A stretch of DNA of 64,000 bases from Patescibacteria group bacterium (GTDB lineage: Bacteria; Patescibacteriota; Minisyncoccia; Phycocordibacterales; JAACPR01). The stretch is taken from contig JAKLEX010000001.1 in the NCBI GenBank assembly GCA_022711495.1, positions 87,058 to 151,057 on the forward strand. Reading direction: 5' to 3'. The translations under genes and the position numbers were made by a program. The notes under the pieces were generated by a model, which made no database searches, had not been told where the DNA came from, and was given only the letters and a program-made list of their open reading frames with translations. Below are positions 1 through 64,000 of the stretch, one piece after another (position 1 is the stretch's first letter; every line of letters begins with the position of its first letter).

Positions 1-811
1 AGTTAGCGACATCACCGAACGGTCGGTTCGCGACTTTCGCCTTTGGCTTAACCGACAAAACGCCACTAAAAATATTAACGGCCGTCTGACCGCCGGCACA
101 ATCAAGAAACGGACGCAGAATTATTACCTGATTGCTTTGCGTTCTTTCTTAAAGTTTCTTCTTAAAAAAGGATATAAGGTTCTGGCGCCCGATCAAATTG
201 AGTTAGCTAAAGTTCCCGAGCGGTCAATTGATTTGATTACTGCCGAAGAACTTAGACGAATCATGGACGGCCCAAGGGGTTCCGATGTAAAGAATCTGCG
301 CGACAAGGCTGTTCTAGAGTTGCTATTTTCAACTGGTTTGCGAGTTTCAGAATTATGCGCCCTGGACAGGGATCTTGATTTAAGCCGCGGCGAATTTGCT
401 ATCCGTGGGAAAGGCGAAAAAGTTCGAGTTGTTTTTATTTCCGAATCAGCCAAGAAAGCGCTGAACGAATATCTGGAAAAGCGCGACGACATGGATGAGG
501 CCATGTTTGTTCAAGTCGCCGGCAAGGGCGGTAAAGATTTGTTAAAAAAGCGTGAATCAATTCGATTGACCCCCCGTTCGGTTGAGAGGATTGTTCGATT
601 TTACGCCACTAAGGCCGGTATCTCTAAAAAAGTTACTCCGCACATCATCCGGCATTCTTTCGCCACTGATTTATTGTCAAACGGCGCTGATTTGCGCTCG
701 GTACAAGCTCTTCTCGGCCACGCCAACATTACAACGACACAGGTTTACACGCACGTTACGGACAGGCACCTAAAAGAAATTCATAAAAAATTTCACGACA
801 AGAACTCTTAG
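1..811 (+). CDS. Site-specific tyrosine recombinase, XerC/XerD family; the N-terminus runs past the window start (the frame is open from nt 2)
   Basis: C-terminal catalytic motifs HIIRHSFATDLL...LLGHANITTTQVYTHV; the frame stays open upstream of the listed Met to the window edge. Confidence 0.8.
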   Translation, partial: VSDITERSVRDFRLWLNRQNATKNINGRLTAGTIKKRTQNYYLIALRSFLKFLLKKGYKVLAPDQIELAKVPERSIDLITAEELRRIMDGPRGSDVKNLRDKAVLELLFSTGLRVSELCALDRDLDLSRGEFAIRGKGEKVRVVFISESAKKALNEYLEKRDDMDEAMFVQVAGKGGKDLLKKRESIRLTPRSVERIVRFYATKAGISKKVTPHIIRHSFATDLLSNGADLRSVQALLGHANITTTQVYTHVTDRHLKEIHKKFHDKNS

Positions 812-825
812 AGATCCTTATAAAT

Positions 826-874
826 AAAAAGGCGTTCAATGCATTATCTGCTATTGAACGCCGGTGTTTTTTGC
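826..874. terminator. Bidirectional intrinsic terminator between xer (+) and the convergent minus-strand ORF
   Basis: Hairpin GGCGTTCAAT-(12 nt)-ATTGAACGCC followed by GGTGTTTTTT on the plus strand, with an A-run upstream that gives a T-run on the minus strand. Confidence 0.6.
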
Positions 875-907
875 TGGCCAGTTCGGTTTTCTGTCTTTCG
901 CTTCCGG

Positions 908-1300
908 TTAACGACTGCCAACGCGGCGAGGCCGCGCAAGGCTTGCGGCGATACGCTTCACCTCCTCGTCGCACACGAACTGATTCCTGGCGACGACCAC
1001 GGCATCCCTACCGTGGTTCAAATATCTGACGCAGATGTTGCCTTCATGGTAGCAACTTGCGCCGAGACGGACCATCCTGTCTTCCGCGAGTCTCCGTAGC
1101 TCACGGTCTTCGTCCGTTTTTCCGATACGGACGCGGTCTACCCCTCCTTCCGCTTTTCCTCCCTTGACCCGCTCAATCATGCGATTGAGGCATCGGGCTC
1201 CAAGCGGAAACTCTTCGCATCTGGCGAAAAAGACTTCAATCGCCCGATGCTCATGGTTCCCTTGGACTCCAGGTCTCCTTGCTCCCATCACCAATGTCAT
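908..1300 (-). CDS. Hypothetical protein (130 aa) in a GC-rich island
   Basis: Open frame with protein-like composition, convergent with xer and ending at the bidirectional terminator; GC is clearly higher than the flanks; no family recognised. Confidence 0.3.
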   Translation of the reverse strand: MTLVMGARRPGVQGNHEHRAIEVFFARCEEFPLGARCLNRMIERVKGGKAEGGVDRVRIGKTDEDRELRRLAEDRMVRLGASCYHEGNICVRYLNHGRDAVVVARNQFVCDEEVKRIAASLARPRRVGSR

Positions 1301-1433
1301 AGTCTGTCCTCTTTTCTCTTTGTGAACCAGCCAGCAAGACGATCATTATACGCAATTCTTTTGGGCAAAGTCAAACTTGCCGCGGAATCAGGAGTGCATA
1401 ACTAAATATGTTATATTTACAATTATATTAACC

Positions 1434-2207
1434 ATGAAAATAGTCTCTTGGAATGTAAACGGCATCAGGGCCTGGCACAAAAAGGGCTGTTTGGGCTTGC
1501 TTCTGGAAGCGGACCCGGACATTATCTGTCTTCAAGAGACAAAGGCCGAAAAAGAGCAGCTGCCGGTCGAATTGATTGAAATTCCGGGGTACTTTTCTTA
1601 TTTTAATTCTTCTTTAGAAAGAAAAGGCCACTCCGGCACGGCCGTTTACGCCAAAATTAACCCTGAAAAAGTCACTTACGGCTTAGGCGTCAAGGATCTT
1701 GATGGCCAGGGTCGGCAAATTAATCTTTTTTATAAAGATTTTGTCGTAATAAATTGTTATTTTCCTAACGGCGGTGGTCCGGAAGACAGATTGCAGAAAA
1801 AATTAAAATACTACGAAGAATTTTTAAAATTTATAAACAAAATCAGGAAATCCGGTAAAAAAGTCATCTTTTGCGGGGATGTTAATGTGGCTCACGAGGA
1901 AATTGACTTAGCTCGTCCGGAAAGCAACAGAGAAAGTATTGGATTTTTACCAGAAGAAAGGGCATGGGTAGATCGTTTCATAGAGGACGGTTATGTTGAT
2001 GTCTTCAGGGACGCTTATCCAGACAGGGTTGAATACTCATATTGGGACACTAAGACGCGCGCTCGTGATAGAAACGTTGGCTGGAGAATAGACTATTTCT
2101 TTGTGGACGAAACCATTTTAGACAAAGTTGTGGATAACAAGATTTACGGCAATGTGCTCGGTTCTGATCATGCACCCATAGAACTTGCCATTAACCTAAA
2201 ACCATAA
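1434..2207 (+). CDS. xth: Exodeoxyribonuclease III (AP endonuclease, Xth family)
   Basis: MKIVSWNVNGIRA start, which is conserved; ...CLQETK..., WRIDYFFV, GSDHAPIE. The ORF-track start at 1377 is probably an overextension. Confidence 0.85.
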   Translation: MKIVSWNVNGIRAWHKKGCLGLLLEADPDIICLQETKAEKEQLPVELIEIPGYFSYFNSSLERKGHSGTAVYAKINPEKVTYGLGVKDLDGQGRQINLFYKDFVVINCYFPNGGGPEDRLQKKLKYYEEFLKFINKIRKSGKKVIFCGDVNVAHEEIDLARPESNRESIGFLPEERAWVDRFIEDGYVDVFRDAYPDRVEYSYWDTKTRARDRNVGWRIDYFFVDETILDKVVDNKIYGNVLGSDHAPIELAINLKP

Positions 2208-2234
2208 AGGACATTATCCACAGGTTTGTCCTTT
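2207..2234 (+). terminator. Putative hairpin terminator after xth
   Basis: AAAGGACA-(loop)-TGTCCTTT stem immediately after the xth stop; the T-tract is weak. Confidence 0.35.
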
Positions 2235-2556
2235 ACATTTGTCCTTTATAAAAATAAAATATACTCAGATACAGATCATTCAGATTAGTTCTTTTAAGTT
2301 CTTTCCAAAATTAAATATAGACATTTCGTTTTGTCTCGACGCGCGTGTTACCCTCTTAGGGTCAATTATCAGGCGGTGTCAATAAAGACAAACCGAAAGA
2401 CCATCGTAAGCTTCAACAGCAATAATAGTCCTCAACACTCTTCTATTATCCTAAAATAAAGTTTCCCCACTTTATCTCATTTCATTGAAGTCTACGGTGG
2501 TTTTTATTTCCCCCAAAAAATTCTTTTCGCGTCTCTGGCGGAAGGTCGTTTTGTGG

Positions 2557-4026
2557 CTATTTTACGCCTCTCTTTCGCCTTATTTTAGTAATTTCAGCCT
2601 TTTCTACTTCGGTTTTGACTTCCCTGGCCGCTTCGCCGATTCCTTTAAGTTCGCCGTCTGGCAGTTTTAGTAATTCCGCAGTGTGTTTCACGAGAAACTT
2701 TTTATTGTTTCTGGTTGGATCTTCTAGGACTTCTTCCAGTAAAGCGCTCAAAACATAGCCGATCCTCGGTCCCGGTTCCACGTGAAACTCTTTGATTATG
2801 TCGTTACCATCAATTTTTAACATAGAAACAGAAATCGGATCCCTGATAACTTCTTCAATCATTGATTGGAATTTTCGTAACCTGTAGGGCTCTTCTTTTG
2901 GTCTGCCGGTACCCACCCTGTCGCATATGCGCAAATTGACTAGCTCCCAGATATTTTCTTTAGAGACTTTATTGATGAGTCTTCTCACTGCTGAAGGGGT
3001 AATCTGTTCTGTGTCCGAGAAGAACATGTGGCATCTGATCAGTTTCTCAACTTTCTCTATAACTTCTTTAGGAAAGGCCAGTTTTCTAAGTGTTTCACGT
3101 GCAACCTTGGCGCCCACGACCTCATGCCCGTAGAAAGTAGTTTTGCCGTCTTCTTGTCTTTTAGTTGCTGGTTTGGCCGAATCATGAAATAAGGCGGCCA
3201 GGCGGACTTCCAGCGAGAAGTTCTTATCAGCCGCGTGTTGCAGGGCTCTCAAGGAATGTTCCCAAACATCATATTTATGAGCTTCTTTATTTTGAGAGAC
3301 TCCGACCATTTCTTCTAACTCTGGTAAAGTGTGGCTTAAAATATGAAGTTTTTGAGCTAGTGCCAAGCCCATGGCCGGATTTTTTGATTGGATAATCTTT
3401 TTAAATTCTTCTCCGATTCTTTCATTTGAAATGTGTCCGATAAGGCCAGCGTTTTTAGAGATTGATTCGGCAGTTTCTTTTTCAATTACAAAATCAAGTT
3501 CGGCGGCAAATCTGACCGCTCGCAGCATTCTTAGAGCGTCTTCGCCAAAACGCTTATCAGGGCTTCCTACGGCTCTAATTAGGCGTTTTTCTAGGTCGGA
3601 TAGACCACTATAATTATCAGTAATTTGTCCTTTATCCGGGTCAACAGCTAGCGCATTGATGGTGAAATCTCTTCTGCCCAAATCATCGTCCAATTTATGG
3701 CTGAAAATAACGCTATCCGGGTGTCTTTTATCGGAATAGCCCGCTTCCTTTCTGTATGGAGTTATCTCCACGACTTTTAATGCCGGATCGTCCGAACCGC
3801 TTTTCACGCCGACGGTTCCGAAAGTGTTTTCATAAAATGAGTCTGGAAAGAGGCCCTGTATTTTTTCCGGCGTGGCGTTGGTGGCGATGTCCCAGTCTTT
3901 GGGTTTGTTACCGAGCAAAATATCCCTGACACAGCCGCCGACCACGAAGACTTCAAAACCGCCCGCTTTCATCTTTTGAGAGATATTCAAAATTTCTTTT
4001 GGAAATGAATTTGTCTTGATTTTCAC
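2557..4026 (-). CDS. cca: CCA-adding tRNA nucleotidyltransferase / poly(A) polymerase family with a C-terminal HD domain
   Basis: GGCVRDILLG...DWDIAT nucleotidyltransferase head; RRDFTINAL; HD motif HD...K; GTG start. Confidence 0.8.
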   Translation of the reverse strand: MKIKTNSFPKEILNISQKMKAGGFEVFVVGGCVRDILLGNKPKDWDIATNATPEKIQGLFPDSFYENTFGTVGVKSGSDDPALKVVEITPYRKEAGYSDKRHPDSVIFSHKLDDDLGRRDFTINALAVDPDKGQITDNYSGLSDLEKRLIRAVGSPDKRFGEDALRMLRAVRFAAELDFVIEKETAESISKNAGLIGHISNERIGEEFKKIIQSKNPAMGLALAQKLHILSHTLPELEEMVGVSQNKEAHKYDVWEHSLRALQHAADKNFSLEVRLAALFHDSAKPATKRQEDGKTTFYGHEVVGAKVARETLRKLAFPKEVIEKVEKLIRCHMFFSDTEQITPSAVRRLINKVSKENIWELVNLRICDRVGTGRPKEEPYRLRKFQSMIEEVIRDPISVSMLKIDGNDIIKEFHVEPGPRIGYVLSALLEEVLEDPTRNNKKFLVKHTAELLKLPDGELKGIGEAAREVKTEVEKAEITKIRRKRGVK

Positions 4027-4085
4027 GGATTTATTCTAGCCCAATTTTGATTTTTGGCCAATTTATCGTATCATTTTCTTTGTCT

Positions 4086-4158
4086 GCGCCCGTGGTGAAA
4101 TGGATATCACAACGGTCTTCGGAACCGTCGTTGTGGGTTCGAGTCCTGCCGGGCGCGC
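4086..4158 (+). tRNA. tRNA-Arg (anticodon TCG)
   Basis: Cloverleaf: acceptor GCGCCCG/CGGGCGC, D-arm GTGA/TCAC, anticodon stem ACGGT/ACCGT with loop CTTCGGA, T-loop TTCGAGT; no encoded CCA. Confidence 0.8.
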
Positions 4159-4233
4159 AGGCTGTTTTTAAGGAACTGGCTGTTTTTAGAATATTGCTGA
4201 ATTAGGAAGATTAAAAGATAATAAAAATAAGAC

Positions 4234-4464
4234 ATGTTAGAAAAAGTTAGAAGTTTCTTAAGGTTGCATCCGAATTTAGACCTTATTTTAAGCGGTATTT
4301 CGCTTGTTTATATCTGGCGCGGAGTTTGGAGTTTAACCGATATGTTTACCTTTGGCACGTTTCAGCGCGGAGCTTTCTGGTCTTATCTGATCCCGCTTGT
4401 TATTGCCTTTGCTTACATATACTTGAACGACTACAGATTGAAAGAATTAATCCATACTGATTAA
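4234..4464 (+). CDS. Hypothetical small membrane protein (76 aa)
   Basis: ATG ORF between two tRNA genes, with two hydrophobic segments. Confidence 0.3.
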   Translation: MLEKVRSFLRLHPNLDLILSGISLVYIWRGVWSLTDMFTFGTFQRGAFWSYLIPLVIAFAYIYLNDYRLKELIHTD

Positions 4465-4554
4465 TTGAGCCTGTCTATGTCGCAAAAAGGCGGCCCGAGC
4501 ACGCGTCCTCTATTGAATTTTATTTAGAACATATTATACTTTAGGGCACGTTTT

Positions 4555-4625
4555 GCGAGTATGGTTTAGTGGTAGAATGCGTCCTTGCCAAGGACGAGAC
4601 GGGAGTCCGATTCTCCCTACTCGCA
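4555..4625 (+). tRNA. tRNA-Gly (anticodon GCC)
   Basis: Acceptor GCGAGTA/TACTCGC, anticodon stem CGTCC/GGACG with loop TTGCCAA, T-arm GGGAG-TCCGATT-CTCCC. Confidence 0.8.
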
Positions 4626-4782
4626 CAAAAAGTTGCTATTAATAATTGTTACGGATTGCTGCGAATCGCCGCGAGCAGACCCGGATACTTTATAAGGACA
4701 AACTGATTTTGTAAAATAGTGTCCGATATAAAACCTTGAAAATCAAGGCGATTTAAACGACTGGGGATAACTATGTGGATAT

Positions 4783-5349
4783 GTGTATATAAGACATGTC
4801 TTTTTGATTTTTATGCTATTGACGGGGGCTATAGATAAGGTTGTTTTCATTATGTTTCATGAAAAACGTTTCACGTGGAACATCTCCACATTAATTTTAG
4901 GTAAAGCTTATATTTTATTTATTTTCTTGTGCCATATTTTGGAAATACCAAGCAAAATAAGGATAAAAGGGAATTTTGGCGAAGATATAGCAGTTAGGTT
5001 TCTCGTGAAACAGGGCTTTAGAATTTTAGCTCGTAATTATCTTAGACGGGCAGGTGAAATAGATATTATCGCCGAGCGGTTCGGGGAGATCCATTTTATT
5101 GAGGTTAAAAGCATATTTCTGAAAAATGTTTCCCGTGAAACGATTCGGGGCGGGGGATTAAATTACCGACCGGAAGAAAATGTGAGTCGTAAAAAAATAT
5201 TCAAGATGATCAAGGCGGCTGAACTTTTTCTGTTAGATAGGGGTCCGGGGGCTGCTGAGAAGGTACATTTTGATGTTATTGCTGAAGTCTTTGATTGTCA
5301 GGGAAAAATCTTGGGGTTCAGATATATAAAGGATGTAAATTGCGGATAG
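4783..5349 (+). CDS. YraN/UPF0102-family endonuclease-like protein with an N-terminal hydrophobic extension (predicted membrane anchor)
   Basis: C-terminal ~120 aa GEDIAVRFLVKQGFRILARNYLRRAGEIDIIAE...HFIEVKS...HFDVIAEVF matches the YraN fold; the N-terminal 60 aa carry 2 predicted TM helices; GTG start, so the true start is uncertain. Confidence 0.5.
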   Translation: MYIRHVFLIFMLLTGAIDKVVFIMFHEKRFTWNISTLILGKAYILFIFLCHILEIPSKIRIKGNFGEDIAVRFLVKQGFRILARNYLRRAGEIDIIAERFGEIHFIEVKSIFLKNVSRETIRGGGLNYRPEENVSRKKIFKMIKAAELFLLDRGPGAAEKVHFDVIAEVFDCQGKILGFRYIKDVNCG

Positions 5350-5384
5350 GTTGATCAAGGCAGGATTGAAAGTATATGTCACTA

Positions 5385-5412
5385 TTGACAGAGTTGTTAT
5401 ATCTGCTATAAT
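5385..5412 (+). promoter_or_regulatory. Sigma70-like promoter upstream of ORF 5474
   Basis: TTGACA-16 nt-TATAAT about 60 nt upstream of the start codon. Confidence 0.45.
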
Positions 5413-5473
5413 TAGAGGCAGAAGGATCTGGTAGGTTGGTACAGTCACAAATCAACGAGAAAAGGAGAAAAAC

Positions 5474-5884
5474 ATGAACGGTTCGAGGCGCGCGTCTTGG
5501 GTTCTTGCCATAGCGACATCAGTTGGTTTTTTAGCCGCTTTGATTGTGGCCAGCAGGGTCCACGAAGAATCTGTCGCCACGATCGCCACTCTGGAGACAT
5601 CGGTCGGATCCTATACTGAACCGAATACCGGAGTCCTGTACAGGGTTACGGCGGTTGACGATCAATGTGGCCTGATGATTCTGGCCGTTCCGTGGTCGTC
5701 TTTGCCGGGGGGAATCGATCTGGCGGGTCGGCGGTTCTTTCAATCAAACAATGCCAATCTCAAGACCGGTGCTTGGTTTATTCGTGAGTCGAATGGTCGA
5801 GATGTGGTAGTTATCCGGCCGAATCCACCGCCGAATTTGCAGAAAATCTCATATTCAGGTGAGGTGAATCTGTTGTTAGATTGA
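5474..5884 (+). CDS. Hypothetical secreted or membrane-anchored protein (136 aa), GC-rich
   Basis: N-terminal signal or anchor WVLAIATSVGFLAALIVA; an RBS-like GGAGAAAAAC precedes the ATG; strong upstream promoter; GC above the surroundings. Confidence 0.4.
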   Translation: MNGSRRASWVLAIATSVGFLAALIVASRVHEESVATIATLETSVGSYTEPNTGVLYRVTAVDDQCGLMILAVPWSSLPGGIDLAGRRFFQSNNANLKTGAWFIRESNGRDVVVIRPNPPPNLQKISYSGEVNLLLD

Positions 5885-5978
5885 TACCCCATCGGCGTAA
5901 GAAGACTTGGTGCCCTCGTAGATCTGAAAACAATCTTTTCAAATTTATGGGGGCTTTTCTTTTTTGCAATGTTTAAGT

Positions 5979-6054
5979 TGGTCGGAGCGCAGGGATTCGA
6001 ACCCTGAGTCATCTGCTCCCAAAGCAGACATGTTAGCCGTTACACCACGCTCCG
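5979..6054 (-). tRNA. tRNA-Pro (anticodon TGG), with encoded CCA
   Basis: Reverse complement gives acceptor CGGAGCG/CGCTCCG, anticodon stem TCTGC/GCAGA with loop TTTGGGA, T-loop TTCGAAT and a 3' ACCA. Confidence 0.8.
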
Positions 6055-6146
6055 TTATGCTTCCAAAATCTTACACAAAAAATGGCAAGATATCAAATGG
6101 GGTGGTAGATTGTGTTTATTAATAAATATAAATCGCGCGCAACAAA

Positions 6147-6449
6147 ATGTTTGGAAAACTTTTCCAAAAAAAGAAAGAAGACTTTATCTGTGAAAAATGC
6201 GGATTTCAAAATCAGGGTGACGGCTACACCAATCATTGTCAGAAATGTCTGTGGTCAAAACATGTTGATGTGAACCCGGGCGATCGCGCCGAATCTTGTC
6301 GGGGCTTGATGAAGCCGGTTGATTTAGTAAACGAAGGCGGAGTTTTTTATATTCTTCATCGCTGCGTAAAATGCGGCGCGGAAAAGAGAAACAAAGCTCA
6401 AAAAGGCGACGATTTTAAGGAACTTATAAATTTAAGTCGTAAATATTAA
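6147..6449 (+). CDS. RNHCP-like zinc-ribbon domain protein
   Basis: CEKCGF...GYTNHCQKCLWSKHVDV...HRCVKCG: two CxxC pairs with the NHC-x-C-LWSKHVD signature typical of RNHCP-domain proteins. Confidence 0.45.
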   Translation: MFGKLFQKKKEDFICEKCGFQNQGDGYTNHCQKCLWSKHVDVNPGDRAESCRGLMKPVDLVNEGGVFYILHRCVKCGAEKRNKAQKGDDFKELINLSRKY

Positions 6450-7681
6450 ATCTCTCTCAATAGTAGCTTGGCCAAATCTTCCGTATAGACGTCTTTAAAT
6501 TCTGCCGCGCGCGATTTTAAATTGCCGCCAATAAAATAACTCAAACTTTTTCCTGTCTCGTCTTTTATATCTCTCTCAATATACGAAAGCGTGATGCCGT
6601 TGATTTTGGCTTTTCCGTCACTGCCGTCCGTTGTGGCAATTACTCCGATCAAATCAACGGACTCTTCGTCCAAGCCGTAAAATATTCCACCGCCGGAAGC
6701 GCCTTGTGCGCCGACTTCAGATTTGGAAGTGGTGATGACGTCCGCACGATTGCCGCCGAAAGTGAAAATATCCAATATAGAAACTGCTGCCATTCTTAAC
6801 CTTCCGGCGTGGCCGAGATCTAACAAACTTTTCGGACCGCCCGGATAACCGGCCACGATGACGTTATCGTTTTTATCAAGTTCTTGAGCCGCGTCCGGAT
6901 TCGCGCTAGGGAACGTCTCTGGTATTCCGAGAGCCGAGTTGGTGTTTCCGGTTATTAATATTAAAGCGTAGTCATCTTCTCCCGTGCCGCGGGCGTTGTT
7001 ATTGGCGATTAGTTCATAATTTTGTTCAATCCATTTTGGCGAAACGTAAATCGGTTGGCCCTTGTATCCGTAGGTTGGAATATTCTCTTTGTACATGGCG
7101 CAATTTATGAGATCAGGATCGTAACTTTCAAGCACAAAAAATTGCGCGACATGGGCGTTAGTCAATACGACGCCTCTTGGCGAGACGATAATTCCGCTAC
7201 CGGTGGAAACATTCACATAATTACCATGAGTGTAAGTGCAAATGATATTGACCACGACATCTTCAACCGTGGCAATTTGAGCCTCTGCCGTTGGAGGAGT
7301 TATAGGCTCTGGGGTGATTGGAGCAGCTGGTTCTAGTGGTGCGGTCGATTCTGGAGGAACTGGTGGCACGGGCGGTGCAATTGGTGCGGCAGGAGATTCT
7401 GTCGTTGGCGGTGCCGGCGCTATCGGCGGCGCGGACGGAGGCTTGGTTTCTTTTTCGGGCACGACTTTCTCAAGGGTTTCAGCGATTTGTTTGGTGCTGT
7501 TTTCAGTTTCTAGTTTGTTCTGTCTTTCAATCAAATCGGCCACGGCTTCTCTGCGGATTTCTTCAACACGAACAGCTTCCGGCGATGGTATGTTGACTTG
7601 CGGCGCGATTCCTAAAAAAGCCAATATGGAATAAGCGAACAGCAAAACTCTTTGCAAGATTATTCTAAGCAAAAACGGCAT
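6446..7681 (-). CDS. Secreted trypsin-like serine protease (S1 family) with an N-terminal anchor and a Pro-rich linker
   Basis: Catalytic triad contexts TNAHV (His), DYALILI (Asp), GASGGGIF (Ser); N-terminal hydrophobic segment; linker PPSAPPIAPAPPTTESPAAPIAPPVPPVPP. Confidence 0.7.
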   Translation of the reverse strand: MPFLLRIILQRVLLFAYSILAFLGIAPQVNIPSPEAVRVEEIRREAVADLIERQNKLETENSTKQIAETLEKVVPEKETKPPSAPPIAPAPPTTESPAAPIAPPVPPVPPESTAPLEPAAPITPEPITPPTAEAQIATVEDVVVNIICTYTHGNYVNVSTGSGIIVSPRGVVLTNAHVAQFFVLESYDPDLINCAMYKENIPTYGYKGQPIYVSPKWIEQNYELIANNNARGTGEDDYALILITGNTNSALGIPETFPSANPDAAQELDKNDNVIVAGYPGGPKSLLDLGHAGRLRMAAVSILDIFTFGGNRADVITTSKSEVGAQGASGGGIFYGLDEESVDLIGVIATTDGSDGKAKINGITLSYIERDIKDETGKSLSYFIGGNLKSRAAEFKDVYTEDLAKLLLREI

Positions 7682-7754
7682 GGCGTAATTATATCGGAAA
7701 TCTTTGATTCTTTCATTGAAGTTTGTCCGTTAGTTTGTTATATTTTTATAACTT

Positions 7755-7825
7755 GCGGGTGTGGTTTAGTGGTAGAATGTCTGCCTTCCAAGCAGAAGAC
7801 GGGAGTTCGATTCTCCCCACCCGCA
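7755..7825 (+). tRNA. tRNA-Gly (anticodon TCC)
   Basis: Acceptor GCGGGTG/CACCCGC, anticodon stem TCTGC/GCAGA with loop CTTCCAA, T-arm GGGAG-TTCGATT-CTCCC. Confidence 0.8.
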
Positions 7826-7833
7826 CATAAAAA

Positions 7834-7860
7834 CAAAAAACCGCCTATGGCGGTTTTTTG
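7834..7860. terminator. Bidirectional intrinsic terminator between tRNA-Gly (+) and hup (-)
   Basis: AAAAAACCGCC-TATG-GCGGTTTTTT: a palindromic hairpin with A- and T-runs on both sides. Confidence 0.65.
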
Positions 7861-7884
7861 GCATAAACTATTTTCTCTAGGAAA

Positions 7885-8157
7885 CTATTTTACAGCGTCC
7901 TTCAAGGCCTTTGCGGCTCGGAATTTTGGAACTCTCATCGCAGGAACGGTGATTGATTCACCGGTTCGAGGGTTTCTTGCTGTTCGAGCGGCTCGTTCTT
8001 TGGCGCCGAAAATACCGAAACCGGCGATTGATACTTCTTCGCCCTTCTTTAGAGAGCCAGTAATAGTCTCAAAAATTGAATCAACCACTTGCTCTGCTTG
8101 TACTTTAGTCCCGCCAAGTATTTCGTGAACTTTCTCCACAAGATTTGCTTTATTCAT
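7885..8157 (-). CDS. hup: DNA-binding protein HU
   Basis: 90 aa; MNKANLVEKV...GFGIFGAKERAARTARNPRTGE...VPKFRAAKALKD, the classic HU arm. Confidence 0.85.
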   Translation of the reverse strand: MNKANLVEKVHEILGGTKVQAEQVVDSIFETITGSLKKGEEVSIAGFGIFGAKERAARTARNPRTGESITVPAMRVPKFRAAKALKDAVK

Positions 8158-8248
8158 ATGAATTTTGGATCAGTCTTTACCAATAAAATGCGCTTTTAGC
8201 ACGCTACCTATTATATAGAAGCTTATTTTAAGCCGCAACAAGGCGACT

Positions 8249-9778
8249 TTATCGGGCGTAATCTATAACCCGATTTTCGCGAATGACCGTAACCTTGATT
8301 TCACCCGGATATTTGATCTCCTTTTCAATCTTTTCAGCTATATTTCTAGCCACTATTTTAGCTTCAGCGTCGGATATACTCTCCGGCTTAACGAAAACTC
8401 GAATTTCCCGGCCGGCTTGCAATGCATAAGATTTTTCAATCCCTTCAAACGAATCAGCGATAGCCTCAAGCTCTTCCAGGCGTTTTAGGTAATTTTCCGC
8501 GGTATCTTTTCGAGCTCCTGGTCGTCCGCCCGAAATTGAGTCGGCCACATAGACGATAACCGCTTCTGGCGTTTCAAACGGATATTCTTCGTGATGCGAT
8601 TGCATGGCTTGGATGATTTTTTCGTCCGCGCCGAATTTTTGCAGAATCCTTCGGCCGATCTCAACGTGAGAACCGGCGACTTCATGATCCAGCGCTTTGC
8701 CGATGTCGTGCAAAAGAGCTCCGGCCTTGGCGATTTCAACATTAGCGCCAATTTCTCCGGCGATCATGCCGGCGATATGAGCCATTTCAACGGAATGTTG
8801 CAAAACGTTCTGTCCATAACTGGTTCGGAAGTGCAGTCTGCCGAGAATCAACAAGATTCTTGAATCAAGTCCAATGACGCCGCATTCAAAAGCGGCTCTT
8901 TCTCCTTTCTCTTTTATTATCTTATTGATATTCTTTTTGGCGCGTTCAATTTCTTCTTCTATTTTAGCCGGCTGGATGCGCCCGTCTTCAATCAGATTTT
9001 CCAGCGCCATCTTGGCGATTTCTCGCCGGATCGGATCAAAAGTGGAGATGGTGATCATTTGCGGCGTGTCATCAATGACAAGTTCAACGCCAGTCTTTCT
9101 CTCAAAAGTTTTTATATTGCGACCGTCTTTACCGATAATTTTTCCTTTAACTTCATCGCTCGGCAAAGCAACCGTTGTGGTGAAAATGTCGCTGGATACC
9201 GAAGTGCCAAGCCGCTCAATGGCCGAAATCAAAATATTTCGAACTCGATTGTCGTAGATTTCTTTGCCGGACAGCTCAAGTTTTTTGATGCGATTTTGCA
9301 GATCTTGATCCTGTCGGGTTTCTATATTTTTTAGAAGCTCTTCCTTGGCTTCTTCTCTGGATAATTTTGAAACACTCTGCAGTTCGGAAATTTTTTGCTC
9401 AATTATTTCCTCAAGCTTTTTCTTTAAGGCTTCGGATTGGCCGAATTGCTTCTTTAATTCCTCAGATTCTTTTTGCAGATCTTTTTGTCGCTCATCCAAG
9501 AAAGATTCCTTGCCGACCAGACGATCTTCAGTTTTTTGTAGGCGCTCCTCTTCTTTTTTAATCTCTTCCTTGGCTTCTTTGATTATTTCATCGGCCTTGT
9601 TTGTCGCTTCGCCGGTGATTTTTTCCGCCTCTTCGCGGGCCTCAAGCAACTTTTCTTTTATCTCCAATTCCATCGAGCCCTTCTTTCCGAGGGCCACGAT
9701 GAAACGCAAAAACCAACCCACTGCGATGCCGATCAGACCGGCCGCCGTGGCGATCATTAAAACCACTAATAATTCCAT
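8249..9778 (-). CDS. rny: Ribonuclease Y
   Basis: N-terminal TM helix, long coiled-coil, KH domain (GKIIGKDGRNIKTFE...GVELVIDD), HD domain (LLHDIGKA...HH). Confidence 0.85.
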   Translation of the reverse strand: MELLVVLMIATAAGLIGIAVGWFLRFIVALGKKGSMELEIKEKLLEAREEAEKITGEATNKADEIIKEAKEEIKKEEERLQKTEDRLVGKESFLDERQKDLQKESEELKKQFGQSEALKKKLEEIIEQKISELQSVSKLSREEAKEELLKNIETRQDQDLQNRIKKLELSGKEIYDNRVRNILISAIERLGTSVSSDIFTTTVALPSDEVKGKIIGKDGRNIKTFERKTGVELVIDDTPQMITISTFDPIRREIAKMALENLIEDGRIQPAKIEEEIERAKKNINKIIKEKGERAAFECGVIGLDSRILLILGRLHFRTSYGQNVLQHSVEMAHIAGMIAGEIGANVEIAKAGALLHDIGKALDHEVAGSHVEIGRRILQKFGADEKIIQAMQSHHEEYPFETPEAVIVYVADSISGGRPGARKDTAENYLKRLEELEAIADSFEGIEKSYALQAGREIRVFVKPESISDAEAKIVARNIAEKIEKEIKYPGEIKVTVIRENRVIDYAR

Positions 9779-9959
9779 GAATTTTTATTCGCTCCTTATG
9801 TCCCCAGTATTCAATTTTGTTTCAAGCTTCAAGGTTGTTCGAGCGTCTCGGTCAGTCGGGATTTTGAAGCGTTTTAATTTACTTAGTAACGAGTTTATGT
9901 TAGCGCTTTTGCGAGGGGAAGTCAAAAAGCATTTAAGGTTATTAAGCTAGGTTATATTT

Positions 9960-10568
9960 CTACGAGATCACCTTATCTATAATTCCATATTTTTTAGCTT
10001 CTTCGGCAGTCATGAAATAATCTCGATCAACGTCTCTTTCAACTTGCGAGGCCGGCTTGCCCGTGCTGCTGGACATCATTTCAATAAGTTTCTTTTTTAA
10101 TTCCAAAATCCTTTTTGCGGAGATTTCAATATCAGAAGCTTGACCTTGCGCACCGCCAAGAGGCTGATGAATCATGACCTCGGCATTCGGCAAAGCAAAT
10201 CTTTTTCCTTTCTTGCCCGCTGATAAAATCCAAGCCGCTGCACTAGCCGCTAAACCGACACAAACCGTTGAGACATCATTTTTTACGTGATTCATGGTAT
10301 CAATGATGGCCATCATGTCCGAAATAGATCCGCCCGGAGAATTGATATAGAGCTGGATATCTTTTTTAGGGTCTTCTGATTGCAAGAATAAGAGTTGGGC
10401 GATGACGATGTTGGCAGCATGGTCGTCAATCGGTCCGCCGATGAAAATAATACCCTCTTTCAAAAGGCGAGAGTAGATATCAAAAGCTCTCTCTCCAAAC
10501 TGACTTTTTTCAATTACTGTTGGGATGATCATATTGTTATTGTCTATATTAATATAATAAAAATACAA
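9960..10568 (-). CDS. clpP: ATP-dependent Clp protease proteolytic subunit
   Basis: [23 protein letters not shown]...[19 protein letters not shown]...MIHQPLGG; the likely true start is the internal MIIPTVIE (near 10532). Confidence 0.85.
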
Positions 10569-10696
10569 AAAAAGGGGCCCAAACGCAAATTAAAGGCACT
10601 TATACCCTATTAATCCACCGGTTATGAACATTTTATGAAGTTTTTCGGTTTTGGACCGGTCTGAAACCGCCAGATTTCAGAATTTCTTTAGAACTT

Positions 10697-11752
10697 TTAG
10701 ATGTTTTCCAGAAATTCAAAAACCTTTTCGTTAGTCAATACGTTACTTAGGTACAATCGGGCCACATTTTCGTCAATCTCCTTATGATGTTCCACAAGAT
10801 GTTTCATCTCTCGCTCAAGACGCCCCGAATCCGGAGTTATTTTTTCAATATGAGCGATCTTTGGCAAAATCAAGTTCATTTTTGCGCGTTTGACCGCGTC
10901 CGTTTGCCATTCTTTTTTCAGATCTTCCTCAGTCTTTTTTATTTCTTTTAAGTAGTCTTCAAATTTTATGCCGATTTTTTCAACGTCGGCTCTATATTGG
11001 TAAATCATTCGCCTCTTTTCTTCTTCAATCAAGACTTCCGGCAAATCAATTTTTGATTCAAGGATAATTTTTTCAATGATCTCCGTTCGGCGGCGATTTT
11101 TTTCGTGAATTTCTCTCTCGGCTCGCATATTTTCCGCTAACTGTTTTTTGAAGTCATCCACTCCGGAGAACTTTCCCAATGTTTTGACGAACTCGTCGTT
11201 AAATTCGGGCAATTTGTCTTTGTCGGACTCCTCAACTTTTTCTCCCGAAGTTTTTTTCTTCAAGAATTCCGCCTCCGCCCGGTTTTTCCTGATGTAGTCA
11301 ATGTAATCACTAACTTCTTTTTCCGTAACCGCGACCGCGCCAGCCGGTTTAATTCCCTTGGCGATTTTTTTGTAGTCGGCCAACTCTATTGTTGGCATCA
11401 AGGTGAAAGTCGCCTTGAATTCAAAATCATCGCTCGGAGAGATTTTAGTCACAGAAATTTTTGGACTGGTTAGGGCGTCAATTTTTTCCTCAAGCATTAT
11501 TACCGGCAGTATTTCGTGTAGCGCTGCGTAAGCTTGCTCTTCAAAAATTTTCATCTCGCCGATCTTTTCAACAATCATTTTCTCTGGCGCCATGCCCTTT
11601 CTAAAGCCCTTGATTTCTATGTCCTTGCTCAATTTACGGACAGTTTTGTCTCGCAGGCTATCAATAAATTTCTTCTCTATGGCGACTTCAATCGTCAGTT
11701 CTTTATTGGCCTCGGCCTTTTTCTTTATCGTGTAGTTTTTATCGCCCGTCAT
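10697..11752 (-). CDS. tig: Trigger factor (short form: N-terminal ribosome-binding domain plus C-terminal chaperone domain, no PPIase domain)
   Basis: GFRKGMAPEKM signature motif; 351 aa; the C-domain-like LPEFNDEFVKTLG follows the N-domain directly; sits next to clpP as in the tig-clpP operon. Confidence 0.7.
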   Translation of the reverse strand: MTGDKNYTIKKKAEANKELTIEVAIEKKFIDSLRDKTVRKLSKDIEIKGFRKGMAPEKMIVEKIGEMKIFEEQAYAALHEILPVIMLEEKIDALTSPKISVTKISPSDDFEFKATFTLMPTIELADYKKIAKGIKPAGAVAVTEKEVSDYIDYIRKNRAEAEFLKKKTSGEKVEESDKDKLPEFNDEFVKTLGKFSGVDDFKKQLAENMRAEREIHEKNRRRTEIIEKIILESKIDLPEVLIEEEKRRMIYQYRADVEKIGIKFEDYLKEIKKTEEDLKKEWQTDAVKRAKMNLILPKIAHIEKITPDSGRLEREMKHLVEHHKEIDENVARLYLSNVLTNEKVFEFLENI

Positions 11753-11982
11753 TTCTCTGATTCTGTCGTTGTCCCCGTTATTATTTCCTCGGCCGGAGTC
11801 TCCGTGGATTTTGGTTCAAACTTTTCTTTTACCTTCTTCAAATAATATGAGCCACCGAGAACGATCAGAACTATGATAATAATTGATCCGATGATTGGTC
11901 CGATTCTGCCGCCCCTGGCTCGGGGTTTTTGCGGGGCATTGTTTTGTTCGTTGCCTATTTCGTTATTTATTTGGGACTCCAT
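11749..11982 (-). CDS. Hypothetical small membrane protein (77 aa)
   Basis: Single TM IIGSIIIIVLIVLGG; its stop overlaps the tig start by 4 nt (ATGA), suggesting co-translation. Confidence 0.3.
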   Translation of the reverse strand: MESQINNEIGNEQNNAPQKPRARGGRIGPIIGSIIIIVLIVLGGSYYLKKVKEKFEPKSTETPAEEIITGTTTESEK

Positions 11983-12034
11983 ATTTTTAGATTAAAAACT
12001 GATTGGCTAATTATAACCGTTTTGATGCCAATAA

Positions 12035-13279
12035 TCACTCGGTTTTCTCTGCCGGCAATTCATTTGCTGGCACTGTCTTTTCTGAAACCGGAGCTTCTGC
12101 CGTGTCGGCGCGGCTCTCATCTGCCACTTTGTTATCCGCATCTGCCGCTTTGTTATCCGCATCGGAGGTAACGTCTATTTTCCATCCTGTAAGTTTTGCC
12201 GCGAGGCGCACGTTCTGCCCGCCCTTACCGATGGCTAATGACTGCTGATCAGGATTGACTCTGACTCGGGCGATTTTTGTTTCAGGGTCGGTTTTTATTT
12301 CTAGAACTTTGGCCGGGGAAAGCGCCTCGGCTATAAACGCATCCGGATTTTCCGACCACTCGATGATGTCAATTTTTTCACCGCCGAGTTCCGACATAAT
12401 AGTGCTGACTCGAACTCCGCGTTGACCAACCAACGCGCCAACCGGGTCGACATGCTCGTCATTTGAATAGACGGCGACCTTTGATCTTGAGCCGGCCTCT
12501 CGAGCGATGGCCTTTATTTCAACAATATTGGTGTCCATCTCCGGAACTTCTGATCGAAATAGCTCTTCCAAGAATTTAGGATGTGATCTTGAGAGTTTCA
12601 AGAATACGCCATGATGAGTTTCGTCCACTCTGAATAAATAAGCGCGGACGCGTTCACCCTGTTTAAACTTTTCTCCGGGAATTTGCTCTTCATAATTGAG
12701 CATGCCAACGGCTCTGCCCATATTCAAATAGATTGTTCCGCGCTCAATTCTTTCAACGGTGCCGGAGACGATTTCTCCTTCTCGTTGGCCGAACTCCGAA
12801 ACGACGGAAGTTTTCTCCGCTTCGCGAATTTTCTGGGTGATGACTTGTTTAGCTGTTTGGGCGGCGATTCGTCCGAAGTCGCCCTTCTTCTCAAGAGGGA
12901 AAACCAGCTCATCGCCGGTCTGAGCGCCTTTCTTTATCAACCTGGCCTCTTCCACAAAGATGTGATGCTCCGGATTGTATCTTGGTTTTGGCTCTTCTCC
13001 TTCCGGCAGATCGGCTTTTGGAGCGGTCGGCTTGCTTTCATCTTCTTCCATAATAACGCCGTCTTTGTCAACGACGATTTTGGATTGCCAAAATTCCACA
13101 TCACCGCTGTTGATGTCAAACTTGGCTTTTATGAGTTGTCCTTTTTTTCCGTACTCTTTTTTATAAGCCGTTCCAAGGGCCATCTCTATGGCTTCAATTA
13201 TTTTTTCTTTAGGTATGCCACGTTCTTCTTCCATCTGTGACAAAACCGCGTTTATTACTTTTAAATCAAACATATTCAA
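12035..13279 (-). CDS. nusA: Transcription termination/antitermination factor NusA, with an acidic repetitive C-terminal tail
   Basis: N-terminal FDLKVINAVLSQMEEERGIPKEKIIEAIE, S1 domain GEIVSGTVERIERGTIYLNMG, two KH domains (VGALVGQRGVRV..., IGKGGQNVRLAAKLTGWKIDV); TTG start. Confidence 0.85.
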   Translation of the reverse strand: MNMFDLKVINAVLSQMEEERGIPKEKIIEAIEMALGTAYKKEYGKKGQLIKAKFDINSGDVEFWQSKIVVDKDGVIMEEDESKPTAPKADLPEGEEPKPRYNPEHHIFVEEARLIKKGAQTGDELVFPLEKKGDFGRIAAQTAKQVITQKIREAEKTSVVSEFGQREGEIVSGTVERIERGTIYLNMGRAVGMLNYEEQIPGEKFKQGERVRAYLFRVDETHHGVFLKLSRSHPKFLEELFRSEVPEMDTNIVEIKAIAREAGSRSKVAVYSNDEHVDPVGALVGQRGVRVSTIMSELGGEKIDIIEWSENPDAFIAEALSPAKVLEIKTDPETKIARVRVNPDQQSLAIGKGGQNVRLAAKLTGWKIDVTSDADNKAADADNKVADESRADTAEAPVSEKTVPANELPAEKTE

Positions 13280-13384
13280 TTTTGTTATCTCAATGGCGGC
13301 TGATGCCGCCGGCCTTTAAAAAAATTAGTCCGCCGATCGGCGAACTGTCCCTGATAGATAAGGTTATAATACCACATCCAAAAA

Positions 13385-13414
13385 ATTGAACAAGTTGTCG
13401 GAACTTTGTTATAA
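13385..13414 (+). promoter_or_regulatory. Sigma70-like promoter for pilB
   Basis: TTGAAC-18 nt-TATAAT immediately upstream of the pilB start. Confidence 0.45.
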
Positions 13415-15154
13415 TTGGAACAAATGTTCATCGATGAAAACAAACTTCAAGAGTTTATGATTGACTCTGGTATTGTTACCCGCGATATCATAGATCGCGC
13501 GGTGGAAATCGCTGGCAAGGATCGCGGCGTGGGGGACTATCTGGTTAGCGAAGGGATCATCTCCGAAGACGAGTTGAAACGGGTACAGGCCTACATATTG
13601 GGCATTCCTTTTATAAATGTTGGTGCGCAGAAAATTCCTCTTGAGGTTTTGAGTCTGATTCCCGAACCGATCGCTCGGAGAAGCAATATCGTGGCTTATA
13701 ACAAAGATTCCTCAGACCTGGAAGTGGCCATGCTTGATACCGATAATCTTAGCGCGATTGATTTCGTCAAAAAGAAAACGGGATTGAAAATTCTCCCAAG
13801 ACTTACTTCCACGGAGGGTATAAAAAAGGCCTTGGCCCAATATCAGAAAAGTCTGAAAGATGATTTTGGAGATATTATCCGACAGGAGACTAATAATCTG
13901 GCCGGTTCTGGCGTTGACGATCCGGAAAATTTGAAAAAAGTTGCCGGCGGATTACCGGTTGTTCGCATCGTTGATACTTTGTTGAAGCACGCTTTATTAC
14001 AAGGAGCGTCTGATATACACATTGAGCCGTCCGAAGACCAGGTAATCATCAGATACCGGGTTGATGGATTACTACATGACGCCATGACTTTGCCAAAAAA
14101 TAGTAGTTCGGCCATCGCCGCCCGTATCAAAGTTTTAGCCAGTCTTAGGTTGGATGAAAAACGTCTTCCGCAAGATGGCCGATTCAAAATGGAACTGGAA
14201 GGAGAAAAAGTTTCTTTCCGAGTTTCAATACTGCCGATTTATTACGGCGAAAAAATTGTCTTGCGCATTCTTCGGGAAGGAGCCGGCGGCTTTACTTTGG
14301 AATCGCTGGGTTTTCACGGCGATGGACTAGAAAGAATTCACCGGGCGCTTAAGCAAACTACGGGCATGGTTTTAACTACTGGCCCTACTGGCTCTGGAAA
14401 GACCACTACTTTGTATACTCTGTTGGATCTTTTGAATGTTCCGGACGTGAATATTTCCACCATTGAGGATCCTATTGAATATCAGATGCCCAGAATTAAT
14501 CAGACTCAAGTCAAACCGGACATTGGACTTTCTTTCGCCAACGGTCTGCGCGCACTGATTCGGCAGGACCCGGACATTATCATGGTCGGCGAGATCCGCG
14601 ACGGAGAGACGGCCGGTTTGGCGATAAACGCCGCGCTGACCGGGCACTTGGTTTTATCAACTCTTCACACCAACAGCGCCGCCGGCGCCATTCCAAGACT
14701 GATTGATATGGGCTCGCAGAGTTTCTTGCTGGTTTCCACTTTGAAAGTGATCGTTGCCCAGAGACTAGTCCGAAAACTTTCAATGAATCGCGAGAGATAT
14801 TTCTTGAAGAAAGCTGGAGTTGATCAGTTGGCAAAGATTGCCGACCTTGAGCGCTTACATCAAGTTTTAGTTGATGAAAAGATCATAGATAAAAACGTAT
14901 CGTGGACGCAAATCCCATTTTATCGACCGGTCGCGGCTTCTGGCGAAGACGGTTTTTCTGGTCGAATCGGTATTCATGAAATTTTAAACGTTTCTGAAAA
15001 CATTCGTGAGTTGATTATCAAGAACGCGACTTCCGATCAGATTGAAAAACAGGCTCGGATTGAAGGCATGCTTACGATGATTGAGGACGGCATCTACAAA
15101 GCGGTTTTGGGTCAGACAACCATAGAAGAAGTTCTTCGGGTTATTTCAGAGTAA
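13415..15154 (+). CDS. pilB: Type IV pilus assembly ATPase PilB (GspE family)
   Basis: N-terminal GSPII_E_N-like domain, Walker A GPTGSGKTTT, His box and Asp box; 579 aa; TTG start. Confidence 0.85.
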   Translation: MEQMFIDENKLQEFMIDSGIVTRDIIDRAVEIAGKDRGVGDYLVSEGIISEDELKRVQAYILGIPFINVGAQKIPLEVLSLIPEPIARRSNIVAYNKDSSDLEVAMLDTDNLSAIDFVKKKTGLKILPRLTSTEGIKKALAQYQKSLKDDFGDIIRQETNNLAGSGVDDPENLKKVAGGLPVVRIVDTLLKHALLQGASDIHIEPSEDQVIIRYRVDGLLHDAMTLPKNSSSAIAARIKVLASLRLDEKRLPQDGRFKMELEGEKVSFRVSILPIYYGEKIVLRILREGAGGFTLESLGFHGDGLERIHRALKQTTGMVLTTGPTGSGKTTTLYTLLDLLNVPDVNISTIEDPIEYQMPRINQTQVKPDIGLSFANGLRALIRQDPDIIMVGEIRDGETAGLAINAALTGHLVLSTLHTNSAAGAIPRLIDMGSQSFLLVSTLKVIVAQRLVRKLSMNRERYFLKKAGVDQLAKIADLERLHQVLVDEKIIDKNVSWTQIPFYRPVAASGEDGFSGRIGIHEILNVSENIRELIIKNATSDQIEKQARIEGMLTMIEDGIYKAVLGQTTIEEVLRVISE

Positions 15155-15163
15155 TTTATAAAT

Positions 15164-16384
15164 ATGGAAGTTGAATATAAATATCGGGCGATAAATGCTG
15201 ACAATGATTTAGTCACGGGCTTTAGAAGTGCTCCGGATGAAATATCTTTAAACCGGATTCTGCTCCAAGAGAGACTGAGACTTATTTCAGTTGAGCGCGT
15301 TTCTAGATTTCGCATTAAAAAACTCTTGGCTAAGTTGGGTGATTTCAGCCGAATTTCTGAACACGACAAAATAATTATGTACAGAAACCTTGGCTCAATG
15401 CTCAGCGCGGGATTGTCGTTGGCCAGAGCGATTTCTGTCATGTACCGCCAGACCACCAGTAAAGTTTTCCGAAAAATTCTTGGCAAGATTGATGAAAGCA
15501 TCAAGAAAGGTTCCAGTTTATCTGAAGCGTTCAGGCAATTTCCTCGGATTTTTAATCCGCTGGTTGTCTCCATGGTTAAGTCCGGCGAAGAAACTGGAAA
15601 CTTAGCCAAGTCTCTGCGCGTTACCGCCGAACAGATGGAGAAAACTTATCTGCTCAAGAAAAAAATACGCGGCGCGATGATTTATCCGGGCTTTATTATT
15701 CTGGCTATTTTTGTGGTTGGGATTTTTATGATGATTTATGTTGTTCCAGTTTTGACCGATACTTTTAACGAGCTGGAGATCGAGCTGCCAATGTCAACTC
15801 GGGCCATCATAAGTATCAGTGATTTCTTGCAAAATAATCTGTTGGGAGTCGCGGTGGGAATTTTGATTTTGGCCGCGCTGGTTATCTGGTTTTTGAGAAC
15901 TAAGTCTGGAAAGAGAGTCTTTGATTCCGCCCTGATTAAAGCCCCGGGCTTGTCTCCGATGATTAAGGAAATAAACTCCGCCAGGGTGGCCAGAGCCATG
16001 TCCTCGCTTCTTTCTGCCGGTGTGCCGGTGGTCAGGGCGTTAGAAATTTCTAAAGATATTGTCCAGAATTCTTACTACAAACAAGCTCTGGAAGGGGCGG
16101 CGAAAAATATTGGCGAGGGTCTTCTGATCTCCAAAATTTTTGCCGAAAATAAAGATCTTTTCCCGACTTTTGTTTCAGAGATGGTCTCGGTCGGGGAGGA
16201 AACTGGTGAACTCGGCGGGATGTTAAATGAGGTGGCGGTGTTTTATGAAGCAGAGGTTGATCAAAAAATAAAAAATATTTCCGCCATTATTGAACCAGCG
16301 CTGATGATTGTCGTTGGCGTGGCGGTCGGATTTTTTGCCCTGTCTATGATCGGTCCGATTTATAGTTTGTCCGAAGGCATATAA
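15164..16384 (+). CDS. pilC: Type IV pilus inner-membrane platform protein PilC (GspF family)
   Basis: Two repeated GspF domains, 3 TM segments, directly downstream of pilB. Confidence 0.8.
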   Translation: MEVEYKYRAINADNDLVTGFRSAPDEISLNRILLQERLRLISVERVSRFRIKKLLAKLGDFSRISEHDKIIMYRNLGSMLSAGLSLARAISVMYRQTTSKVFRKILGKIDESIKKGSSLSEAFRQFPRIFNPLVVSMVKSGEETGNLAKSLRVTAEQMEKTYLLKKKIRGAMIYPGFIILAIFVVGIFMMIYVVPVLTDTFNELEIELPMSTRAIISISDFLQNNLLGVAVGILILAALVIWFLRTKSGKRVFDSALIKAPGLSPMIKEINSARVARAMSSLLSAGVPVVRALEISKDIVQNSYYKQALEGAAKNIGEGLLISKIFAENKDLFPTFVSEMVSVGEETGELGGMLNEVAVFYEAEVDQKIKNISAIIEPALMIVVGVAVGFFALSMIGPIYSLSEGI

Positions 16385-17017
16385 ATGAATAAGAAAGAAA
16401 ATACAAAAGAAAATAGGAGCCAAGACCCTCTAAAGCTTGAGCAAATGAAAAAAATTCGTGACGAAATTTTTAATCTCACTAGTTCTCCTTTGTACGCTGA
16501 GCGCGTGGCCAGCGGAAACTTTCCCGTCATTGGAGAAGGAAGTTATGATGCTGGGATTATTTTTATCGGTGAAGCTCCGGGAAAAAACGAGGCCAAAACC
16601 GGGCGACCATTTTGCGGCGCTTCCGGCAAAATCTTGGATGAATTGCTCGCTCACGTTGGCATAGACCGGAAAAATGTCTACGTGACAAATGTCGTGAAAG
16701 ATCGGCCGACCAATAACCGTGATCCGAAACCCGAAGAGATTGAGCTCTACTCTCCTTTTTTAGATCGGCAGATTGAGATAATCAAGCCGCGGGCGATAGT
16801 TACTCTGGGCAGATTTTCCATGCAATATATTATGAATAGATTCGGCCTGACTTCAGAATTGCAATCAATCAGTTCGATTCACGGCAAGAAGTTTTTTGTT
16901 AAAGAGAAAGATTTGTTTATTGTTCCTCTATATCATCCGGCTGTTGCGGTCTATAATCGCAACATGTTGCCTGATCTAAAGAAAGACTTTGAGATTTTGA
17001 AAGATATTTTGCGCTAG
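16385..17017 (+). CDS. Uracil-DNA glycosylase, family 4
   Basis: GEAPGKNEAKTGRPFCGASGKILDELL, the family-4 UDG motif; start codon abuts the pilC stop. Confidence 0.7.
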   Translation: MNKKENTKENRSQDPLKLEQMKKIRDEIFNLTSSPLYAERVASGNFPVIGEGSYDAGIIFIGEAPGKNEAKTGRPFCGASGKILDELLAHVGIDRKNVYVTNVVKDRPTNNRDPKPEEIELYSPFLDRQIEIIKPRAIVTLGRFSMQYIMNRFGLTSELQSISSIHGKKFFVKEKDLFIVPLYHPAVAVYNRNMLPDLKKDFEILKDILR

Positions 17018-17120
17018 ATGCTGGCCCCGATAATTTAATCTACTGAAATTTGGAATCCGAACAAGGAAAAGTTACAATTAGACGACAGCCGTCATTCGCG
17101 CCGCGCTTGAAATCAACAGA

Positions 17121-17894
17121 ATGAAGAACATTTTGAGAAACAAAAAATTGATTGTCGCCAACTGGAAGATGAACCCCGGTAATTTATCGGATGCTCGAAA
17201 GATTTTTTCAGGTTTGAAAAAAGCCAAGATTAAAGCTTCCAGGACGATAAATGTTATCTGCCCGCCGAGCATCTTTTTGGGTGACTTGGCTAGCGACTAT
17301 TCCGGAAATAAGTTTATTTTTGGCGCTCAAGATGTTTCTTTCAGACAAGAAAATGAGTCAACCGGAGAGATCGGCACAGAGATTCTGAAATCTCTTGGTA
17401 TAACTTTTGTGATCGTCGGTCATTCGGAAAGACGAGCTCTGGGTGAGACGGACGAAATTGTCTCTCTAAAAGCCCGCGCGGCGATAACTGGCGGACTGAT
17501 CCCCATAATCTGCGTTGGCGAACCGGAAAGAGACGCTACGGGCGCGTATCTTAGAACGGTTGAAGAGCAGCTTTCTGGCTCTCTGGCCAAAATTTCTCGA
17601 TCTGACATTAAAAAAGTGATAATTGCTTATGAACCGATATGGTCTATCGGGGCCGGACACAAAGCTCCTTCATCAAGCCAGATTCATCAGATGACTTTAT
17701 TTATACGCAAGATCTTATCCCGAATTTACAACAGAAAAGCGGCGATGGACGTCCCGATTTTGTATGGCGGCTCCGTTGATGTTGATAATTGTCGGGAAAT
17801 TATCAGACACGGCGAGACAGACGGGCTTTTAATCGGCCGGGCTAGTTTAAATCAGTTTGTTTTGGCTGATATTTTGAAAGTATTGAATAAGTAA
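17121..17894 (+). CDS. tpiA: Triosephosphate isomerase
   Basis: ANWKMN, VGHSERR, CVGE, AYEPIWSIGAG, YGGSV. Confidence 0.85.
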   Translation: MKNILRNKKLIVANWKMNPGNLSDARKIFSGLKKAKIKASRTINVICPPSIFLGDLASDYSGNKFIFGAQDVSFRQENESTGEIGTEILKSLGITFVIVGHSERRALGETDEIVSLKARAAITGGLIPIICVGEPERDATGAYLRTVEEQLSGSLAKISRSDIKKVIIAYEPIWSIGAGHKAPSSSQIHQMTLFIRKILSRIYNRKAAMDVPILYGGSVDVDNCREIIRHGETDGLLIGRASLNQFVLADILKVLNK

Positions 17895-17928
17895 GGCGGC
17901 GCCGATTATAAATTTGGCTTAAAATAAA

Positions 17929-17952
17929 AGCCCCGCGCATAATCGCGGGGCA
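17929..17952. terminator. Intrinsic terminator hairpin, probably used mainly by the minus strand
   Basis: GCCCCGCG-CATAAT-CGCGGGGC preceded on the plus strand by AAAATAAAA, which gives a T-run on the minus strand. Confidence 0.45.
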
Positions 17953-17955
17953 AGA

Positions 17956-18156
17956 TCAGGTGTCTTGAGTTTTACACTTTTTTATCAGCGGCCAAATATG
18001 CCGGAGGAACAAGTCAATGAAAACGGTTGAGAAAAACCACAGACAGAATAATCCGAAGAACAAAAACTCAAAGTACCAGACATATTCTGTAACCATTAAG
18101 TTCAGCATCTCTTCTCCTTTTATTGGATGCAAAGGCTGGTGTTGACCAAAGAACAA
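17956..18156 (-). CDS. Hypothetical small membrane protein (66 aa)
   Basis: Hydrophobic core FEFLFFGLFCLWFFSTVFIDLF; sits between HIT and the terminator hairpin. Confidence 0.25.
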   Translation of the reverse strand: MFFGQHQPLHPIKGEEMLNLMVTEYVWYFEFLFFGLFCLWFFSTVFIDLFLRHIWPLIKKCKTQDT

Positions 18157-18203
18157 TCTGGGGGAATCTTAGCCAGAGGAGATGATTTTTTTATAAAAAA
18201 GTT

Positions 18204-18614
18204 TTAAAGCGCCGAGATAATTTTATTCGCCACTTCTTTGGCCTCGTTATTTTTATAGGAAACGCGATTTGGAAGCCCGCGGTCTCCGGTTTTTCTCGGA
18301 ATGATGTGAATATGGGCGTGCGGAACTATCTGTCCGGCGGCTTCTCCGTTGTTCATCGCGACATTCACTCCGTCGCAAGAAAGCCCTGTCTTGATGGCGG
18401 TGGCGATTTTTTTAACCACCCTCATAAGATTTGCCATCTCGTTGTCGGGCAGATCAAAAATGTTTTTGTAAGATTTTTTGGGCACGACAAGCGTGTGGCC
18501 GACATGGCTTGGATTAACGTCTAAAAAAGCCAATGTCTCGGAGTCTTCGTAGATCTTAGTGCAAGGGATTTCTCCGTCAATAATTTTCCCAAAAATTGTT
18601 TTTTCTGTTGACAT
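18204..18614 (-). CDS. HIT-family (histidine triad) nucleotide hydrolase
   Basis: HVGHTLVVPKK ... AGQIVPHAHIHIIPR histidine triad. Confidence 0.8.
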   Translation of the reverse strand: MSTEKTIFGKIIDGEIPCTKIYEDSETLAFLDVNPSHVGHTLVVPKKSYKNIFDLPDNEMANLMRVVKKIATAIKTGLSCDGVNVAMNNGEAAGQIVPHAHIHIIPRKTGDRGLPNRVSYKNNEAKEVANKIISAL

Positions 18615-18679
18615 GAATCAATTTTAACATAATTTTACTCAAGTATTTTATCGTCCGTCTTGTGTTAGAATGAAAAATT

Positions 18680-20383
18680 ATGAATTTTAAACTTGCTCCT
18701 AAAATAAAATCCGAAGATCGGGCTAAACTCAATAAATACTCTGATATTTTGGCTAATTTGTTGTATCATCGCGGTCTAAAGACCAATGAGGCCGCCGGAG
18801 CTTTTATTGATTTGGATTATGAGAACGGCTTAAACGACCCTCTAAAACTCAAAGACATTGAGATCGCCGTTGAGCGGATTCTTAGAGCGATTTCTGAGAA
18901 AGAAAAAATTTGTATTTACAGCGATTATGACGCTGACGGAATTCCCGGCGCGGTGGTTTTATCGGATTTTTTCAAGAAAATTAAATTTGATAATTATTTC
19001 GTCTACTTTCCGCACCGCAACAGGGAAGGTTTTGGCTTAAATAAGGGCGCTGTGGAAAAAATTGCCGATCTTAAAACCAGACTTGTCATTACTGTTGATT
19101 GCGGCGTCAGCGATGTTGCCCCGATTGCTCTGGCGGCGGAAAGAGGCCTGGATGTTATCGTGACCGATCACCACGATCCCAATAATCATCAGACTAAAGC
19201 TCTGGCGATCGTAAATCCGAAACAAAAATCTTGTCTTTATGCCGACAAAAATCTGTGTGGCACCGGAGTGATTTTCAAAGTTGTCCAAGCCCTGATTCAG
19301 AAAGGCCATTTTGACATCGGTGACGGCTGGGAAAAATGGTTGCTTGATTTGGTCGGAGTGGCCACTTTGTCCGATATGGTGCCGCTTATCGGAGAAAATC
19401 GCGTGTTGGCCAAATACGGATTGATGGTCATGAAAAAAAGTCCACGGAGAGGATTTATTCGTCTATTGAAAGAGTGCAAGATTGATCAGAATAAGATAAC
19501 AGAAGATGATGTCGGGTTTTCCGTAGCGCCAAGGATAAATGCGGCCTCTAGAATGGACGAGCCGGAGATCGCTTACAAAATGTTGTCTGCCACTGATGAT
19601 GTCTCGGCCGAAGAAACGGTAAAACATCTCCACAAAATCAACGCGGAACGCAAAAGCGCCGTGGCGACGATCGTCAAAAAAATTAAAAAGGAGCTAGGCG
19701 ACAATTTTACCCGGCCTATTTTAGTTAAAGGTAGCCCGGATTGGCAACCCTCTCTCTTGGGTCTGGTGGCCAATAGTCTGGTTGAGACTTACAAAAGGCC
19801 CGTATTTCTGTGGGGCCGCGGAAGCGGTGAAAATCTGAAGGGGTCTTGTCGATCGGATGGTACGGTGAATCTGGTTGAGATGATGAACGCCGTTTCTCCC
19901 GGAATTATCGGCGAATTTGGTGGTCACAAGATGGCCGGCGGGTTCATTGTCTATGACGACGGCGTTTATAATCTACCGACGGAACTGGAAAAAGCTTATG
20001 AGAAAGTTCAAGATGGCGCCTCGTCTGATGAAATATTGGTGGACGGCGAATTACGGTTGGAGGACGTGAATTGGAATTTGTACAATGATTTGCAAAAACT
20101 CGCGCCCTTTGGCGTCCAAAACGAGAAGCCAAAATTTCTTTTTAGAGGAGTTGTTCTTGATAAGGTGGACTTTTTTGGTAAAGACAAAAATCATCTTAGA
20201 TTACATCTCAGGGGGGGGAGAGGTCGTTCTGTCTCGGCTATAAAATTTTTCGGATCTGACTCCGAAACTTTTTCGAGAATGGCTCCTGGCAAAACGATTG
20301 ACCTGATCGCCAGTTTGGAGAAATCTGATTTTGGCCGACGTTCTGAATTGCGGCTGAAAATCATTGAAGCAGGTGCTATTTAA
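18680..20383 (+). CDS. recJ: Single-stranded-DNA-specific exonuclease RecJ
   Basis: DHH domain (IYSDYDADGIPGAVVL, VITVDCG, DHH), DHHA1 domain (GGHKMAGG). Confidence 0.8.
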   Translation: MNFKLAPKIKSEDRAKLNKYSDILANLLYHRGLKTNEAAGAFIDLDYENGLNDPLKLKDIEIAVERILRAISEKEKICIYSDYDADGIPGAVVLSDFFKKIKFDNYFVYFPHRNREGFGLNKGAVEKIADLKTRLVITVDCGVSDVAPIALAAERGLDVIVTDHHDPNNHQTKALAIVNPKQKSCLYADKNLCGTGVIFKVVQALIQKGHFDIGDGWEKWLLDLVGVATLSDMVPLIGENRVLAKYGLMVMKKSPRRGFIRLLKECKIDQNKITEDDVGFSVAPRINAASRMDEPEIAYKMLSATDDVSAEETVKHLHKINAERKSAVATIVKKIKKELGDNFTRPILVKGSPDWQPSLLGLVANSLVETYKRPVFLWGRGSGENLKGSCRSDGTVNLVEMMNAVSPGIIGEFGGHKMAGGFIVYDDGVYNLPTELEKAYEKVQDGASSDEILVDGELRLEDVNWNLYNDLQKLAPFGVQNEKPKFLFRGVVLDKVDFFGKDKNHLRLHLRGGRGRSVSAIKFFGSDSETFSRMAPGKTIDLIASLEKSDFGRRSELRLKIIEAGAI

Positions 20384-20438
20384 GAGGTATAATGTTTCTA
20401 TTATCTCATCTAAACTTATTATGAACATCTAAATCTTC

Positions 20439-21200
20439 ATGAAATTTGAAAGGTTCCCAATTGAAAAACAAGAAGCTGCGCCAGAAGAAATAAGGATGCT
20501 TTTTCGGGGCGTCTGGGCGGATGAATTATTCGGCGGGCAAGAGCTTCCTGTCGGTGGGAGTCTCTACTCGGAGCAATTGACCGGCAGATTGCAGCTGGAT
20601 TTTGAAAGTTTTGAGGATGAGCTCGGAAATTATACGGAAGAGGGCATGAAAGATTTTTTTGAGTCAAATGGAAATAACGACAAATATCGTGAGTACATTG
20701 AAAGTTTTAATTCAGATTTTGATCCTTATCTGCATTTTGTTTGTTATCAGATCCAAAACAAAATTATTTCTCTCTTGGAAATAGATCAGATAAAAAGAAC
20801 TAATGCTTTGGAAAGGACAAAAATGTATGTTGATAATGTGCCGAAACTGTCGGAGATGAAGGGCAAGACGATGTGCGGCGAGAGAGCTGCGTTGGCGCAA
20901 TATCTTTTACAAAAAATCGGCGTTGAATCGGCTTATGTCAGCGGGGTCAGCTCGTTTGATGAAGCCGGCGAGATGGAAGAAGGTCACAGCTTTATTGTAT
21001 TAAAAGATAAAGATGGGCAGACTTTTATCTTTGATGTCGCCCGACCGCACGAGGGAAATAATGTGCCGAGTATCTTTAAAACAGACGAACATTTTGACTA
21101 CGAACTGCTGGCTGGCAAAGAAGATTTATTAGTCGGCGGAACGGAAGTCTTAGTCGGCCAGCGCGCTTATTTCGGAGTCGGCGATCCGAATGTCCTATAA
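20439..21200 (+). CDS. Transglutaminase-like (papain-fold Cys-His-Asp) domain protein
   Basis: Core TMCGERAALAQYLLQKIGVESAYVSG ... EEGHSFIVL ... IFDVARP matches the transglutaminase-like catalytic triad spacing. Confidence 0.45.
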   Translation: MKFERFPIEKQEAAPEEIRMLFRGVWADELFGGQELPVGGSLYSEQLTGRLQLDFESFEDELGNYTEEGMKDFFESNGNNDKYREYIESFNSDFDPYLHFVCYQIQNKIISLLEIDQIKRTNALERTKMYVDNVPKLSEMKGKTMCGERAALAQYLLQKIGVESAYVSGVSSFDEAGEMEEGHSFIVLKDKDGQTFIFDVARPHEGNNVPSIFKTDEHFDYELLAGKEDLLVGGTEVLVGQRAYFGVGDPNVL

Positions 21201-21233
21201 ATAGGGGGCTGCCGAGACTTGATTCCGGCCCGA

Positions 21234-22631
21234 TTATAAATTAATTGTCGCAAATTCTAATTTGGCGAAGGAATTTACGATAATCAATATATATTTCAGA
21301 AATAAATAAGGCGCGAATCCGACAAACATGCCCAAAGTCTGGTTTAAAAAAGCCAGAACTGCGGCCAGAAAACCAAGAAGCATGGTCAGAGGGATAAATT
21401 GCAAAGTGATGATGTTAACTATTGGTGCGACGACCGACAATTGACCGGTCATTTTCATAAGTAACGGCAAAACCGCTATTTGGGTTGAAAAAGTTGAAGT
21501 AGTAATCTCGCGCAGGTTGAATTTTTCGGGAATAAACCCGAATAATTTCTGAACGAATTTGTTTAAATTGATTAATCCTAAAGTTGCCGTAAAAGACAGC
21601 TGGAAAGAAGGGTCGTAAAACAAGATCATCGGATTAATTAGGATCATGACGGAACCGGCCAGAAACAGGGCGCGATTAACTGAATAAGTTCGGCCGGAAA
21701 TTCTGGCAGTTAAAGCCAGGAGAGTCATAATGGTTGATCTGATGACTGTCGCTCCGGATCCGACCATAACGCTGAATACGATAATTGAACTGGCGCCGAT
21801 AATTGCGGAAAGAAAACTTGGTAAAAAACTAAAGAATTTCAATATGGCCTCGGCGATAATTGTGACGTTATATCCGGACAAAACGATGATATGAACCAAC
21901 CCGACTTTTCTGAAATTATTTTCTAATTCCGCGCCAAGCGATCTCTTGGCGCCCAGTAGAATGCCGCCTAGCAATTCGGCTTCGGGAGAGGGGAGGATCT
22001 GATTAATTTTTTCTATAAATTTTTGTTTTATGCTGAAGATTAATCTCTCAAATTTAAGTTCGCCGTTAGACAGAATTTCTATTTTGGGATAATACATCAG
22101 TGAATAAACACCGTCCTTCGCCAAGAATTTTATGTAATCAAATTCTATTTCGTTTTCATTCAGAAAATTCTCTGGCAGATTTATTTTGCCGAAACTCTTA
22201 ATTTTTTGGCCGGTTAAAAGCTCCGGATAGTGGCCGGTGGTAATTATTACTTTTTCTTGAGTAAAATTCCGGCCGGAATCGTGCTCAATCATTTCTGTTT
22301 TGACGGTGATGCGGCTGTAAGACTCTCTTTTGTCTATTTCACCGACAATTTCTCCAACCAGAGATATTTTTTCTCCGGCGAACTCCGCTATTTCTGATTT
22401 ATGAAAAGATTTTCCACCGGACCAGATGGTCAAAGTTGAAAAGAAAAAAGCCAAAGCAACCAAGCCGGCGATTTTGTTTTTAAATAGTGCCCAAATCAAT
22501 AGGCAAATCAAAAATATCAAAAAAACCGCTAAATACAGCGGTATTATATAGGTATGGTGGTTGGAGAAATTAAAAACACTTGCGCCGATTATTACTCCGG
22601 TCGTGATTGAATGGATGAAAAACCGCGCCAC
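21234..22631 (-). CDS. comEC: ComEC/Rec2-family DNA-uptake channel protein (DUF4131 plus competence domain), lacking the C-terminal MBL domain
   Basis: Multi-pass membrane protein; competence-domain motif LPSPEAELLGGILLGAKRSLGAELENNFRKVGLVHIIVLSGYNV; ends without a metallo-beta-lactamase domain. Confidence 0.7.
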   Translation of the reverse strand: MARFFIHSITTGVIIGASVFNFSNHHTYIIPLYLAVFLIFLICLLIWALFKNKIAGLVALAFFFSTLTIWSGGKSFHKSEIAEFAGEKISLVGEIVGEIDKRESYSRITVKTEMIEHDSGRNFTQEKVIITTGHYPELLTGQKIKSFGKINLPENFLNENEIEFDYIKFLAKDGVYSLMYYPKIEILSNGELKFERLIFSIKQKFIEKINQILPSPEAELLGGILLGAKRSLGAELENNFRKVGLVHIIVLSGYNVTIIAEAILKFFSFLPSFLSAIIGASSIIVFSVMVGSGATVIRSTIMTLLALTARISGRTYSVNRALFLAGSVMILINPMILFYDPSFQLSFTATLGLINLNKFVQKLFGFIPEKFNLREITTSTFSTQIAVLPLLMKMTGQLSVVAPIVNIITLQFIPLTMLLGFLAAVLAFLNQTLGMFVGFAPYLFLKYILIIVNSFAKLEFATINL

Positions 22632-22690
22632 GATTCAATTGTGCGGGTTGTGACTATTTTTGGGAAACAGATTTTTTAGAAAGAATTTAT

Positions 22691-23392
22691 CTATCTTTTG
22701 ATGCCCCAGCTCCTAAGAATTTCCAGCTCATCTTCGGCGGAAATGGTTTTACGAAATTTTGCTCCAGCTTTTCCCTTGACTCGTGCTTCGCACTCGGACC
22801 AGTTTGTGTGTTTGGACAACTTTCCGTCAATCAGACTTAAATATGAATAAGCTCGGGCGTTTTTCCTCTCTCGTTCGGAGTTTTCCGACAAAGCTTCTTT
22901 CCCGGGTTCGGACAGGTCTATTTTGTAATTACCGATATCGCCCTTAAATAAGAGAACACGCTCTCCGTCGCCAAAACCAGTGGCGATTTCGTCGGCGCGG
23001 TTGTTTCCCGAGACCCCGGCGTGTCCTTTGACTTGAAGCCATTCTATCTCTCTGTCCACGGCTACTTTGTAAAGTTTCTGCCACAAATCTTTGTTTAGGA
23101 CGTCTTTCTTGTCTGAAGTTTTCCAGCCGTTTTTTAACCAGCCGTGCACCCACTTGGTGATTCCGTTTATCAAATATCCCGAATCGGTGAAAAGTCTGAT
23201 TTTGCTACCGACTGGAGTTTTCTTTATGGCGTTTAAGGCCGCCGATATTTCCATTCGGTTATTGGTTGTTTTGGTTTCGCCATCGCCGATTTCCTCAACG
23301 TTTTTTCCTTCAATTATTATGGCTCCATAACCGCCCGGTCCGGGATTACCGCGAGAAGCGCCGTCTGTGTAAATTAGAATTTTACTGATCAT
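22691..23392 (-). CDS. rnhA: Ribonuclease HI with a C-terminal RNA/DNA hybrid-binding (HBD) domain
   Basis: TDGASRGNPG...TNNRMEISA...FTDSGYLINGITKWVHGW...GHAGVSGNNRADEIA. C-terminal ~80 aa: NWSECEARVKGKAGAKFRKTISAEDELEIL resembles the HBD motif (W-x-EC-x-V-x-G-x-AKFK-F-x-eA-x-F). Confidence 0.8.
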   Translation of the reverse strand: MISKILIYTDGASRGNPGPGGYGAIIIEGKNVEEIGDGETKTTNNRMEISAALNAIKKTPVGSKIRLFTDSGYLINGITKWVHGWLKNGWKTSDKKDVLNKDLWQKLYKVAVDREIEWLQVKGHAGVSGNNRADEIATGFGDGERVLLFKGDIGNYKIDLSEPGKEALSENSERERKNARAYSYLSLIDGKLSKHTNWSECEARVKGKAGAKFRKTISAEDELEILRSWGIKR

Positions 23393-23480
23393 CTTGATTG
23401 TTGTCGTCTAGTATAGCAAATAAATTTTCGTTTTAGATAGATTTAATTTTTATTTTATCTTTCGGCGTTTTAATGCGGGC

Positions 23481-24359
23481 GTGATCTCTAAAGATTCATG
23501 GCGGCGGTTGCTGGCCTTTATTTTGTTCGTTACCCTTCTGGTCTTTGCCATATTTGTCTTTTCGATCTTGCGCCACGAACGTGCCAGAAAGTTTTTGACC
23601 GTGGCCTTTCTTGATGTCGGTCAGGGAGATTCAATATTTATTGAAACTCCCGGCGGTCGTCAGGTTTTGATTGACGGCGGGCCCACCAGTTCTGTGACAA
23701 GGCCGCTTTCAAAACTTTTGCCGTTTTACGACAGGGAAATTGATTTAATAATTTCTAGCCATTCAGACCTAGATCATATCGGCGGATTCCCGGAAATCTT
23801 CAAAAGATTTCAAGTGAAAAGATATGCGACTTCCGACAAAAAAGATGCCGCCGATCTCTATCTTGAGCTGGAAAAATTAAGCGAGAAAGAAAAGGCCGAC
23901 AGGATATTTTTGAAATCAGGCGACAGGATAATTTTAGACGGCGAGAGCAATATTTTTTTGGATGTTTTGTGGCCCGAGGACGCCGATTCCGCCAGCGACA
24001 ACAATGACGCGTCAATTGTGGTGCGCCTGGTTTTTGGGAGCGAAAGTTTTATTTTGACGGGTGACGCGTCGGCCTCGGTTGAATCTGAACTAATTTCTCG
24101 ACTGATTGATCCGGACTTTTTGCGCGCTAATGTTTTAAAAGTCGGGCATCACGGTTCCAAAACTTCAACTAGTCAGAGCTTTCTTGATCTGGTCAACCCT
24201 GAATATGCCGTCATCTCCGTAGGTCTGGATAACAAGTTTGGTCATCCGGACGTGGAAACTGTAAGTTTGTTAATTGATAAAAATATAAAGATTTTTCAAA
24301 CAATAGATTCTGGCTCAATTATATTCGAGACAGACGGGAAGTCTCTTTGGGTTAAGTAA
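23481..24359 (+). CDS. Stand-alone ComEC-type metallo-beta-lactamase domain protein with an N-terminal TM anchor
   Basis: VAFLDVGQGDSIFIETPGGRQVLIDGGP ... SHSDLDHIGG ... KVGHHGS matches the MBL domain normally fused to the ComEC C-terminus. Confidence 0.7.
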   Translation: MISKDSWRRLLAFILFVTLLVFAIFVFSILRHERARKFLTVAFLDVGQGDSIFIETPGGRQVLIDGGPTSSVTRPLSKLLPFYDREIDLIISSHSDLDHIGGFPEIFKRFQVKRYATSDKKDAADLYLELEKLSEKEKADRIFLKSGDRIILDGESNIFLDVLWPEDADSASDNNDASIVVRLVFGSESFILTGDASASVESELISRLIDPDFLRANVLKVGHHGSKTSTSQSFLDLVNPEYAVISVGLDNKFGHPDVETVSLLIDKNIKIFQTIDSGSIIFETDGKSLWVK

Positions 24360-24362
24360 AAT

Positions 24363-24605
24363 TTAGATAAGGCCAGCTTTTTTTAGAACTTTGTAAGCCC
24401 CCCGTTTGGTGATGGTTTTTAAGCCCTTAGCTGAAACATTTATGCTAACGCTTTTGTTGAGTTCTGGCACAAAAATTCTTTTCTTTTGCATGTTGGCGTA
24501 GCGCCTTTTCATGCCGCCGGGATTAAATTGAGTAGCACGCGTACGATTGGAATATCGCCCGCTGACCAGAGATGATTTTTTTGTGATCGCGCAAACTTTT
24601 GCCAT
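24363..24605 (-). CDS. rpmB: 50S ribosomal protein L28
   Basis: MAKVCAITKKSSLVSG...RRFLPNL-like segment (KRIFVPELNKSVSINVSAKGLKTI). Confidence 0.75.
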   Translation of the reverse strand: MAKVCAITKKSSLVSGRYSNRTRATQFNPGGMKRRYANMQKKRIFVPELNKSVSINVSAKGLKTITKRGAYKVLKKAGLI

Positions 24606-24665
24606 GTTCTAGATTTGTGCGTGTCATGCTATCATGTCTATACAATTTTGCAATACTGATATCGT

Positions 24666-25283
24666 ATGGACGGACAAATTATTTTCAGCGTTATCATCTT
24701 GATTTTATCCGTGATGATCCATGAAGTTTCTCACGGTTACGCGGCCTTATATTTGGGCGATGTCACGGCTAAATACGCCGGTCGGCTTACGCTTAATCCG
24801 ATTAAACATATTGACCCCATCGGCTCTATTATCTTGCCTCTAGTTTTCGTTATGATGAATGCCGGAATTGTTTTGGGTTGGGCCAAGCCGGTTCCGTATA
24901 ATCCTTATAATTTAAGAAATCAGAGATGGGGCGAACTGATGGTGGCTCTAGCCGGACCGTTGGCGAATTTTATTTTGGCCATTGTCTTTGGTTTGTTGGT
25001 GCGTTTCGCGCTTCCCCTTGGTTTGCCGATAATGTTTGTCCGGCTGTCTGTCTCCGTTGTTTTGATTAATTTGGTTTTGGCGATTTTTAATTTAATACCG
25101 ATTCCGCCGTTAGACGGCTCAAAAATTCTTTTTACTCTTTTGCCGATGGAAAACGTGTTGAAAATCCGTTCTGTCTTTGAGCGATATGGTCTTTTCCTTG
25201 TTTTATTTCTTGCCTTTTTTATCTGGCAACTAATTCTGCCAGCCGTGTATTTCTTGGCTCAAGTGATTACGGGGCTTAATTAA
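24666..25283 (+). CDS. Site-2 protease family zinc metalloprotease (peptidase M50, SpoIVFB-like)
   Basis: HExxH embedded in a TM helix (MIHEVSHGYAA), a second motif NLIPIPPLDG, multi-pass membrane protein. Confidence 0.6.
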   Translation: MDGQIIFSVIILILSVMIHEVSHGYAALYLGDVTAKYAGRLTLNPIKHIDPIGSIILPLVFVMMNAGIVLGWAKPVPYNPYNLRNQRWGELMVALAGPLANFILAIVFGLLVRFALPLGLPIMFVRLSVSVVLINLVLAIFNLIPIPPLDGSKILFTLLPMENVLKIRSVFERYGLFLVLFLAFFIWQLILPAVYFLAQVITGLN

Positions 25284-25346
25284 TCCAAAACCACCCTTCG
25301 TCCACCTTGCATTCCAAGCTCTCATATAGTAGAGTACTTTGCACTT

Positions 25347-25760
25347 ATGCCGACAATTAACCAATTGGTAAAGAAAAAGCGTAAAAAAACCGCTAGAAAA
25401 TCTAAAGCGGTCGTTTTAACTCGTGGTTTCAATACCCGTGAAAACAAGCCGACTTATTACATGTCCCCATTTAAAAGAGGCGTCTGCACAAAAGTTACGA
25501 CAAAAACTCCTAGAAAACCGAACTCTGCCATTAGAAAAATCGCGCGTGTGCGTTTAACAAACGGCGCCGAGATCACGGCCTACATTCCGGGCATGGGACA
25601 TAATTTACAGGAGCACTCGGTTGTTTTAGTTCGTGGCGGTCGCGTGAAAGATGTCAACCTAAAATACACGATTGTTCGAGGTGTTTTGGATGCCGAAGGA
25701 GTTCAAACTCGTCGCAAAGGCCGCAGTCAATACGGCATGAAAAAACCTAAGGCCGAATAA
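25347..25760 (+). CDS. rpsL: 30S ribosomal protein S12
   Basis: [14 protein letters not shown]...[16 protein letters not shown]...[18 protein letters not shown]. Confidence 0.95.
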
Positions 25761-25774
25761 TTTCAAAACTATTT

Positions 25775-26245
25775 ATGCGTAAACCAGTAAGAAAACGAAA
25801 TGTCGTAAAGCCGGATCTCAAATATAATTCGGTCAAAGTCGCCAAGTTCATAAATCATTTGATGCACGATGGCAAAAAGAGCGTGGCCCAAAAAGTGTTT
25901 TACGACGCCATGGATCTTGTCAAAGAAAAAGCCAAAGTGGAAGACCCGATGGAAACTTTTGAATTGGCTTTAAAAAATGTTGCCCCGATGATGGAAGTCC
26001 GTTCTCGCCGAGTCGGTGGTGCCAACTATCAGGTACCCGTAGAAGTTCGCATGGAGAGAAGGCAATTTTTAGCCATGTCTTGGATTTTGGAATCGGCACG
26101 ATCAAAAAAGGGCCAACCAATGAGAATAAAACTGGCCGAGGAAATAATCTTGGCTAGCAAAAACGAAGGAGAGGCTTACAAGAAGCGAGAAAATGTTCAC
26201 AAAATGGCCGAGGCCAACAAGGCCTTCGCGCATTTCGCTTGGTAA
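25775..26245 (+). CDS. rpsG: 30S ribosomal protein S7
   Basis: 156 aa immediately after rpsL; MRKPVRKR...VEVRSRRVGGANYQVPVEV. Confidence 0.95.
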   Translation: MRKPVRKRNVVKPDLKYNSVKVAKFINHLMHDGKKSVAQKVFYDAMDLVKEKAKVEDPMETFELALKNVAPMMEVRSRRVGGANYQVPVEVRMERRQFLAMSWILESARSKKGQPMRIKLAEEIILASKNEGEAYKKRENVHKMAEANKAFAHFAW

Positions 26246-26278
26246 TTTATTAATTTTTTATTTGAAATTTATTGAAAT

Positions 26279-28426
26279 ATGTCACGTGACTATCCACTAG
26301 AAAGAGTAAGAAATTTTGGAATCATCGCCCACATTGACGCCGGAAAAACTACAACTTCCGAAAGAGTTTTGTTTTATACTGGCGTTTCTCACAAAATCGG
26401 TGAAGTTCACGAAGGCACAGCTATCATGGATTGGATGGAGCAGGAGCGAGAGCGCGGAATTACTATTACGGCGGCGGCCACAACTTGTTTTTGGACCCCA
26501 ACTTATGAAGAAAACAAAGACTCCTCTAAAAAAATTCGATTCAATATTATTGATACCCCGGGCCACGTTGATTTCACCGCTGAAGTCGAGCGCTCTCTAA
26601 AAGTTCTGGACGGTGGGGTGGTGGTTTTTGATGGGGTTGCCGGTGTTGAGCCACAATCCGAAACGGTTTGGCGGCAGGCTGATAAATACAAGGTTCCGAG
26701 AATTTGTTTCATCAATAAACTAGATAGAACTGGGGCCAATTTTGAAAAATCGTACCAGTCTATTTTGAAGCGTCTTAATAGAAACGCCGTGCGAATGCAA
26801 ATTCCGTGGGGCACAGAGTCAAATGTCAATGGCGTTGTGGATCTATTGAAAATGAAACTCTACACTTTTGAGGGTGAAATGGGCAACAAGGTTGTTGAAA
26901 AAGAAATCCCAGAGGAATTAAAGGCCGACGCGGAAAAATATCATCATGAATTGATTGAAAAAATTTCCGAACTCGATGAAACCTTAACTGAGAAGTACTT
27001 AGAGGGGAAAGAGATTACTGTTCCAGAACTAAAAACGGCACTTAGAAGAGGAACAATAGACAACAAAATTGTTCCTGTTTTTACCGGTTCAGCTTTAAAA
27101 AATCTTGGTGTGCAACTTGTTCTCGATGGTGTGGTTGATTATCTCCCAAGTCCCGTTGATGTTCCACCGATAACTGGTATTGATCCAAAAACCGGTGAGG
27201 AAATTGAGAGGATTTCTTCCGATGAAGAACCTTTTGCTGCGCTAGCTTTTAAATTACAAACTGATCCTTACGTCGGTCAGCTGACGTATTTTAGAGTTTA
27301 TTCTGGAACGGTTTCTGCTGGTTCTTACATTTATAATTCTACAACTGGCGACAAAGAAAGACTTGGACGTGTTTTGCGAATGCACGCAAATGAAAGAGAA
27401 GAAGTTCAAACTGTTTACGCCGGAGAAATTGCGGCAGCGGTTGGTTTAAAAAATACAAAGACTTCTGATACTTTGTGTGATGAGGCGCACCCAATTGAAT
27501 TGCACCGAATTCAATTTGCTGAACCAGTTATTTCTATGAAGATTGAGCCGAAAACAAAAGCCGATCAAGAGAAAATGGGCATGGCCCTAAAGAGATTGTC
27601 CGACGAGGATCCGACTTTCAGAGTCACAAGCGATTCCGAAACTGGCGAAACGGTAATTTCTGGTATGGGTGAATTGCACCTAGAAATTATTGTTGATCGT
27701 ATGAAAAGGGAATTTAATGTTGCAGCAAATGTTGGCAAACCTCAGGTGGCATATCGAGAAACTATAACTGGTCAGGCAGAAGCAGAACACAAATACATCA
27801 AGCAATCAGGAGGTAAGGGTCAATATGGTCACGTTAAAATCCGAGTTCGTCCTTTGGATAAAACTGTTAAGGATGAAGATTTGCCAAAAAATATTAAGAG
27901 AAGTCCTGGATTTGAATTCGTCAACGCCATCAAGGGAGGAGCTATTCCGGCAGAATTTATTTCTCCTTGTGAAAAAGGATTTAAAGAAGCGATGGATCGA
28001 GGTATTGTTGCTGGATTCCGCATGACAGATGTTTCAGTCGAGCTTTTCGATGGTTCTTATCACGACGTTGACTCTTCAGAAATTGCGTTCAAATTGGCCG
28101 CTTCAATGGCTTTCAAAGAAGCCGCTCAAAAAGCCAAACCGGTTTTGCTTGAACCGATCATGAAAGTCGAGGTCATTACCCCAGAACAATTTACTGGCGA
28201 TGTTACAGGAAACCTAAGTTCGAAACGAGGACAAGTTGAGGGAATGGAAGACCGAGGAAACGGCCTAACGACGATTCACGCCAAAGTCCCATTATCAGAA
28301 TTGTTTGGTTACACCACGACTATTCGTTCTATGACTCAAGGACGAGCACAAGCCACGATAGAGCCGGATCACTATGAAATCGTGCCTAGTAATGTCGCCG
28401 AGGGCATTAAGGCCGGCAGAGCCTAA
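26279..28426 (+). CDS. fusA: Elongation factor G
   Basis: [22 protein letters not shown]1 motif, [13 protein letters not shown], five-domain length of 715 aa. Confidence 0.95.
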
Positions 28427-28454
28427 TTTCATCTAAAAGTTCTCCACAAACATC

Positions 28455-28484
28455 GGACAAGGGTATCACTTGTCCGTTTTTTGT
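28455..28484 (+). terminator. Intrinsic terminator after fusA
   Basis: GGACAAG-GGTATCA-CTTGTCC followed by GTTTTTTG. Confidence 0.6.
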
Positions 28485-28525
28485 TTTATAATTAGACATT
28501 ATTATAAGTTTTTTAAAATATTAAT

Positions 28526-31105
28526 ATGAATCTTAGAAAAATCTTGTCGTTAGTTTTTGTGCTGACGATGTTGCCGATGGCCGCCAGAGCGGACGATATG
28601 TCCGGCAGTCTAGAACTGACCGATTGTTTCTCCGACGGTCTATACAGATTTCAGAGCGTCCAAGTTAGCGCCGGACCAGAGAAAGCCGTCTATAATCCCG
28701 GCGAGTCCATAGAATTTGTTGGTAGCGTTATAAACGAAAATTTATACCCCGTTGTTGACGGTAATGTTTTTGTCAGAATAAGTAAGGTCAATGCCAATTC
28801 CGCGACAGTAGACACGGTTTGGCATGACGTCGTTGATGAGTTCATGGCGGTTTCTGACATCTCAATCAGCGATGCAGCAAGCCAACCAATCTCTTTCTCT
28901 TGGCAGGCGCCCGGCACAATTGGGGCGGGTGATTACCGAGCCGATTTCTTTTTCTCCGTTGATAAAAGATTTAACCTTGGAGGACTTCCTTTTACGAATG
29001 AGATCGTAATAGGAACATCTTATTTTGAAATTGCCGGCTCATCGGTCAGGCCGTTTGTCTTGGATAGAAATAGTACCAAGGTAAATGACCAAACATATCT
29101 ACATATTGGAGAGTGGCCAGATGTACCGGCTGATTCCGCGGTAGAAATTAGTCAGCCCCTAAAAAACTTGTCTAACAAAGAAATCTCTCTTGATGTTACT
29201 TATGATTTATATTATTGGGACTCTTTGAGAGATTCTGACAAATTAGATTCTCGTTCCGAAAAAGTTGTCGTTCCGGCAAATGGATCGGTTAATTTGTCGT
29301 ACACCATAGAAAAGGTCTCCGAGCCGGTGTACTATCTGAGAATTAAAGCGACAAATGCTGGACTCTCATCTATCGTTAACGTCAGAGTTGTCTCATCGCT
29401 TGTCGCCAAGTCCAGGATCAATTATCCCGCTCTCAATGTCTTTCCTCTCATAAAAGACCAAGAAGCTACGGCCTTCTCTTGCTTTCACATGACTTCATAT
29501 GCGACAGACACTGGCCGCATAGTTTTGACGGTTAGTGACGAGAACGATCGCGTTTTTTCTTCCGGAGAATACGCGGGAGAAATCAGTAGCCAAATGGACG
29601 CGGTTGCCATGAATTTCTCGCCAAACAAAAATATAAGCTTTGCGAAATTAAAAGCTGAGCTGTTTGATTCAAGCGGCAAGCTTGTTGATCAGTACGAAGC
29701 CGTTTATGATTGCGAAGAAATCGGTAGTGAAAGTTGCCGACAACTTGACCAAGAAACGGCGACAGCGGCCTTTAATTATCTGGAACTGATCTATGTTGTT
29801 CTGATAGTTTTGGTGCTTGTCTTGATATTTGTCCGCATAAGAAAAATCGACGCGAACTCTTGGTCAAGAAAGGCCTTATCTATTATCGCGATTATCTTGG
29901 TTCTAATTCTGGCTTATATTGTTGTAAGAGCGGTCGCGCTCAAAAGTGGCATATCAAGCGCCACGGCGGAAGTTGTCTCTGGCGATGGCCGAACAAAAAC
30001 CGAGACGAAGTCTACTCCTTATAAAGAAAAAGCCTTTACGGGAAACAGGTTGGTTGTTTACGGAAACTTAAATCTTACGCACACCGTGACACTGACCGGA
30101 GGCGATAGCCGAGACGACGGCGGCTTTGATTTGGACGATGGCGACTCCGTTGGAATAAATTGGAACCGAGGATGTAGTTTTACGGCAACTGGCGGCGCAT
30201 GGGATACGCCAGTCTGCGGATCTTCACAGACATTTCATTCCGGCGACCGGGGTCATGATGGTTGGATTAAATTCCTTAACGAATCACAGACAGCAACGAT
30301 AGTGTCCAGCAATCCGGAGGTCGTGTCATGTAGCGGCTCTAGTCCAAATTGGACGTGTACCGGTTTGGAGTCTGGTTATGCCGATATCAGTGTCCATATA
30401 GACCAAGATCTCTTCTATCCGGAAATGTGTGTTGAGTGGACGGCGCAAAATGGCACGGCGTGTGTCGAATGCACCTCTAATATTCAAGGTAAATATGAGA
30501 CGTGTAATGATCGTGGTTTGAATTTGACGGTTACAACTCCAAGCTATAATCCAACATGGCGTATATATGTTGGTAGTTCAGACGCATGCGGTCCGGCCGC
30601 CGGCGAGACTCTCTCTGATTCTGACTGGCCGCTAGATGAAGAAGATGCGTGTGCTTATGGCGAAATGGAAAATCCGGGCGATGATGGTGATACTTATTCT
30701 TGGAAATGCGGAGACGTTTCATGTTCGGCCAATAAAGATGATGGTGACGACGATGATCCAGAAGAACCTCCTTACGAACCGCATCATTTGTTATTAATCC
30801 CTGACGACGCGTCAGCCATATCGCCAAATATTGTTAACCCGGGCGAACAGTGTACTGTCAGTTGGGAAGTAGATAGTAGCCAAAACGGGTCCTGCACGAT
30901 TATAAATATCGCAGACCAAGTAGTCGGAAGCGCGTTTGACTATACTGCCGGCGGAGAAAATTCTTTTGAAGCGTTGGTGGATCCTCAAAATGAATATAGA
31001 ATCGTCTGCACCGACAGCGCACCAGCCGAGCCGGGAGGGGAACCGGAATCCGTTACTAGTACCGTTCTGCGCTGTATTTTGAATCCGAACGTTGTTGAGC
31101 AGTAA
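28526..31105 (+). CDS. Large predicted cell-surface protein (859 aa): signal peptide, N-terminal beta-rich domain, central two-helix TM hairpin, and a Cys/Asp-rich C-terminal domain
   Basis: Signal peptide MNLRKILSLVFVLTMLPMAARA; TM1 LELIYVVLIVLVLVLIFVRI and TM2 IIAIILVLILAYIVVRAVAL about 15 aa apart; C-terminal half has over 25 Cys, an acidic run DDGDDDDPEEP, and no recognisable enzyme motifs. Confidence 0.5.
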   Translation: MNLRKILSLVFVLTMLPMAARADDMSGSLELTDCFSDGLYRFQSVQVSAGPEKAVYNPGESIEFVGSVINENLYPVVDGNVFVRISKVNANSATVDTVWHDVVDEFMAVSDISISDAASQPISFSWQAPGTIGAGDYRADFFFSVDKRFNLGGLPFTNEIVIGTSYFEIAGSSVRPFVLDRNSTKVNDQTYLHIGEWPDVPADSAVEISQPLKNLSNKEISLDVTYDLYYWDSLRDSDKLDSRSEKVVVPANGSVNLSYTIEKVSEPVYYLRIKATNAGLSSIVNVRVVSSLVAKSRINYPALNVFPLIKDQEATAFSCFHMTSYATDTGRIVLTVSDENDRVFSSGEYAGEISSQMDAVAMNFSPNKNISFAKLKAELFDSSGKLVDQYEAVYDCEEIGSESCRQLDQETATAAFNYLELIYVVLIVLVLVLIFVRIRKIDANSWSRKALSIIAIILVLILAYIVVRAVALKSGISSATAEVVSGDGRTKTETKSTPYKEKAFTGNRLVVYGNLNLTHTVTLTGGDSRDDGGFDLDDGDSVGINWNRGCSFTATGGAWDTPVCGSSQTFHSGDRGHDGWIKFLNESQTATIVSSNPEVVSCSGSSPNWTCTGLESGYADISVHIDQDLFYPEMCVEWTAQNGTACVECTSNIQGKYETCNDRGLNLTVTTPSYNPTWRIYVGSSDACGPAAGETLSDSDWPLDEEDACAYGEMENPGDDGDTYSWKCGDVSCSANKDDGDDDDPEEPPYEPHHLLLIPDDASAISPNIVNPGEQCTVSWEVDSSQNGSCTIINIADQVVGSAFDYTAGGENSFEALVDPQNEYRIVCTDSAPAEPGGEPESVTSTVLRCILNPNVVEQ

Positions 31106-31382
31106 TTATTAAACAGTAATTATTGACAATTCCTCGGCCTTTGTTAAACTCGTCTTTGTAAGGCCGAAGAAGAGAGGCGCCGTCGCAATGTCGGCATAAG
31201 ACCTCTTCAGGTCGCGACGATTTTCCCGGTGATCTCTGAAAAGTTCACCCGAAAATCTTCAGCGAACTATATTAGATTAGAAATTGACCACGGCCTTGCG
31301 TGGTCTTTTTCTTTGGAAGACGCGAAGGCGCGTTTTCGGAGAAATAGATTAGGGTCTTAATTAATAGTGGCCAAATAAAAAT
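31106..31382 (+). promoter_or_regulatory. Putative L10 (rplJ) leader / autoregulatory 5'UTR with an attenuator-like hairpin at about 31286-31313
   Basis: 277-nt structured untranslated region directly upstream of rplJ; several stem-loops, including GACCACG-GCCTTG-CGTGGTC followed by TTTTTCTTT. Confidence 0.35.
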
Positions 31383-31877
31383 ATGGCTGTAACAAAAGAA
31401 CAAAAGAAAAAGATTCTTGAGAAGTTGAAAGATATCGTGGCCAAAGAATCCGTCGTCTTTGTTAATTTCCACGGAGTTCCTTCAGCGGAGGTCGTGAAGA
31501 TGCGAAAGAAATTTCGTGATCAAAAGGTCTCTCTGTATGTTGCCAAAAAAACTTTGGTAAAGAGGGCTTTGGAAGAAGCAAAGACTAAGATCGGGGGCGA
31601 TTCGCCGGAATTTGTCGGTGAGCTGGCTCTGGTTTATGGAGACGATCCAACTATCCCGGCTGGAGAGGTTTACACCTTTCAGAAAGATCTTAAAAATGCC
31701 GTTTCTATTTTGGGCGGTATTTTTGAAAAAAGATTTTTATCAAAAGCTGAGATGGAAGAAATTGCCAAGATTCCTGGTTACGAAACTCTCAAGGGCATGT
31801 TTGTCAACATAATTAATGCTCCTATTCAGGGCTTGGTTATGTCACTCAAAGCGATTGCTGATAAAAAGTCAGCTTAA
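31383..31877 (+). CDS. rplJ: 50S ribosomal protein L10
   Basis: MAVTKEQKKKILEKLKDI...VVFVNFHGVPSAEVVKMRKKFRD...; sits immediately upstream of rplL. Confidence 0.85.
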   Translation: MAVTKEQKKKILEKLKDIVAKESVVFVNFHGVPSAEVVKMRKKFRDQKVSLYVAKKTLVKRALEEAKTKIGGDSPEFVGELALVYGDDPTIPAGEVYTFQKDLKNAVSILGGIFEKRFLSKAEMEEIAKIPGYETLKGMFVNIINAPIQGLVMSLKAIADKKSA

Positions 31878-31901
31878 AATTATTTATTAATCTTTAACGA
31901 T

Positions 31902-32312
31902 ATGTCAGAAGAACAAAAAACAAGTACCGAAGAAGTCGTCGTTCCAGAGAAGTTCAAGAAGATTGTTGAATCTATTGAGACGATGAGCGTTCTGGATCTG
32001 AATGAACTGGTCAAGTTGCTTGAAAAGAAATTCGGAGTTAGTGCTGTGGCCGTGGCCGCTCCAGCCGCCGCTGGTGCCGCTGGTGCCGCTGAAGAAGAAA
32101 AATCCGAATTTACCGTTCACATAAAAGAAGCCGGTGCGCAAAAAATCGCCGTCATTAAAGTCGTAAAAGAAGCCGCTGGTCTTGGTCTGAAAGAGGCCAA
32201 AGATCTAGTAGAGGCCGCTCCAGCCGATGTCAAAACCGGTCTGAAGAAAGCCGACGCCGAAGACTTGAAGAAGAAACTTGAAGAAGCTGGTGCTAAGGTG
32301 GAGCTTAAATAA
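31902..32312 (+). CDS. rplL: 50S ribosomal protein L7/L12
   Basis: N-terminal dimerisation domain, Ala/Gly hinge [17 protein letters not shown]-terminal domain [24 protein letters not shown]. Confidence 0.9.
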
Positions 32313-32338
32313 GACTAAACAAAAACTCCAGAGCTTTA

Positions 32339-32407
32339 TTCGATCCAGTCCTCGTTTCCTTTCTCTGTCAATTTTCATTTGACAGAGAAAGACTGCGGGG
32401 GACCTCA
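32339..32407. repeat. Left copy of a ~68-nt inverted-repeat pair flanking tuf; contains an internal perfect 13-bp hairpin
   Basis: TTCGATCCAGTCCTCGTTTCCTTTCTCTGTCAATTTTCATTTGACAGAGAAAGACTGCGGGGGACCTC; its reverse complement matches 33950-34018 at about 90% identity. Confidence 0.8.
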
Positions 32408-32543
32408 AAAGCTCCGGAGTTTTTGTGTTTAGGTGAGGCTGCGCAAAGTCGACCGAGAGTAACGGCCCTGCTCGCTGGAGGGAGGAACGCGCGTCTCTAG
32501 GAAGTGTTTCTGGGGGTTCTATGTTTGTTTAGTCTTAACCCAT

Positions 32544-32573
32544 TGACACACTTTCTCGTTTTGTTACTATAAT
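32544..32573 (+). promoter_or_regulatory. Near-consensus sigma70-like promoter for tuf
   Basis: TTGACA-18 nt-TATAAT located about 125 nt upstream of the tuf ATG, inside the inverted-repeat-bounded segment. Confidence 0.5.
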
Positions 32574-32700
32574 TCTTACACAAAAGGGGCGCTTTTTGTT
32601 TGCGCCGCATATTGTGGGGACTATTTTTTACAAGACCGCTCTCGCGCTTTTGTAAGAGATAATCTTTTTATTAGGAGGTATTAATTACAAATAAATTATT

Positions 32701-33891
32701 ATGGCAGATTTTAATCGAACAAAGCCGCACGTTAACGTCGGCACCATCGGTCACGTTGACCATGGTAAAACGACTTTGACTTCTGGTATTTTGCACGTCT
32801 TGAAAATGGCGGGTAAAAATGCCACGGAGAAATCGGTTGACGATATTGACAAGTCGCCGGAAGAAAAAGCCCGAGGTATTACCATTTCCATTTCACACAT
32901 GGAATATGAGACGGACGCGCGCCACTATGCGCACGTTGACTGTCCTGGGCACGCCGACTTCATTAAGAACATGATTACTGGTGCCGCTCAAATGGACGGC
33001 GCTATTCTTGTGGTCGCTGCGCCGGACGGCGTGATGCCACAGACGAGAGAACACGTTCTCTTGGCTCGCCAAGTGGGTGTTCCAAAAATTATTGTCTTCT
33101 TGAACAAGGTTGATCTTGTTGATGATAAAGAGTTGGTTGATCTAGTTGAGGAAGAAGTTCGTGAATTACTTGAGAAGAATGGTTTTGACGGAAAGAATAC
33201 TCCGGTTATCCGGGGTTCTGGTCTAAAAGCCATCGAGGCTCAATCAATGGATGATTCTTATGCTAAAAGCATTATGGAATTAATGAATGCTTTGGATAGT
33301 TACATTCCTATTCCGGTCCGAGATCTTGATAAGCCTTTCTTGATGCCGGTTGAAGACATTTTCTCAATTGAAGGACGAGGAACTGTCGCTACTGGTCGTA
33401 TTGAAAGAGGAAAAGTCAAAATCGGACAGGAAGTTGAAATCGTCGGCATTAAGCCAACGCAAAAGACAACTGTCACTGGTATTGAAATGTTTAACAAGTC
33501 TTTGCAAGAAGGTCTTGCTGGAGACAATGCCGGAATTCTTCTTCGTGGATTGAAGAAAGAAGATGTCCACAGAGGACAAGTTTTGGCCGCTACTGGTTCA
33601 GTGACTCCTCACACGGAATTTACAGCAGAAGTGTATGTCTTGAAAAAAGAGGAAGGTGGACGACACACACCATTCTTTACTGGTTACAAGCCACAATTCT
33701 ACATCCGAACGACTGATGTGACGGGAGACGTCACTTTGGCTGCGGGTGTTGAAATGGTTATGCCTGGAGACACGGCGACCTTCACGGTTAAATTGGTTGC
33801 TCCAGTGGCCCTTGAAGATAAGCAGAGATTTGCCATTCGCGAGGGTGGTAAAACTGTCGGCGCCGGTGCGGTAACGAAGATTATCGCCTAG
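32701..33891 (+). CDS. tuf: Elongation factor Tu
   Basis: [34 protein letters not shown]; 396 aa. Confidence 0.95.
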
Positions 33892-33949
33892 CCGATTAAG
33901 CTCTTTTCAAAGATAGGTTATTCCGTTTAGTTCGCAACAATTAGTTTTT

Positions 33950-34018
33950 GAGATCCCCCCGCAGTCTTTTTCTGTCAAATGAAAATTGACAGAAAAAGGA
34001 GACGAGGATTGGATCGAA
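33950..34018. repeat. Right copy of the inverted-repeat pair flanking tuf
   Basis: GAGATCCCCCCGCAGTCTTTTTCTGTCAAATGAAAATTGACAGAAAAAGGAGACGAGGATTGGATCGAA; same internal hairpin TCTGTCAA-(7 nt)-TTGACAGA. Confidence 0.8.
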
Positions 34019-34081
34019 AAAACTGAATTGTGGAGAACTAAACGGAACCACTAGCTTTTGGAGAGATAATCAACTTCAAAT

Positions 34082-34423
34082 ATGGTTACCAAGAAGGCAA
34101 AACAAACAGAGGTAAGTAACGCTCGCCTTAGAATACGGGTCCGAGCTTACGAAAGTAAAATTCTTGATGCGTCGATAAGACAAATTGTCGACACGGCTTT
34201 ACGATTTGGCGCCACAGTGTCTGGGCCAATTCCATTGCCGACCGAGATCAAGAAATATACCGTCAACAGATCAGCGTTCGTCTACAAGGATGCGCGAGAG
34301 CAATTTGAGATGAGGGTCCACAAACGTCTAGTTGACATTCTAAATCCTGATGCTAAGCTAATCGAAGCTTTAACGAATTTGAGCTTACCGTCGGGCGTGA
34401 ACATTGATGTAAAAATGATTTAA
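34082..34423 (+). CDS. rpsJ: 30S ribosomal protein S10
   Basis: LRIRVRAYESKILD...GPIPLPTEIKKYTVNRSAFVYKDAREQFEMRVHKRLVDI. Confidence 0.9.
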   Translation: MVTKKAKQTEVSNARLRIRVRAYESKILDASIRQIVDTALRFGATVSGPIPLPTEIKKYTVNRSAFVYKDAREQFEMRVHKRLVDILNPDAKLIEALTNLSLPSGVNIDVKMI

Positions 34424-34513
34424 GTACAAGGACAAACGTCCCGCTGTACGCCAAAACCGTAATGTTCTAGAGACTTGCGGTTTTGGTTTTAGAGGAAGGA
34501 CGAGGGAAACAGC

Positions 34514-35128
34514 ATGAAAATAATTCTAGGAACAAAAGAAAAAATGACCCAGTTATTCGGAGCTGATGGCAAAATATATCCAGCCACGGTTATTAATGCT
34601 GGGCCGGTTGTGGTGACTCAGATAAAAACTCAAGCCGTTGATGGTTATGAGGCTGTTCAAGTCGGCTTTGGTGAAAAGAAAAGCCATAATATTAACAAAG
34701 CTGCGGCCGGTCACCTGAAAGATTTAGGTAACTTCCGATACTTGAGAGAGTTTAGAATCGCGCCGGGCCCAGAGATTAAGGTCGGTGCGAAAATAGATGC
34801 CACGGCTTTTGTTCCGGACGATAAAGTTCGACTGTCTTCAATCTCAAAGGGTAAGGGTTTTCAGGGCGTGGTGAAGAGACATGGATTTTCCGGCGGACCG
34901 AGAACTCACGGTCAGAAACACTCCGAACGAGAACCTGGTTCTATTGGTGGTCGAGGTCGCGCCGGAGGTCGTGTTTCTAAGGGTATGCGTATGGCCGGCC
35001 GGATGGGAGGCGACAGAGTGACGCTTCATGACGTTCAAGTGCTTCATGTTGATCCGGGCACTAATCAGATATACGTGAAAGGTGCTGTTCCTGGACGTCG
35101 TGGCACTTTAATTGAGATACAAGGCTAA
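34514..35128 (+). CDS. rplC: 50S ribosomal protein L3
   Basis: MKIILGTKEKMTQLF...GKGFQGVVKRHGFSGGPRTHGQ. Confidence 0.9.
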   Translation: MKIILGTKEKMTQLFGADGKIYPATVINAGPVVVTQIKTQAVDGYEAVQVGFGEKKSHNINKAAAGHLKDLGNFRYLREFRIAPGPEIKVGAKIDATAFVPDDKVRLSSISKGKGFQGVVKRHGFSGGPRTHGQKHSEREPGSIGGRGRAGGRVSKGMRMAGRMGGDRVTLHDVQVLHVDPGTNQIYVKGAVPGRRGTLIEIQG

Positions 35129-35138
35129 TCTTACAATC

Positions 35139-35813
35139 ATGAAACTTTCAATTTTTGACAAAAAAGGAAAAGAGACAAAACAAATTGATGCTCCAAAAGA
35201 AATTTTTGGCGTGAGGTTGAACAAGGATCTGTTACATCAAGTTGTTGTCTCGATGAAGTCCAATGCCCGCCCTAACGTAGCTCATACCAAAGACCGTTCA
35301 GAAGTCTCGGGTGGTGGTAAAAAACCTTGGCGACAAAAGGGTCTTGGCCGCGCTCGTCACGGCTCAATTCGTTCACCACTTTGGTCGGGTGGCGGAATCA
35401 CTTTTGGTCCCAGAAAAGACAAGAACTATAACAGGAAGATAAACAAAAAAGCTCAAGCTGGCGCTTTGGCCATGGTTTTGTCGCAGAAAGCTCAAGACGG
35501 CGAAATAATTTTGATAGATTCGCTCAAACTTGAGTCGGTCAAAACTAAAAACGCTCGGGAGATTCTTTTGGCTCTAGCCAAAAATAAAAATCTTTCTGAT
35601 CTAGCCAAGAAGAAAAATTCTTCGGTCATAATCGCCTTGTCAGAGAAAAACGCCGATGTGGAAAAGAGTTTCAGAAACTTAAAAAATGTCAGTTTGGAGA
35701 CGATAAAGGGCCTAAACGTTATTGGCCTCTTGAATAATAAGTATTTGCTTATTGAAAATCCCGATTCCGCTCTGAAAATTTTGGGTGGACGAGTTGTTAA
35801 TGGTAAAAAATAA
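35139..35813 (+). CDS. rplD: 50S ribosomal protein L4
   Basis: The ORF-track start at 35112 overlaps the rplC end; the internal MKLSIFDKKGKE start fits the L4 N-terminus; ...RSEVSGGGKKPWRQKGLGRARHGSIRSPLWSGGG. Confidence 0.85.
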   Translation: MKLSIFDKKGKETKQIDAPKEIFGVRLNKDLLHQVVVSMKSNARPNVAHTKDRSEVSGGGKKPWRQKGLGRARHGSIRSPLWSGGGITFGPRKDKNYNRKINKKAQAGALAMVLSQKAQDGEIILIDSLKLESVKTKNAREILLALAKNKNLSDLAKKKNSSVIIALSEKNADVEKSFRNLKNVSLETIKGLNVIGLLNNKYLLIENPDSALKILGGRVVNGKK

Positions 35814-35816
35814 AAT

Positions 35817-36284
35817 ATGAGCTGGTTTAGCCGAAAAAAGAATAAAGAAGAAAGCGTGCCGAAAGTTGAGGTTGATAAAAAGAGCGCGTCAGTCAAGTCG
35901 TCAGACGTCAAATCACAGACTGCCAAGTCGCCGGTCGCCAAATCACAGGCCGCTAAAGCGCCAGTTGTCAGACCGGCGCCCGTGAGCTCAGAAGCGCTGA
36001 ATGTTTTAGAAATTGTCAAAAGTCCTCGCGTTAGTGAAAAAGCAGCGATTGTGGCCGAATCTTCAAACGCTTATATTTTTAACGTCGCTAAAAATACCAC
36101 GAAGACGCAAATAAAATCAGCCATTCAGAAAGTTTACAAAGTTACGCCTATTAAAGTAACTATTGCCCAAGTTCCGGATAAACGAGTTCAGATTCGAGGC
36201 CAAAGAGGAAAAACCGGCGTAAAGTCCGGCGGGAAAAAAGCTTTTGTCTTCTTAAAAAAGGGAGATAAGATTGAATTTATATAA
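35817..36284 (+). CDS. rplW: 50S ribosomal protein L23 with a ~60-aa low-complexity Lys/Ser/Ala-rich N-terminal extension
   Basis: C-terminal 95 aa LNVLEIVKSPRVSEKAAI...AYIFNVAKNTTKTQIKSAIQKVYKV match L23; the N-terminus is a KSxxK repeat-like extension. Confidence 0.85.
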   Translation: MSWFSRKKNKEESVPKVEVDKKSASVKSSDVKSQTAKSPVAKSQAAKAPVVRPAPVSSEALNVLEIVKSPRVSEKAAIVAESSNAYIFNVAKNTTKTQIKSAIQKVYKVTPIKVTIAQVPDKRVQIRGQRGKTGVKSGGKKAFVFLKKGDKIEFI

Positions 36285-36300
36285 AACTTAGGAAAATATT

Positions 36301-37149
36301 ATGAAAAAGTATAGACCAACAACACCGAGTCGTCGACAAATGTCTACCATAGAGTTTAAGGGGATTTTGACTACGAACAAACCTCAGAAATCTTTGACTT
36401 GGGGTCGTAAAAGAGCCGTCGGCCGCGGTTCCGCCGGAAATTTGACTACTCCGCACAAGGGCGGCGGGGTTAAGAGACTTTTCCGTCAAATTGATTTTGT
36501 CTATAACAAAAAAGATATCCCGGCCAAAATTGCCTCTGTTGAATATGATCCAAATAGATCGGGCTTTATTGGTCTAATAAACTACGCTGACGGAGAAAAG
36601 AGATACATCCTTTTGCCTCGTGGCGTTAATGTCGGTGACACGATTATGGTTAGTGAAAACGCGCCGATAAAACCGGGCAACCGCTTGCCTCTTTCTAAAA
36701 TTCCAGTCGGTACTTTTGTCTACAATGTTGAAAGCAGAGTTGGCAAAGGCGCCGTCATGGCTCGTTCAGCCGGAAACTACGCGCAGATTATCGCTCAAGA
36801 TTCTGGCATGACTCATTTAAGGATGCCTTCGGCCGAAGTGCGAAAGATTAGCGGAAACGCATGGGCTTCCGTTGGAGAAGTCTCAAATCCGGATTACAGA
36901 TTGCAGAATATCGGTAAGGCTGGCAGGAATAGAAAAAGAGGTGTACGCCCAACTGTTCGTGGTACAGCCATGAACCCGGTTGATCACCCACACGGTGGTG
37001 GTGAGGGACGACAGGGTATTTCTTTGAGACTTGGCCCAAAAACACGACAAGGCAGACAGGCCTATGGCGTCAAAACTCGCCGACCGAAAAAGTACTCCAA
37101 TATCTTTATCGTTGAAAAGAGGAAAAATAAGAGAAATACTCCTAAGTAA
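36301..37149 (+). CDS. rplB: 50S ribosomal protein L2
   Basis: GRNxxGxIT-like core: ...VRGTAMNPVDHPHGGGEGRQGI... Confidence 0.95.
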   Translation: MKKYRPTTPSRRQMSTIEFKGILTTNKPQKSLTWGRKRAVGRGSAGNLTTPHKGGGVKRLFRQIDFVYNKKDIPAKIASVEYDPNRSGFIGLINYADGEKRYILLPRGVNVGDTIMVSENAPIKPGNRLPLSKIPVGTFVYNVESRVGKGAVMARSAGNYAQIIAQDSGMTHLRMPSAEVRKISGNAWASVGEVSNPDYRLQNIGKAGRNRKRGVRPTVRGTAMNPVDHPHGGGEGRQGISLRLGPKTRQGRQAYGVKTRRPKKYSNIFIVEKRKNKRNTPK

Positions 37150-37178
37150 AATAAAAGCCAGCGACGGGTGTCGCTGGC
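37150..37178 (-). terminator. Intrinsic terminator for the antisense coiled-coil gene
   Basis: CCAGCGAC-GGGT-GTCGCTGG hairpin; on the minus strand it is followed by CTTTTATTTTAC; no T-run follows on the plus strand. Confidence 0.55.
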
Positions 37179-37202
37179 GATGGGTCGGGGTCAGAAGGTT
37201 CT

Positions 37203-37469
37203 TCAGTTGGGAAGGCGCGAGTCGATCATTTCGCGGAATTCGTCCCTGACTGCTTCCGCTCGCGCGAGCTTAAGCTCGAGCTCCTTGATCCTGTTGTTGG
37301 CACTGACCAACATGATCTTGGAATCACGGCCCCCTTCGCGTTCCGTGGACAAATCCTCCCGCAAAATGGCGAAGGACTGGTCTTGCTTTTTCAACTCTTC
37401 CTCGAGCCGCGCGTTCTTGGCCAACAGCTCTCGTATCCGTGCCTTATCCGATTTTTTCTTCTGTGCCAT
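37203..37469 (-). CDS. Hypothetical coiled-coil protein (about 88 aa from the MAQKKK start) encoded antisense between rplB and rpsS; GC-rich
   Basis: Strong SD (GGAGAG within AAGGAAGGTGGAGAG) 4-10 nt upstream of ATG GCA CAG; heptad-like RIRELLAKNARLEEELKKQD...IKELELKLARAEAVRDEFREMI; own downstream terminator; the ORF-track start at 37556 is probably an overextension. Confidence 0.45.
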   Translation of the reverse strand: MAQKKKSDKARIRELLAKNARLEEELKKQDQSFAILREDLSTEREGGRDSKIMLVSANNRIKELELKLARAEAVRDEFREMIDSRLPN

Positions 37470-37679
37470 CTCTCCACCTTCCTTCCTGTGTTTAATGTGC
37501 ACTTCGCTCTCGTGGCGAATTATTGGTGATGATATCACGCCTTTAAAATATGTCAATGTTTTGGTGATTTATACAATCTCCCCCGACATTGTTTTTACCA
37601 GATTAAATTCGCTACCGCGGCCTTTTCTTTATCTAATCTTTATCTAAATTTTCGTCGAACCAAACCCGCCTTTTAATCC

Positions 37680-37707
37680 TTGACTATTTTCTGTGCTTTG
37701 CTAGTAT
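37680..37707 (+). promoter_or_regulatory. Sigma70-like promoter that would restart transcription for rpsS and the downstream S10/spc genes
   Basis: TTGACT-16 nt-TAGTAT about 110 nt upstream of rpsS; preceded by the tandem direct repeat CTTTATCTAAT / CTTTATCTAAA. Confidence 0.4.
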
Positions 37708-37814
37708 GTTGCTTACTGCAAATTGATGTGTTTTTGAGGAGAAAGACACTGAACGCTTGAGGCGATGATAGTCTCACGGCCAATTTGGTGGATTTTGCGG
37801 TCGTCTTAATTTTT

Positions 37815-38168
37815 ATGACAAGATCACTTAAAAAAGGTCCTTACGTGGACGAAAAACTTTTGAAAAAAATCGCCGGTAAAAAGCCAGTTCAAGCTGGTCC
37901 TATTAAGACTTGGGCGCGCCGAAGTCAAATATCACCGGAAATGGTTGGATTTACCTTCGCTGTGCACAATGGAAAGTCTTTTACGGATGTATTAGTCGCC
38001 GAGGAAATGGTTGGACACCGACTCGGCGAATTTTCTTTTACGAAGAAGTTCACCCGACACGGAGGTAAAATGCAAAAAGAGCTTGAACAAGCCAAACGAG
38101 AAGCCGAAATTTCAGCTGCCAAAGCTGCTAAACCGGTTGAAGCTAAAGCTCCAGACGCTAAAAAATAA
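37815..38168 (+). CDS. rpsS: 30S ribosomal protein S19 with a Lys/Ala-rich C-terminal tail
   Basis: [19 protein letters not shown]...[37 protein letters not shown]; the extra ~30 aa tail is [16 protein letters not shown]; the ORF-track start at 37785 is an overextension. Confidence 0.9.
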
Positions 38169-38178
38169 TTAAACAGAT

Positions 38179-38553
38179 ATGGCCACCGCCGAGTTAAAAA
38201 ATCATAGACAATCTCCAAAAAAAGTCCGAATGGTGGCGGACGTGATTAGGGGTAAAAAAGTCGTGGAGGCCATAGATATGTTGACTTTTGTTGATAAGAG
38301 ATCGGCCTTACCGATACAGAAACTTTTGCGGTCAGCTGTCGCTAACGCTTCGCATAATCACGGACTGAATAAAGTTGAAGATTTATATATTAAAGAAATC
38401 CGAGTTGATGACGGAATAACTTTTCATCGAATGATGCCGCGAGCTCGAGGTAGCGGTGCTCCGATCAAGAAAAGATCGAGCCACATCAGAATTGTTTTGG
38501 ATGTTAAAGCTGCGCCGGTCGCCAAAGGTAAAAAAATAGAAAATAAGAAATAA
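38179..38553 (+). CDS. rplV: 50S ribosomal protein L22
   Basis: KKVRMVADVIRGKKVVEAIDMLTF... Confidence 0.9.
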   Translation: MATAELKNHRQSPKKVRMVADVIRGKKVVEAIDMLTFVDKRSALPIQKLLRSAVANASHNHGLNKVEDLYIKEIRVDDGITFHRMMPRARGSGAPIKKRSSHIRIVLDVKAAPVAKGKKIENKK

Positions 38554-38555
38554 AC

Positions 38556-39224
38556 ATGTCACACACGGTTCACCCATATTCACATAGATTAGGCATAATT
38601 CGGGAATGGAAATCTCGCTGGTTTGGATCTGGCAAAAAGTTCCGCGATTATCTGAAGGGCGACACGCTGATCAGGAGTTTTATCACTAAAAAACTGCGAG
38701 GCATGCACGTCTCTCTCGTTGAGATTGAGCGCAGCCAAAAAGCCATTAGAGTGGTTATAAAGACCGCTCGACCGGGTCTTATTATCGGCCGAAATGGCGA
38801 AGGCACAGAAAGACTGCGAACGGATGTTACTAAATTCATGGCGGAGAATGATCTCAATAAAGAGGGGGTTGAGCTAAAGCTTGAAATTGAGGAAGTTCGA
38901 TCTCCGGAAAGTGATGCTCGAATTGTCGCTCAACAGGTCGTTGAGGCGTTGGAGAAAAGAATGCCTTTCCGCCGAGTTCTGAAACAAACAGTTGAGAAAG
39001 TCATGGCCAATCGTGACGTTAAAGGCGTTCGAGTAAGATTGGCCGGTCGTCTTAACGGGGCCGATATGGCCAGAACTGAAGAGCTTAGAAAGGGCCGGGT
39101 GCCTCTTCAAACTTTTCGTGCTGATATTGATTTTGCTCGCGAAAGAGCGACTATTCCGCAGGGAGATTTGGGCATAAAAGTCTGGATTTATAGAGGAGAA
39201 ATTTTTGAGAAAGAGAAGAAATAA
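38556..39224 (+). CDS. rpsC: 30S ribosomal protein S3
   Basis: KH domain plus C-terminal domain; GIIREWKSRWF...VIKTARPGLIIGRNGEGTERL. Confidence 0.95.
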   Translation: MSHTVHPYSHRLGIIREWKSRWFGSGKKFRDYLKGDTLIRSFITKKLRGMHVSLVEIERSQKAIRVVIKTARPGLIIGRNGEGTERLRTDVTKFMAENDLNKEGVELKLEIEEVRSPESDARIVAQQVVEALEKRMPFRRVLKQTVEKVMANRDVKGVRVRLAGRLNGADMARTEELRKGRVPLQTFRADIDFARERATIPQGDLGIKVWIYRGEIFEKEKK

Positions 39225-39229
39225 TATAT

Positions 39230-39655
39230 ATGACACTATTTCCAAAAAAAGTTAAATATAGAAAATGGCAAACCGGCCGGAAACATCCGGAAAAAATGTT
39301 GCGCCCAGAAACTCGTGGCACGGAAGTAAGCTTCGGTTCACACGGATTAAAATCAATCAGTCCGGCCAGGATCAAATCAAATCAAATTGAGGCGGCTCGT
39401 CGAGCCATGTCTCATCATCTTGGTAAAACCGGCCGGGCTTGGGTGAGAATCTTTCCTGACCGACCTTTCACAAGGAAGCCGGCGGAAGTAAAAATGGGTA
39501 AGGGCAAAGGAGACTTACAGGGATACGAAATTGAAGTGCGCCCGGGTCGAGTTATTTTTGAAGTTGACGGTGTGACTGATTTCGCTGCTCGAGAAGCTTT
39601 GCGCAAGGCCGGAACCAAATTGCCTCTCAAAACAAAAGTTGTGACCAGAAGATAA
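39230..39655 (+). CDS. rplP: 50S ribosomal protein L16
   Basis: MTLFPKKVKYRKWQTGR...RMGKGKGDLQGYE. Confidence 0.95.
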   Translation: MTLFPKKVKYRKWQTGRKHPEKMLRPETRGTEVSFGSHGLKSISPARIKSNQIEAARRAMSHHLGKTGRAWVRIFPDRPFTRKPAEVKMGKGKGDLQGYEIEVRPGRVIFEVDGVTDFAAREALRKAGTKLPLKTKVVTRR

Positions 39656-39664
39656 AATCAATTT

Positions 39665-39847
39665 ATGTCAAAAGACTTAAAAGTTAAATCACTTAAAGAA
39701 TTAAACAAAGCCCTCGCTGATGCTAGAGAGGATTTACGCAAATTCAGATTTAACATTTCCGGCAGTGGCAAAAAGAATGTCCGAGCCAGCCGACTGCTTA
39801 GAAAACAGATTGCCCAAATTTTGACAGAAATAAATAGCCGATCATGA
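39665..39847 (+). CDS. rpmC: 50S ribosomal protein L29
   Basis: 60 aa, LKELNKALADAREDLRKFRFN. Confidence 0.85.
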   Translation: MSKDLKVKSLKELNKALADAREDLRKFRFNISGSGKKNVRASRLLRKQIAQILTEINSRS

Positions 39848-40149
39848 ATAAAGAAATCAAACAAAATAATAAGGTTCAGAAAGGAAAAGTTCTTTCCGGA
39901 ATCGTTCGATCTGTAAAGATGAAGGACACCGCGGTGGTGGAAGTCAGCCGTTACTACAAACATTCTAAATATCAAAAATATATTAACGCCAGAAAGCGCT
40001 ACAAAGTTCATGATGTTGGAAATACCGTCGGCTTGGGCGACAAAGTGGAGATTATTGAATGCCGCCCGATTTCTAAAGATAAAAGATTCAGATTATTATC
40101 TGTTGTTGCCAAGGCCAAAACAGCAGAAATGACTGAAGATAAAGAATAA
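39844..40149 (+). CDS. rpsQ: 30S ribosomal protein S17
   Basis: KVLSGIVRSVKMKDTAVVEVSRYYKHSKYQKYINARKRYKVHD; 4-nt overlap with rpmC. Confidence 0.9.
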   Translation: MNKEIKQNNKVQKGKVLSGIVRSVKMKDTAVVEVSRYYKHSKYQKYINARKRYKVHDVGNTVGLGDKVEIIECRPISKDKRFRLLSVVAKAKTAEMTEDKE

Positions 40150-40153
40150 ATTT

Positions 40154-40525
40154 ATGATTCAACCACGATCAATCGTTATCATAGCAGATAATTCCGGCGC
40201 CAAAATTGGACGTGTTTTCAAAGTTCTTGGTGCTGCTGCGAAAAGATACGCCGAAATCGGTGAAATCGTCGTCATTTCGGTTCAAAAAGCCGAGCCGCGT
40301 AAACAAGTCAAGAAAAAAGATGTACTACACGCCGTCGTAATCAGACAGTCAAAACCATTCCGAAGAAAAGACGGATCATACATCAGATTTGACGAAAACG
40401 CCGTTGTTCTTCTGGGTAAAGGAACAAAAGAACCAATTGCCAACAGAATTTTCGGTCCGATTCCGAGAGAGTTATCAGAAGAAGGCTTTCAGACAATTAT
40501 TGGAATGGCCCCAGAAGTTATTTAG
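40154..40525 (+). CDS. rplN: 50S ribosomal protein L14
   Basis: MIQPRSIVIIADNSGAKIGRVFKVLG. Confidence 0.95.
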   Translation: MIQPRSIVIIADNSGAKIGRVFKVLGAAAKRYAEIGEIVVISVQKAEPRKQVKKKDVLHAVVIRQSKPFRRKDGSYIRFDENAVVLLGKGTKEPIANRIFGPIPRELSEEGFQTIIGMAPEVI

Positions 40526-40532
40526 TTTTTAT

Positions 40533-40835
40533 ATGAAAATACACAAAGACGACAACATAATATTGTTAACCGGAAAGGATAAGGGCAAAAAAGGAAAAGT
40601 TGTCCGCGTTTTGACTAAAGAATCCAAGGTTATTGTAGAAGGTTTAAATCTGGTTAAACGACACGTCCGCCCACGCCAAGAGGGTAAAAAGGGAGAAATC
40701 GTTAATGTTCCATCACCGGTTCATGTTTCAAATGTGGCGCTGGTTGACTCCAAAAATAAGCCGGTGCGGGTCGGATATAAGTTAGAAGGTGGTAAAAAAG
40801 TCAGAATTTCCAGAAAGTCTGGTCAAAAAATATAA
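40533..40835 (+). CDS. rplX: 50S ribosomal protein L24
   Basis: The internal ATG gives MKIHKDDNIILLTGKDKGKKGKVVRVL, which carries the KOW motif; the ORF-track start at 40389 overlaps rplN in another frame. Confidence 0.9.
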   Translation: MKIHKDDNIILLTGKDKGKKGKVVRVLTKESKVIVEGLNLVKRHVRPRQEGKKGEIVNVPSPVHVSNVALVDSKNKPVRVGYKLEGGKKVRISRKSGQKI

Positions 40836-40839
40836 ATTT

Positions 40840-41379
40840 ATGTTCAAGAGCATTTCAGAAAAACAAAAAAAGGTATTTGAGGCGCTGGGTTCTAAATTCG
40901 GTTACAAAAATATTTCACAGGCGCCGAGAATAGAAAAGGTTATCGTGTCTACTGGCGTTGGTTCTACTATTGACAAGAAAAAGGTTGAACTTATTCCAGA
41001 GAGATTGGCGCTGATAACCGGACAAAAACCATCGCAACAATTGGCCAAAAAATCCATTTCTCAATTTAAAGTTCGGGAAGGCGACCTGGTCGGTTATCGA
41101 GTGACCCTTAGGGGTAAAATGGCCGCGGCTTTCTTGGATAAATTAATTCACATTGCGTTACCAAGAACCAGAGACTTTAGGGGTTTGTCTCCGGACGGGG
41201 TTGACGAGATGGGTAATTACTCTTTCGGCATCAAGGAAAGCACAATCTTTCCGGAAATTGCCGATGAGGAATTGAAGAACGTCTTCGGTATGTCGGTGAC
41301 AATCGTCACTTCTTCAAGAGAGAAAGAGCAGACGGTGGCACTCTTGGAATATGTTGGTTTGCCCTTCAAAAAACAATGA
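40840..41379 (+). CDS. rplE: 50S ribosomal protein L5
   Basis: The internal ATG gives MFKSISEKQKKVFEALGSKFGYKNISQAPRIEKVIVSTGVG. Confidence 0.9.
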   Translation: MFKSISEKQKKVFEALGSKFGYKNISQAPRIEKVIVSTGVGSTIDKKKVELIPERLALITGQKPSQQLAKKSISQFKVREGDLVGYRVTLRGKMAAAFLDKLIHIALPRTRDFRGLSPDGVDEMGNYSFGIKESTIFPEIADEELKNVFGMSVTIVTSSREKEQTVALLEYVGLPFKKQ

Positions 41380-41446
41380 TTGACACTGGTTTGGTCGCTT
41401 GTTAGTATAGGCGAACCTTAGATTAACCAAGGTTTTAGCGAGTTTT

Positions 41447-41632
41447 ATGGCGAAAACATCATCAATTGCAAAAGCAAAAAGAACACCAAAATTCAAGAGC
41501 CGGGTGATCCGTCGTTGTTTTCGTTGTGGGCGCCGTCGAGCTTTTATGCGCGATTTTGGCCTCTGCCGAATCTGTTTCCGAGAACTAGCTAACGAAGGGG
41601 AAATTCCTGGCATTAAGAAATCTTCATGGTAA
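41447..41632 (+). CDS. rpsZ: 30S ribosomal protein S14, zinc-ribbon type (type Z)
   Basis: 61 aa with a CxxC...CxxC zinc ribbon: [21 protein letters not shown]. Confidence 0.9.
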
Positions 41633-42018
41633 ACGACCGCATTTCCAACCTAATAAACTGTTTAAAAACGGCTTCAGTAGCAAAGAAGGAGACGGCCGTT
41701 GTGCCTTCTTCTGAAATGATTGAATCTATTTTGGAAGTTTTAAAGAAAGAAAAATTCATAAATGATTTTTCTGTCGTTAAGGACGGGGCGCGAAAGAATG
41801 TTGTGATCAATCTGAAGTATGAAAATGGAGAGCCAGTTATCAGTGATGTTAAAAGAATTTCCAGAACCTCAAAGAGAATTTATCGTGGTAAAAATTATAT
41901 TCAGCCGGTTCGAAGAGGTTACGGAGCGTCAGTTGTTACGACTCCGTTGGGCGTTATCAGTGGCGCGGAAGCGAAGAAAAAAGGCGTTGGCGGCGAGGTT
42001 TTGTTTGAAATCTGGTAA
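41626..42018 (+). CDS. rpsH: 30S ribosomal protein S8
   Basis: [22 protein letters not shown]...; position after S14. Confidence 0.9.
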
Positions 42019-42027
42019 AAAATTAAT

Positions 42028-42561
42028 ATGTCACGACTCGGTAAAAAACCAATAGCCATAAAAGATAAGACAGAAGTTACTGTCGCGGACGACCTGGTTA
42101 CTGTCAAAGGTCCGTTGGGACAACTTCAATTAAGATTTAATAGAGATATCGGCATCAAAGTTGAAAATGGCCAAGTGATTTTGACTCAGAATAAGAAGAC
42201 GCTAGAAACGGACGCTCTTTGGGGCACATACAGTTCTCTTATCCAAAACATGATGGAAGGAGTCAACAAGGAATTTGAGAAAAAACTTATCATTGAAGGC
42301 GTTGGCTATCGGATTGAGGTTCGCGGACAGAAACTTGTGTTTAGTGTCGGATTATCTCACCCGATTGAAATGGAGATTCCAAAAGGCATAAAAGTTACAG
42401 TAGAGGGAGAGAATATTTCCGTTAAAGGAATTGATAAGGAGTTGGTCGGTCAATTCGCGGCGAATATTCGCGCCACAAAAAAACCGGAACCGTATCTGGG
42501 CAAGGGGATTCGTTATGGCGGCGAAGTCATTAGAAGAAAACAAGGCAAGAAAACTGTCTAA
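42028..42561 (+). CDS. rplF: 50S ribosomal protein L6
   Basis: MSRLGKKPIAI...two L6 repeats. Confidence 0.9.
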   Translation: MSRLGKKPIAIKDKTEVTVADDLVTVKGPLGQLQLRFNRDIGIKVENGQVILTQNKKTLETDALWGTYSSLIQNMMEGVNKEFEKKLIIEGVGYRIEVRGQKLVFSVGLSHPIEMEIPKGIKVTVEGENISVKGIDKELVGQFAANIRATKKPEPYLGKGIRYGGEVIRRKQGKKTV

Positions 42562-42566
42562 AACAT

Positions 42567-42911
42567 ATGAGCGAAAGAAAGACTGCAAAAAGAATAAGAC
42601 GACACCTACGGATTAGAGCGAAAATCTCTGGAACCGCCCAGAAACCTCGTTTGGCGATTTCTAAATCCAACAGTAACATGATTGCTCAACTCATTGATGA
42701 CGAGAAAGGCGAAACACTTGCTTATGTTTGGACCAGAGAGTTTAAGGGCAAAACCTTGAGAGATCGAGCTGTCTCCGCGGCTCAAAAAATAGCCGAGTTA
42801 GCAAAAGCCAAGAAACTTGATAAAGTTGTTTTTGATCGCGGGGGATTTAAGTACATCGGCAATATCAAGGTTTTTGCCGACGCGGCTCGTGAAGCGGGTC
42901 TTAAATTTTAA
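42567..42911 (+). CDS. rplR: 50S ribosomal protein L18
   Basis: RIRRHLRIRAKISGTAQKPRLAISKSNSNMIAQLIDDEKGETLA. Confidence 0.9.
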   Translation: MSERKTAKRIRRHLRIRAKISGTAQKPRLAISKSNSNMIAQLIDDEKGETLAYVWTREFKGKTLRDRAVSAAQKIAELAKAKKLDKVVFDRGGFKYIGNIKVFADAAREAGLKF

Positions 42912-42914
42912 TAT

Positions 42915-43646
42915 ATGACGGACGGACAAGATACAATAAAACAAGAAATAAATAATACGCCTAAAGATTCGGCGCCAGTTCAAGTTGAGACACCAAAGAA
43001 AGAACAGGTTGCCGCTAAGAGCTCTGCTGGACCGGTCGTCCAGAGTAACGCCGCGCGAACTGTTGGTGGAAAAGACTTCAATCCCATTGATCAGAAAAAA
43101 GATCTCAGAAAAAACCGCCGAGTTTCAAGACGTGCACCAAGACAAAAGTCAGAATTTGACCAAAAGATAATTGACATTCGCCGAGTCACGAGAGTTTCAT
43201 CTGGTGGTCGCCGTTTTAGTTTTAGCGTCGCCATAGTTATAGGTAATAAAAAAGGAAAAATCGGAGTGGGCACGGGCAAGGCTGGCGATACTTCTCTGGC
43301 CATAGACAAGGCGGTAAAAGACGCTCAGAAAAACGCTATTATTGTAAAGACAACTAAATCGATGTCTATCCCGCACGAGGTTGTGGCCAAATTCAGTAGC
43401 GCCAGAATTGTTATTATGCCGGCCCCAAAGCGCGGGGTCATCGCTGGTAGCTCGATGAGAGATATTATTGAGCTTGGCGGATTGAATGATCTAAACGGCA
43501 AGATCTTGTCGGGCAGCAAGAACAAATTGAATATTGCTCGAGCCACGATTAAGGCTCTTTCCCTGCTAGAAAAGACAGCCACAATAGGAGGAGAATCGGC
43601 TAAATCAAAAAGCGGGTTAGACGAAACAGCGGCTAAAGATAAATAA
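42915..43646 (+). CDS. rpsE: 30S ribosomal protein S5 with a ~75-aa N-terminal extension
   Basis: Core RRVTRVSSGGRRFSFSVAIVIGNKKGKIGVGTGKA...; 243 aa, against about 165 aa for the typical protein. Confidence 0.9.
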   Translation: MTDGQDTIKQEINNTPKDSAPVQVETPKKEQVAAKSSAGPVVQSNAARTVGGKDFNPIDQKKDLRKNRRVSRRAPRQKSEFDQKIIDIRRVTRVSSGGRRFSFSVAIVIGNKKGKIGVGTGKAGDTSLAIDKAVKDAQKNAIIVKTTKSMSIPHEVVAKFSSARIVIMPAPKRGVIAGSSMRDIIELGGLNDLNGKILSGSKNKLNIARATIKALSLLEKTATIGGESAKSKSGLDETAAKDK

Positions 43647-43647
43647 C

Positions 43648-44118
43648 ATGAAGATTCATCAATTAAAAAGAAATACCGAACTCAAAAAGCCGCGTCTTAT
43701 TGGACGAGGAGGTAAGAGAGGAAAGACTTCTGGCCGTGGTACAAAAGGCCAAAAAGCTCGAGCTGGCAGGAAACTATATCCGGAGATCAGAGATATTATA
43801 AAAAAACTGCCTAAATTGCGCGGTCACGGAAGAAATTACAATACTTCCATAGAGATTCCAGCTCAGGCGGTTTCGCTGTCGCAGGTAGAAGCCGCCTATA
43901 AATCCGGCGAAATTGTTTCGGCCAAAACTTTATTTGAAAAGGATTTGATTAGAAAAATATCCGGAAAGTTTCCTCCGGTGAAAATTGTCGCCGGCGATCT
44001 CAAAAAGGAAGTTATCTTTGTCGGAGTGTCTATGACCAAAACCGCTCGTAAATCTCTTAAAAACGCCGATAAAAACACTAAGGTTGTTCCGGATAAGGAA
44101 GTTTCAAAGAAAAAATAA
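43648..44118 (+). CDS. rplO: 50S ribosomal protein L15 (starts 1 nt after the rpsE stop; no L30 gene between them)
   Basis: MKIHQLKRNTELKKPRLIGRGGKRGKTSGRGTKGQKARAG. Confidence 0.9.
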   Translation: MKIHQLKRNTELKKPRLIGRGGKRGKTSGRGTKGQKARAGRKLYPEIRDIIKKLPKLRGHGRNYNTSIEIPAQAVSLSQVEAAYKSGEIVSAKTLFEKDLIRKISGKFPPVKIVAGDLKKEVIFVGVSMTKTARKSLKNADKNTKVVPDKEVSKKK

Positions 44119-44121
44119 TTC

Positions 44122-45396
44122 ATGATCAGGGAGTTTACCAACAAGATTAAATTGATTTTTAAAGATAGAAATCTGTCCAAGAAGATCTTTTTCATCTTGG
44201 GCGCCCTGATTGCTTTTAGATTATTCGCTAACATCCCAATTCCGGGCGTGGACCAGTCCGCTTTAAATAGATTTTTTGAAAGTAACCAGTTTTTCGGTCT
44301 CTTGAACATTTTCTCCGGAGGCGGGTTGTCCGGTTTATCCGTCGTGATGCTGGGTGTCGGACCGTACATTACCGCTTCCATCGTTCTGCAACTTTTGACG
44401 ATGATGTCCGAAAAGTTGAAGGCTTTATATGCCGAAGAGGGCGAGGCCGGCCGCCGAAGATTCAGCCAATATTCCAGATTATTGACATTGCCGATCGCTG
44501 TCGTCCAAGCCTTTGGTTTCTTGCTTTTGTTGCAACAGAGAGGGGTGGTGGCAAGTTTGACTAGTTTGCAGTTGATCACGAACATTATCGCCATTTCCGC
44601 CGGTTCGGTGATGCTGATGTGGATCGGCGAACTGATTTCTGAGTTCGGCATTGGCAACGGCGTTTCTTTGATAATCTTCTCCGGTATCGTCGCCAGATTG
44701 CCTTCTGGCATCAGCCAAGTTTTAGTTGGTTATGATTTGGCGCAAATCCCGACTTATATCGCCTTTGCCGTGACGGCGGTTGTCATCATCATGGGCGTGG
44801 TTGTCATCACCGAAGCGGAGAGGCCGGTTCCGGTGACCTATGCCAAACAAGTTCGTGGAAACAAGCAATACGGAGGCGTTTCAACTTATATTCCTCTAAG
44901 AATGAATATGGCCGGAGTTATGCCGATAATCTTCGCGTTATCAATTTTGCTTTTGCCACAGATGATAACTAATTTGCTAAGCACTATCAATAACGCCGTC
45001 ATTCAAACTATCGCCGTTGCCATTAATAATTTTCTTTCCAATCAGCTGTTCTACGGCATCGTTTACTTTATTTTGGTTTTCTTGTTTACTTATTTTTACA
45101 CTGCCGTTACTTTTGATCCAGATTCAATATCTAAAAATTTACAAAGATCCGGCGCTTTTATTCCAGGAGTTAGGCCCGGAGAATCAACTTCTATTCATCT
45201 CGGCCACATTTTAACCAGGACGACATTGTTCGGTGCGTTGTTTTTGGGAATAATCGCCGTCTTACCGATCGCCGTCCAAAGTCTGACGGGCATAACCTCT
45301 TTGACCATCGGCGGAACGGCTCTTTTGATCGTTGTCTCCGTCGTTATTGACCTTATCAAGAAGGTTGATTCTCAAATTTCTCTTCGCGAATATTAA
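44122..45396 (+). CDS. secY: Preprotein translocase subunit SecY
   Basis: 10-TM topology, GVDQSALNRFF...LNIFSGG..., position after rplO. Confidence 0.95.
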   Translation: MIREFTNKIKLIFKDRNLSKKIFFILGALIAFRLFANIPIPGVDQSALNRFFESNQFFGLLNIFSGGGLSGLSVVMLGVGPYITASIVLQLLTMMSEKLKALYAEEGEAGRRRFSQYSRLLTLPIAVVQAFGFLLLLQQRGVVASLTSLQLITNIIAISAGSVMLMWIGELISEFGIGNGVSLIIFSGIVARLPSGISQVLVGYDLAQIPTYIAFAVTAVVIIMGVVVITEAERPVPVTYAKQVRGNKQYGGVSTYIPLRMNMAGVMPIIFALSILLLPQMITNLLSTINNAVIQTIAVAINNFLSNQLFYGIVYFILVFLFTYFYTAVTFDPDSISKNLQRSGAFIPGVRPGESTSIHLGHILTRTTLFGALFLGIIAVLPIAVQSLTGITSLTIGGTALLIVVSVVIDLIKKVDSQISLREY

Positions 45397-45435
45397 TGCC
45401 TAGAAATTATTCCGTTTCGTGTTAGGATTAATCGC

Positions 45436-46029
45436 ATGAATTTATTGACTGTTATATTTATCGGACGATCCGGTTGTGGAAAGGGAACTCAAATTGAAAA
45501 GCTGGTAAGTTTCCTGAAAGCCAACGATCAGGGAGAAATTTTTTGTTTAGAAACTGGTGCGCGTTTTCGGTCTTTCATTAAAAGCGACGGCTATGTGAAT
45601 GATCTGGCTCGAGCCGTCGGCGATTCCGGAGGGTTACAGCCGGAGTTTTTGGCTATTTTGATGTGGGCGGATGAAATTGTTAAAAATATGAAGCCGGATC
45701 AGCATTTGATTTTGGACGGAGTGGCCAGAAGAATAAATGAAGCCAAGGTTTTGGACTCGGCGTTGGATTTTCTAAAAAGAGGCCGCGTTCACCTGGTCTA
45801 TTTGAATGTTTCCAAAGAATGGGCCGTTGATAAGTTAGAGAAGCGCGGTCGCCACGATGATAAGGCCTCTGAAGATATAAATCGCCGAATGAAATGGTTT
45901 GAAGAGTCTGTTACACCGGTTCTTGAGCATTACAAATCCAAAGAGAACGTCGTCTTTCACGATATCAACGGCGAGCAATCAATAGAAGATGTCCACGAAG
46001 ATATTATGAAATCTCTTGATTTAAAATAA
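45436..46029 (+). CDS. adk: Adenylate kinase (divergent P-loop GRSGCGKGTQ)
   Basis: P-loop, NMP-binding LETGARFR, LID/CORE motifs ILDGVARR and RGRHDD; canonical position between secY and map. Confidence 0.75.
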   Translation: MNLLTVIFIGRSGCGKGTQIEKLVSFLKANDQGEIFCLETGARFRSFIKSDGYVNDLARAVGDSGGLQPEFLAILMWADEIVKNMKPDQHLILDGVARRINEAKVLDSALDFLKRGRVHLVYLNVSKEWAVDKLEKRGRHDDKASEDINRRMKWFEESVTPVLEHYKSKENVVFHDINGEQSIEDVHEDIMKSLDLK

Positions 46030-46059
46030 ATCCCACCGAAATTAGCGCGTCTCGCCCTT

Positions 46060-46830
46060 ATGATTAAACTCAAGACCAAAGAAGAAATTGCTAAGCTCCG
46101 AATCGCCGGCAGAAAGCTCGCGAAAGTCTTGAAAGAAACAGCTAAGCTGGTTAAACCCGGCGTTAAATCTTTTGATTTAAACAACTTTGCGCATCAGATG
46201 ATTATCAAGATGGGGTGCCGCCCATCTTTTTTAAATTACAAACCAACCGGCGTTCGGCGCCCATTTCCGGCAAGCATTTGTCTTTCTATCAATGATGAAA
46301 TAGTTCACGGCATTCCGAACGAATCAGAAAAAGAAATAAAAACCGGTGACGTGGTCAAGGTTGATATCGGCCTGGTTGATGATGGTTTGTTCGTGGATAG
46401 TGCCACGACGGTTATTGTCGGCGACGCGCCGAAAGAAGTTCGAGAATTAGTCTCCAGAACAAAGGAAGCTTTAAATACGGCCATTAAACAGTGCCGGGTC
46501 GGTGGGCATATCGGCGATGTTGGTGCCGCAGTGGAAAAAGTCGCGAAACGGGCCGGCCTATCCGTGGCCAAAGAATTGACCGGACACGGTGTTGGATATG
46601 CCGTTCATGAAGCTCCATACGTTCCGAACTCTGGTCGTCCCGGTCAGGGAGAAAAAATTGAAAATGGCCTGGTTATCGCCATTGAGCCGATGCTTTGTTT
46701 GGGGCGCGGCGATATTATGTTGGCCAGAGATGGCCACACGTATAAGACTCGCGACGGTTCGCTGGCGGCCCAATTTGAGCACACCATCGCCGTTACGGAA
46801 GAGGGGCCGATTATTTTAACCGAGAATTAA
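46060..46830 (+). CDS. map: Methionine aminopeptidase, type I
   Basis: Pita-bread fold metal ligands in DVVKVDIG...D..., HGIGYAVHE, IEPM; 256 aa. Confidence 0.9.
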   Translation: MIKLKTKEEIAKLRIAGRKLAKVLKETAKLVKPGVKSFDLNNFAHQMIIKMGCRPSFLNYKPTGVRRPFPASICLSINDEIVHGIPNESEKEIKTGDVVKVDIGLVDDGLFVDSATTVIVGDAPKEVRELVSRTKEALNTAIKQCRVGGHIGDVGAAVEKVAKRAGLSVAKELTGHGVGYAVHEAPYVPNSGRPGQGEKIENGLVIAIEPMLCLGRGDIMLARDGHTYKTRDGSLAAQFEHTIAVTEEGPIILTEN

Positions 46831-46848
46831 TTTATAAAATAAGACAAC

Positions 46849-47445
46849 ATGAGAAGAGAACAGACACTAGTGATTATTAAACCAGATGGGATACAGCGAA
46901 CTTTAATAGGGGAAATAATTCATCGGCTTGAAAGAATCGGCCTTAAGTTGGTGGCCATGAAGATGCTTGTGCCGGACAAAAAGCACGTTGAGAAACACTA
47001 CACTTTGGATCCGGAGTGGATTGAAAAAGTCGGGCAAAAGACGATTGACTCTTACAAAAGCAAAGGACATAAGCCCATAGATACTGATCCAATCAGTGCT
47101 GGCAAAAGGATTTTGGGAATTTTAGTTCACTATATGACTTTTGGTCCAGTTGTGGCTATGGTTTGGCAAGGAGGTCACGCGGTTGAAATAGTACGAAAAC
47201 TGGTCGGCGGCACGGAGCCACTGACTTCTGATGTGGGGACAATTCGGGGAGATTTCGTTTTGGATTCTTACATGATTGCTGATATTTCCGGTCGCGGAGT
47301 TCGTAATCTTCTTCACGCCTCCAGTTCCGTTGCCGACGCCCAAAAGGAAATTGAACTGTGGTTTGATAAAAAAGAAATCGTTAATTATCGTCTGGTTCAA
47401 GAGCAGATACTATACGACGTTAACCTTGACGGAATTCTAGAATAA
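46849..47445 (+). CDS. ndk: Nucleoside-diphosphate kinase (long form with an insertion)
   Basis: TLVIIKPDGIQRTLIGEIIHRLE...; active-site NLLHASSS (His); 198 aa. Confidence 0.75.
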   Translation: MRREQTLVIIKPDGIQRTLIGEIIHRLERIGLKLVAMKMLVPDKKHVEKHYTLDPEWIEKVGQKTIDSYKSKGHKPIDTDPISAGKRILGILVHYMTFGPVVAMVWQGGHAVEIVRKLVGGTEPLTSDVGTIRGDFVLDSYMIADISGRGVRNLLHASSSVADAQKEIELWFDKKEIVNYRLVQEQILYDVNLDGILE

Positions 47446-47673
47446 ACTTTTGATAAAGTTAAGATTTGGACGAGTTATCACGCGGGAGTATAATCAATAC
47501 GGGGTCATGTAATGACTTCTAGATTATGGATCCTAATGGAGCCCAATATCGCAATGTACCGTGGTATATTGTTGCGGGCACCAACTTGATTACAAGCTAG
47601 GGTCTCATTACTTGGCCCTCATCAAAAATATCAACGATACCCGTCGTTGGTATTTTTGTTATAATTCAGTTCA

Positions 47674-48075
47674 ATGCTTTATCGGAAATGGCTTTTCAAA
47701 GAAATTGTTTTCTTGTCAGTGGTGATTGCTGTCGCGCACTATTACGCCAGTCTGAATTCGCTGTACTGGTCTATTGATTGGTTTGATATTCCAATGCATT
47801 TTTTCGGAGGGCTTTTGATGGGGCTCATCGCCTTGTTTGCTTTTTTTACTAGTGGCAAAATCCACTTGCCCCAGACTAATCGGGTAGTTATTTTTAGTAT
47901 AACCGTAAGCTTTGTTTTGATTATCGGCCTGTTTTGGGAATTATGGGAACTATTCGCCGGCTTATCTAGCGTTTTGAACGATTTGGGGGATACCATTCTT
48001 GACTTGGTCATGGACACTGTCGGGGCGATCGTCGCGTATCTTTTTGCGGTTAATAGAATATGGATAAGAAACTGA
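47674..48075 (+). CDS. VanZ-like small membrane protein (hypothetical)
   Basis: 4 TM segments; DIPMHFFGG and C-terminal E...LNDLGD..LD...DTVGA resemble VanZ-family motifs. Confidence 0.35.
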   Translation: MLYRKWLFKEIVFLSVVIAVAHYYASLNSLYWSIDWFDIPMHFFGGLLMGLIALFAFFTSGKIHLPQTNRVVIFSITVSFVLIIGLFWELWELFAGLSSVLNDLGDTILDLVMDTVGAIVAYLFAVNRIWIRN

Positions 48076-49436
48076 AGTTGCATTTTTATAGTGGAACCGG
48101 GACGGTAACCGGGGCTAACTTTTTGCTGGAAAATTCCGATGTGCGCATTTTAGTGGATTGTGGTCTGACACAGGGGCAACGCTTTGAGTCGGAAAATGAT
48201 CCTAATCGCCGCCCTTTTCCATATGATCCAAAAGACATTGATTATCTTTTTATTACTCACGCGCATATTGATCACATTGGGCGCGTTCCTAAATTGGTGA
48301 AAGACGGTTTCTCGGGAAAGATAATCTCTACTCCGACGACTAGAGAAATCTCCGCGGTCATGCTTGATGACGCCGCTTCAATAAATGAAGAAGAGTCCAG
48401 AAAAAACAATCTGGTTCCGCTTTATGAGAAAAAAGATGTTGAAGGCGCTTTGTCAATTTGGGAAACCCTGAATTATCACACGGAGATGAAATTGAATGAC
48501 GACTTCTCCGTTATTTTGAAAGATGCTGGCCACATTCTTGGTTCTGCCATGATCTGTCTCACCGAACGCGAAAGTGGCAATAAAATTGTCTTTACCGGTG
48601 ATTTGGGCAATACACCGACACCTCTTATGAAAGATACCGAGGATATTACTGACGCGAACTATCTGATCATGGAAAGCACTTATGGAGATCGCAATCACGA
48701 GAGCAAAGATTTGAGATTGTCAAAATTAAAAGAGGTTTTGACCACTATAATCCAAAGAAAGGGCACTTTATTAATACCGGTTTTTTCTTTGGAAAAAACC
48801 CAAGTTCTTTTGCATGAGATGAATCACCTTATTGAGGGCGGAGAAATTCCTCAAGTGCCGGTATTTTTTGATTCGCCCCTGGGAATTAGATTGACTGATA
48901 TATATGCTAAACAATTCAAAAACTTTAACGAAAAAGTCCAGGCCAGAATATTAGCTGGAGACGACATTTTTGATTTTCCAAAATTGATTCGAACCTATTC
49001 CAAACTTGAATCCAAGCAAATTTATAAAGTTCCCGGACCGAAAGTCATCATCGCCAGTTCCGGCATGAGTTCGGGCGGGAGAATAATTTGGCACGAAAAA
49101 GAATATCTGCCCGATCCAAAAAACGCCATTTTATTTATTGGTTTTCAGGCGTTAGGGACGATCGGTCGCGCCATTGAAGAGGGCTCTCGCGAGGTTAAAA
49201 TTGAGGGCGAAAGGGTGCCGGTCAAAGCTCAGATTTTTACTGTTTCTGGGTATTCCTCACACAAAGATTCTGACGGCCTGGTGGATTTCGTTTCAAAGTC
49301 CGCGCCGACACTTAAAAAAGTTTTTACGGTAATGGGTGAACCTAAAGCGACGATGTTCTTGGCGCAGAGACTAAGAGATAATTTAAATGTTGAGGCGGTC
49401 CATCCGCGCGAGGGACAGATCGTGGAATTGGAGTAG
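48060..49436 (+). CDS. MBL-fold RNA-metabolising hydrolase (beta-CASP family, RNase J/CPSF-like)
   Basis: HAHIDHIGRVP (HxHxDH), downstream Asp/His motifs, beta-CASP region, 458 aa. Confidence 0.7.
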   Translation: MDKKLKLHFYSGTGTVTGANFLLENSDVRILVDCGLTQGQRFESENDPNRRPFPYDPKDIDYLFITHAHIDHIGRVPKLVKDGFSGKIISTPTTREISAVMLDDAASINEEESRKNNLVPLYEKKDVEGALSIWETLNYHTEMKLNDDFSVILKDAGHILGSAMICLTERESGNKIVFTGDLGNTPTPLMKDTEDITDANYLIMESTYGDRNHESKDLRLSKLKEVLTTIIQRKGTLLIPVFSLEKTQVLLHEMNHLIEGGEIPQVPVFFDSPLGIRLTDIYAKQFKNFNEKVQARILAGDDIFDFPKLIRTYSKLESKQIYKVPGPKVIIASSGMSSGGRIIWHEKEYLPDPKNAILFIGFQALGTIGRAIEEGSREVKIEGERVPVKAQIFTVSGYSSHKDSDGLVDFVSKSAPTLKKVFTVMGEPKATMFLAQRLRDNLNVEAVHPREGQIVELE

Positions 49437-49450
49437 TAATTTAAATATTT

Positions 49451-49795
49451 CTATTTTACCTTCTCAACGATTTTTGCCAGAATCTCCGGATTTTTCTCGG
49501 CCATTTCAGCTAAGACTTTTCGATTTAGTTCAATTTTATTCTTTTTCAAGAGACCGATGAATTTGCTGTATGAAATGCCAAGGGGACGAATACCGGCATT
49601 AATCTTTGTGTTCCATAGCCCGCGGAAATTTCTTTTCTTATTTCTTCTGTCGCGGAAAGCTGTTTGACCGGCCTTGCGAATGGCCGTATTGGCCATTCTT
49701 TCTTTGGACTTTCTGCCAAAACGAAAACCTTTAACCTGTTTTAAAACATTTCTTCTTCTCTTATTGGAAATTGTTCCTCTTTTTACGCGTGACAT
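49451..49795 (-). CDS. rplT: 50S ribosomal protein L20
   Basis: MSRVKRGTISNKRRRNVLKQVKGFRFGRK...AFRDRRNKKRNFRGLW. Confidence 0.9.
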   Translation of the reverse strand: MSRVKRGTISNKRRRNVLKQVKGFRFGRKSKERMANTAIRKAGQTAFRDRRNKKRNFRGLWNTKINAGIRPLGISYSKFIGLLKKNKIELNRKVLAEMAEKNPEILAKIVEKVK

Positions 49796-49798
49796 GAT

Positions 49799-49984
49799 TT
49801 ATCTATTAGGCAGAAATCGCGCCTTTTGTTTATTAGTGATAAAAAATACTTTCATTCGTTTCTTGTTCATTTGTTGAGCCCGGCTTTCTTTGGCGTTAAA
49901 GTGATTCTGCCCCGGTCTTCGGCCGATTATTTTGCCCTTTTTAGTCACCTTAAGTCTCTTTGAATATGATTTATTTGTTTTCAT
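49799..49984 (-). CDS. rpmI: 50S ribosomal protein L35
   Basis: 61 aa, basic; KTNKSYSKRLKVTKKGKIIGRRPGQNHF; sits between infC and rplT. Confidence 0.75.
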   Translation of the reverse strand: MKTNKSYSKRLKVTKKGKIIGRRPGQNHFNAKESRAQQMNKKRMKVFFITNKQKARFLPNR

Positions 49985-50496
49985 TTTTTCTCTATTATCA
50001 TTGACAACCCTTTTGGATCTTTTCTGGCTGCGACAGATTCTCTGTATTCAACGGCGACCAGCTTCAATAATCTTTTTAGTCTTTCTTTCAAGAAGTTTTC
50101 GTCCATATACTTGGTTCTGCCCGGCAAAAACAGTTCAACTTTGACTCGGTGCCCCTCCGTTAACCACTCGGAAGTTTTTTTGGCCTTGATTCCAAGATCA
50201 TTTTCATCCGTGCCTATCTTAATTTGGACAGATTTGACCTCTACACTGTGAGACTTGGCTCTGGCGCTTTTCTGTTTCTTCTTTTGCTCGTACAAGAATT
50301 TACCATAGTCCGAGATCTTTGCAACTGGCGGAATGGCGCTACCCGATATCTCTATCAAATCAAGCCCCGCTTCTTTGGCTTTTCCCAAGGCTTCAGTTAG
50401 AGATATTACCCCAACGTTTTCACCGAGCGGGCCGATGACGCGCAGTTCTTTCGCGCGTATTTGCTCGTTTATTCTGATTTTGATTTGTCTTACCAA
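49981..50496 (-). CDS. infC: Translation initiation factor IF-3
   Basis: INEQIRAKELRVIGPLGENVGVISLTEALGKAKEAGLDLIEI...KISDYGKFLYEQKK. Confidence 0.85.
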   Translation of the reverse strand: MVRQIKIRINEQIRAKELRVIGPLGENVGVISLTEALGKAKEAGLDLIEISGSAIPPVAKISDYGKFLYEQKKKQKSARAKSHSVEVKSVQIKIGTDENDLGIKAKKTSEWLTEGHRVKVELFLPGRTKYMDENFLKERLKRLLKLVAVEYRESVAARKDPKGLSMIIEKK

Positions 50497-50613
50497 CTTT
50501 CTTTTCTTATTAAAAAATGTTGCTTTAAAGCAACGGTAAACGTCAATTTACCACAATTTTGCCGCTGACGCAATATTCGGAGGTTTGTCGGTGTCGCTTT
50601 ATTTTCTTAACAT

Positions 50614-50640
50614 AAAATCCGCCGGTTAAGGGCGGATTTT
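50614..50640. terminator. Hairpin terminator between the small acidic ORF and infC (minus strand)
   Basis: AAAATCCGCC-GGTTAAG-GGCGGATTTT. Confidence 0.4.
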
Positions 50641-50677
50641 ATGAAGTTTTAGGATATCCTAATTTCTCTATCACTTA

Positions 50678-50830
50678 TTCATCAAATGAAGCGTCGTCAT
50701 CCTCGTCTTCTTCTACCCAAGAGTCCGATTCTTCCGCCGATTCCGAGGTATCTGCTTCAGACTCAGCGCCACTATCAACCATCGCTTCATCTTTCACCTC
50801 CTCGTCCTTTTTTACTTTTTTAGGCATTTT
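50678..50830 (-). CDS. Hypothetical small, highly acidic protein (50 aa; below the ORF-track cutoff)
   Basis: Manual translation of the minus strand: MPKKVKKDEEVKDEAMVDSGAESEADTSESAEESDSWVEEDEDDDASFDE; followed by a hairpin terminator. Confidence 0.3.
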
Positions 50831-51065
50831 CTATACTTAAATTTAGACCAATTTAATAAACGGTACCCGAATAAACCATACCCAAGTCATATTCGGGAGT
50901 ACCAAATATGTTATCACGAAGTTTTTACGGCGCAACTGGAATGGCGATTTGAGGTGATTCCGGCCAATTATAGCGTTCACGCGCGGGCCCATTCATCCAA
51001 GAGGCTTTTTTAAAAAGCCATAAATTGGGTATAATTACCTTTATAGTGTATCTTTCAATATCATA

Positions 51066-53822
51066 ATGGAAAGTTTTAATCTTGAGAAAAAAGTATCATC
51101 ACCGCGGGAAGAGCTTTCTTATTTGCGAGAAAAAATCGCGGGACGAGAGAGAGCTGGTCTTCAAGGCGAGCAAATTCCCGATCGAGAAGCTATTATCCGT
51201 GACGCGTTAGATGAATATTCAAAACAGAATCCGGAGCAAGTTTTTGACAAGAGCTCTGTTATTCCCGAGAAATTCAGGGAAGAGATCGTCTTACGTCTAA
51301 AGCCGGAAGAGCACGACGCCAAAATGTCCGAACTGATCTCTATTGTCTATGAGAAAGGAATTATAAATGCCCTTGATATCATTCAGAGATTAAGAGATCC
51401 GCACCTGACCGACGATTTCCACCGATTTCTCGTGCAATATTTGAAAGAAGGATATAAGGTGACCGGCCTAGAGACAAAGATGTCGCTAAACAAAGCTCTT
51501 AATCGTACATTGTTTGAAGTGTCGCTTGGCTATAGTCGTCAAAAAGAAGATTTTGACCTCAAAAAGTTTTTTGAATTGATGGAACAGTTCTATCTCGGCA
51601 TGTTATCTGTCGCCGATTCTGACGAGGAAGAGTATTTAACTATTGAAATCGCCAACGCCATCGGTAGTCGGGAGTTTATCTTTTATGTTTCTGTTCCGGA
51701 TCCCAAGATAGATTTGTTTGAAAAACAACTAATCTCTGTTTTTCCGGACGCGATGATCAGGGAACAAAAAGACGACTTTAATATTTTTAACGAGAAAGGC
51801 TCCTCCAAAGGAGTCTATCTGGATCAAGAAAAGGCTCCAGCCAGGACCATTAGGACGCATGACACTTTCGGCAGTGATCCGATGAAAGTTTTGCTCAACG
51901 TTTTTTCCAAATTAAAAGAAAAGGAAGAAGCCGCCGCGATTCAGATGATTTTCAAGCCGGTTGGAGATTTTTACTTGAAATATTATCGCAAGGCCTTATC
52001 AAAAGTTGAAAAAGGTGCCAAAGACGCCGAAGAGCTGCATATAAAAAATACCTGGAAGAGCGTTTGGGGTGCCAGAATCTCTAATTTTATAAGTCCCTCT
52101 CCATTTCAAAAAGATTCTCACAAAGACCCAACGCCGGTCAATGTCGATTCAATCTTGCTTGAGAACATCAAGAACAAAACCAGCTCTCCAATTGTCTCAA
52201 CCAACTTGAGGATAATTGTCTCAACCGGAACAGAACAGAGAACTTCCGCTGTCTTGAAAGATATTGAATCGGCCTTCAATCAATTTGAAAATACTAACGG
52301 TAATAAATTTAAATTTATTGAATTCAAATCCGGCAAAGAAAGGGAATTGTTCAAGGGCTTCTCTTTTCGGGAGTTCAATCGAGATTATGATTTGCCGTTG
52401 AACATCAAAGAATTGGCGACGGTGATTCATTTTCCATCAGAAGATGCCATAAGTTCTCCAGAGCTGAAGACCAACAAGATGAAAACCAGTTCCGCTCCTT
52501 TGACTATCCCGAAGGCCGGCATTTACCTTGGTAAAAACGTCCATAGAAATATGGAGACCGATATTTATTTCGCGCCCGAAGACAGAATGCGTCACTTTTA
52601 CGTCATTGGTCAGACCGGCACCGGTAAAACCAATCTCTTGAGGAGTATGATAATTCAAGATATTCAGAACGGTGAGGGCGTTTGCATGATTGATCCACAC
52701 GGATCAGATGTTCAAGATGTTCTAGCTAATATTCCGAAAGAGAGATACGGAGATGTTATCTATTTTGATCCGAGTTACACCGACCGGCCGATGGCATTGA
52801 ATATGCTGGAATATGACAGAAAAAAGCCGGAGCAGAAAACTTTCGTGGTCAATGAATTGTTTAGCATTTTCCAGAAATTGTACGGGTCAAATCCGGAAGC
52901 TTTCGGTCCGATGTTTGAACAATATTTTCGAAATGCCACGATGCTGGTTATCGACGACCCAGAAACCGGCTCAACTTTGTTGGATGTCTCTCGTGTTTTG
53001 TCAGACAAGAGTTTCCGCGAATTGAAGTTAAGCCGATGCAAGAATCCGGTCGTCATTCAGTTTTGGCGAGAAATCGCCTCTAAGGCCGGCGGCGAGGCTT
53101 CGTTGGAAAATATCGTGCCTTATATCACCAGCAAGTTTGATGTTTTCTTGGCCAATGAAATTATGCGACCGGTAATCGCCCAAGAAAAATCCAGTTTTAA
53201 TTTCCGCGAAATAATGGATCAGAAGAAGATTCTTTTGGTCAATCTCTCCAAGGGCAATCTCGGAGACACAAACTCTAATCTTATTGGGCTTATCTTGGTT
53301 GGGAAAATTTTGATGGCGGCCCTTTCCAGAGTTGATACTCCCGGAGAAAATTATTCGCCTTTCTATCTTTACATTGATGAGTTCCAAAACGTCACCACGA
53401 ATTCTATTGCCACGATCTTATCCGAAGCTAGAAAATATAAATTATCGCTGAATATTGCTCACCAGTTTATCGCTCAAATTGATGAAAAGATTCGAGATTC
53501 AGTTTTTGGCAACGTCGGCTCTATGGCCGTTTTCCGTGTCGGTTCTGATGACGCGGAGTTTCTGGAAAAACAGTTATCGCCCGTTTTCACGGCCAAAGAC
53601 ATCATGAACATAAATAATTTCAACGCCTATTTGAAAATGCTTTCTGCTGGTGTACCGATTGACGCTTTTAATATAAAAACAGAACCGCCACAGATTGGTA
53701 GTCGTAGCCAAATAGAGCCGTTAAAACAGATGTCCTATATAAAATACGGCCAGGACAGAGTCGTGGTGGAAAATCAGATCATAGAGAAATACAGAAAAGC
53801 TCCGCTGTCGCCCAGGATTTAG
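51066..53822 (+). CDS. Large P-loop NTPase of the VirB4/TraG(VirD4)/HerA-FtsK superfamily with a ~500-aa N-terminal domain of unknown function
   Basis: Walker A FYVIGQTGTGKTNLL, post-P-loop CMIDPHGSD, Walker B YLYIDEFQNV, and C-terminal ARKYKLSLNIAHQFIAQI (the RK...ATQ-type motif of type IV secretion ATPases); no N-terminal TM. Confidence 0.55.
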   Translation: MESFNLEKKVSSPREELSYLREKIAGRERAGLQGEQIPDREAIIRDALDEYSKQNPEQVFDKSSVIPEKFREEIVLRLKPEEHDAKMSELISIVYEKGIINALDIIQRLRDPHLTDDFHRFLVQYLKEGYKVTGLETKMSLNKALNRTLFEVSLGYSRQKEDFDLKKFFELMEQFYLGMLSVADSDEEEYLTIEIANAIGSREFIFYVSVPDPKIDLFEKQLISVFPDAMIREQKDDFNIFNEKGSSKGVYLDQEKAPARTIRTHDTFGSDPMKVLLNVFSKLKEKEEAAAIQMIFKPVGDFYLKYYRKALSKVEKGAKDAEELHIKNTWKSVWGARISNFISPSPFQKDSHKDPTPVNVDSILLENIKNKTSSPIVSTNLRIIVSTGTEQRTSAVLKDIESAFNQFENTNGNKFKFIEFKSGKERELFKGFSFREFNRDYDLPLNIKELATVIHFPSEDAISSPELKTNKMKTSSAPLTIPKAGIYLGKNVHRNMETDIYFAPEDRMRHFYVIGQTGTGKTNLLRSMIIQDIQNGEGVCMIDPHGSDVQDVLANIPKERYGDVIYFDPSYTDRPMALNMLEYDRKKPEQKTFVVNELFSIFQKLYGSNPEAFGPMFEQYFRNATMLVIDDPETGSTLLDVSRVLSDKSFRELKLSRCKNPVVIQFWREIASKAGGEASLENIVPYITSKFDVFLANEIMRPVIAQEKSSFNFREIMDQKKILLVNLSKGNLGDTNSNLIGLILVGKILMAALSRVDTPGENYSPFYLYIDEFQNVTTNSIATILSEARKYKLSLNIAHQFIAQIDEKIRDSVFGNVGSMAVFRVGSDDAEFLEKQLSPVFTAKDIMNINNFNAYLKMLSAGVPIDAFNIKTEPPQIGSRSQIEPLKQMSYIKYGQDRVVVENQIIEKYRKAPLSPRI

Positions 53823-53857
53823 GAGGTAATTGTTTTGATATCGGTTATAATATCGTT

Positions 53858-54844
53858 ATGCGCAGAACACTTATTGCATTTTTTGTAATCGCACTTATTT
53901 TTCCAGTTTCAGCTCTGGCTTCGCAGAATATCTTTTATTATTTTGATAATGCTTACGGGTTAAATAGCTTGAAGAAGAATTATAAAAAAATTGATGTCGT
54001 GGCTCCACAGATATATGAAGTTGGCTACGATCTGGAGGTCTCTAAACCGAAGTCAAAGAAAATTCTTAAAGAAGCCGACAAGAAAAACGTTTCCGTCATG
54101 CCCCTCATTGTTAATGATGACTTTAGCAAGGTGTTGATGTCCGACATTTTGATAAATAATAAGGCGCAAGATAAAATTATTGATTTCATGATCAAAGAAG
54201 CCGAAAAATATGACTATATCGGTTGGCAATTTGATTTTGAAAATATCAATCACTTAGATCGCGACTTGTACACGGCTTTTGTTAAAAAAACTTATCCGCG
54301 GCTGAAAGAGGAAGGACTCCAATTCAGCGTGGCCGTCGTTGTTCGTTCCACGGACTACAATATCAATGATAAAAACCAAGATTGGAGCGGTGCGTACGAT
54401 TACAAAGAACTTTCCAAGAACTCTGACTTTCTGTCGCTGATGACTTATGATGATCCAAATTCAATCGGACCGGTAGCTTCTTTGCCTTATGTGAACAGAA
54501 TCTTGGATTACATGCTAACCCAGGCGCCGGCGGAAAAACTTTCGTTGGGAATTCCGTTTTATTGTTGGCAATGGCAGAATGGAGTCCGAGCTGGAGCGAC
54601 GACTTACAAATTAGCCCAAAAGAATTATAAAAAGGGCAAAAACCGAGATAGAGATTTTGATCCGGTTTTAGGTGCCGAGAAGTTTGAATTCACCAAGGGG
54701 CGAGCGGATTTTGTTATCTGGTGCGACAATGACGAGAGCTTGGAAATTAAGGAGGAAATCATCAAAAATAAGGGCTTGGCCGGTTTTTCAGCTTGGGCTC
54801 TCGGCCAGGAGGATCCGGCCATCTGGAGATATTTGGGGAAATAA
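53858..54844 (+). CDS. Secreted glycoside hydrolase family 18-like protein (chitinase or peptidoglycan-hydrolase-like)
   Basis: Signal peptide; GH18 motifs YIGWQFDFE (degenerate DxxDxDxE with the D-x-E retained), LSLMTYDD (MxYD), SLGIPFY (GxPxYG). Confidence 0.6.
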   Translation: MRRTLIAFFVIALIFPVSALASQNIFYYFDNAYGLNSLKKNYKKIDVVAPQIYEVGYDLEVSKPKSKKILKEADKKNVSVMPLIVNDDFSKVLMSDILINNKAQDKIIDFMIKEAEKYDYIGWQFDFENINHLDRDLYTAFVKKTYPRLKEEGLQFSVAVVVRSTDYNINDKNQDWSGAYDYKELSKNSDFLSLMTYDDPNSIGPVASLPYVNRILDYMLTQAPAEKLSLGIPFYCWQWQNGVRAGATTYKLAQKNYKKGKNRDRDFDPVLGAEKFEFTKGRADFVIWCDNDESLEIKEEIIKNKGLAGFSAWALGQEDPAIWRYLGK

Positions 54845-54881
54845 TTTTGTCGTTATATAATTTAAGCGTAATCAAATCATT

Positions 54882-55058
54882 ATGTCTTTAGATTTTCAAA
54901 AAGGAGATTTTTATCAAAATACACAAAGTTCGGGCGAAGAATTGGGATTTGTGACTAGAATGTTTATAAAATTAGGCGTTGCCAAAGATCAGAGGTCAGC
55001 CAACGTCGCCATGTTAGTTTTCGTTGCCATCTGTTTCGCGCTGATATTGATTTTTTAG
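54882..55058 (+). CDS. Hypothetical tail-anchored small membrane protein (58 aa; below the ORF-track cutoff)
   Basis: Manual translation: MSLDFQKGDFYQNTQSSGEELGFVTRMFIKLGVAKDQRSANVAMLVFVAICFALILIF. Confidence 0.2.
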   Translation: MSLDFQKGDFYQNTQSSGEELGFVTRMFIKLGVAKDQRSANVAMLVFVAICFALILIF

Positions 55059-55108
55059 TTATCAGATGGAGTACTGGGAAAGATTATTAGATGTAATATA
55101 ATAATTGT

Positions 55109-55426
55109 ATGAATTTTGAACTTGAGGATAGCAGACAGAATTTTATTAACCCAAACGCCGCTGACCAGGAAGAGAAAGGCTTTTCTCTGGCCAGTTTTTT
55201 GGTCAAGAAAAAGATTGTAAGCGATTACCGCAAAGCCAATATCTTGTTATTGTCGGTGTCGGTAATAATTATCGTGATTTCTGTTTTAATGGCCTATTTT
55301 GTTTTGCGGCCAGAAAAAGTAGTAAATTATGAAGATCTGCCCTTGAGCGAAAAGATGAAGATTTCGCCCGAACTCAGAGAGACTCTTGATAGAATACAAT
55401 TAGATAATCAAAAATATGGAAACTAA
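55109..55426 (+). CDS. Hypothetical single-pass membrane protein (105 aa)
   Basis: TM ILLLSVSVIIIVISVLMAYFVL; 3' end overlaps the pilin gene start by 11 nt. Confidence 0.3.
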   Translation: MNFELEDSRQNFINPNAADQEEKGFSLASFLVKKKIVSDYRKANILLLSVSVIIIVISVLMAYFVLRPEKVVNYEDLPLSEKMKISPELRETLDRIQLDNQKYGN

Positions 55427-56015
55427 AAAAATAAGAGGTTTTACTTTAATAGAGTTGTTAGTAGTTATCGCCATTATCGCTTTACTATCCAGTATCGTTT
55501 TGACTTCGCTTCAGGATGCCAGACTTAAAGCCCAGGACTCAAAGGTCATCCAGCAGGTTAGAGAATTCCAAAACGCCGTAGCGATTTTTATGGTGGACAA
55601 CAATCATTATCCCAACACGGGACGAGATGTGGGCACAAAGGTTTGCATCGGCCCAGAAAGCGTAGACTGTTATTTTCAGAATGTACACATAGAAACTCGA
55701 CCGGAATCTGATGATTTTACCAGTTTGCTTCCGAAAAGATATTGGGTCGGGGAATGGCTTGTGCCGACAGCTAACGCAGCGAGCATGAGTTCTTATATTG
55801 CCTATAACTTTATAAATGTTCCTTATGTCTACACGGCCGAAGGCAAAACCGGCGGGGGCATTATTTATGAATGTACGGACGAAGATGATACGGGTGATTG
55901 TTCTTCTGCAGTAGTGTATTGGGCCACAGCAAAACCAGTTCAGAAGGGGACCCTTATGGAGGGAACTGAGGGCGTATATTACCAAGACGCCGGCGATCCT
56001 GGATCTGGCTACTAA
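55416..56015 (+). CDS. Type IV pilin-like (prepilin N-terminal methylation/cleavage motif) protein
   Basis: Class III signal: METKKIRG|FTLIELLVVIAIIALLSSIV; 199 aa. Confidence 0.7.
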   Translation: METKKIRGFTLIELLVVIAIIALLSSIVLTSLQDARLKAQDSKVIQQVREFQNAVAIFMVDNNHYPNTGRDVGTKVCIGPESVDCYFQNVHIETRPESDDFTSLLPKRYWVGEWLVPTANAASMSSYIAYNFINVPYVYTAEGKTGGGIIYECTDEDDTGDCSSAVVYWATAKPVQKGTLMEGTEGVYYQDAGDPGSGY

Positions 56016-56032
56016 TAAATCTCTTTAAATAT

Positions 56033-58480
56033 TCATTTGTCGTCTGTTGGCACGAGAGTTTTTCCTCTTTGATATCTGGCATCAAAGAGCAGGAAAATTA
56101 ACGACAGGCACAGCCCAATCAACGAGATGATGTGTCCTACCACTACAGGTTTTGGCGTCTCAAAATAAATTATTATCGCCCGCTCTGCAAAAATCAAATC
56201 TTGTCCCGGCCCAGCCAGATAGATTTTTTCTCCGCCAACCGATTTCCAGCCCGGAAAATAGCTCTGCTTTATCAAAATTGGAACCGCCGCGGTTTTTTCT
56301 GCCGACTCGATATCTAAATCTGCGCTCAAAACATTTTCGGAAAAGCCAATACGCGCACTTAATTTTTCTGGTCTTCTATCCTCAACAAAATCGTCCAGCA
56401 GTTTTACAAAAGTATCGTATTGTTTCTCAAAATTCTCCGCCCACAAGTCGTTTAGTAAAAAGATCCCGCCAGTGTCGGAGGCCCCAAAGACAAACTCATA
56501 TAATTTATCGTCTGATGGCAGAGCGATAATTTTGCCACCACTTGCCAGATATTCTTTTAGGGCAGAAATGGCCCCATCCGCGTTTTCATAACTGTAGGAA
56601 TCTATCAATATGTATTTAAATTTTTTAAGATCTTCACTTTTGTCCAGGAGTTTTTCATCGGCATAGACAAAAGTAAAATCTGTTCTGGCTCGTTTTAAAT
56701 TAATTTCTTCTACCAGAGAAATAAAGTCAAACCGGCGTTGCGGAATTTCCTTGGTATTTAAATCGGAAAAGACCAAAATAGGTTCTTTTTCTGGCAAACC
56801 TACCGTCTGTGGCTCCATCAGTATTCTATAGATAGCCCAGTCATCAAAATCTTTTTCTTTTATGGCAAGGCCGGAATCTTCAACCAAATCTTTTTGATCT
56901 CGTGATCTTAATATCAAATATTTAATTCCGTAAAAGTTGGCGACCTTTATTTGGTCCTCGACGGGGTTATCCAGATATTCTTGGTCAAAAGCTAAGTCGC
57001 ATTTTATACCCCAACATTCTGGCCAATACGACAGGGAATTTCGTATCGGAACCCAAAATAGGGAACTTAGCGCGGATTCTCTGATTACGCTGTAAGCTGT
57101 TTTATTGCCTTGGATACCCAAGTAGGCATCCACAACCCCCGTGGAGGGTTTTTCATATGGAGTGTACCACTCAACTAATGCCAACCCATCTTTGTCTTTC
57201 ATATAATCAAGTATGGGCTGTATGCTTTCAGTGACGTTATCTATGTAGATACCACGTAAATCGTCATGAAAGGCCCCATTTATTTTCGTTGCATAGATTG
57301 AGTAGCTAGTGATGATCAAGATTAATAAACAATATACCGTTTTGATTTTGATAAATCGCCGAATTGTTACAAAAGTGAAAACCGCCAGTATCGGCAAGAA
57401 AAAATAAATTGTTCCGATCCATCTATCTATGTGTATTGGCAGTGATGGCAACCAAATATAAGCTTTAGTAACTAGAAACAAATTCGCCACAATCATTAAA
57501 AACCCTAGAGCTTTTATTAAATTATTCTTTTTGATGAAAGAGAATACCAGTGAAATTATTACGAAAACCGGAAAATAATAATGGTAATAATAAAGCCCTG
57601 ACAATGATCCCCACTTCCAACCAAGCGGCCGGCCGGCGAAATAATCGTAATAGTGAAGCATCGGCAGATACCAGAAAGAAGCGATCAGGACCGGGATAAA
57701 ACCGGAGAGGAAATACAGACAGATAAATTGCACCAGCGATCTGGCGCCGTTTACATTTTTTCTTCTGTCAATCAGACGAAGAATAAATATCAGACCGAAG
57801 ATAAAAAAGGCGATAATCGCTATGTGGACATTGGTTAACAAAATCAGAAACTGAAATGCGCCGGCGTAATACTTGTTGGCCGGTTTTTTCTCAACGTCGA
57901 GAAAAAAGATCAACCAAAAAACCAAAAACACAAAAGCCAAAGATTGGGTGACCAGACCATTGTTAAGCGAACTAGCCAAGGAAACTCCCACATAGCCCAA
58001 TTCCGATTTCGCTGAAATTAATCCGGCGGACAAAACCAAAACCCAAAAAGATTGGAACTTTGATTTGCTGATTTGCGAGTGATACAAAGCGGATAGGCCC
58101 ACCGGAATTAATGTTGCCGTCAATAGTGGGATGGTCTTAAACACGGCATCAAACTCTATGGCCGATATTTTATAAATTACAGCGCACAGATAATAAAAAA
58201 CCGGCGGATAAAATTGTGGAAAGGGCATGCCGTTATACCAATTTGGTATCCAGCCCCAGAATGTCGGAAAAATATTTTCGGCGTAAAGTTTGGCGATAGC
58301 GTAATGTCCGGAACCATCCCAGCCACCAACAAATTGATTGGTTAAATAAGTCCGAATCAGGTCTTTATTAAGTGTGTACAATAAAATGGCCGAAACTGCT
58401 GTCAGAAAAACAAAAAAGGCAAAATCACTGGTGATTATTTTTACGAAAATCCTGTTAATTTTTTTGAAACACACTGCCAT
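56033..58480 (-). CDS. Large polytopic membrane protein, putative GT-C-fold glycosyltransferase (YfhO/ArnT/PMT-like)
   Basis: About 14 N-terminal TM helices with aromatic-rich first loops (GWDGSGHY...FWGWIPNWYNGMPFPQFYPP), a ~350-aa extracytoplasmic domain, and a final C-terminal TM; adjacent to the GtrA-GT2 gene. Confidence 0.45.
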   Translation of the reverse strand: MAVCFKKINRIFVKIITSDFAFFVFLTAVSAILLYTLNKDLIRTYLTNQFVGGWDGSGHYAIAKLYAENIFPTFWGWIPNWYNGMPFPQFYPPVFYYLCAVIYKISAIEFDAVFKTIPLLTATLIPVGLSALYHSQISKSKFQSFWVLVLSAGLISAKSELGYVGVSLASSLNNGLVTQSLAFVFLVFWLIFFLDVEKKPANKYYAGAFQFLILLTNVHIAIIAFFIFGLIFILRLIDRRKNVNGARSLVQFICLYFLSGFIPVLIASFWYLPMLHYYDYFAGRPLGWKWGSLSGLYYYHYYFPVFVIISLVFSFIKKNNLIKALGFLMIVANLFLVTKAYIWLPSLPIHIDRWIGTIYFFLPILAVFTFVTIRRFIKIKTVYCLLILIITSYSIYATKINGAFHDDLRGIYIDNVTESIQPILDYMKDKDGLALVEWYTPYEKPSTGVVDAYLGIQGNKTAYSVIRESALSSLFWVPIRNSLSYWPECWGIKCDLAFDQEYLDNPVEDQIKVANFYGIKYLILRSRDQKDLVEDSGLAIKEKDFDDWAIYRILMEPQTVGLPEKEPILVFSDLNTKEIPQRRFDFISLVEEINLKRARTDFTFVYADEKLLDKSEDLKKFKYILIDSYSYENADGAISALKEYLASGGKIIALPSDDKLYEFVFGASDTGGIFLLNDLWAENFEKQYDTFVKLLDDFVEDRRPEKLSARIGFSENVLSADLDIESAEKTAAVPILIKQSYFPGWKSVGGEKIYLAGPGQDLIFAERAIIIYFETPKPVVVGHIISLIGLCLSLIFLLFDARYQRGKTLVPTDDK

Positions 58481-58499
58481 GCTTGGTGTCCTGTCGTGC

Positions 58500-59624
58500 C
58501 TAATATTTGCCAGTAAGGAAATTATATTGGATTAAGAGAAAATCTCCCAGAGTTAGCAAAGTATCGCGAATCGGCCGAAATCGTGATTCTTTTCTGTCAA
58601 TCCAACGGATTGGCACTTCCAGTATTTTTAATTCATAATGCTGGGCTAAAGCGAGCAGCTCAAGGTCAAAACCATAGCCGGTGATCTTTTGTCTCCGGAC
58701 GATTTGTTCAACAACTTCCCGTTTTATCAATTTGAAGCCGCATTGGGTGTCTTTGATGTCTTTGATTAAAGCCGTGCTTAAAAACGAACCAATCTTGCTG
58801 ATAAGCCGGCGATAAGAAGCGCGCTTAGTTTCAATAACGCTTCCAAGCAACTTTCTGGAGCCAACCACGACATCATATTCAGGAATGTATTTTTGCAATT
58901 TTGTTAATTCTTCAATTGGAGTTGAATTGTCGGCATCTGCGAAGAGAACATATTTTCCGTCGCTGGATAGGGCCCCGATTTTCAAAGCATTTCCTTTGCC
59001 AGTATTTCTATCCAAGACGATCAATTTTAAATCCGGCGAATTATTTTGGCCTTTCTTTATAATTTCCGTCGTTTGGTCTGAAGAGCCATCATCAACGACG
59101 ATAATTTCATAAGAAAGTTTTGATTTTAGGAAAAAGTTTCTGATTTCAGAGAGGGTTTTTTCAATAACCGATTCCTCGTTATATGTCGGGATGACGACGG
59201 AATACTCAAAGTGATAACTTTTGTCCAGAATCGCCTCTTTTATGACCGGGCGGAATGTCCACTGTCGGTTCCCCAGATAATTCCATAACAGTACGATTAG
59301 GGAAGTCAGGGCCTTGGCCAGTAAGTACCAGATGCCCAGTATTATGTTTAACAAAAACATCAGCAAAATCGTTAATAGAAGCCCGACTACCGAGACCAAA
59401 AAGAATTTCAAATATTGCTGGTGATAGGCTTTGTTTCTGTTTTTGAACGTCCATTTTTTATTTAAAACAAAGTTACTGGTTGCGGCGGCGACGAAAGAGA
59501 CGGCGGCGGCTGACAAAACATGCCACTGCAAAAACTCTACTAGCACAAACAAGAGAGACAAATCTAAAACGGTACCAGACATTCCGACAATTGAGTATCT
59601 AATCATCTTTTTGATCTCTTGCAT
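58500..59624 (-). CDS. GtrA-like flippase domain fused to a family-2 glycosyltransferase (polyprenyl-phosphate sugar synthase, DPM1/GtrB/CsbB-like)
   Basis: N-terminal 4-TM GtrA-like region (YSIVGMSGTVLDLSLLFVL...NFVLNKKWTF...GNRQWTF); GT2 motifs YSVVIPTYNEE, VVDDGSSD, and a downstream QxxRW-like RRQKITGYGFD. Confidence 0.7.
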   Translation of the reverse strand: MQEIKKMIRYSIVGMSGTVLDLSLLFVLVEFLQWHVLSAAAVSFVAAATSNFVLNKKWTFKNRNKAYHQQYLKFFLVSVVGLLLTILLMFLLNIILGIWYLLAKALTSLIVLLWNYLGNRQWTFRPVIKEAILDKSYHFEYSVVIPTYNEESVIEKTLSEIRNFFLKSKLSYEIIVVDDGSSDQTTEIIKKGQNNSPDLKLIVLDRNTGKGNALKIGALSSDGKYVLFADADNSTPIEELTKLQKYIPEYDVVVGSRKLLGSVIETKRASYRRLISKIGSFLSTALIKDIKDTQCGFKLIKREVVEQIVRRQKITGYGFDLELLALAQHYELKILEVPIRWIDRKESRFRPIRDTLLTLGDFLLIQYNFLTGKY

Positions 59625-59644
59625 TTGCTAAATAATAGCACCTT

Positions 59645-59693
59645 TGGGTCTTTTTAAAATTAAAAACACCCCCGCGTTCCTTTGGCGGGGGTG
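59645..59693 (-). terminator. Intrinsic terminator for ORF 59709-59984
   Basis: CACCCCCGC-GTTCCTTTG-GCGGGGGTG; on the minus strand it is followed by TTTTTAATTTTAAAAAG. Confidence 0.55.
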
Positions 59694-59708
59694 GTTATGG
59701 TTTTGTCG

Positions 59709-59984
59709 TTATATATGGAATTCCGGCTGGGCCAGCTCTCTCGGCGGGGTCGCTGGATCAGGGACTTCAACTTCTCGGAAATACTGTTCGCGTCTCTTTG
59801 CCCAATATTCAGCGCCTCCATGTTTGAGATAATGTTCAACGAGCCATTCGGGATGCCGGTGGAGCTCACAGTCGTCGCACCAACCATGCGCTTCTCTGGT
59901 GGCCCAGCGATTTAACTGGCTAAGAAACATATCCACGAGCTGATCATAAATATATTGTCTGAGATCAAAGATTATCTTCCTCAT
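59709..59984 (-). CDS. Hypothetical protein (91 aa), GC-rich
   Basis: GGAGGTG SD 5 nt upstream of the ATG; own terminator; HGWCDDCELHRHPEW segment; no family recognised. Confidence 0.35.
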   Translation of the reverse strand: MRKIIFDLRQYIYDQLVDMFLSQLNRWATREAHGWCDDCELHRHPEWLVEHYLKHGGAEYWAKRREQYFREVEVPDPATPPRELAQPEFHI

Positions 59985-60213
59985 CAGTCACCTCCGACTC
60001 TGATTTTGCGGTCTAGATCGTTCATACCTCAATTTAAATCAAGAAAAGAACTCTACCAGTAGAAGATTATATAAAAGATATTAAAGAATACAAAGTTATC
60101 CACACACCACTAGTATTGCGTGATGAGACATTTGATTGTCGACAAGACTTTGATATCATAAAGCGCATAGAAAGCGACTCGGTTGCTTTATCAAATAAAC
60201 ACAGATTTAACTT

Positions 60214-61137
60214 ATGCGCTTTAATTTATTCTGCCGTCACAAAGCTTGTTCCCAATCTGGTTTCACCCTCCTGGAGATGCTTTTGGTGATTGCCATTATC
60301 GCTATTTTGGCCGCCATCGTTATCGTGGCAATCAACCCGGCGCGGCAATTGGCCCAAGCTAGAAACGCCCAAAGAGCTAGTGATATTAATGCTATATATA
60401 AAGCCGTCCAGCAATATTACCTGGACGAACTAGATTGGCCGGATGGTGACCTGGACGGCTCTTTACAAGAAATCTGCGATACCGGCGGCGATACCGAAAT
60501 CCCGAATTGTTTGGATCTTTCGGCTGAACTGGTACCGACTTATTTGTCTGCGCTACCAATTAATCCGGGAGGAGAAAATTATGAAATTGCTTTGCAAACT
60601 AGCAATAAACTAGCACTAATTGCTCCGGGCTCTACTGAAGAGGGTTTGGGCGGCGTGGCCATTGGCACCTCAACATCGCTGCTCGGAGGAGGCGAAGATG
60701 TGCCTTGTTCTGAACAAGAAGGAGATGCTCGTCGATACTGTGATTTGGAAGATATAAACGACGCCATTGTTGCCTACATCGCCGCCAACGAACACGCGCC
60801 ATATTTGGATTGTGGTGATATCACAGAACCAGACAAATTCTGCCAGGCCTGCGAGACGGAAGGATGTGTTGATTGGGACACGTTAGCAGCAGAATTGGCA
60901 GAATATATAGATCCTTTGCCGACAGACCCTTGCGGTGATGCTTGTTATGTAGAAGAGCCGCGAACTTTCTATACTTATGCCTATGTCGCCCCATCTTGTC
61001 TGGCATTTTGGTACTCAGAAAACCCAGAAGCTTGCAGTGAAGAAGAGGGCTGCTACTCTAATGAAGCCTATGGGCTACACGCAGATACTTGGGATGATGA
61101 AGGGGAAAGTATAAGTTATGGTTTCGGCTCTTTCTGA
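60214..61137 (+). CDS. Type IV pilin-like protein with a Cys-rich, acidic C-terminal domain
   Basis: Prepilin leader MRFNLFCRHKACSQSG|FTLLEMLLVIAIIAILAAIVIVAI; C-terminal domain with about 12 Cys. Confidence 0.65.
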   Translation: MRFNLFCRHKACSQSGFTLLEMLLVIAIIAILAAIVIVAINPARQLAQARNAQRASDINAIYKAVQQYYLDELDWPDGDLDGSLQEICDTGGDTEIPNCLDLSAELVPTYLSALPINPGGENYEIALQTSNKLALIAPGSTEEGLGGVAIGTSTSLLGGGEDVPCSEQEGDARRYCDLEDINDAIVAYIAANEHAPYLDCGDITEPDKFCQACETEGCVDWDTLAAELAEYIDPLPTDPCGDACYVEEPRTFYTYAYVAPSCLAFWYSENPEACSEEEGCYSNEAYGLHADTWDDEGESISYGFGSF

Positions 61138-61160
61138 TTCCATAGGCCAGGAAACTTTTT

Positions 61161-62528
61161 ATGTATTATCTTCTGTTGATATCTCACGCCCTTCTGAATA
61201 ATTTTGCTGGAGGACGCAGTAACAGTAAAGTCTATTTGTTTTTTATATTTTTAATCGTTTTGATTTTTTTGGCCGTTTTTGTAAATAGGTCCAACAAAAA
61301 AGTAGAGAAGATAAGTAAATATTTATTATTTTTGTCGTTGGTAATTGGTTTTGTGCTTGGCGCGGCGGCTTTTCTTAGTTTCGCTGGTGATTTTGGATTT
61401 GAGTGGAACGATTTTGTTTTGACTTTCAATAATGGGGAAATATCTAGTTCGCAATTAACTCACAATCATATCTTGAAAGGGTCTCTGGCCGTGGTTGGGG
61501 GCCCGCTTGGCTATAATTACTTTGAAAACATGGACATGGGGACGCCGTTTGTCGGACTTATTCCGAATTGGATTTTGTGGCTGGGGCTGATGTGCGTCGC
61601 TGTTGCCACAATTTCCGCTTTGCTATTTTTTGCCACCACCGTCTCTCAAAAAGAAACCCCCGCCCGTAAAATTTTATACACCGCGGCGTTTTCTTTAGTG
61701 GTTTTTTCCTTGATTAAATCCATACCGGACGGCGGCGTTTTTCTCTCAAATACGCTGCCGATGGTCGCCGCCTTTTTGTATGGCATTTATCGTGGCAAAA
61801 AGGGGATAGTCGCTTGTTCCGGCGTCATAGTCGTTTATTTCATCTGGACAGCTTTTGCTTGGAATCGGATTTTCTTCCACGAGTGGTATCAACTGAAAAT
61901 ATATCTGCTGTCTGGGCTGATTTCTTTCGTCGCCATTGGCGTCCTATTCTTTTTGGAGAAACACATGACCAATGGTCGGAGAGCTGTTCTGGCCGGCGCT
62001 TTTGCTGTTTTGCTGGTAACTTTTTATCCAACGTATCAAGAGCTAATGGGGACGATGAAATATCTCAATACAAACGCAATCAATGGAATGGTCGCTCTGT
62101 ATGATGAGCCGGACGAACTATTCTGGGAAAAGAAGTCATCTCTCGGGAATCTCAATTTTTATGAAATTCAAAGCGGAATTTCCATCGGCGAGATAGTTCG
62201 CAAATATGATTTGCTTGATAATATTTATCCGGTCGCCGTGCCTTGGAAGACTTGCGTTCCGGTTGATTTGAGGGGTGATGAATACGCTTTTTCTATTAAC
62301 ACTCCAGCTGGAAACGCGGCCGATTTGGAAAATTTGAAAGCCGCTCTAGATCGGCAACTCAATAAAGCGGATATAAAATTTGTTGAAGAGAAAAACGGTA
62401 TTGTCATTTATAGCGCCGCCCTTAACATTAAGCCTTGCTTGCCACGCCACCTGAATGTAATTGAAGAATTTTTGAAAACAAAATTTAAAGAGCCGTTTTT
62501 CGTCTATAACATAGAGAAAACCAAATGA
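61161..62528 (+). CDS. Hypothetical polytopic membrane protein with a C-terminal soluble domain (455 aa)
   Basis: About 9 predicted TM helices, then a ~130-aa hydrophilic tail; its stop overlaps the next gene by 4 nt. Confidence 0.4.
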   Translation: MYYLLLISHALLNNFAGGRSNSKVYLFFIFLIVLIFLAVFVNRSNKKVEKISKYLLFLSLVIGFVLGAAAFLSFAGDFGFEWNDFVLTFNNGEISSSQLTHNHILKGSLAVVGGPLGYNYFENMDMGTPFVGLIPNWILWLGLMCVAVATISALLFFATTVSQKETPARKILYTAAFSLVVFSLIKSIPDGGVFLSNTLPMVAAFLYGIYRGKKGIVACSGVIVVYFIWTAFAWNRIFFHEWYQLKIYLLSGLISFVAIGVLFFLEKHMTNGRRAVLAGAFAVLLVTFYPTYQELMGTMKYLNTNAINGMVALYDEPDELFWEKKSSLGNLNFYEIQSGISIGEIVRKYDLLDNIYPVAVPWKTCVPVDLRGDEYAFSINTPAGNAADLENLKAALDRQLNKADIKFVEEKNGIVIYSAALNIKPCLPRHLNVIEEFLKTKFKEPFFVYNIEKTK

Positions 62529-63034
62529 AAGAAACCTTCAGCGAAGTTTTAATGTTTATGATTCCGCCGATGTTGGTCAACGGCACTCTTAATTTGTTAT
62601 ATCCTCTTCGCAAAAAAATTTCTTTTTTTGCCAAGCTTGATAGACCGATAGATTTTGGAAAATCGTTTTTTGACGGACGAAGAATTCTTGGCGATTCCAC
62701 GACTCTTCCGGGGATTTTAGTCGCCGTCGTTATTGGCCCGATTGCTGGGGTGATTTTTTACGGATCACTTTATCTGGGATTTATAGCCGGAGTCTGCACA
62801 TATCTCGGCCATGCCGCTGGAAGTTTTATAAAAAGAAGGGCAAATGTTAGCGACAGTAAATTTCTACCCATCATTGACCACAGTGACTATATTATTTTTA
62901 CCGGTTTAGTTTGGCTTTATTTGGAATTGATTTCTCTGCCAATTTTTCTAATTTCTTGGGTGGTTATTCTCGTGATCCAGCCGGTTTTTTGTTACATCGG
63001 ATATAAATTAGGACTCCGCGCTGAGCCACTCTGA
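62525..63034 (+). CDS. CDP-archaeol synthase family (CarS/DUF46) membrane protein
   Basis: FFDGRRILGDSTTLPG and GHAAGSFIKRR...IDHSDY resemble the CarS signature (GKRxxGxxKTxxG ... KRR); 5 TM helices. Confidence 0.45.
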   Translation: MKETFSEVLMFMIPPMLVNGTLNLLYPLRKKISFFAKLDRPIDFGKSFFDGRRILGDSTTLPGILVAVVIGPIAGVIFYGSLYLGFIAGVCTYLGHAAGSFIKRRANVSDSKFLPIIDHSDYIIFTGLVWLYLELISLPIFLISWVVILVIQPVFCYIGYKLGLRAEPL

Positions 63035-63070
63035 ATCTCTGCCTCTTTTTCCGCCCGTTTCTTCTTTCCT

Positions 63071-63652
63071 CTATCTTTTCTTTTTAAACAAAAATAAACC
63101 GATTAAGAGAATCACCACTATTCCAGAAGTGAGACCGATCCAGCCATATTTTCCCGTGAGCAGGTAGGCGTAGTGGGAGAATTGCCACCCGACCATGCCG
63201 AGAATGGCGATTCTGATTATGGATCCGAGAAACGTTAGAATAAAAAAGTTCCAAGTTTTCATGCCCCACAATCCTCCAAGGATAGTAGCGACCAATCCGG
63301 AGAAATTTGGCATGAGTCTCATCAAGAAAAATATAAAAAGGGAACCTTTTTGATTGGAGCCGATGCGGTTCCTTATTTGGTAGATTATTACTTGCAATCT
63401 GTTGGACTCTTTTTCTGAAACGGCTAATCCATATCTAGCCAAAAGGAAAATCGGAATGGCACCAACAGCTACGCCGAGAGCTCCCGGGATGACCAGAAAC
63501 AACATGAAATATCCAAAATTAGCGACAGTCAGCGGCATACTGATCATCAGTCCGCCGATGGTGACCTGGGTTAAGGTTGAGGGTATAACAAAAAAGATTT
63601 CTTCAGTTACCGACAGAAAGAAAGATATGTAAATAAAGAGCAGGGTTGCCAT
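63071..63652 (-). CDS. DedA/SNARE-associated (TVP38) family membrane protein
   Basis: 193 aa, 5-6 TM, loop RYGLAVSEKESNRLQ... and Gly-rich re-entrant-like segments typical of DedA. Confidence 0.45.
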   Translation of the reverse strand: MATLLFIYISFFLSVTEEIFFVIPSTLTQVTIGGLMISMPLTVANFGYFMLFLVIPGALGVAVGAIPIFLLARYGLAVSEKESNRLQVIIYQIRNRIGSNQKGSLFIFFLMRLMPNFSGLVATILGGLWGMKTWNFFILTFLGSIIRIAILGMVGWQFSHYAYLLTGKYGWIGLTSGIVVILLIGLFLFKKKR

Positions 63653-63732
63653 ATAAAGTCGCGCAATTTAGTAGTCGGATTTTTTAATTATAAGACGTTT
63701 TACACAAAAAAGCATTACCAGGAATTAACTTT

Positions 63733-63808
63733 TGGTGGACCATACCGGATTTGAACCGGTTGCCTCATCCATGCCATGGATGCGCTCTACCAATTGAGCT
63801 AATGGCCC
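63733..63808 (-). tRNA. tRNA-Ala (anticodon GGC), with encoded CCA
   Basis: Reverse complement: acceptor GGGCCAT/ATGGTCC with the diagnostic G3:U70 pair, anticodon stem CATCC/GGATG with loop ATGGCAT, T-loop TTCAAAT, 3' ACCA. Confidence 0.8.
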
Positions 63809-63860
63809 TCTTTTTTACTGAGTTCGTTCTTCATAATAAACATCGTTTGATAAAAAGCAA

Positions 63861-63899
63861 GAATAAAAAAGAGCAGAAGTGTGAAGCGCCTTCTGCTCT
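63861..63899 (-). terminator. Intrinsic terminator for a minus-strand transcript entering from beyond the window end
   Basis: AGAGCAGAAG-TGTGAAGCGC-CTTCTGCTCT; on the minus strand it is followed by TTTTTTATTC. Confidence 0.4.
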
Positions 63900-64000
63900 T
63901 GTTGAATGAACTTTGGAAATTCGGCGGTCAAAACTGATGGTCAGAACTGATATTCAGAACTGATATGACAAACCGCCACCGGCCATGATTTCTCGCTCGC

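Follow-up and report, generated by a model that had tools for sequence, protein, structure and literature searches.

Few gene arrangements in bacteria are as conserved as the S10 cluster. In E. coli the S10 operon (rpsJ-rplCDWB-rpsS-rplV-rpsC-rplP-rpmC-rpsQ) is expressed as a single transcript, under regulation by L4 at the S10 leader. The comparative genomics of horizontal gene transfer has established the general concept of the chromosomal integration hotspot, a variable islet with conserved core genes on either side. The defence-island hotspots of E. coli are an example (PMC10121019). Within the S10 cluster itself, a candidate L2 r-leader has been described in Alphaproteobacteria upstream of rplB-rpsS-rplV-rpsC (PMC7247131). 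We searched the literature and found no report of a split or a hotspot between rplB and rpsS in Patescibacteria.

We analysed a 64-kb window (the whole stretch of DNA under study, 64,000 nt) from a Patescibacteria genome. rplB, encoding ribosomal protein L2 (36301..37149, plus strand; Pfam Ribosomal_L2_N 3.2e-29 and Ribosomal_L2_C 7.7e-47), is the final gene of an upstream unit, rpsJ-rplC-rplD-rplW-rplB, with its stop codon ending at 37149. rpsS, encoding S19 (37815..38168, plus strand; Pfam Ribosomal_S19 1.2e-31), leads the downstream unit rpsS-rplV-rpsC-rplP and onward; with the ATG at 37815, its N-terminal residues align with those of relatives. Gene order is that of the canonical S10 operon, and the other junctions measure at most about 20 nt, with the exception of tuf|rpsJ and rpsJ|rplC. 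In a canonical contiguous operon, rplB and rpsS are neighbours, as a rule with less than 100 nt and no gene or promoter between them, whereas here 665 nt separate them. The spacer holds a convergent, apparently foreign ORF that has a promoter and a terminator to itself, followed by a separate rpsS promoter and leader. The 88-aa protein of this ORF was identical on 11 contigs, and the DNA was 100% identical in the four that we fetched (two JGI metagenomes, NCBI GCA_035454325.1 and Logan SRR5007150). An assembly artefact was ruled out because independent assemblies carry the identical segment.

The separation proved to be a property of the clade. In 18 of 18 relatives (L2 identity at least 58%) the rplB|rpsS gap measured 164-2574 nt, and the separation is common to 19/19 clade genomes; of 64 more distant bacteria, 62 had gaps no longer than 146 nt. 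When 11 junctions were compared, L2|S19 alone was consistently enlarged. In the loci that we inspected, the adjacent rplL|tuf and tuf|rpsJ spacers were free of cargo. Unrelated cargo was present in 14 of the 18 rplB|rpsS gaps and four gaps were empty, among them that of the closest relative (L085, L2 88% identical), whose 244-nt gap lacks the 88-aa gene. The cargo included MazEF, DUF5674, a diacylglycerol kinase (DAGK_prokar), Radical_SAM and orphans, mostly co-oriented with the ribosomal protein genes. One gap (L006) held MazE and PemK, and in L008 a MazE and ParE-like pair lay directly downstream of rplB, with rpsS off that contig. Comparison across genomes detected no similarity among the cargo proteins, or between any of them and the 88-aa protein. 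The initial annotation had proposed that an inserted gene split the S10 operon; this order of events is not tenable, as the gap is ancestral and measures at least 164 nt in every relative.

The same holds for the promoter of the downstream unit. A TG-extended promoter, TTGACT-16-TAGTAT, lies upstream of rpsS at 37680..37707 on the plus strand, as first noted and as found by the promoter scan. Conservation starts here: similarity to relatives picks up exactly at the -35 box (37679/37680). The -35 and -10 columns were invariant in five genomes, and a TTGAC-N16/17-TAnnAT motif was found upstream of rpsS in 19/19 clade genomes. The suggestion that the host gained a restart promoter in response to the insertion therefore fails, since the motif is present in all 18 relatives, the four with empty gaps included. 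Because homology resumes at the -35 box and continues through a conserved leader, the rpsS promoter is older than the insertion. This ancestral promoter would drive rpsS and the genes downstream of it, so the insertion need not disturb expression of the ribosomal proteins.

The leader itself covers about 107 nt (37708..37814, plus strand; alignment and RNAalifold), with a mean column identity of 87% in five genomes. Promoter and leader together were 76-81% identical between genomes, compared with 42-51% at third codon positions of rplB and 42-54% upstream of the -35 box; the leader thus has the character of a conserved non-coding 5' UTR of a ribosomal protein operon. A multi-stem structure was predicted, with P1 ACUGCAAA/UUUGCGGU, P2 GUGUUUUU/AAGACAC and P3 UGAGGC/GUCUCA. 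RNAalifold placed 27 pairs, most of them invariant and two with compensatory changes (five sequences only), and the single-sequence fold gave z = -1.33. A model of the leader (R2) matched upstream of rpsS only. Rfam gave no match to the leader, either across the whole window or in a permissive search of the gap, and was empty on the loci of four relatives. Model R2 did not match L104 or L105, where by eye just the first ~30 nt resemble the leader. A first leader pattern found nothing in a metagenome collection that evidently holds no close relatives, and a second pattern returned 14 unrelated loci from the same collection, all without the leader.

Upstream of this conserved block the sequence is of a different kind. 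In pairwise blastn against the spacers of the four closest relatives, matches were confined to the 3' end of rplB and to the stretch from 37679 on, leaving a segment at 37150..37678 (no strand assigned) that is unique to this genome and has no detectable similarity to those spacers. The GC-rich patch reported between the L2 stop and S19 was confirmed: a 300-nt window at 37151 has a GC content of 0.567 against a mean of 0.430 (sd 0.041) for the 64-kb window, the window at 37150 (0.563) ranks fourth of 1274, and GC is 0.54 across 37200-37399. Codon usage points the same way. GC at the three codon positions of the 88-aa ORF is 0.56/0.34/0.72, with GC3 of 0.34-0.54 in host genes, and its mean ln RSCU, -0.152, falls below the host minimum of -0.022 (34 host genes define both ranges). 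The gene is missing from L085, L087, L088 and L089. A gene that departs from the host in composition and codon usage, and that close relatives lack, is what horizontal acquisition is expected to leave, and the description of a small foreign gene stands.

We found that the foreign segment carries a complete set of expression signals on the minus strand. The ORF (37203..37469, minus strand; ORF list and composition) encodes 88 residues, MAQKKKSDKARIRELL...SRLPN, starting MAQKKK. Directly before its ATG lies a purine-rich Shine-Dalgarno-like tract, AGGAAGGAAGGTGGAGAG (37470..37487, minus strand). The promoter scan also detected a promoter of its own, absent from the initial annotation: TTGACA-16-TATCAT at 37529..37556 (minus strand), with an extended -10 TG and 11 of 12 positions matched. 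It is one of only three sites with at least 11/12 matches on both strands of the 64 kb. The other two likewise precede GC-rich orphan ORFs and are correctly placed. At the far end, the terminator scan and the minus-strand sequence show an intrinsic terminator (37147..37178, minus strand), in which a hairpin at 37178..37157, GCCAGCGAC-ACCC-GTCGCTGGC (nine pairs, seven of them G-C, with a 4-nt loop), is followed by TTTTATTTTA. The T-run, which overlaps the stop codon of rplB, is found on the minus strand only, as the first reading had it; inspection of the plus strand showed none after the rplB-proximal hairpin. Without a U-tract on the plus strand, read-through from rplB into the antisense of the 88-aa gene is possible, and the two ribosomal protein units may be incompletely separate in this genome. 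The predicted minus-strand transcript runs from ~37522 to 37148, upstream of the rpsS promoter. Promoter, ribosome-binding site, coding-type ORF and terminator follow one another in the order of an independent protein-coding transcription unit.

The protein itself has no recognisable relatives. A word-indexed search of 5.8 billion clustered proteins and a full HMMER search of 1.84 billion representatives each returned only the protein itself. Pfam, PHROGs, PADLOC, NCBIfam and PDB sequences gave no family, and matches below the curated cut-offs were those of a generic coiled coil; tblastn against phages gave no match. AlphaFold2, run with single-sequence input, modelled helices at residues 3-43 and 49-83 with a mean pLDDT of 80.9, and the protein is predicted to form an amphipathic, two-helix antiparallel (coiled-coil) hairpin. 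Foldseek of this model against the PDB found generic helical hairpins only (E at least 2), and no function was drawn from these matches. Small helical-hairpin proteins such as the FadA adhesin (2gl2/3etz), SSV1 D-63 (1skv) and the designed 5j0k likewise consist of two long helices that run antiparallel, with a short loop between them; at 10-24% identity and E of at least 2 this is generic topology, with no sign of homology or shared function. The slot in this genome also differs from the toxin-antitoxin modules seen elsewhere. A type II module consists of two adjacent co-oriented genes with known domains, and this gap holds a single credible ORF and, according to Pfam, NCBIfam and PADLOC, no toxin-antitoxin domain.

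In relatives, a ~110-nt palindromic element forming a long hairpin, flanked by an A-run and a T-run, is found at the rplB-proximal end of the gap. It occurs in either orientation and also follows rplL and tuf in the window. Its core is asymmetric and conserved, and its outer stem covaries, with 19 of 42 pairs compensatory. This genome has a simple 9-bp hairpin in its place, and a model of the element (R1, default filters) found no copy in the gap at E up to 10. A degenerate copy that had been suspected at 37600-37680 was dropped on the same negative result. The 11-nt tandem repeat noted initially is present as two perfect copies of TCTTTATCTAA (37626..37647, no strand assigned; TRF score 44, 100% matches) and sits between the two divergent promoters. 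The find_repeats search recovered it too, as family D2.

These observations lead us to the view that the 88-aa ORF is probably a real, recently acquired and independently transcribed passenger gene in a pre-existing inter-operon spacer. Under this proposal, a Paceibacteria-like clade of Patescibacteria would keep its S10 cluster as two units, rpsJ to rplB and rpsS onward, with the 3' end of the spacer formed by a conserved sigma-70-type promoter and the 5' leader of rpsS. The remainder of the spacer would serve as a variable cargo slot, holding nothing, toxin-antitoxin pairs, small enzymes, membrane proteins or orphans, and in this genome a GC-rich foreign segment would have filled it. The 88-aa gene would be transcribed convergently to rplB from its near-consensus promoter, translated from the ATG behind the Shine-Dalgarno-like tract and terminated by the hairpin and U-run at the rplB stop codon. 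We infer promoter activity, synthesis of the protein and a place for the gene among accessory passengers, as opposed to ribosome-related factors.

The ORF might instead be fortuitous, the patch being a non-coding remnant of foreign DNA with chance matches to a promoter and a Shine-Dalgarno tract. ORF length by itself is not significant, since 12% of spacer shuffles contain 117 or more codons in a row without a stop, and the case for a gene therefore rests on the combined signals. The protein is a strict orphan, a longer ORF (159 aa) overlaps it on the plus strand, and chance would be expected to yield about 1.6 promoter matches of at least 11/12 in 64 kb. We nevertheless consider a chance frame unlikely: promoter, Shine-Dalgarno-like tract, ATG, stop codon and terminator are correctly ordered and spaced, all three of the best promoter matches in the window stand correctly upstream of GC-rich orphan ORFs, and one sequence sufficed for a confident AlphaFold2 model of two amphipathic helices. 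Only on the minus strand does GC by codon position follow the pattern usual for coding sequence; the ORF that overlaps on the plus strand would show the atypical order of GC1 below GC2. Transcription rather than translation could also be what matters here, with the convergent promoter insulating the two ribosomal protein units by interference, or with the transcript acting as antisense to rplB read-through and the ORF being secondary. The minus-strand transcript may have a role at the RNA level: it folds somewhat better than shuffles (z = -2.48), its near-consensus promoter faces rplB, read-through is plausible past a plus-strand hairpin that lacks a U-tract, and the bidirectional palindromic terminator element that relatives have at this place is missing. 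Yet the predicted transcript, barring read-through of its terminator, stops at the stop codon of rplB, the only part of a ribosomal protein gene that it overlaps, and relatives cope with gaps that are empty or whose cargo is mostly co-oriented with the ribosomal protein genes. Coding periodicity and the Shine-Dalgarno-like tract in turn point to translation, and such an RNA-level unit seems to us rather improbable. The earlier idea of an antisense regulator of ribosomal protein expression finds little support for the same reason, as a cis-antisense RNA regulator would overlap the coding sequence or 5' UTR of its target and the predicted transcript covers no ribosomal protein coding sequence.

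Two further explanations tie the gene more closely to its site. The protein could be a ribosome-associated factor, which the initial annotation had also named and for which the analysis gave no support, or a small DNA-binding coiled coil that acts on the 11-nt repeat and tunes transcription of the rpsS operon. Its basic N-terminus followed by heptad-like helices would suit such a role, as would the perfect repeat between both promoters, and in L089 a similar doubled motif, TTTTAACTAA, occurs immediately upstream of the rpsS -35 box. Relatives, however, conserve the rpsS promoter and leader without any homologue of the protein and carry unrelated cargo in the same slot, no DNA-binding or ribosome-associated family was matched in Pfam, PHROGs, PADLOC, NCBIfam or the PDB, and the fold matches are generic hairpins with E above 1; we regard this role as very unlikely. 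The initial annotation had also considered a selfish element, that is, a discrete mobile unit (an insertion sequence, MITE, integron cassette or similar) targeting this site. Cargo turnover in the slot is high, other genomes have toxin-antitoxin modules in it, the cargo of L087 and L089 is bounded by two inverted copies of the ~110-nt palindromic element, and a gene of the Phage_integrase family is found elsewhere in the window (137-811). The gap itself has none of the signatures of such elements: it holds no transposase, integrase or relaxase and, as noted, no copy of the palindromic element, and 37150-37678 is not bordered by terminal inverted repeats or a target duplication. The segment has no second copy in the 64-kb window or in the phage and plasmid collections searched (blastn of the segment, in the case of plasmids), and we give this explanation very little weight.

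The passenger gene, our preferred reading, is in itself a modest result, another orphan whose expression signals are unusually clean. In practice, what matters most is that the causal order of an insertion followed by a restart promoter is reversed. In an ultra-small Patescibacteria clade, the S10 cluster would be stably broken at one junction, its downstream half having its own promoter and leader, and the gap would be filled repeatedly by unrelated accessory genes. If confirmed, this offers a defined and readily recognisable locus at which to track how streamlined, uncultivated genomes gain and lose genes, a natural test of how far ribosomal protein stoichiometry depends on co-transcription, and a candidate new rpsS leader RNA. 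A more ambitious combination, in which the spacer is a maintained cargo slot, the 88-aa protein a new ribosome- or transcription-linked factor and the rpsS leader a new autoregulatory class, is unlikely as a whole. Were it true, a terminator element on one side and the rpsS promoter on the other would insulate newly acquired genes, and read-through or convergent interference would couple their expression to the part of a tiny genome that is transcribed most heavily; the 88-aa protein could, for example, bind the 11-nt repeats beside the rpsS promoter.

Compared with known systems, the slot resembles an integration hotspot in being a fixed interval between core genes with varying content (toxin-antitoxin modules, orphans or nothing). 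It differs in lying inside the ribosomal protein supercluster, in the small size of its cargo (filled gaps of 0.5-2.6 kb with one to three genes) and in having no associated integrase, tRNA or att site. The palindromic element of the relatives is like extragenic palindromes and bidirectional terminators in its ~110-nt hairpin with flanking A- and T-runs, and unlike them in its conserved asymmetric core, its covarying outer stem and its occurrence in both orientations. The rpsS leader is like ribosomal protein leaders in that a conserved, apparently structured sequence, with conserved stems and variable loops, abuts a ribosomal protein gene inside the S10 cluster. It differs from the L2 r-leader of Alphaproteobacteria in preceding rpsS and not rplB. 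It is confined to a genus-level group, shows only two compensatory pairs and matches no Rfam family.

The L2 protein of the window carries the NCBI name 'Candidatus Paceibacterota bacterium', and its nearest GTDB genomes are Kaiserbacteria, Zambryskiibacteriota and Paceibacterota MAGs. Pfam confirmed both rplB (plus strand, ending at 37149) and rpsS (plus strand, starting at 37815). The 665-nt spacer between them is the sole large break in a tightly packed r-protein cluster; the remaining junctions from rplC to rplN are each 16 nt or shorter, and L16/S17 merely contains rpmC. Over its left ~350 nt the spacer is rich in GC (0.54-0.57; mean of the window 0.43, sd 0.041), which ranks this segment among the four most GC-rich of 1274 sliding windows.

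All elements described in the initial annotation were found in the window. On the minus strand, an 88-codon ORF (ATG at 37469, stop at 37205..37203) is preceded by a ~52-nt 5' UTR, with the purine tract AGGAAGGAAGGTGGAGAG listed between this UTR and the ATG in the 5' to 3' direction. The ORF is followed by a hairpin (GCCAGCGAC-ACCC-GTCGCTGGC, then TTTTATTTTA) that ends on the rplB stop codon. The initial annotation had overlooked the ORF's own promoter, TTGACA-16-TGaTATCAT (37556..37529, minus strand), which scores 11/12 against the consensus. Further right lie a perfect 11-nt repeat, TCTTTATCTAA x2 (37626-37647), and a plus-strand rpsS promoter, TTGACT-16-TAGTAT with a TG extension (37680-37707).

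We compared this junction in GTDB species representatives retrieved with L2, requiring both rplB and rpsS on the contig. All such genomes with L2 identity of at least 58% had a large gap (164-1104 nt), while the gap was 146 nt or less in 62/64 more distant bacteria, including other Patescibacteria (Uhrbacteria, Yanofskybacteria, Kerfeldbacteria and Buchananbacteria). Eight closer relatives, fetched via their L2 proteins (72-88% identical), had gaps of 244-2574 nt. Across 11 junctions in 19 genomes, L2/S19 was the only one always enlarged. The S10/L3 (rpsJ/rplC) junction was also enlarged in two genomes (~1031 nt in L010 and 908 nt in L014), and possibly marks a further, less frequent site of insertion in the r-protein cluster.

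The gap is empty in four relatives (L085, L088, L106 and L012). Elsewhere it holds MazE with PemK/MazF (L006), DUF5674 with an orphan (L010), diacylglycerol kinase (L016), a radical-SAM gene with two orphans (L105), a 215-aa membrane protein (L107) or orphans of 50-242 aa (L087, L089, L104, L007, L009, L013, L015 and L017). In L008 a MazE/AbrB and ParE-like pair lies just 3' of rplB, with rpsS not on the examined sequence. The same break is found in extreme form in L018 (Patescibacteria, L2 56% identical), where a 960-aa repeat-rich, surface-type ORF (3830-6822) directly follows rplB and rpsS is absent within 3 kb. No similarity was detected between any two cargo proteins. Cargo is mostly oriented like the r-protein genes, with an antisense minority comprising the window, L104 and L013.

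Pairwise comparison of the window spacer with those of L085, L087, L088 and L089 gave matches only in the last rplB codons and from 37679 onward. Homology thus resumes exactly at the -35 hexamer and extends over the -10 and a leader of ~107 nt as far as the ATG of rpsS. Promoter and leader are 76-81% identical between genomes, vs 42-51% and 60-70% at third codon positions of rplB and rpsS, respectively; identity over the 100 nt 5' of the -35 is at background level (42-54%). The 200 nt upstream of rpsS contain TTGAC(A/T/G/C)-N16/17-TA(G/A/T)nAT in 19/19 clade genomes, the four empty gaps included, and 11/19 carry the TG extension; single matches in such AT-rich DNA are not significant, and the evidence lies in their consistency across genomes. 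The initial annotation had read this 'restart promoter' as a response to the insertion. That order of events does not hold, because resumption of homology at the -35 and clade-wide recurrence of the motif indicate that the promoter is ancestral and that the operon was already split when the 88-aa gene arrived. Acquisition of the gene appears recent on the scale of the relatives compared, since the slot is empty in the closest of them, L085. Just upstream of the rpsS -35 in L089 (~5960-5995) the motif TTTTAACTAA(T/C) occurs twice, with a ~12-nt period. The pair resembles the window repeat, and L089 and the window may share an upstream promoter element here.

The leader (window 37708-37814; L085 4988-5099; L087 4255-4365; L088 5063-5172; L089 6027-6138) is conserved far above synonymous-site identity. 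RNAalifold of the five sequences predicted a closing stem (ACUGCAAA/UUUGCGGU), two inner hairpins (GUGUUUUU/AAGACAC and UGAGGC/GUCUCA) and a weak fourth stem; variation falls mostly in loops, with compensatory change in two pairs. All matches of a covariance model of the leader lay upstream of rpsS and within the genus-level group, and Rfam gave no match. The leader is likely to be cis-regulatory and is a candidate new r-protein leader. The survey of Eckert and Weinberg (PMC7247131) includes an L2 leader of Alphaproteobacteria within the S10 cluster, and has neither an rpsS leader nor any CPR leader. In the wider clade (L006-L017 and L104-L107) the rpsS 5' UTR is shorter. There its start, 30-140 nt upstream of rpsS, is typically formed by a small G+C hairpin and a subsequent U-run (e.g. 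GAGCTC-GTAG-AGAGCTTTTTT in L017), which may act as an attenuator or 5' stabiliser; these rpsS genes have no obvious Shine-Dalgarno sequence.

A ~110-nt palindromic element, a long hairpin flanked by A- and T-runs, was found 3' of rplB in L085, L088 and L089, with only a weak degenerate match at this position in L087 (15 bits, E 0.72). Its core (CAGTCCTCG ... GTCAA-N-TTGAC ... GACTGCGGAG) is conserved and asymmetric, and its outer stem covaries (19/42 pairs compensatory). Copies occur in either orientation 3' of rplL, tuf and rplB: in the window after rplL (32317-32431, plus) and tuf (33925-34040, minus), and in the relatives at L085 273-391 and 4855-4939, L088 1605-1719 and 4870-4985, L089 4856-4970 and 5850-5963, and L087 4107-4222. 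Two inverted copies bracket the cargo of L089; in L087 a clear copy follows the cargo and the weak match precedes it. The element looks like a bidirectional terminator or a REP-like element, with no Rfam match. None was found in the window's rplB-rpsS gap, where the foreign segment has taken its place and the simple hairpin is the inserted gene's terminator. A TTGACA-N17-TATAAT-type promoter (32544-32574) and a ~130-nt leader also lie upstream of tuf, preceded by a GC-rich stretch (32432-32500) between the rplL element and tuf.

The length of the 88-aa ORF is not significant by itself (117 stop-free codons were reached in 12% of shuffles), and a 159-aa plus-strand ORF overlaps it. The minus frame has GC1/GC2/GC3 of 0.56/0.34/0.72: GC1 exceeds GC2, as is normal, and the wobble position is strongly enriched in GC. 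The plus-strand frame has this wobble position in common with it but would give GC1 < GC2. Host GC3 is 0.34-0.54 (34 genes), and the mean ln RSCU of the ORF by the host table (-0.152) lies below the range of the host genes (-0.022 to 0.131). Codon-position GC, GC3 and RSCU together mark the segment as foreign in composition and, on the minus strand, as coding-like. We consider it unlikely that the frame is spurious within foreign non-coding DNA. Promoter matches of at least 11/12 number only three in the whole 64 kb on both strands, and all three stand correctly upstream of GC-rich ORFs without a Pfam match; chance alone would yield ~1.6 such sites, though not in this placement. The other two precede a 57% GC, 130-aa orphan (1300..908, minus; promoter at 1374) and a 52% GC orphan (5474-5884, plus; promoter at 5385), with no DNA similarity among these and the 88-aa gene. 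The 130-aa orphan is convergent with a Phage_integrase-family gene (137-811). Single-sequence AlphaFold2 predicted two helices in the 88-aa protein (residues 3-43 and 49-83; mean pLDDT 80.9); structural matches were generic hairpins only (E at least 2). Searches of 5.8 billion clustered proteins, and with HMMER of 1.84 billion representatives, returned only the protein itself, and no family matched in Pfam, PHROGs, PADLOC, NCBIfam or PDB. The identical protein was found on 11 contigs. Four retrieved loci from independent assemblies were 100% identical in DNA, which rules out an assembly artefact but also means that the ORF offers no variation informative about selection.

The 88-aa gene is probably an independently transcribed, horizontally acquired orphan, occupying a cargo slot that the clade shares between two r-protein transcription units; the second of these (rpsS) would rely on an ancestral promoter and leader for its expression. 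It is rather improbable that the convergent unit acts at the RNA level or by transcriptional interference. Folding of the ORF transcript is somewhat more stable than that of shuffled sequences (z = -2.48), and in the window no plus-strand U-tract terminator follows rplB, whose proximal hairpin has no T-run on that strand; an interplay of rplB read-through with the convergent promoter is possible on these grounds. We regard as very unlikely both a location-linked regulator or ribosome factor and a discrete mobile element; phage and plasmid searches gave no match.

Within the orphan-in-a-slot reading, the 88-aa gene taken alone is nothing unusual, a passenger whose signals are clean and whose product is uncharacterised. 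More notable are the break in the S10 cluster, which is clade-wide and repeatedly refilled, and the candidate leader of rpsS. The literature searched contained no description of an rplB-rpsS split or hotspot. The split, with its rpsS promoter, resembles known operon splitting with internal promoters, and the cargo slot between rplB and rpsS resembles known core-flanked variable islets.

Follow-up and report, generated by a model that had tools for sequence, protein, structure and literature searches.

Introduction

Orphan homologues of type IV coupling proteins (T4CPs) have been known in Patescibacteria since 2025, with 5,713 VirD4-type homologues, a count not specific to DUF8128, distributed over 2,918 of 3,035 genomes (96%), only 148 of them near virB4, and with VirB4 itself in only 2,417 genomes (PMC12102498). 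In S. epibionticum the t4cp homologue is non-essential and the organism's type IV secretion system (T4SS) essential, and exaptation has been suggested for the orphan homologues (Quinonero-Coronel et al., 2025; PMC12102498). The T4SS locus of Saccharibacteria, in turn, has no recognisable coupling protein (PMC10633639).

Here we analyse a 64,000-nucleotide stretch of DNA (the window) in which a gene for a 918-aa ATPase is followed by genes for a GH18 protein, two small membrane proteins and a type IV pilin. An initial annotation had joined these into one secretion or DNA-transfer apparatus. Our analysis indicates that the region is probably three independent units lying side by side, the ATPase, the GH18 protein and a pilin cassette, rather than one machine, and that the ATPase stands alone.

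Results

Gene layout

The DNA of the window comes from the chromosome of a Paceibacteria (Patescibacteria/CPR) bacterium. A scan for open reading frames (ORFs) returned five co-directional genes between 51066 and 56015, and the ORF list and a translation check placed both these genes and the ATPase motifs exactly where they had first been reported. All five have many homologues and are therefore real genes rather than chance ORFs. The genes and relevant surrounding features are:

13415-16384, + strand: PilB (T2SSE and MshEN) and PilC (T2SSF), type IV pilus motor and platform
46060-47445, + strand: map-ndk junction, gap 18 bp; ancestral site of the ATPase gene, as seen in relatives
50675-50827, - strand: acidic ORF, 50 aa, upstream boundary of the gene group, kept across the genus
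51066-53822, + strand: ATPase, 918 aa (ORF, Pfam, NCBIfam, NCBI protein match)
53858-54844, + strand: GH18 protein, 328 aa (ORF, Pfam)
54882-55058, + strand: membrane protein, 58 aa (ORF, hydrophobicity, homologues)
55109-55426, + strand: membrane protein, 105 aa (ORF, hydrophobicity, homologues)
55416-56015, + strand: type IV pilin, 199 aa (Pfam, NCBIfam)
60214-61137, + strand: second type IV pilin, 307 aa, in the same variable envelope region (Pfam, NCBIfam)

The gaps across the five genes are, in order, 35, 37, 50 and -11 nt. Such tight spacing is usual in this genome, the 18-bp gap between map and ndk being one example. The five genes may be co-transcribed and may share a lineage-specific functional link.

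The ATPase

The exact 918-aa protein has an NCBI entry, named 'type IV secretion system DNA-binding domain-containing protein' [Ca. Paceibacterota]. It is divided as follows:

51066-51470, + strand: N-terminal helical extension, aa 1-135 (AF2 secondary structure; matches to representatives begin at about aa 130-160)
51471-52460, + strand: DUF8128 alpha/beta domain, aa ~136-465, predicted to resemble the VirB4 N-terminal domain (AF2 model and Foldseek)
52503-53675, + strand: P-loop NTPase domain of VirD4/TraG/TraD type, aa ~480-870 (Pfam, NCBIfam)
52608-52631, + strand: Walker A, GQTGTGKT (translation; invariant in 38 homologues)
53373-53465, + strand: Walker B, IDEFQ, and ARKYK...AHQ sensor/arginine motif (translation; columns invariant in the 38-homologue alignment)

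Translation of 53373-53465 reads IDEFQ...ARKYKLSLNIAHQ.

The ATPase is a member of a large Parcubacteria family that combines DUF8128 with a VirD4/TraG-type P-loop domain. Its N-terminal region of about 480 aa had been described as a unique domain of some 500 aa; it is in fact Pfam DUF8128 (precomputed Pfam annotation), and the family carrying this domain comprises 843 representative clusters (E<=1e-3). The helical extension (aa 1-135) is missing from a distant subfamily of ~815-840 aa.

Three Pfam profiles characteristic of T4CPs scored above their curated cut-offs: T4SS-DNA_transf (PF02534; 32.7 bits against 20.1, aa 485-808), TrwB_AAD_bind (PF10412; 27.8 against 20.5) and TraG-D_C (PF12696; 24.8 against 22). 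NCBIfam conju_CD1115 covers aa 488-830, although at the NCBIfam equivalog level the scores fall short (48.4 bits against 250 for CD1115 and 54.7 against 366 for SXT_TraD). A hydrophobicity scan found no transmembrane (TM) helix in the 918 aa, the sole TM-like segment being a buried core helix (aa 738-757), and the N-terminal TM anchor typical of T4CPs is absent; some Gram-positive T4CPs likewise lack TM helices. No VirB4 profile (CagE_TrbE_VirB, AAA_10, NCBIfam/TIGR VirB4) matched at E<=0.01, and a family HMM missed VirB4 proteins (TraC of F, E 0.2; a Bacillus AAA_10 VirB4, E 0.24).

Structure prediction points to VirB4 nonetheless. For an AF2 model of the N-domain alone (pLDDT 78, pTM 0.73) the 14 best Foldseek matches in the PDB were without exception TrwK/VirB4 (probability 1.0, E 6e-6 to 9e-4), with the first non-VirB4 fold only at E>=0.016, and a BFVD search returned phage G gp156 at 1e-14. 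The full-length model is of moderate quality (pLDDT 68, ATPase core poorly resolved) and ranked VirB4 first (1e-10), followed by TrwB (2e-6), Cag-beta, HerA (5.6e-5) and DotL. The predicted protein thus has the two-domain VirB4 architecture, with a VirB4-type fold in the N-domain. Because the TM-scores are low (0.33-0.37), homology of the N-domain to that of VirB4 is probable, short of proven.

Taken by sequence the protein belongs with VirD4/TraG, and by domain architecture it is VirB4-like (Pfam, NCBIfam, Foldseek), which upholds its original placement among the type IV secretion ATPases. Clustering with FtsK/SpoIIIE, checked with profiles and Foldseek, was not observed: PF01580 reached 16.5 bits, below its 24-bit cut-off, and matched the P-loop only, and the protein has no TM helix. 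HerA proper was excluded likewise, with a DUF87 match limited to aa 489-546, a score of 17 bits with NCBIfam HerA (cut-off 970), a fold rank below VirB4 and TrwB, and no HerA match to the N-domain in Foldseek.

Matches were also found on mobile elements. PHROG 5156 matches the ATPase at 2.3e-79 over aa 184-910, and the family HMM aligned almost full-length, over positions 148-912, with SPO1 gp27.4 (6e-33) and an 885-aa Bacillus plasmid protein (2e-43). Directly downstream of both of these genes lies a nickase or relaxase gene.

Conservation and genomic context of the ATPase

Across distant loci the ATPase domain averages 73.5% identity, compared with 60.7% for SecY, 61.2% for IF3 and 54.8% for L20 at the same loci; conservation of the motor domain exceeds that of SecY, which is atypical for coupling proteins. 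The gene occupies a stable chromosomal position in core operons in at least 570 species-level genomes, and its GC content (0.41) is like that of its surroundings. We compared 80 species-level loci at 51-59% ATPase identity, plus closer relatives. At about 41 of the 80 the ATPase gene is flanked by map and/or ndk, and a second recurring context has mraW-PBP-Mur ligase upstream and YqeY-RmuC-RecR downstream. No recurrent T4SS-type neighbour was found in the related loci, VirB3, VirB6, VirB8 and TrsD are absent from the window and from related loci, and linkage to relaxase or T4SS genes was seen at none of about 95 loci. Mobile-element genes, such as those for a nickase, relaxase or integrase, were likewise not found next to the CPR gene in related loci.

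Three genus-level relatives retain the order ATPase-GH18-small ORF-pilin(s). Beyond these the linkage is lost: the ATPase and GH18 genes adjoin each other only in relatives at >=78% identity, and no longer do so at 70% or at 67%. At 61-64% identity the ATPase gene lies between map and ndk, with GH18 4.3 kb off and six genes between the two, among them a divergent infC-rpmI-rplT operon. The order in relatives L092 and L093 is map-(small ORF)-ATPase-ndk-DUF2238-betaCASP-(rplT rpmI infC, reverse)-small ORF-GH18, and GH18 stays after infC with or without the ATPase alongside. Within 7 kb of the ATPase gene, GH18 occurs at 0 of the 80 loci at 51-59% identity and a pilin at 3. Conservation of the four-gene neighbourhood is therefore confined to close relatives. 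The loss of linkage that the initial annotation had named as grounds for refuting its proposal is thus observed, and adjacency of this extent, with another order at 61-64% identity and none beyond, indicates a recent local gene move. The ancestral ATPase site is the end of the ribosomal-protein/secY-adk-map operon, directly before ndk, from which the gene has shifted about 4 kb in this genus to its present place ahead of GH18.

The GH18 protein

Pfam GH18 matched at 1.1e-22 (81.6 bits; cut-off 29.6). The protein begins with a signal-like helix (aa 1-27, hydrophobicity), in keeping with the signal peptide first annotated. The translation reads WQFDFEN at 54224-54244, with the catalytic D126-x-E128 at 54233-54241 (+ strand); MTYD follows at aa 195, then GIPFY at aa 231. 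The motif had been called a degenerate DxxDxDxE; YaaH carries the same hFDFE, however, and D126 and E128 are invariant among 27 homologues, as are MxYD and a C-terminal W.

The best solved relatives are YaaH/SleL, a 'cortical-lytic enzyme' and YdhD (1.6e-24 to 8e-19), and true chitinases match at 3.5e-6 or weaker. The protein is most likely an exported peptidoglycan N-acetylglucosaminidase of SleL/YaaH/YdhD type, judged from its sequence, that would cut glycan strands of the cell's own wall or its host's. As the organism is non-sporulating, its substrate would be vegetative peptidoglycan. A chitinase or chitin-binding lectin, as might be expected from the dominance of chitinases in the Pfam GH18 family and from the presence of chitinases and chitinase-like lectins among the weaker PDB matches, is unlikely: the spore-cortex hydrolases outscore the chitinases by a wide span of E-values, and the invariance of D-x-E rules out an inactive lectin. 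Of the two roles initially offered, the wall enzyme is thus favoured over the chitinase-like lectin.

The pilin cassette

The 199-aa protein is a type IV pilin, as had been proposed. Its prepilin motif RG|FTLIE lies in a class III signal peptide (G-1/F+1/E+5) with a hydrophobic helix at aa 4-35, and both N_methyl (1.3e-8; 34.5 bits against 21.2) and TIGR02532 (32.5 bits against 16.3) score above their cut-offs. The two small proteins preceding it were correctly read as membrane proteins, each having one hydrophobic helix. That of the 58-aa protein forms a C-terminal membrane anchor, and its homologues stand beside pilin genes in three genus-level relatives (L081, L082 and L085; 48-49% identity). 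The gene for the 105-aa single-pass protein runs 11 nt into the pilin gene, and in another relative (L083) the protein's homologue (37.5% identity) directly precedes a pilin, the pair being kept as a unit. In relatives the small membrane proteins track pilin genes rather than the ATPase. Together with the pilin they belong to a variable type IV pilin cassette, whose pilins are presumably served by PilB and PilC, ~39 kb away.

Discussion

The initial proposal was that ATPase, GH18 protein, small proteins and pilin make up one lineage-specific surface-filament or translocation apparatus, in which GH18 opens the wall like VirB1. All the genes lie closely spaced on one strand, three genus-level relatives share their order, and the GH18 protein is of a kind that acts on the wall. 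Close spacing is normal in this genome, however, the linkage has gone at 70% identity and below, GH18 keeps its place after infC independently of the ATPase, the small proteins go with pilin genes, and VirB3-, VirB6- or VirB8-like genes were not found nearby; a single apparatus is accordingly very unlikely. We know of no class of T4SS-associated lytic enzyme that includes GH18 proteins; those enzymes are lytic transglycosylases or of CHAP/NlpC type.

Beyond the domain composition, lack of TM helices, conservation and synteny history reported above, the function of the ATPase can be approached through its relatives. Since the closest of these adjoin nickase or relaxase genes, we infer a ring-shaped translocase of DNA or nucleoprotein that acts apart from its present neighbours. 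By analogy with the rest of its superfamily, the FtsK-HerA/T4SS ATPases, it would form a ring, in which ATP hydrolysis would drive translocation of the substrate, and the VirB4-like N-domain would be a docking module for a partner. We tentatively favour a role in housekeeping or DNA handling that does not depend on the T4SS; the remaining probability, after the readings weighed next, falls to a different function or to a substrate that is a protein. On a somewhat less likely reading, the ATPase would serve the chromosomal Patescibacteria T4SS from a remote locus, as its coupling protein or as a second motor resembling VirB4, and its N-domain, not TM helices, would dock to a VirB3/VirB8-type inner-membrane complex. 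The T4CP-type signatures and the predicted VirB4-like fold are consistent with this, as are the lack of a recognisable coupling protein at the Saccharibacteria T4SS locus (PMC10633639) and the frequent distance of T4CP genes from virB4 (PMC12102498). The absence of T4SS genes next to the ATPase at all of about 95 loci argues against it, as do its conservation above SecY, the excess of genomes with T4CP homologues over those with VirB4 (2,918 against 2,417) and the dispensability of the t4cp homologue where the T4SS is essential (PMC12102498). The strong full-length PHROG 5156 match and the plasmid and phage protein matches could also suggest that the gene is left over, without host function, from a phage, plasmid or conjugative element that had integrated. 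Such an origin is extremely improbable for a gene that is under very strong purifying selection, holds a core-operon position in so many species, has an unremarkable GC content and lacks accompanying mobile-element genes.

The independent units can each be set against known systems. With SleL/YaaH, YdhD and the cortical fragment-lytic enzyme (PDB 4s3k, 4s3j, 3cz8) the GH18 protein shares the barrel and the hFDFE catalytic motif; unlike the SleL/YaaH spore-cortex enzymes it has no LysM domain (no Pfam match) and instead carries a Sec-type signal or anchor. The ATPase fits the description of the orphan T4CPs as VirD4-type and far from virB4; its DUF8128/VirB4-like N-domain, ribosomal-operon location and extreme conservation are not described there (PMC12102498).

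With PHROG 5156 and soluble DUF87-type ATPases (SPO1 gp27.4, phage G gp156, TP-84 gp48, pNOB8 ORF1025 and the 885-aa protein encoded on a 27-kb plasmid from B. subtilis) the homology spans N-domain and ATPase, and all lack TM helices. Identity is only about 20-26%, and these are mobile-element genes with an adjoining nickase or relaxase, whereas the CPR gene is core chromosomal and has none; we found no experimentally defined function for any of them in the literature.

The T4CPs (VirD4/TraG/TraD; TrwB of R388; DotL) share with the ATPase a P-loop domain that carries Walker A, Walker B and RK...HQ. TrwB and DotL are the top sequence matches among solved structures, and the ATPase is predicted to carry inserted helices between its two Walker motifs, where the all-alpha domain of TrwB sits. 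In contrast to T4CPs, a 480-aa soluble N-terminal region replaces the TM domain, and the gene is a slowly evolving core chromosomal one with no relaxase or T4SS genes nearby. VirB4 (TrwK of R388; PDB 7o42, 7o43, 8rtd) likewise joins an N-terminal alpha/beta domain to a C-terminal ATPase, and is the best Foldseek match both to the full-length model (1e-10 over ~930 columns) and to the N-domain alone (6e-6), at the low TM-scores given above.

Results

The five-gene region and its neighbourhood in relatives

The window is chromosomal DNA from a member of the Patescibacteria (CPR) of Paceibacteria/Parcubacteria type; proteins identical to its 918-aa ATPase and 328-aa GH18 protein are recorded for a Candidatus Paceibacterota MAG. 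Its genes include the str-S10-spc ribosomal series, terminating in secY-adk-map-ndk, with infC-rpmI-rplT on the opposite strand, and those for PilB, PilC and ComEC. Between fusA and rplJ/rplL lies an 859-aa ORF without a Pfam match (28526-31105, + strand); its product has a signal peptide, a pair of hydrophobic helices in mid-protein and a C-terminal half that is acidic and Cys-rich, resembling a surface protein encoded within the ribosomal gene series. Five ORFs that the initial annotation had joined into a single candidate secretion or DNA-transfer module are present at the coordinates claimed for them:

51066-53822 (+), 918-aa ATPase: DUF8128 N-domain and T4CP-type P-loop domain
53858-54844 (+), GH18: 328-aa protein of SleL/YaaH type
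54882-55058 (+), sm58: 58-aa membrane protein
55109-55426 (+), sm105: 105-aa membrane protein
55416-56015 (+), pilin

The motifs quoted for them (Walker A, Walker B and ARKYK...AHQ in the ATPase, D-x-E in GH18) were likewise found. The intergenic gaps are 35, 37, 50 and -11 nt and that between map and ndk is 18 nt; such spacing is ordinary in this genome. GC content is ~0.41 across the region, as in its surroundings, and promoter and terminator scans gave no excess over shuffled controls and so do not bear on operon structure.

A scan of species-representative genomes identified more than 570 loci with relatives of the ATPase, and for the 80 best of these (51-59% identity) we inspected 7 kb of flanking sequence on each side. 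GH18 was near the ATPase at 0 of these 80 loci, as was each of the small proteins, and a pilin of the window type at 3. The ATPase recurs at the end of the ribosomal cluster, in the order secY-adk-map-[ATPase]-ndk-DUF2238-betaCASP-(rplT rpmI infC), with map upstream and ndk downstream at 24 of the 80 loci and at least one of the two at ~41. In a second context (~7-11 loci) the ATPase is preceded by mraW-(FtsL-like)-PBP-Mur ligase and followed by YqeY-RmuC-RecR, and the remaining neighbours are assorted housekeeping genes. When all flanking ORFs were clustered, no T4SS-type neighbour was recurrent.

Gene order around the ATPase in relatives, by identity of the ATPase to that of the window
80% and 78%: ATPase-GH18-small ORF-pilins, as in the window
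70%: ATPase after infC, then an unknown protein of 613 aa and glycosyltransferases
67%: unrelated context
61-64%: ATPase between map and ndk; GH18 right after the reverse-strand infC block
57%: map-ATPase-ndk order again

At 61-64% identity GH18 lies 4.3 kb downstream of the ATPase, six genes away. Collectively these gene orders indicate that the position of GH18 is fixed, and that the ATPase moved beside it in the lineage leading to the window's genus. The adjacency of GH18 and the ATPase is lost in relatives at 70% identity and below, and the reading of the five genes as one secretion or filament apparatus is not supported.

In several relatives, including L002, L092 (570-998) and L093 (6500-6937), an acidic ORF of 133-145 aa without a Pfam match lies between map and the ATPase. 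By eye these ORFs share the motif ...F...LK.KYG...Y.L.GG, and they could encode a lineage-specific partner.

GH18, the small membrane proteins and the pilin region

The best solved relatives of GH18 are YaaH/SleL (1.6e-24), a 'cortical-lytic enzyme' and YdhD, with true chitinases far weaker. Its active-site motif, previously described as degenerate, is not so for its subfamily, since hFDFE is also present in YaaH, and D126, E128, Y197 and D198 are invariant among 27 homologues. More than 1,000 CPR homologues are of ~330-340 aa. The N-terminus of GH18 is a signal-like helix, and a Pfam scan found no LysM domain. We infer that GH18 is probably an exported enzyme of the peptidoglycan N-acetylglucosaminidase type, which may act on the cell's own or a host wall.

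The sm105 and pilin genes form an overlapping unit that recurs at one relative's locus (L083), and orthologues of sm58 lie among pilin genes at two others (L081 and L085); the small proteins track pilins, not the ATPase. The two were considered as paralogues, which was rejected because BLASTP gave no alignment between them; a weak indirect link runs from sm105 to the sm58 orthologue of L085 (8.7e-4, composition correction off). On the opposite strand (56033-59624, -) are genes for an 815-aa polytopic membrane protein without a Pfam match and a GtrA+GT2 glycosyltransferase. These are missing from the otherwise syntenic L081 and L085, indicating an insertion, and such extra genes mark the region downstream of the ATPase as a variable envelope/pilin region. 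Further pilus and DNA-uptake genes, together with a separate metallo-beta-lactamase gene, are found 30-40 kb from the pilin genes:

13415-16384 (+), PilB/PilC
21234-22631 (-), ComEC
23481-24359 (+), metallo-beta-lactamase

The genes for the pilus and for DNA uptake are thus scattered across this genome.

Domain structure of the ATPase

The ATPase is a two-domain protein in which no transmembrane helix was found and whose Walker A, Walker B and sensor motifs are intact. Residues ~485-835 match T4SS-DNA_transf, TrwB_AAD_bind and TraG-D_C above the Pfam gathering cut-offs, and the P-loop is also matched by DUF87; in the same scan FtsK_SpoIIIE was below threshold and the VirB4 profiles gave no match. 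NCBIfam yielded sub-threshold matches only (TraD, CD1115-type VirD4, CedD/CedB/HerA). By sequence, the solved structures that match best are TrwB and DotL, in the P-loop region only; a family profile run against PDB sequences matched the same two at P-loop level and did not tell VirB4 and VirD4 apart. An HMM of the family, too narrow to score classical F TraD or TraC, gave no placement between the two clades.

The N-terminal ~480 aa, which the initial annotation called unique, correspond to Pfam DUF8128 (PF26449), seen through the precomputed annotation of a newer Pfam release than the profile set that we scanned. A search of 1.84 billion representatives found DUF8128 in 843 clusters at E<=1e-3 and 435 at E<=1e-10. 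In a full-length AF2 model (pLDDT 68) the N-domain was good and the ATPase core poor; its first Foldseek match in the PDB was TrwK/VirB4 of R388 (E 1e-10, ~930 aligned columns), followed by TrwB (2e-6, ~400 columns), Cag-beta, HerA (5.6e-5) and DotL. Residues 1-481 were modelled separately from an alignment of the window fragment and full-length homologues (pLDDT 78, pTM 0.73), and the top 14 PDB matches of this model were all VirB4 chains (E 6e-6 to 9e-4, probability 1.0), with modest TM-scores of 0.33-0.37 and the first non-VirB4 fold at E>=0.016. We therefore call the protein VirB4-like by architecture and T4CP-like by sequence, the N-domain being probably homologous to that of VirB4.

A distant DUF8128 subfamily of ~820-840 aa lacks the first ~130 aa; here an ORF of 135-141 aa adjoins the start of the ATPase gene or overlaps it (loci L095, 9601-10008, and L096, 9574-9999). 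The two ORFs showed no detected similarity to each other, and BLASTP did not support the idea of a split gene in which such an ORF supplies the window's N-terminal extension.

Conservation of the ATPase

Where secY was present at the same locus as the ATPase (24 loci), identity to the window was compared.

Mean identity to the window at 24 loci
ATPase domain (aa 480-870; window 52503-53675): 73.5% (minimum 67.9%)
IF3: 61.2%
SecY: 60.7%
L35: 59.7%
Ndk: 57.2%
L20: 54.8%
DUF8128 domain: 40.4%

The mean for the ATPase domain exceeds those of SecY, IF3, L20, L35 and Ndk from the same loci (among L002-L077), a pattern of core-gene behaviour. Two contigs of one MAG (CALRBL01; loci L005 and L032) each carry a DUF8128 ATPase, 58% and 54% identical to the query, and represent either two paralogues or a mixed bin.

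Plasmid, archaeal and phage relatives

Wider relatives were sought by tblastn and HMM searches. A 27-kb B. subtilis plasmid encodes an 885-aa protein with the same two-domain layout lacking transmembrane segments. The next gene downstream is a replication-relaxation (relaxase) gene, and further on this plasmid carries a separate AAA_10 VirB4 that the family HMM missed. The layout is also seen in an 800-aa protein directly after TrbC/VirB2 on a C. botulinum plasmid, in pNOB8 ORF1025, in a haloarchaeal 'TraG/TraD/VirD4 family protein' and in the Bacillus/Geobacillus phage proteins SPO1 gp27.4, phage G gp156 and TP-84 gp48. PHROG 5156 (function unknown) matches aa 184-910 of the ATPase (2.3e-79), and in BFVD the N-domain model finds phage G gp156 (1e-14).

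The reading frame of SPO1 gp27.4 extends past the start of gp27.3 (annotated 'replication initiation by nicking'), an arrangement that mirrors the ATPase-relaxase pair of the plasmid. In both SPO1 (L098, 4536-8073) and the B. subtilis plasmid (L087, 3558-7117) the ATPase homologue has a gene for a partition protein upstream and is followed directly by the nickase/relaxase gene. Herelleviridae phages and small Bacillus plasmids may thus share a conserved ATPase-nickase pair. Relatives linked to a nickase or relaxase are the only functional hints, and point to DNA or nucleoprotein handling.

Discussion

Here we show that the ATPase gene belongs to the core, is under strong constraint and is not tied to its present neighbours. 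A module of the five genes would have meant a new apparatus for secretion or filament formation in CPR bacteria; the synteny result cautions against inferring a functional module from tight, co-directional spacing alone where genomes are compact. What emerges is that a secretion-type motor ATPase in a ribosomal-operon neighbourhood, with no secretion partners nearby, is among the most conserved Paceibacteria proteins.

Membership of the FtsK-HerA/T4SS-ATPase superfamily and the nickase-linked relatives would be consistent with a ring-forming, NTP-driven translocase of DNA or nucleoprotein, which the N-domain may dock to a partner. A role in defence is not indicated: the PADLOC matches are weak and confined to the motor domains of defence ATPases (mad8 1.9e-14, DndH, HerA), and the gene behaves as a core gene. 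Conservation at core-gene level is unusual among conjugative coupling proteins. That the role of the ATPase is independent of T4SS is a real possibility, falling somewhat short of an even chance. A more specific proposal, which we regard as unlikely, is that it is an essential, T4SS-independent housekeeping translocase for chromosome segregation or resolution, or for importing DNA, in ultra-small cells; a T4CP-nickase module of conjugative or phage origin would have been exapted for it, and the protein would today be more constrained than SecY and the ribosomal proteins.

The ATPase might also be a remote coupling ATPase serving the chromosomal T4SS, a reading to which we give a slightly lower probability than to a T4SS-independent role. 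The T4SS locus of Saccharibacteria is reported to be without recognisable coupling and relaxase proteins (Wang et al. 2023, PMC10633639), and VirB4 is found in 2,417 Patescibacteria genomes (PMC12102498). Among 5,713 VirD4-type homologues in 2,918 of 3,035 Patescibacteria genomes, only 148 are near virB4 (Quinonero-Coronel et al. 2025, PMC12102498); in S. epibionticum the t4cp homologue is non-essential and the T4SS essential, and exaptation has been proposed for the T4CP homologues of Patescibacteria (PMC12102498). Whether the ATPase feeds a T4SS or has another task, such as handling DNA, bears on the lifestyle of CPR cells, whose T4SS is essential in the sole genetically tractable species. 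CPR bacteria rely on hosts for nucleotides and lipids.

No mention of DUF8128 was found in the literature searched, in which we also saw no description of an N-domain resembling VirB4, of the site in the ribosomal operon or of the extreme conservation. The ATPase family is catalogued and functionally uncharacterised. Each of the components belongs to a known family, and CPR bacteria have already been reported to carry orphan T4CP-like genes.

Follow-up and report, generated by a model that had tools for sequence, protein, structure and literature searches.

A GT-C-fold membrane protein family of Patescibacteria encoded beside a small membrane protein and a type IV pilin, a candidate pilin glycosylation module

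The transfer of single, lipid-carried sugars to proteins by membrane-embedded GT-C enzymes has been described in several bacteria. In Pseudomonas aeruginosa, TfpW (PilA-TfpW-TfpX, together with PsPA7_6245-6251) belongs to a system that arabinosylates group IV pilins. Its gene lies directly beside the pilin gene, the enzyme carries an acidic motif in periplasmic loop 1, the polyprenyl-phosphate monosaccharide donor is made in the cytoplasm, a GtrA-like component (6247) and a small accessory protein take part, and the sugar is O-linked to Ser/Thr (10.1101/2020.04.19.049825). In the streptococcal GtrB/PgtC2 and PgfS/PgfM1 systems, a GtrB-type GT2 charges Und-P with a sugar, and on the outer side of the membrane a YfhO-type GT-C attaches single sugars to Ser/Thr-rich, disordered C-terminal regions; the Pgf cluster of S. 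mutans also encodes the substrate adhesins (PMC12041528). A membrane GT-A/GT2 enzyme, a GtrA-type protein and a GT-C likewise make up CsbB/GtcA/YfhO, GtlA/GtcA/GtlB and the phage GtrABC systems, with the GT2 and GT-C genes adjacent; in Firmicutes, teichoic acids are the substrate of YfhO-type relatives (PMC8035078). Pilins are O-glycosylated by yet another route, that of PglL/TfpO (PilO), in which tfpO adjoins pilA and the C-terminal Ser of the pilin is the target (10.1101/2020.04.19.049825).

We find a locus with a predicted enzymology like that of these systems in an ultrasmall, monoderm-like Paceibacterota (CPR) bacterium. The window, the whole stretch of 64,000 nucleotides that was analysed, encodes the following features at this locus:

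55109..55426, + strand: small protein with one TM helix, 105 aa, first gene in the pilin operon (from the ORF list)
55416..56015, + strand: pilin A, a type IV prepilin, 199 aa (PF07963 and TIGR02532)
56033..58480, - strand: predicted GT-C-fold membrane glycosyltransferase, 815 aa (fold comparison and hhalign)
58500..59624, - strand: GtrA-like TM domain fused to a GT2 domain, 374 aa (PF04138 and PF00535)
60214..61137, + strand: pilin B, a prepilin, 307 aa (PF07963 and TIGR02532)
61161..62528, + strand: polytopic membrane protein, partner of pilin B, 455 aa

The first four genes form a cassette. Pilin A and the GT-C gene stand tail-to-tail, their stop codons 17 nt apart, and the stop of the 105-aa ORF overlaps the start of pilin A by 11 nt. 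The GtrA-GT2 gene is the likely operon partner of the GT-C gene, because it lies 19 nt upstream on the same strand. A scan for promoters and terminators gave counts no better than shuffles. An earlier, sequence-only reading had placed both pilins, the 815-aa protein and the GtrA-GT2 fusion exactly where we find them, and had described a three-part glycosylation module; the three predicted parts are carried by two polypeptides, as GtrA is fused to GT2. It had passed over the 105-aa ORF, a part of the module that is itself conserved.

Fold comparison and alignment show the GT-C fold, the motif position and the topology of the 815-aa protein. As anticipated, it is polytopic, with about 11 TM helices and a C-terminal TM anchor, and has a large extracytoplasmic domain, which is acidic and spans 378 aa (residues 401-778); the protein contains a flavodoxin-like plus beta-rich domain. 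Loop 1, which like the 378-aa domain is placed outside by helix count and the positive-inside rule, carries GGWD55GSGH and GMPFPQFYPP, and a conserved arginine, R353, lies in a later outside loop. D55 follows TM1; it is invariant in the 17 sequences of alignment A1 and at least 90% conserved in the 48 diverse sequences of alignment A2. By hhalign, the protein aligns with a PF10131 protein over 433 columns (probability 98.1%, E 1e-13) and with a protein carrying both PF10131 and PF09586 (probability 97.2%, E 3e-11). D55 falls on the loop-1 Asp of these annotated proteins (WDFGAH/QDDLQA), FYPP on their FYPP/FYAP and R353 on an Arg. The model has the multi-TM GT-C fold, and the conserved loop-1 acidic residue expected of the superfamily is present as D55, a candidate for the catalytic Asp/Glu that the sequence-only reading had proposed looking for.

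The same reading had called the protein YfhO/GT-C-like. The GT-C fold and a remote homology to YfhO and PF10131 proteins stand, and membership of the Pfam YfhO family falls. The 815-aa protein has no Pfam match, PF10131, PF09586, PMT and PMT_2 included. None of 48 family members matches PF09586 at E <= 0.1, and we reject YfhO membership. Membership of PF10131 is rejected as well, with just 3 of 48 diverse members matching (best E 3e-06); the family is sister to PF10131, or remotely related to it. PDB sequence searches with profiles A1 and A2 returned nothing relevant; the GT-C relationship was revealed by fold comparison and hhalign only. The family comprises about 2,300 representative sequence clusters, has no Pfam or NCBIfam model and is seemingly confined to CPR/Patescibacteria; a second homologous-protein search, with A2 and restricted by its word index, added just three distant matches. 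PIG-U and GAB1 are non-catalytic subunits with a GT-C fold. By analogy, the 815-aa protein could be a scaffold or chaperone that handles the pilin while the GT2 serves another pathway, a reading to which we give very little credence.

The 374-aa protein had been read as a GtrA-GT2 fusion, and both halves match: PF04138 (GtrA_DPMS_TM) at residues 9-124 (E 7e-28, 97.5 bits, cut-off 26.1) and PF00535 at residues 142-308(+) (E 6e-33), that is, a GT2 catalytic domain fused to a 4-helix TM domain. The best solved relatives of the GT2 are DPMS 5mlz (7e-28), GtrB 5ekp (4e-15) and ArnC (1e-12), and its top NCBIfam matches are PgfS (first), ArnC, dolichyl-P hexose transferase, AglJ and PpgS, all of them below the equivalog cut-offs. 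In agreement with the earlier reading, the domain is closest to polyprenyl-phosphate sugar synthases of the DPMS/GtrB/CsbB/ArnC type. The PF04138 family also includes the membrane anchor of DPMS, and a GtrA-like flippase role is putative. Since the 815-aa GT-C is operonic with such a GT2, and a polyprenyl synthase is encoded close to homologs at L001 and L010, we infer from context that its donor would be a sugar linked to lipid phosphate. Taken together, that the module is a glycosylation system of the polyprenyl-P-sugar/GT-C kind seems to us highly probable.

How does it differ from the systems already described? As far as descriptions allow comparison, TfpW has 646 aa and a C-terminal periplasmic TPR, whereas the window enzyme has 815 aa, no TPR, a flavodoxin-like plus beta-rich domain and a C-terminal TM anchor. 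The tfpW gene follows pilA in the same orientation, whereas the GT-C gene here is convergent with the pilin gene. The TfpW donor route runs through DPPR synthase, DprE1 and DprE2 (D-Araf), none of which showed up in a scan of 30 window ORFs, and that of the window through a DPMS/GtrB-like GT2; the one host is a proteobacterium, the other a monoderm-like CPR bacterium. The streptococcal acceptors are membrane proteins and sortase-anchored adhesins, the candidate acceptor here a pilin; the streptococcal GT-Cs carry the Pfam YfhO domain that this family does not match, and their systems lack the fused GtrA and the conserved small-ORF partner of the window module. CsbB/GtcA/YfhO, GtlA/GtcA/GtlB and GtrABC have a separate GtrA and no pilin linkage, and act on LTA, WTA or O-antigen. 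PglL/TfpO enzymes are of Wzy_C type and use preassembled Und-PP-oligosaccharides, whereas the window enzyme has a GT-C fold and Wzy_C matches neither the module proteins nor the 455-aa protein. In actinobacterial and eukaryotic protein O-mannosylation by Ppm1/PMT, the acceptors are Sec-translocating proteins generally; the 815-aa protein has neither a PMT/PMT_2 match nor a MIR domain. The earlier reading had proposed a lipid-monosaccharide/GT-C pilin route distinct from PglL/TfpO. Such a route has precedents: TfpW, streptococcal GtrB/PgtC2 and Pgf already exhibit protein O-glycosylation of this kind.

The new result is the synteny of the GT-C with the small ORF and the pilin. Related loci were searched with the A1 alignment of the GT-C. 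Of 30 distinct GT-C homologs, 28 are assessable (24-56% identity). At 19 of the 28, a small single-TM ORF and a prepilin gene converge on the 3' end of the GT-C gene; at 15 loci the genes abut (-37 to +65 nt), and in three of the 19 the GT2 is within the pilin operon, in the order small ORF, pilin, (GtrA), GT2. The pair is kept down to 24-27% GT-C identity and is the most constant GT-C neighbour across the range of 24-45%. By chance alone, a prepilin would be expected within 3.5 kb at a rate of 0.10-0.26 per locus, which corresponds to a binomial P of 4e-6 to 4e-13, a value that overstates independence because the loci are phylogenetically related. The sequence-only reading had proposed asking whether these genes stay beside pilins in related genomes or travel with something else, such as teichoic-acid genes, and the neighbourhoods favour the pilin. 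A metagenome scan with the globular domain of the pilin, meant to show whether its subfamily is always accompanied by the GT-C, found a single locus, L030, which carries the full module; here, and at L005, L006/L014 and L011, a GtrA-GT2 fusion likewise lies upstream of the GT-C.

The linkage has exceptions. Nine of the 28 homologs have no adjacent pilin, among them the closest relatives (L001, L010 and L013, 53-56% identity), at which a GT2 followed by the GT-C lies near a polyprenyl synthase in place of the pilin. An adjacent GT2 is absent from about half of the loci, and at L007-L009 the trio is embedded in polysaccharide-type clusters (Bac_transf, GT4, epimerase, FtsW/RodA). It is conceivable, and in our judgement unlikely, that the GT2/GT-C pair decorates a non-protein surface polymer or lipid (a teichoic-acid-like polymer, a glycolipid or a secondary polysaccharide of the cell wall) in the manner of CsbB/YfhO and GtrABC, and that pilin adjacency reflects a shared envelope neighbourhood. 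Against it stand the specific small-ORF and pilin pair at 19 of 28 loci, usually abutting the GT-C stop, and the GT2 inside the pilin operon at three; Pfam and NCBIfam reveal no adjacent teichoic-acid genes in the window, and YfhO-type enzymes glycosylate proteins too (PMC12041528).

Both prepilins carry the class III signal peptides that had been read from the sequence, with G at -1, Glu at +5 in a hydrophobic N-terminal helix, and PF07963 and TIGR02532 above cut-off for each, and they are the sole matches to a prepilin signal regex among the ORFs of the window. Pilin A begins with METKKIRG|FTLIELL (KKIRG|FTLIE; PF07963 34.5 bits, E 1.3e-08, cut-off 21.2), has 4 Cys and ends in ...YYQDAGDPGSGY. 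Its orthologs adjoin the GT-C in other genomes and have the motifs QQVRxFQNAVA, CxGPxxxxCY, GGGxIYxC and YxQxAxDPGxG in common. The pilin-like protein could instead serve as a pseudopilin in an apparatus that secretes polysaccharide, comparable to cyanobacterial Hps pseudopilins, with the glycosyltransferases building the secreted polymer. In favour of this are the polysaccharide genes at some loci and weak NCBIfam matches, below threshold, to HpsB/HpsC pseudopilins (E 0.007-0.009). These matches, far below cut-offs, cover the generic N-terminal helix only, the window module has no Wzx/Wzy or ABC exporter, and GT-Cs that draw on lipid-linked monosaccharides typically modify an existing acceptor and do not build up a secreted polysaccharide. 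We therefore regard a pseudopilin role as scarcely credible.

The 105-aa protein, which has no match in Pfam or NCBIfam, shows a conserved acidic N-terminal motif (F-E-E/L-E-D), then GFSLxxFLVKK and a TM helix; at 19 loci a homolog (HMM E 1e-34 to 4e-05) immediately precedes the pilin gene that adjoins the GT-C.

The flanking pilin B had been proposed, like pilin A, as a substrate of the module. The partnership is conserved for pilin A and not for pilin B (...SQSG|FTLLEML; PF07963 31.1 bits, E 1.5e-07, cut-off 21.2; tail ...ISYGFGSF). An ortholog of pilin B is followed at L031 by a homolog of the 455-aa protein, at a syntenic site with neither GT2 nor GT-C, and the pairing recurs at L018. It is a neighbour of the glycosyltransferase module that forms its own conserved unit with the 455-aa protein, and we reject it as a module member. 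The model of the 455-aa protein has no informative fold match and no recognisable GT-C.

The tails of the pilins next to the GT-C are enriched in Gly and Ser, with a mean fraction of 0.44 in the last 20 residues vs 0.25 in other prepilins of the same loci (P = 0.018), a statistically modest difference; examples are GSGSGSGS, SSSESSS and DPGSGY, the last being the short tail of pilin A itself. Non-adjacent pilins may also have Ser-rich tails, such as one of 235 aa at L009. Such tails agree with a general system that O-glycosylates many extracytoplasmic, Gly/Ser-rich disordered proteins, of which a pilin would be one substrate, perhaps an abundant one, with no dedicated pairing. So do the nine GT-C homologs unlinked to pilins, the two paralogs in some genomes (L018, L024) and the streptococcal GtrB/PgtC2 precedent, whose targets are numerous proteins with tails rich in Ser/Thr (PMC12041528). 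That the GT-C abuts one pilin subfamily and its small ORF so tightly, and in a conserved orientation, suggests a dedicated relation, and we think a general system rather improbable. Gene clustering and breadth of substrate are nonetheless compatible, because the Pgf cluster of S. mutans encodes its own substrates.

Given the conserved synteny and the composition of the tails, we lean slightly towards pilin A as the dedicated or main acceptor of the module; the synteny supports this without proving it. The reading is weakened by the nine homologs that lack an adjacent pilin, the roughly half of the loci that lack an adjacent GT2, the polysaccharide clusters of L007-L009 and the short tail of pilin A. 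If pilin A is the acceptor, the GT2 domain would, by homology to DPMS, GtrB and ArnC, load polyprenyl phosphate with a single sugar, taken from a nucleotide sugar, at the cytoplasmic face. The lipid-linked sugar would then reach the outer face; the GtrA-like domain may aid its crossing or may merely anchor the synthase, like the homologous TM domain of archaeal DPMS. Outside, the 815-aa GT-C, with Asp55 and Arg353, would transfer the sugar to Ser (or Thr/Tyr) of pilin A, probably in its flexible Gly/Ser-rich C-terminal tail, at a stage when the N-terminal helix still holds the prepilin or pilin in the membrane. A conserved accessory role, perhaps that of presenting the pilin to the enzyme, may fall to the 105-aa single-TM protein, which would be translated together with pilin A. 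The glycosylated pilin would be assembled by PilB and PilC, which are encoded, as already noted from sequence, at 13415-16384 of the window (pilB T2SSE E 1.6e-122, pilC T2SSF E 4e-58); a prepilin peptidase was not noticed among the window ORFs scanned, in an unsystematic search. TfpW, GtrB/PgtC2 and PgfS/PgfM1 make such a mechanism feasible. A stronger reading, that the GT-C family is a dedicated pilin O-glycosyltransferase which, with a family-specific small single-TM adaptor, puts monosaccharides from a polyprenyl-P donor onto the Gly/Ser-rich C-terminal tail of one pilin subfamily, we hold tentatively, at somewhat short of an even chance.

What we describe is a mechanism of known type in a new enzyme family, with a new acceptor pairing and in a poorly understood phylum. 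A protein family that lacks a Pfam or NCBIfam model thereby gains a fold and a probable activity. Type IV pili are central to host attachment by CPR/Patescibacteria. The pili of Saccharibacteria have been the subject of one detailed study, in which pilin glycosylation is predicted only and the glycosylation machinery of the group is called unexplored (PMC11623550). The locus is the best candidate yet for how CPR bacteria glycosylate their pili, and a concrete, testable one, as the four-gene cassette could be moved to a heterologous host. If the family is indeed a dedicated pilin O-glycosyltransferase, pilus glycosylation would be widespread and genetically hard-wired in these ultrasmall episymbionts, and would be likely to help them recognise hosts or evade phages.

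We find that the pilin-linked gene set in the window very probably follows the enzymatic logic of glycosylation by a lipid-linked sugar and a GT-C transferase. A sequence-only reading had proposed two pilins flanking a GtrABC/CsbB-YfhO-like module, with the pilins as a possible substrate; the observation is confirmed, the enzymatic logic well supported and the interpretation as a whole partly so. All ORFs that it named are found in place, including pilB/pilC and the GtrA-GT2 fusion, and a small ORF that it overlooked and the 455-aa neighbour of pilin B are added:

13415-16384: pilB (T2SSE, E 1.6e-122) and pilC (T2SSF)
55109-55426 (+): small single-TM ORF, 105 aa, its stop overlapping the pilin A start
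55416-56015 (+): pilin A, 199 aa, METKKIRG/FTLIELL
56033-58480 (-): 815-aa protein
58500-59624 (-): 374-aa protein; GtrA_DPMS_TM PF04138, residues 9-124 (E 7e-28), and GT2 PF00535, residues 142-308 (E 6e-33)
60214-61137 (+): pilin B, 307 aa, ...SQSG/FTLLEML
61161-62528 (+): 455-aa polytopic membrane protein

Both pilins pass the Pfam N_methyl and TIGR02532 cut-offs, in agreement with the class III signals claimed for them, and are the sole two ORFs in the 64-kb window matching a prepilin-signal regular expression. Just 5' of the small ORF, a 58-aa ORF (54882-55058, +) has a weak match to the small-ORF HMM (E 6e-04) and may be a degenerate duplicate. The 589-bp region from which GtrA-GT2 and pilin B diverge (59625-60213) is unusually long by the standards of compact CPR genomes; an Rfam scan gave no family at gathering threshold and a promoter scan no convincing signal. 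Elsewhere, an 859-aa ORF (28526-31105, +), flanked by an EF-G gene and a downstream EF-Tu gene, is without Pfam match.

Structural modelling identifies the 815-aa protein as a GT-C glycosyltransferase of a family without annotation. An identical sequence is on record for Candidatus Paceibacterota (CPR/Patescibacteria), the group to which the window's genome belongs. The protein has no match in Pfam or NCBIfam, and its family profiles found nothing among PDB sequences. A word-indexed search gave only 17 relatives; with an exhaustive HMM search the family grows to 2,330 representative clusters (E <= 1e-3), 370 of them within E <= 1e-30. AlphaFold2, run on the family alignment, gives a confident model (pLDDT 84.5, pTM 0.87), whose top 14 Foldseek matches are all GT-C (probability 1.00). 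The protein has about 11 TM helices, an acidic extracytoplasmic domain of 378 aa (401-778) that combines a flavodoxin/ThuA-like and a beta-rich part, and a final TM anchor. Helix count and K/R distribution place the N-terminus on the cytoplasmic side and loop 1 outside, the latter carrying the motifs GGWD55GSGH and GMPFPQFYPP. As the fold assignment would have it, loop 1 holds a conserved acidic residue: D55 is invariant in the 17-sequence alignment and at least 90% conserved across 48 diverse sequences, and R353 is invariant in both. Two family members, P0035 (1546 aa) and P0042 (1549 aa), are about twice normal length with 2-3 matched stretches; each could consist of two GT-C units fused in tandem, or of gene calls run together.

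The protein had been labelled YfhO/GT-C-like. Membership of the YfhO family is ruled out by Pfam, as none of 48 family members matches PF09586; three match PF10131 (PTPS_related) and one DUF6541. Profile searches from the family reach three distant proteins whose annotation is PF10131, alone or together with PF09586 and PMT_2, and hhalign aligns it with two of them at probabilities of 98.1% (E 1e-13, 433 columns) and 97.2% (E 3e-11, 306 columns), setting WD55GSGH opposite WDFGAH and QDDLQA, FYPP opposite FYPP and FYAP, and R353 opposite a conserved Arg. The label is therefore right only at the superfamily level.

The GtrA-GT2 gene lies 19 nt 5' of the GT-C gene on the same strand. Its closest solved relatives, P. 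furiosus DPMS 5mlz (E 7e-28), Synechocystis GtrB 5ekp (4e-15) and ArnC (1e-12), are polyprenyl-phosphate sugar synthases; the top NCBIfam matches (PgfS, ArnC, dolichyl-P hexose transferase, AglJ, PpgS), all below equivalog cut-offs, agree with a putative role of this kind. The GtrA-like domain is a possible flippase, or could be only a membrane anchor, because PF04138 also covers the DPMS TM domain.

Is the pilin linkage conserved? We mapped prepilin signals and HMMs of the small ORF, GT2 and GtrA around 30 distinct GT-C homologs from metagenome and genome contigs (at most 90% identical to each other, 24-56% to the window protein). Among the 28 assessable, with at least 1.5 kb downstream of GT-C, a small single-TM ORF and prepilin converge on the GT-C 3' end in 19. 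The stop codons of GT-C and pilin are -37 to +65 nt apart in 15 loci, and one of the 19 has a 1.1 kb gap. If 0.10-0.26 prepilins are expected per 3.5 kb, 19 of 28 gives P = 4e-6 to 4e-13, values inflated by kinship of the loci. The complete window order, with small ORF and pilin on one strand and GtrA-GT2 then GT-C converging on them from the other, recurs in L005, L006/L014, L011 and L030, and three of the 19 loci (L015, L017, L027) have the order small ORF, pilin, (GtrA), GT2 as an operon, placing the lipid-sugar synthase within the pilin transcript. The small ORF and pilin are the most constant neighbours of GT-C, given that no more than about half the loci have GT2 beside it. The small ORFs are homologous from locus to locus, and nearly all their HMM matches within loci adjoin a GT-C-linked pilin; in the nearer loci these pilins share orthologous globular domains with QQVRxFQNAVA, CxGP...CY, GGGxIYxC and YxQxAxDPGxG. 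In some genomes two GT-C paralogs lie a few kb apart (L018 4626-10244, L024 378-10289); those of L018 flank a small-ORF and pilin pair, the second with its own GtrA and GT2.

Given this linkage, pilin A is the best-supported acceptor, a hypothesis we favour by a little. In the adjacent pilins the C-terminus tends to be a Gly/Ser-rich disordered tail (GSGSGSGS, SGSGDGSGSEGSGS, SSSESSS, GGSGDGSGDGGY; DPGSGY in the window), with a Gly+Ser fraction over the last 20 residues of 0.44 against 0.25 in other prepilins of the same loci (P = 0.018), a suggestive, not strong, acceptor-like signal. Such tails are the sort of sequence O-glycosylated in streptococci, where GtrB with the YfhO-type PgtC2, and PgfS with PgfM1, modify disordered C-terminal regions rich in Ser/Thr on the outer side of the membrane, and the Pgf cluster encodes its own substrates (PMC12041528). 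A glycopolymer is a possible acceptor too, since L007-L009 have genes of polysaccharide type (Bac_transf, GT4, epimerase, FtsW/RodA) around the trio. Nine homologs have no adjacent pilin, including the window protein's three closest relatives (53-56% identity), in which GT2 precedes GT-C near a polyprenyl synthase. In this pilin-unlinked clade a polyprenyl diphosphate synthase gene (PF00348) lies just 3' of GT-C (L001 11752-12819, L010 7756-8820), in agreement with a lipid-carrier-dependent function.

Pilin B is outside the module. L031, from the same MAG as the pilin-less closest-relative locus L013, retains the window synteny without GT genes: VirD4-like, GH18, pilin, small ORF, pilin, pilin B ortholog, 455-aa homolog, CarS-like and VTT. 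Pilin B and the 455-aa protein (window 60214-62528, L031 4061-6356, L018 72-1876) therefore form a conserved pair of their own, apart from the GT module, and the 'pilins on both sides' are half coincidence, pilin A alone being GT-C-linked. This gene arrangement in one MAG suggests that the GT pair can also function unlinked to a pilin. The 455-aa protein is ruled out as a second GT-C: modelled with confidence (pLDDT 84.8), it resembles generic helix bundles only. Many polar residues invariant in its family (R19, S20, K23, D84, N90, E93, H101, H103, K106, E122, D125...) suggest an enzyme or transporter. Directly 3', overlapping its stop, is a CarS-like membrane protein gene (CDP-archaeol synthase-like, PF01864; NF003114 E 1e-23, below cut-off) in a bacterial genome (62525-63034, +), kept in L031 (6356-6865). 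Pilin B-type proteins end in GFGS(F/I/W) (window 61114-61137; L031 ORFs 2019-2558, 2799-3305, 4061-4972) and pilin A-type pilins in G-S/G-x-Y, which points to a putative shared recognition or processing signal at the C-terminus. Directly 5' of the pilin cluster, a VirD4/TraD-like coupling ATPase (918 aa in the window; PF02534, DUF87, TraG-D_C; DUF8128 in homologs) is followed by a secreted GH18 in three genomes (window 51066-54844, L005 4237-8041, L031 1-2043).

A GtrABC-like pilin route distinct from PglL/TfpO had been proposed; the distinction is correct, and its mechanistic novelty is reduced because the TfpW, PgtC2 and Pgf systems precede it. In P. aeruginosa, O-arabinosylation of group IV pilins is the work of TfpW, a GT-C with a loop-1 DDX motif encoded beside pilA, as the 815-aa protein is beside pilin A, using polyprenyl-P-Araf made in the cytoplasm, with the GtrA-like PsPA7_6247 and the small accessory protein TfpX (bioRxiv 10.1101/2020.04.19.049825); the donor route is GT2-based here whereas TfpW relies on a DprE route. 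The multi-component GT-A/GtrA/GT-C scheme is reviewed for teichoic acids (PMC8035078). Pilin glycosylation in CPR has been predicted only, without a proposed enzyme (PMC11623550), and our literature search found no earlier description of such a CPR pilin-linked GT-C module. What is new is a GT-C family that lacks annotation and has an extracytoplasmic domain of its own, its convergent arrangement with a single pilin subfamily plus a small TM protein, a GT2-based donor pathway for a pilin-linked GT-C, and a CPR host for candidate pilin glycosylation enzymes.
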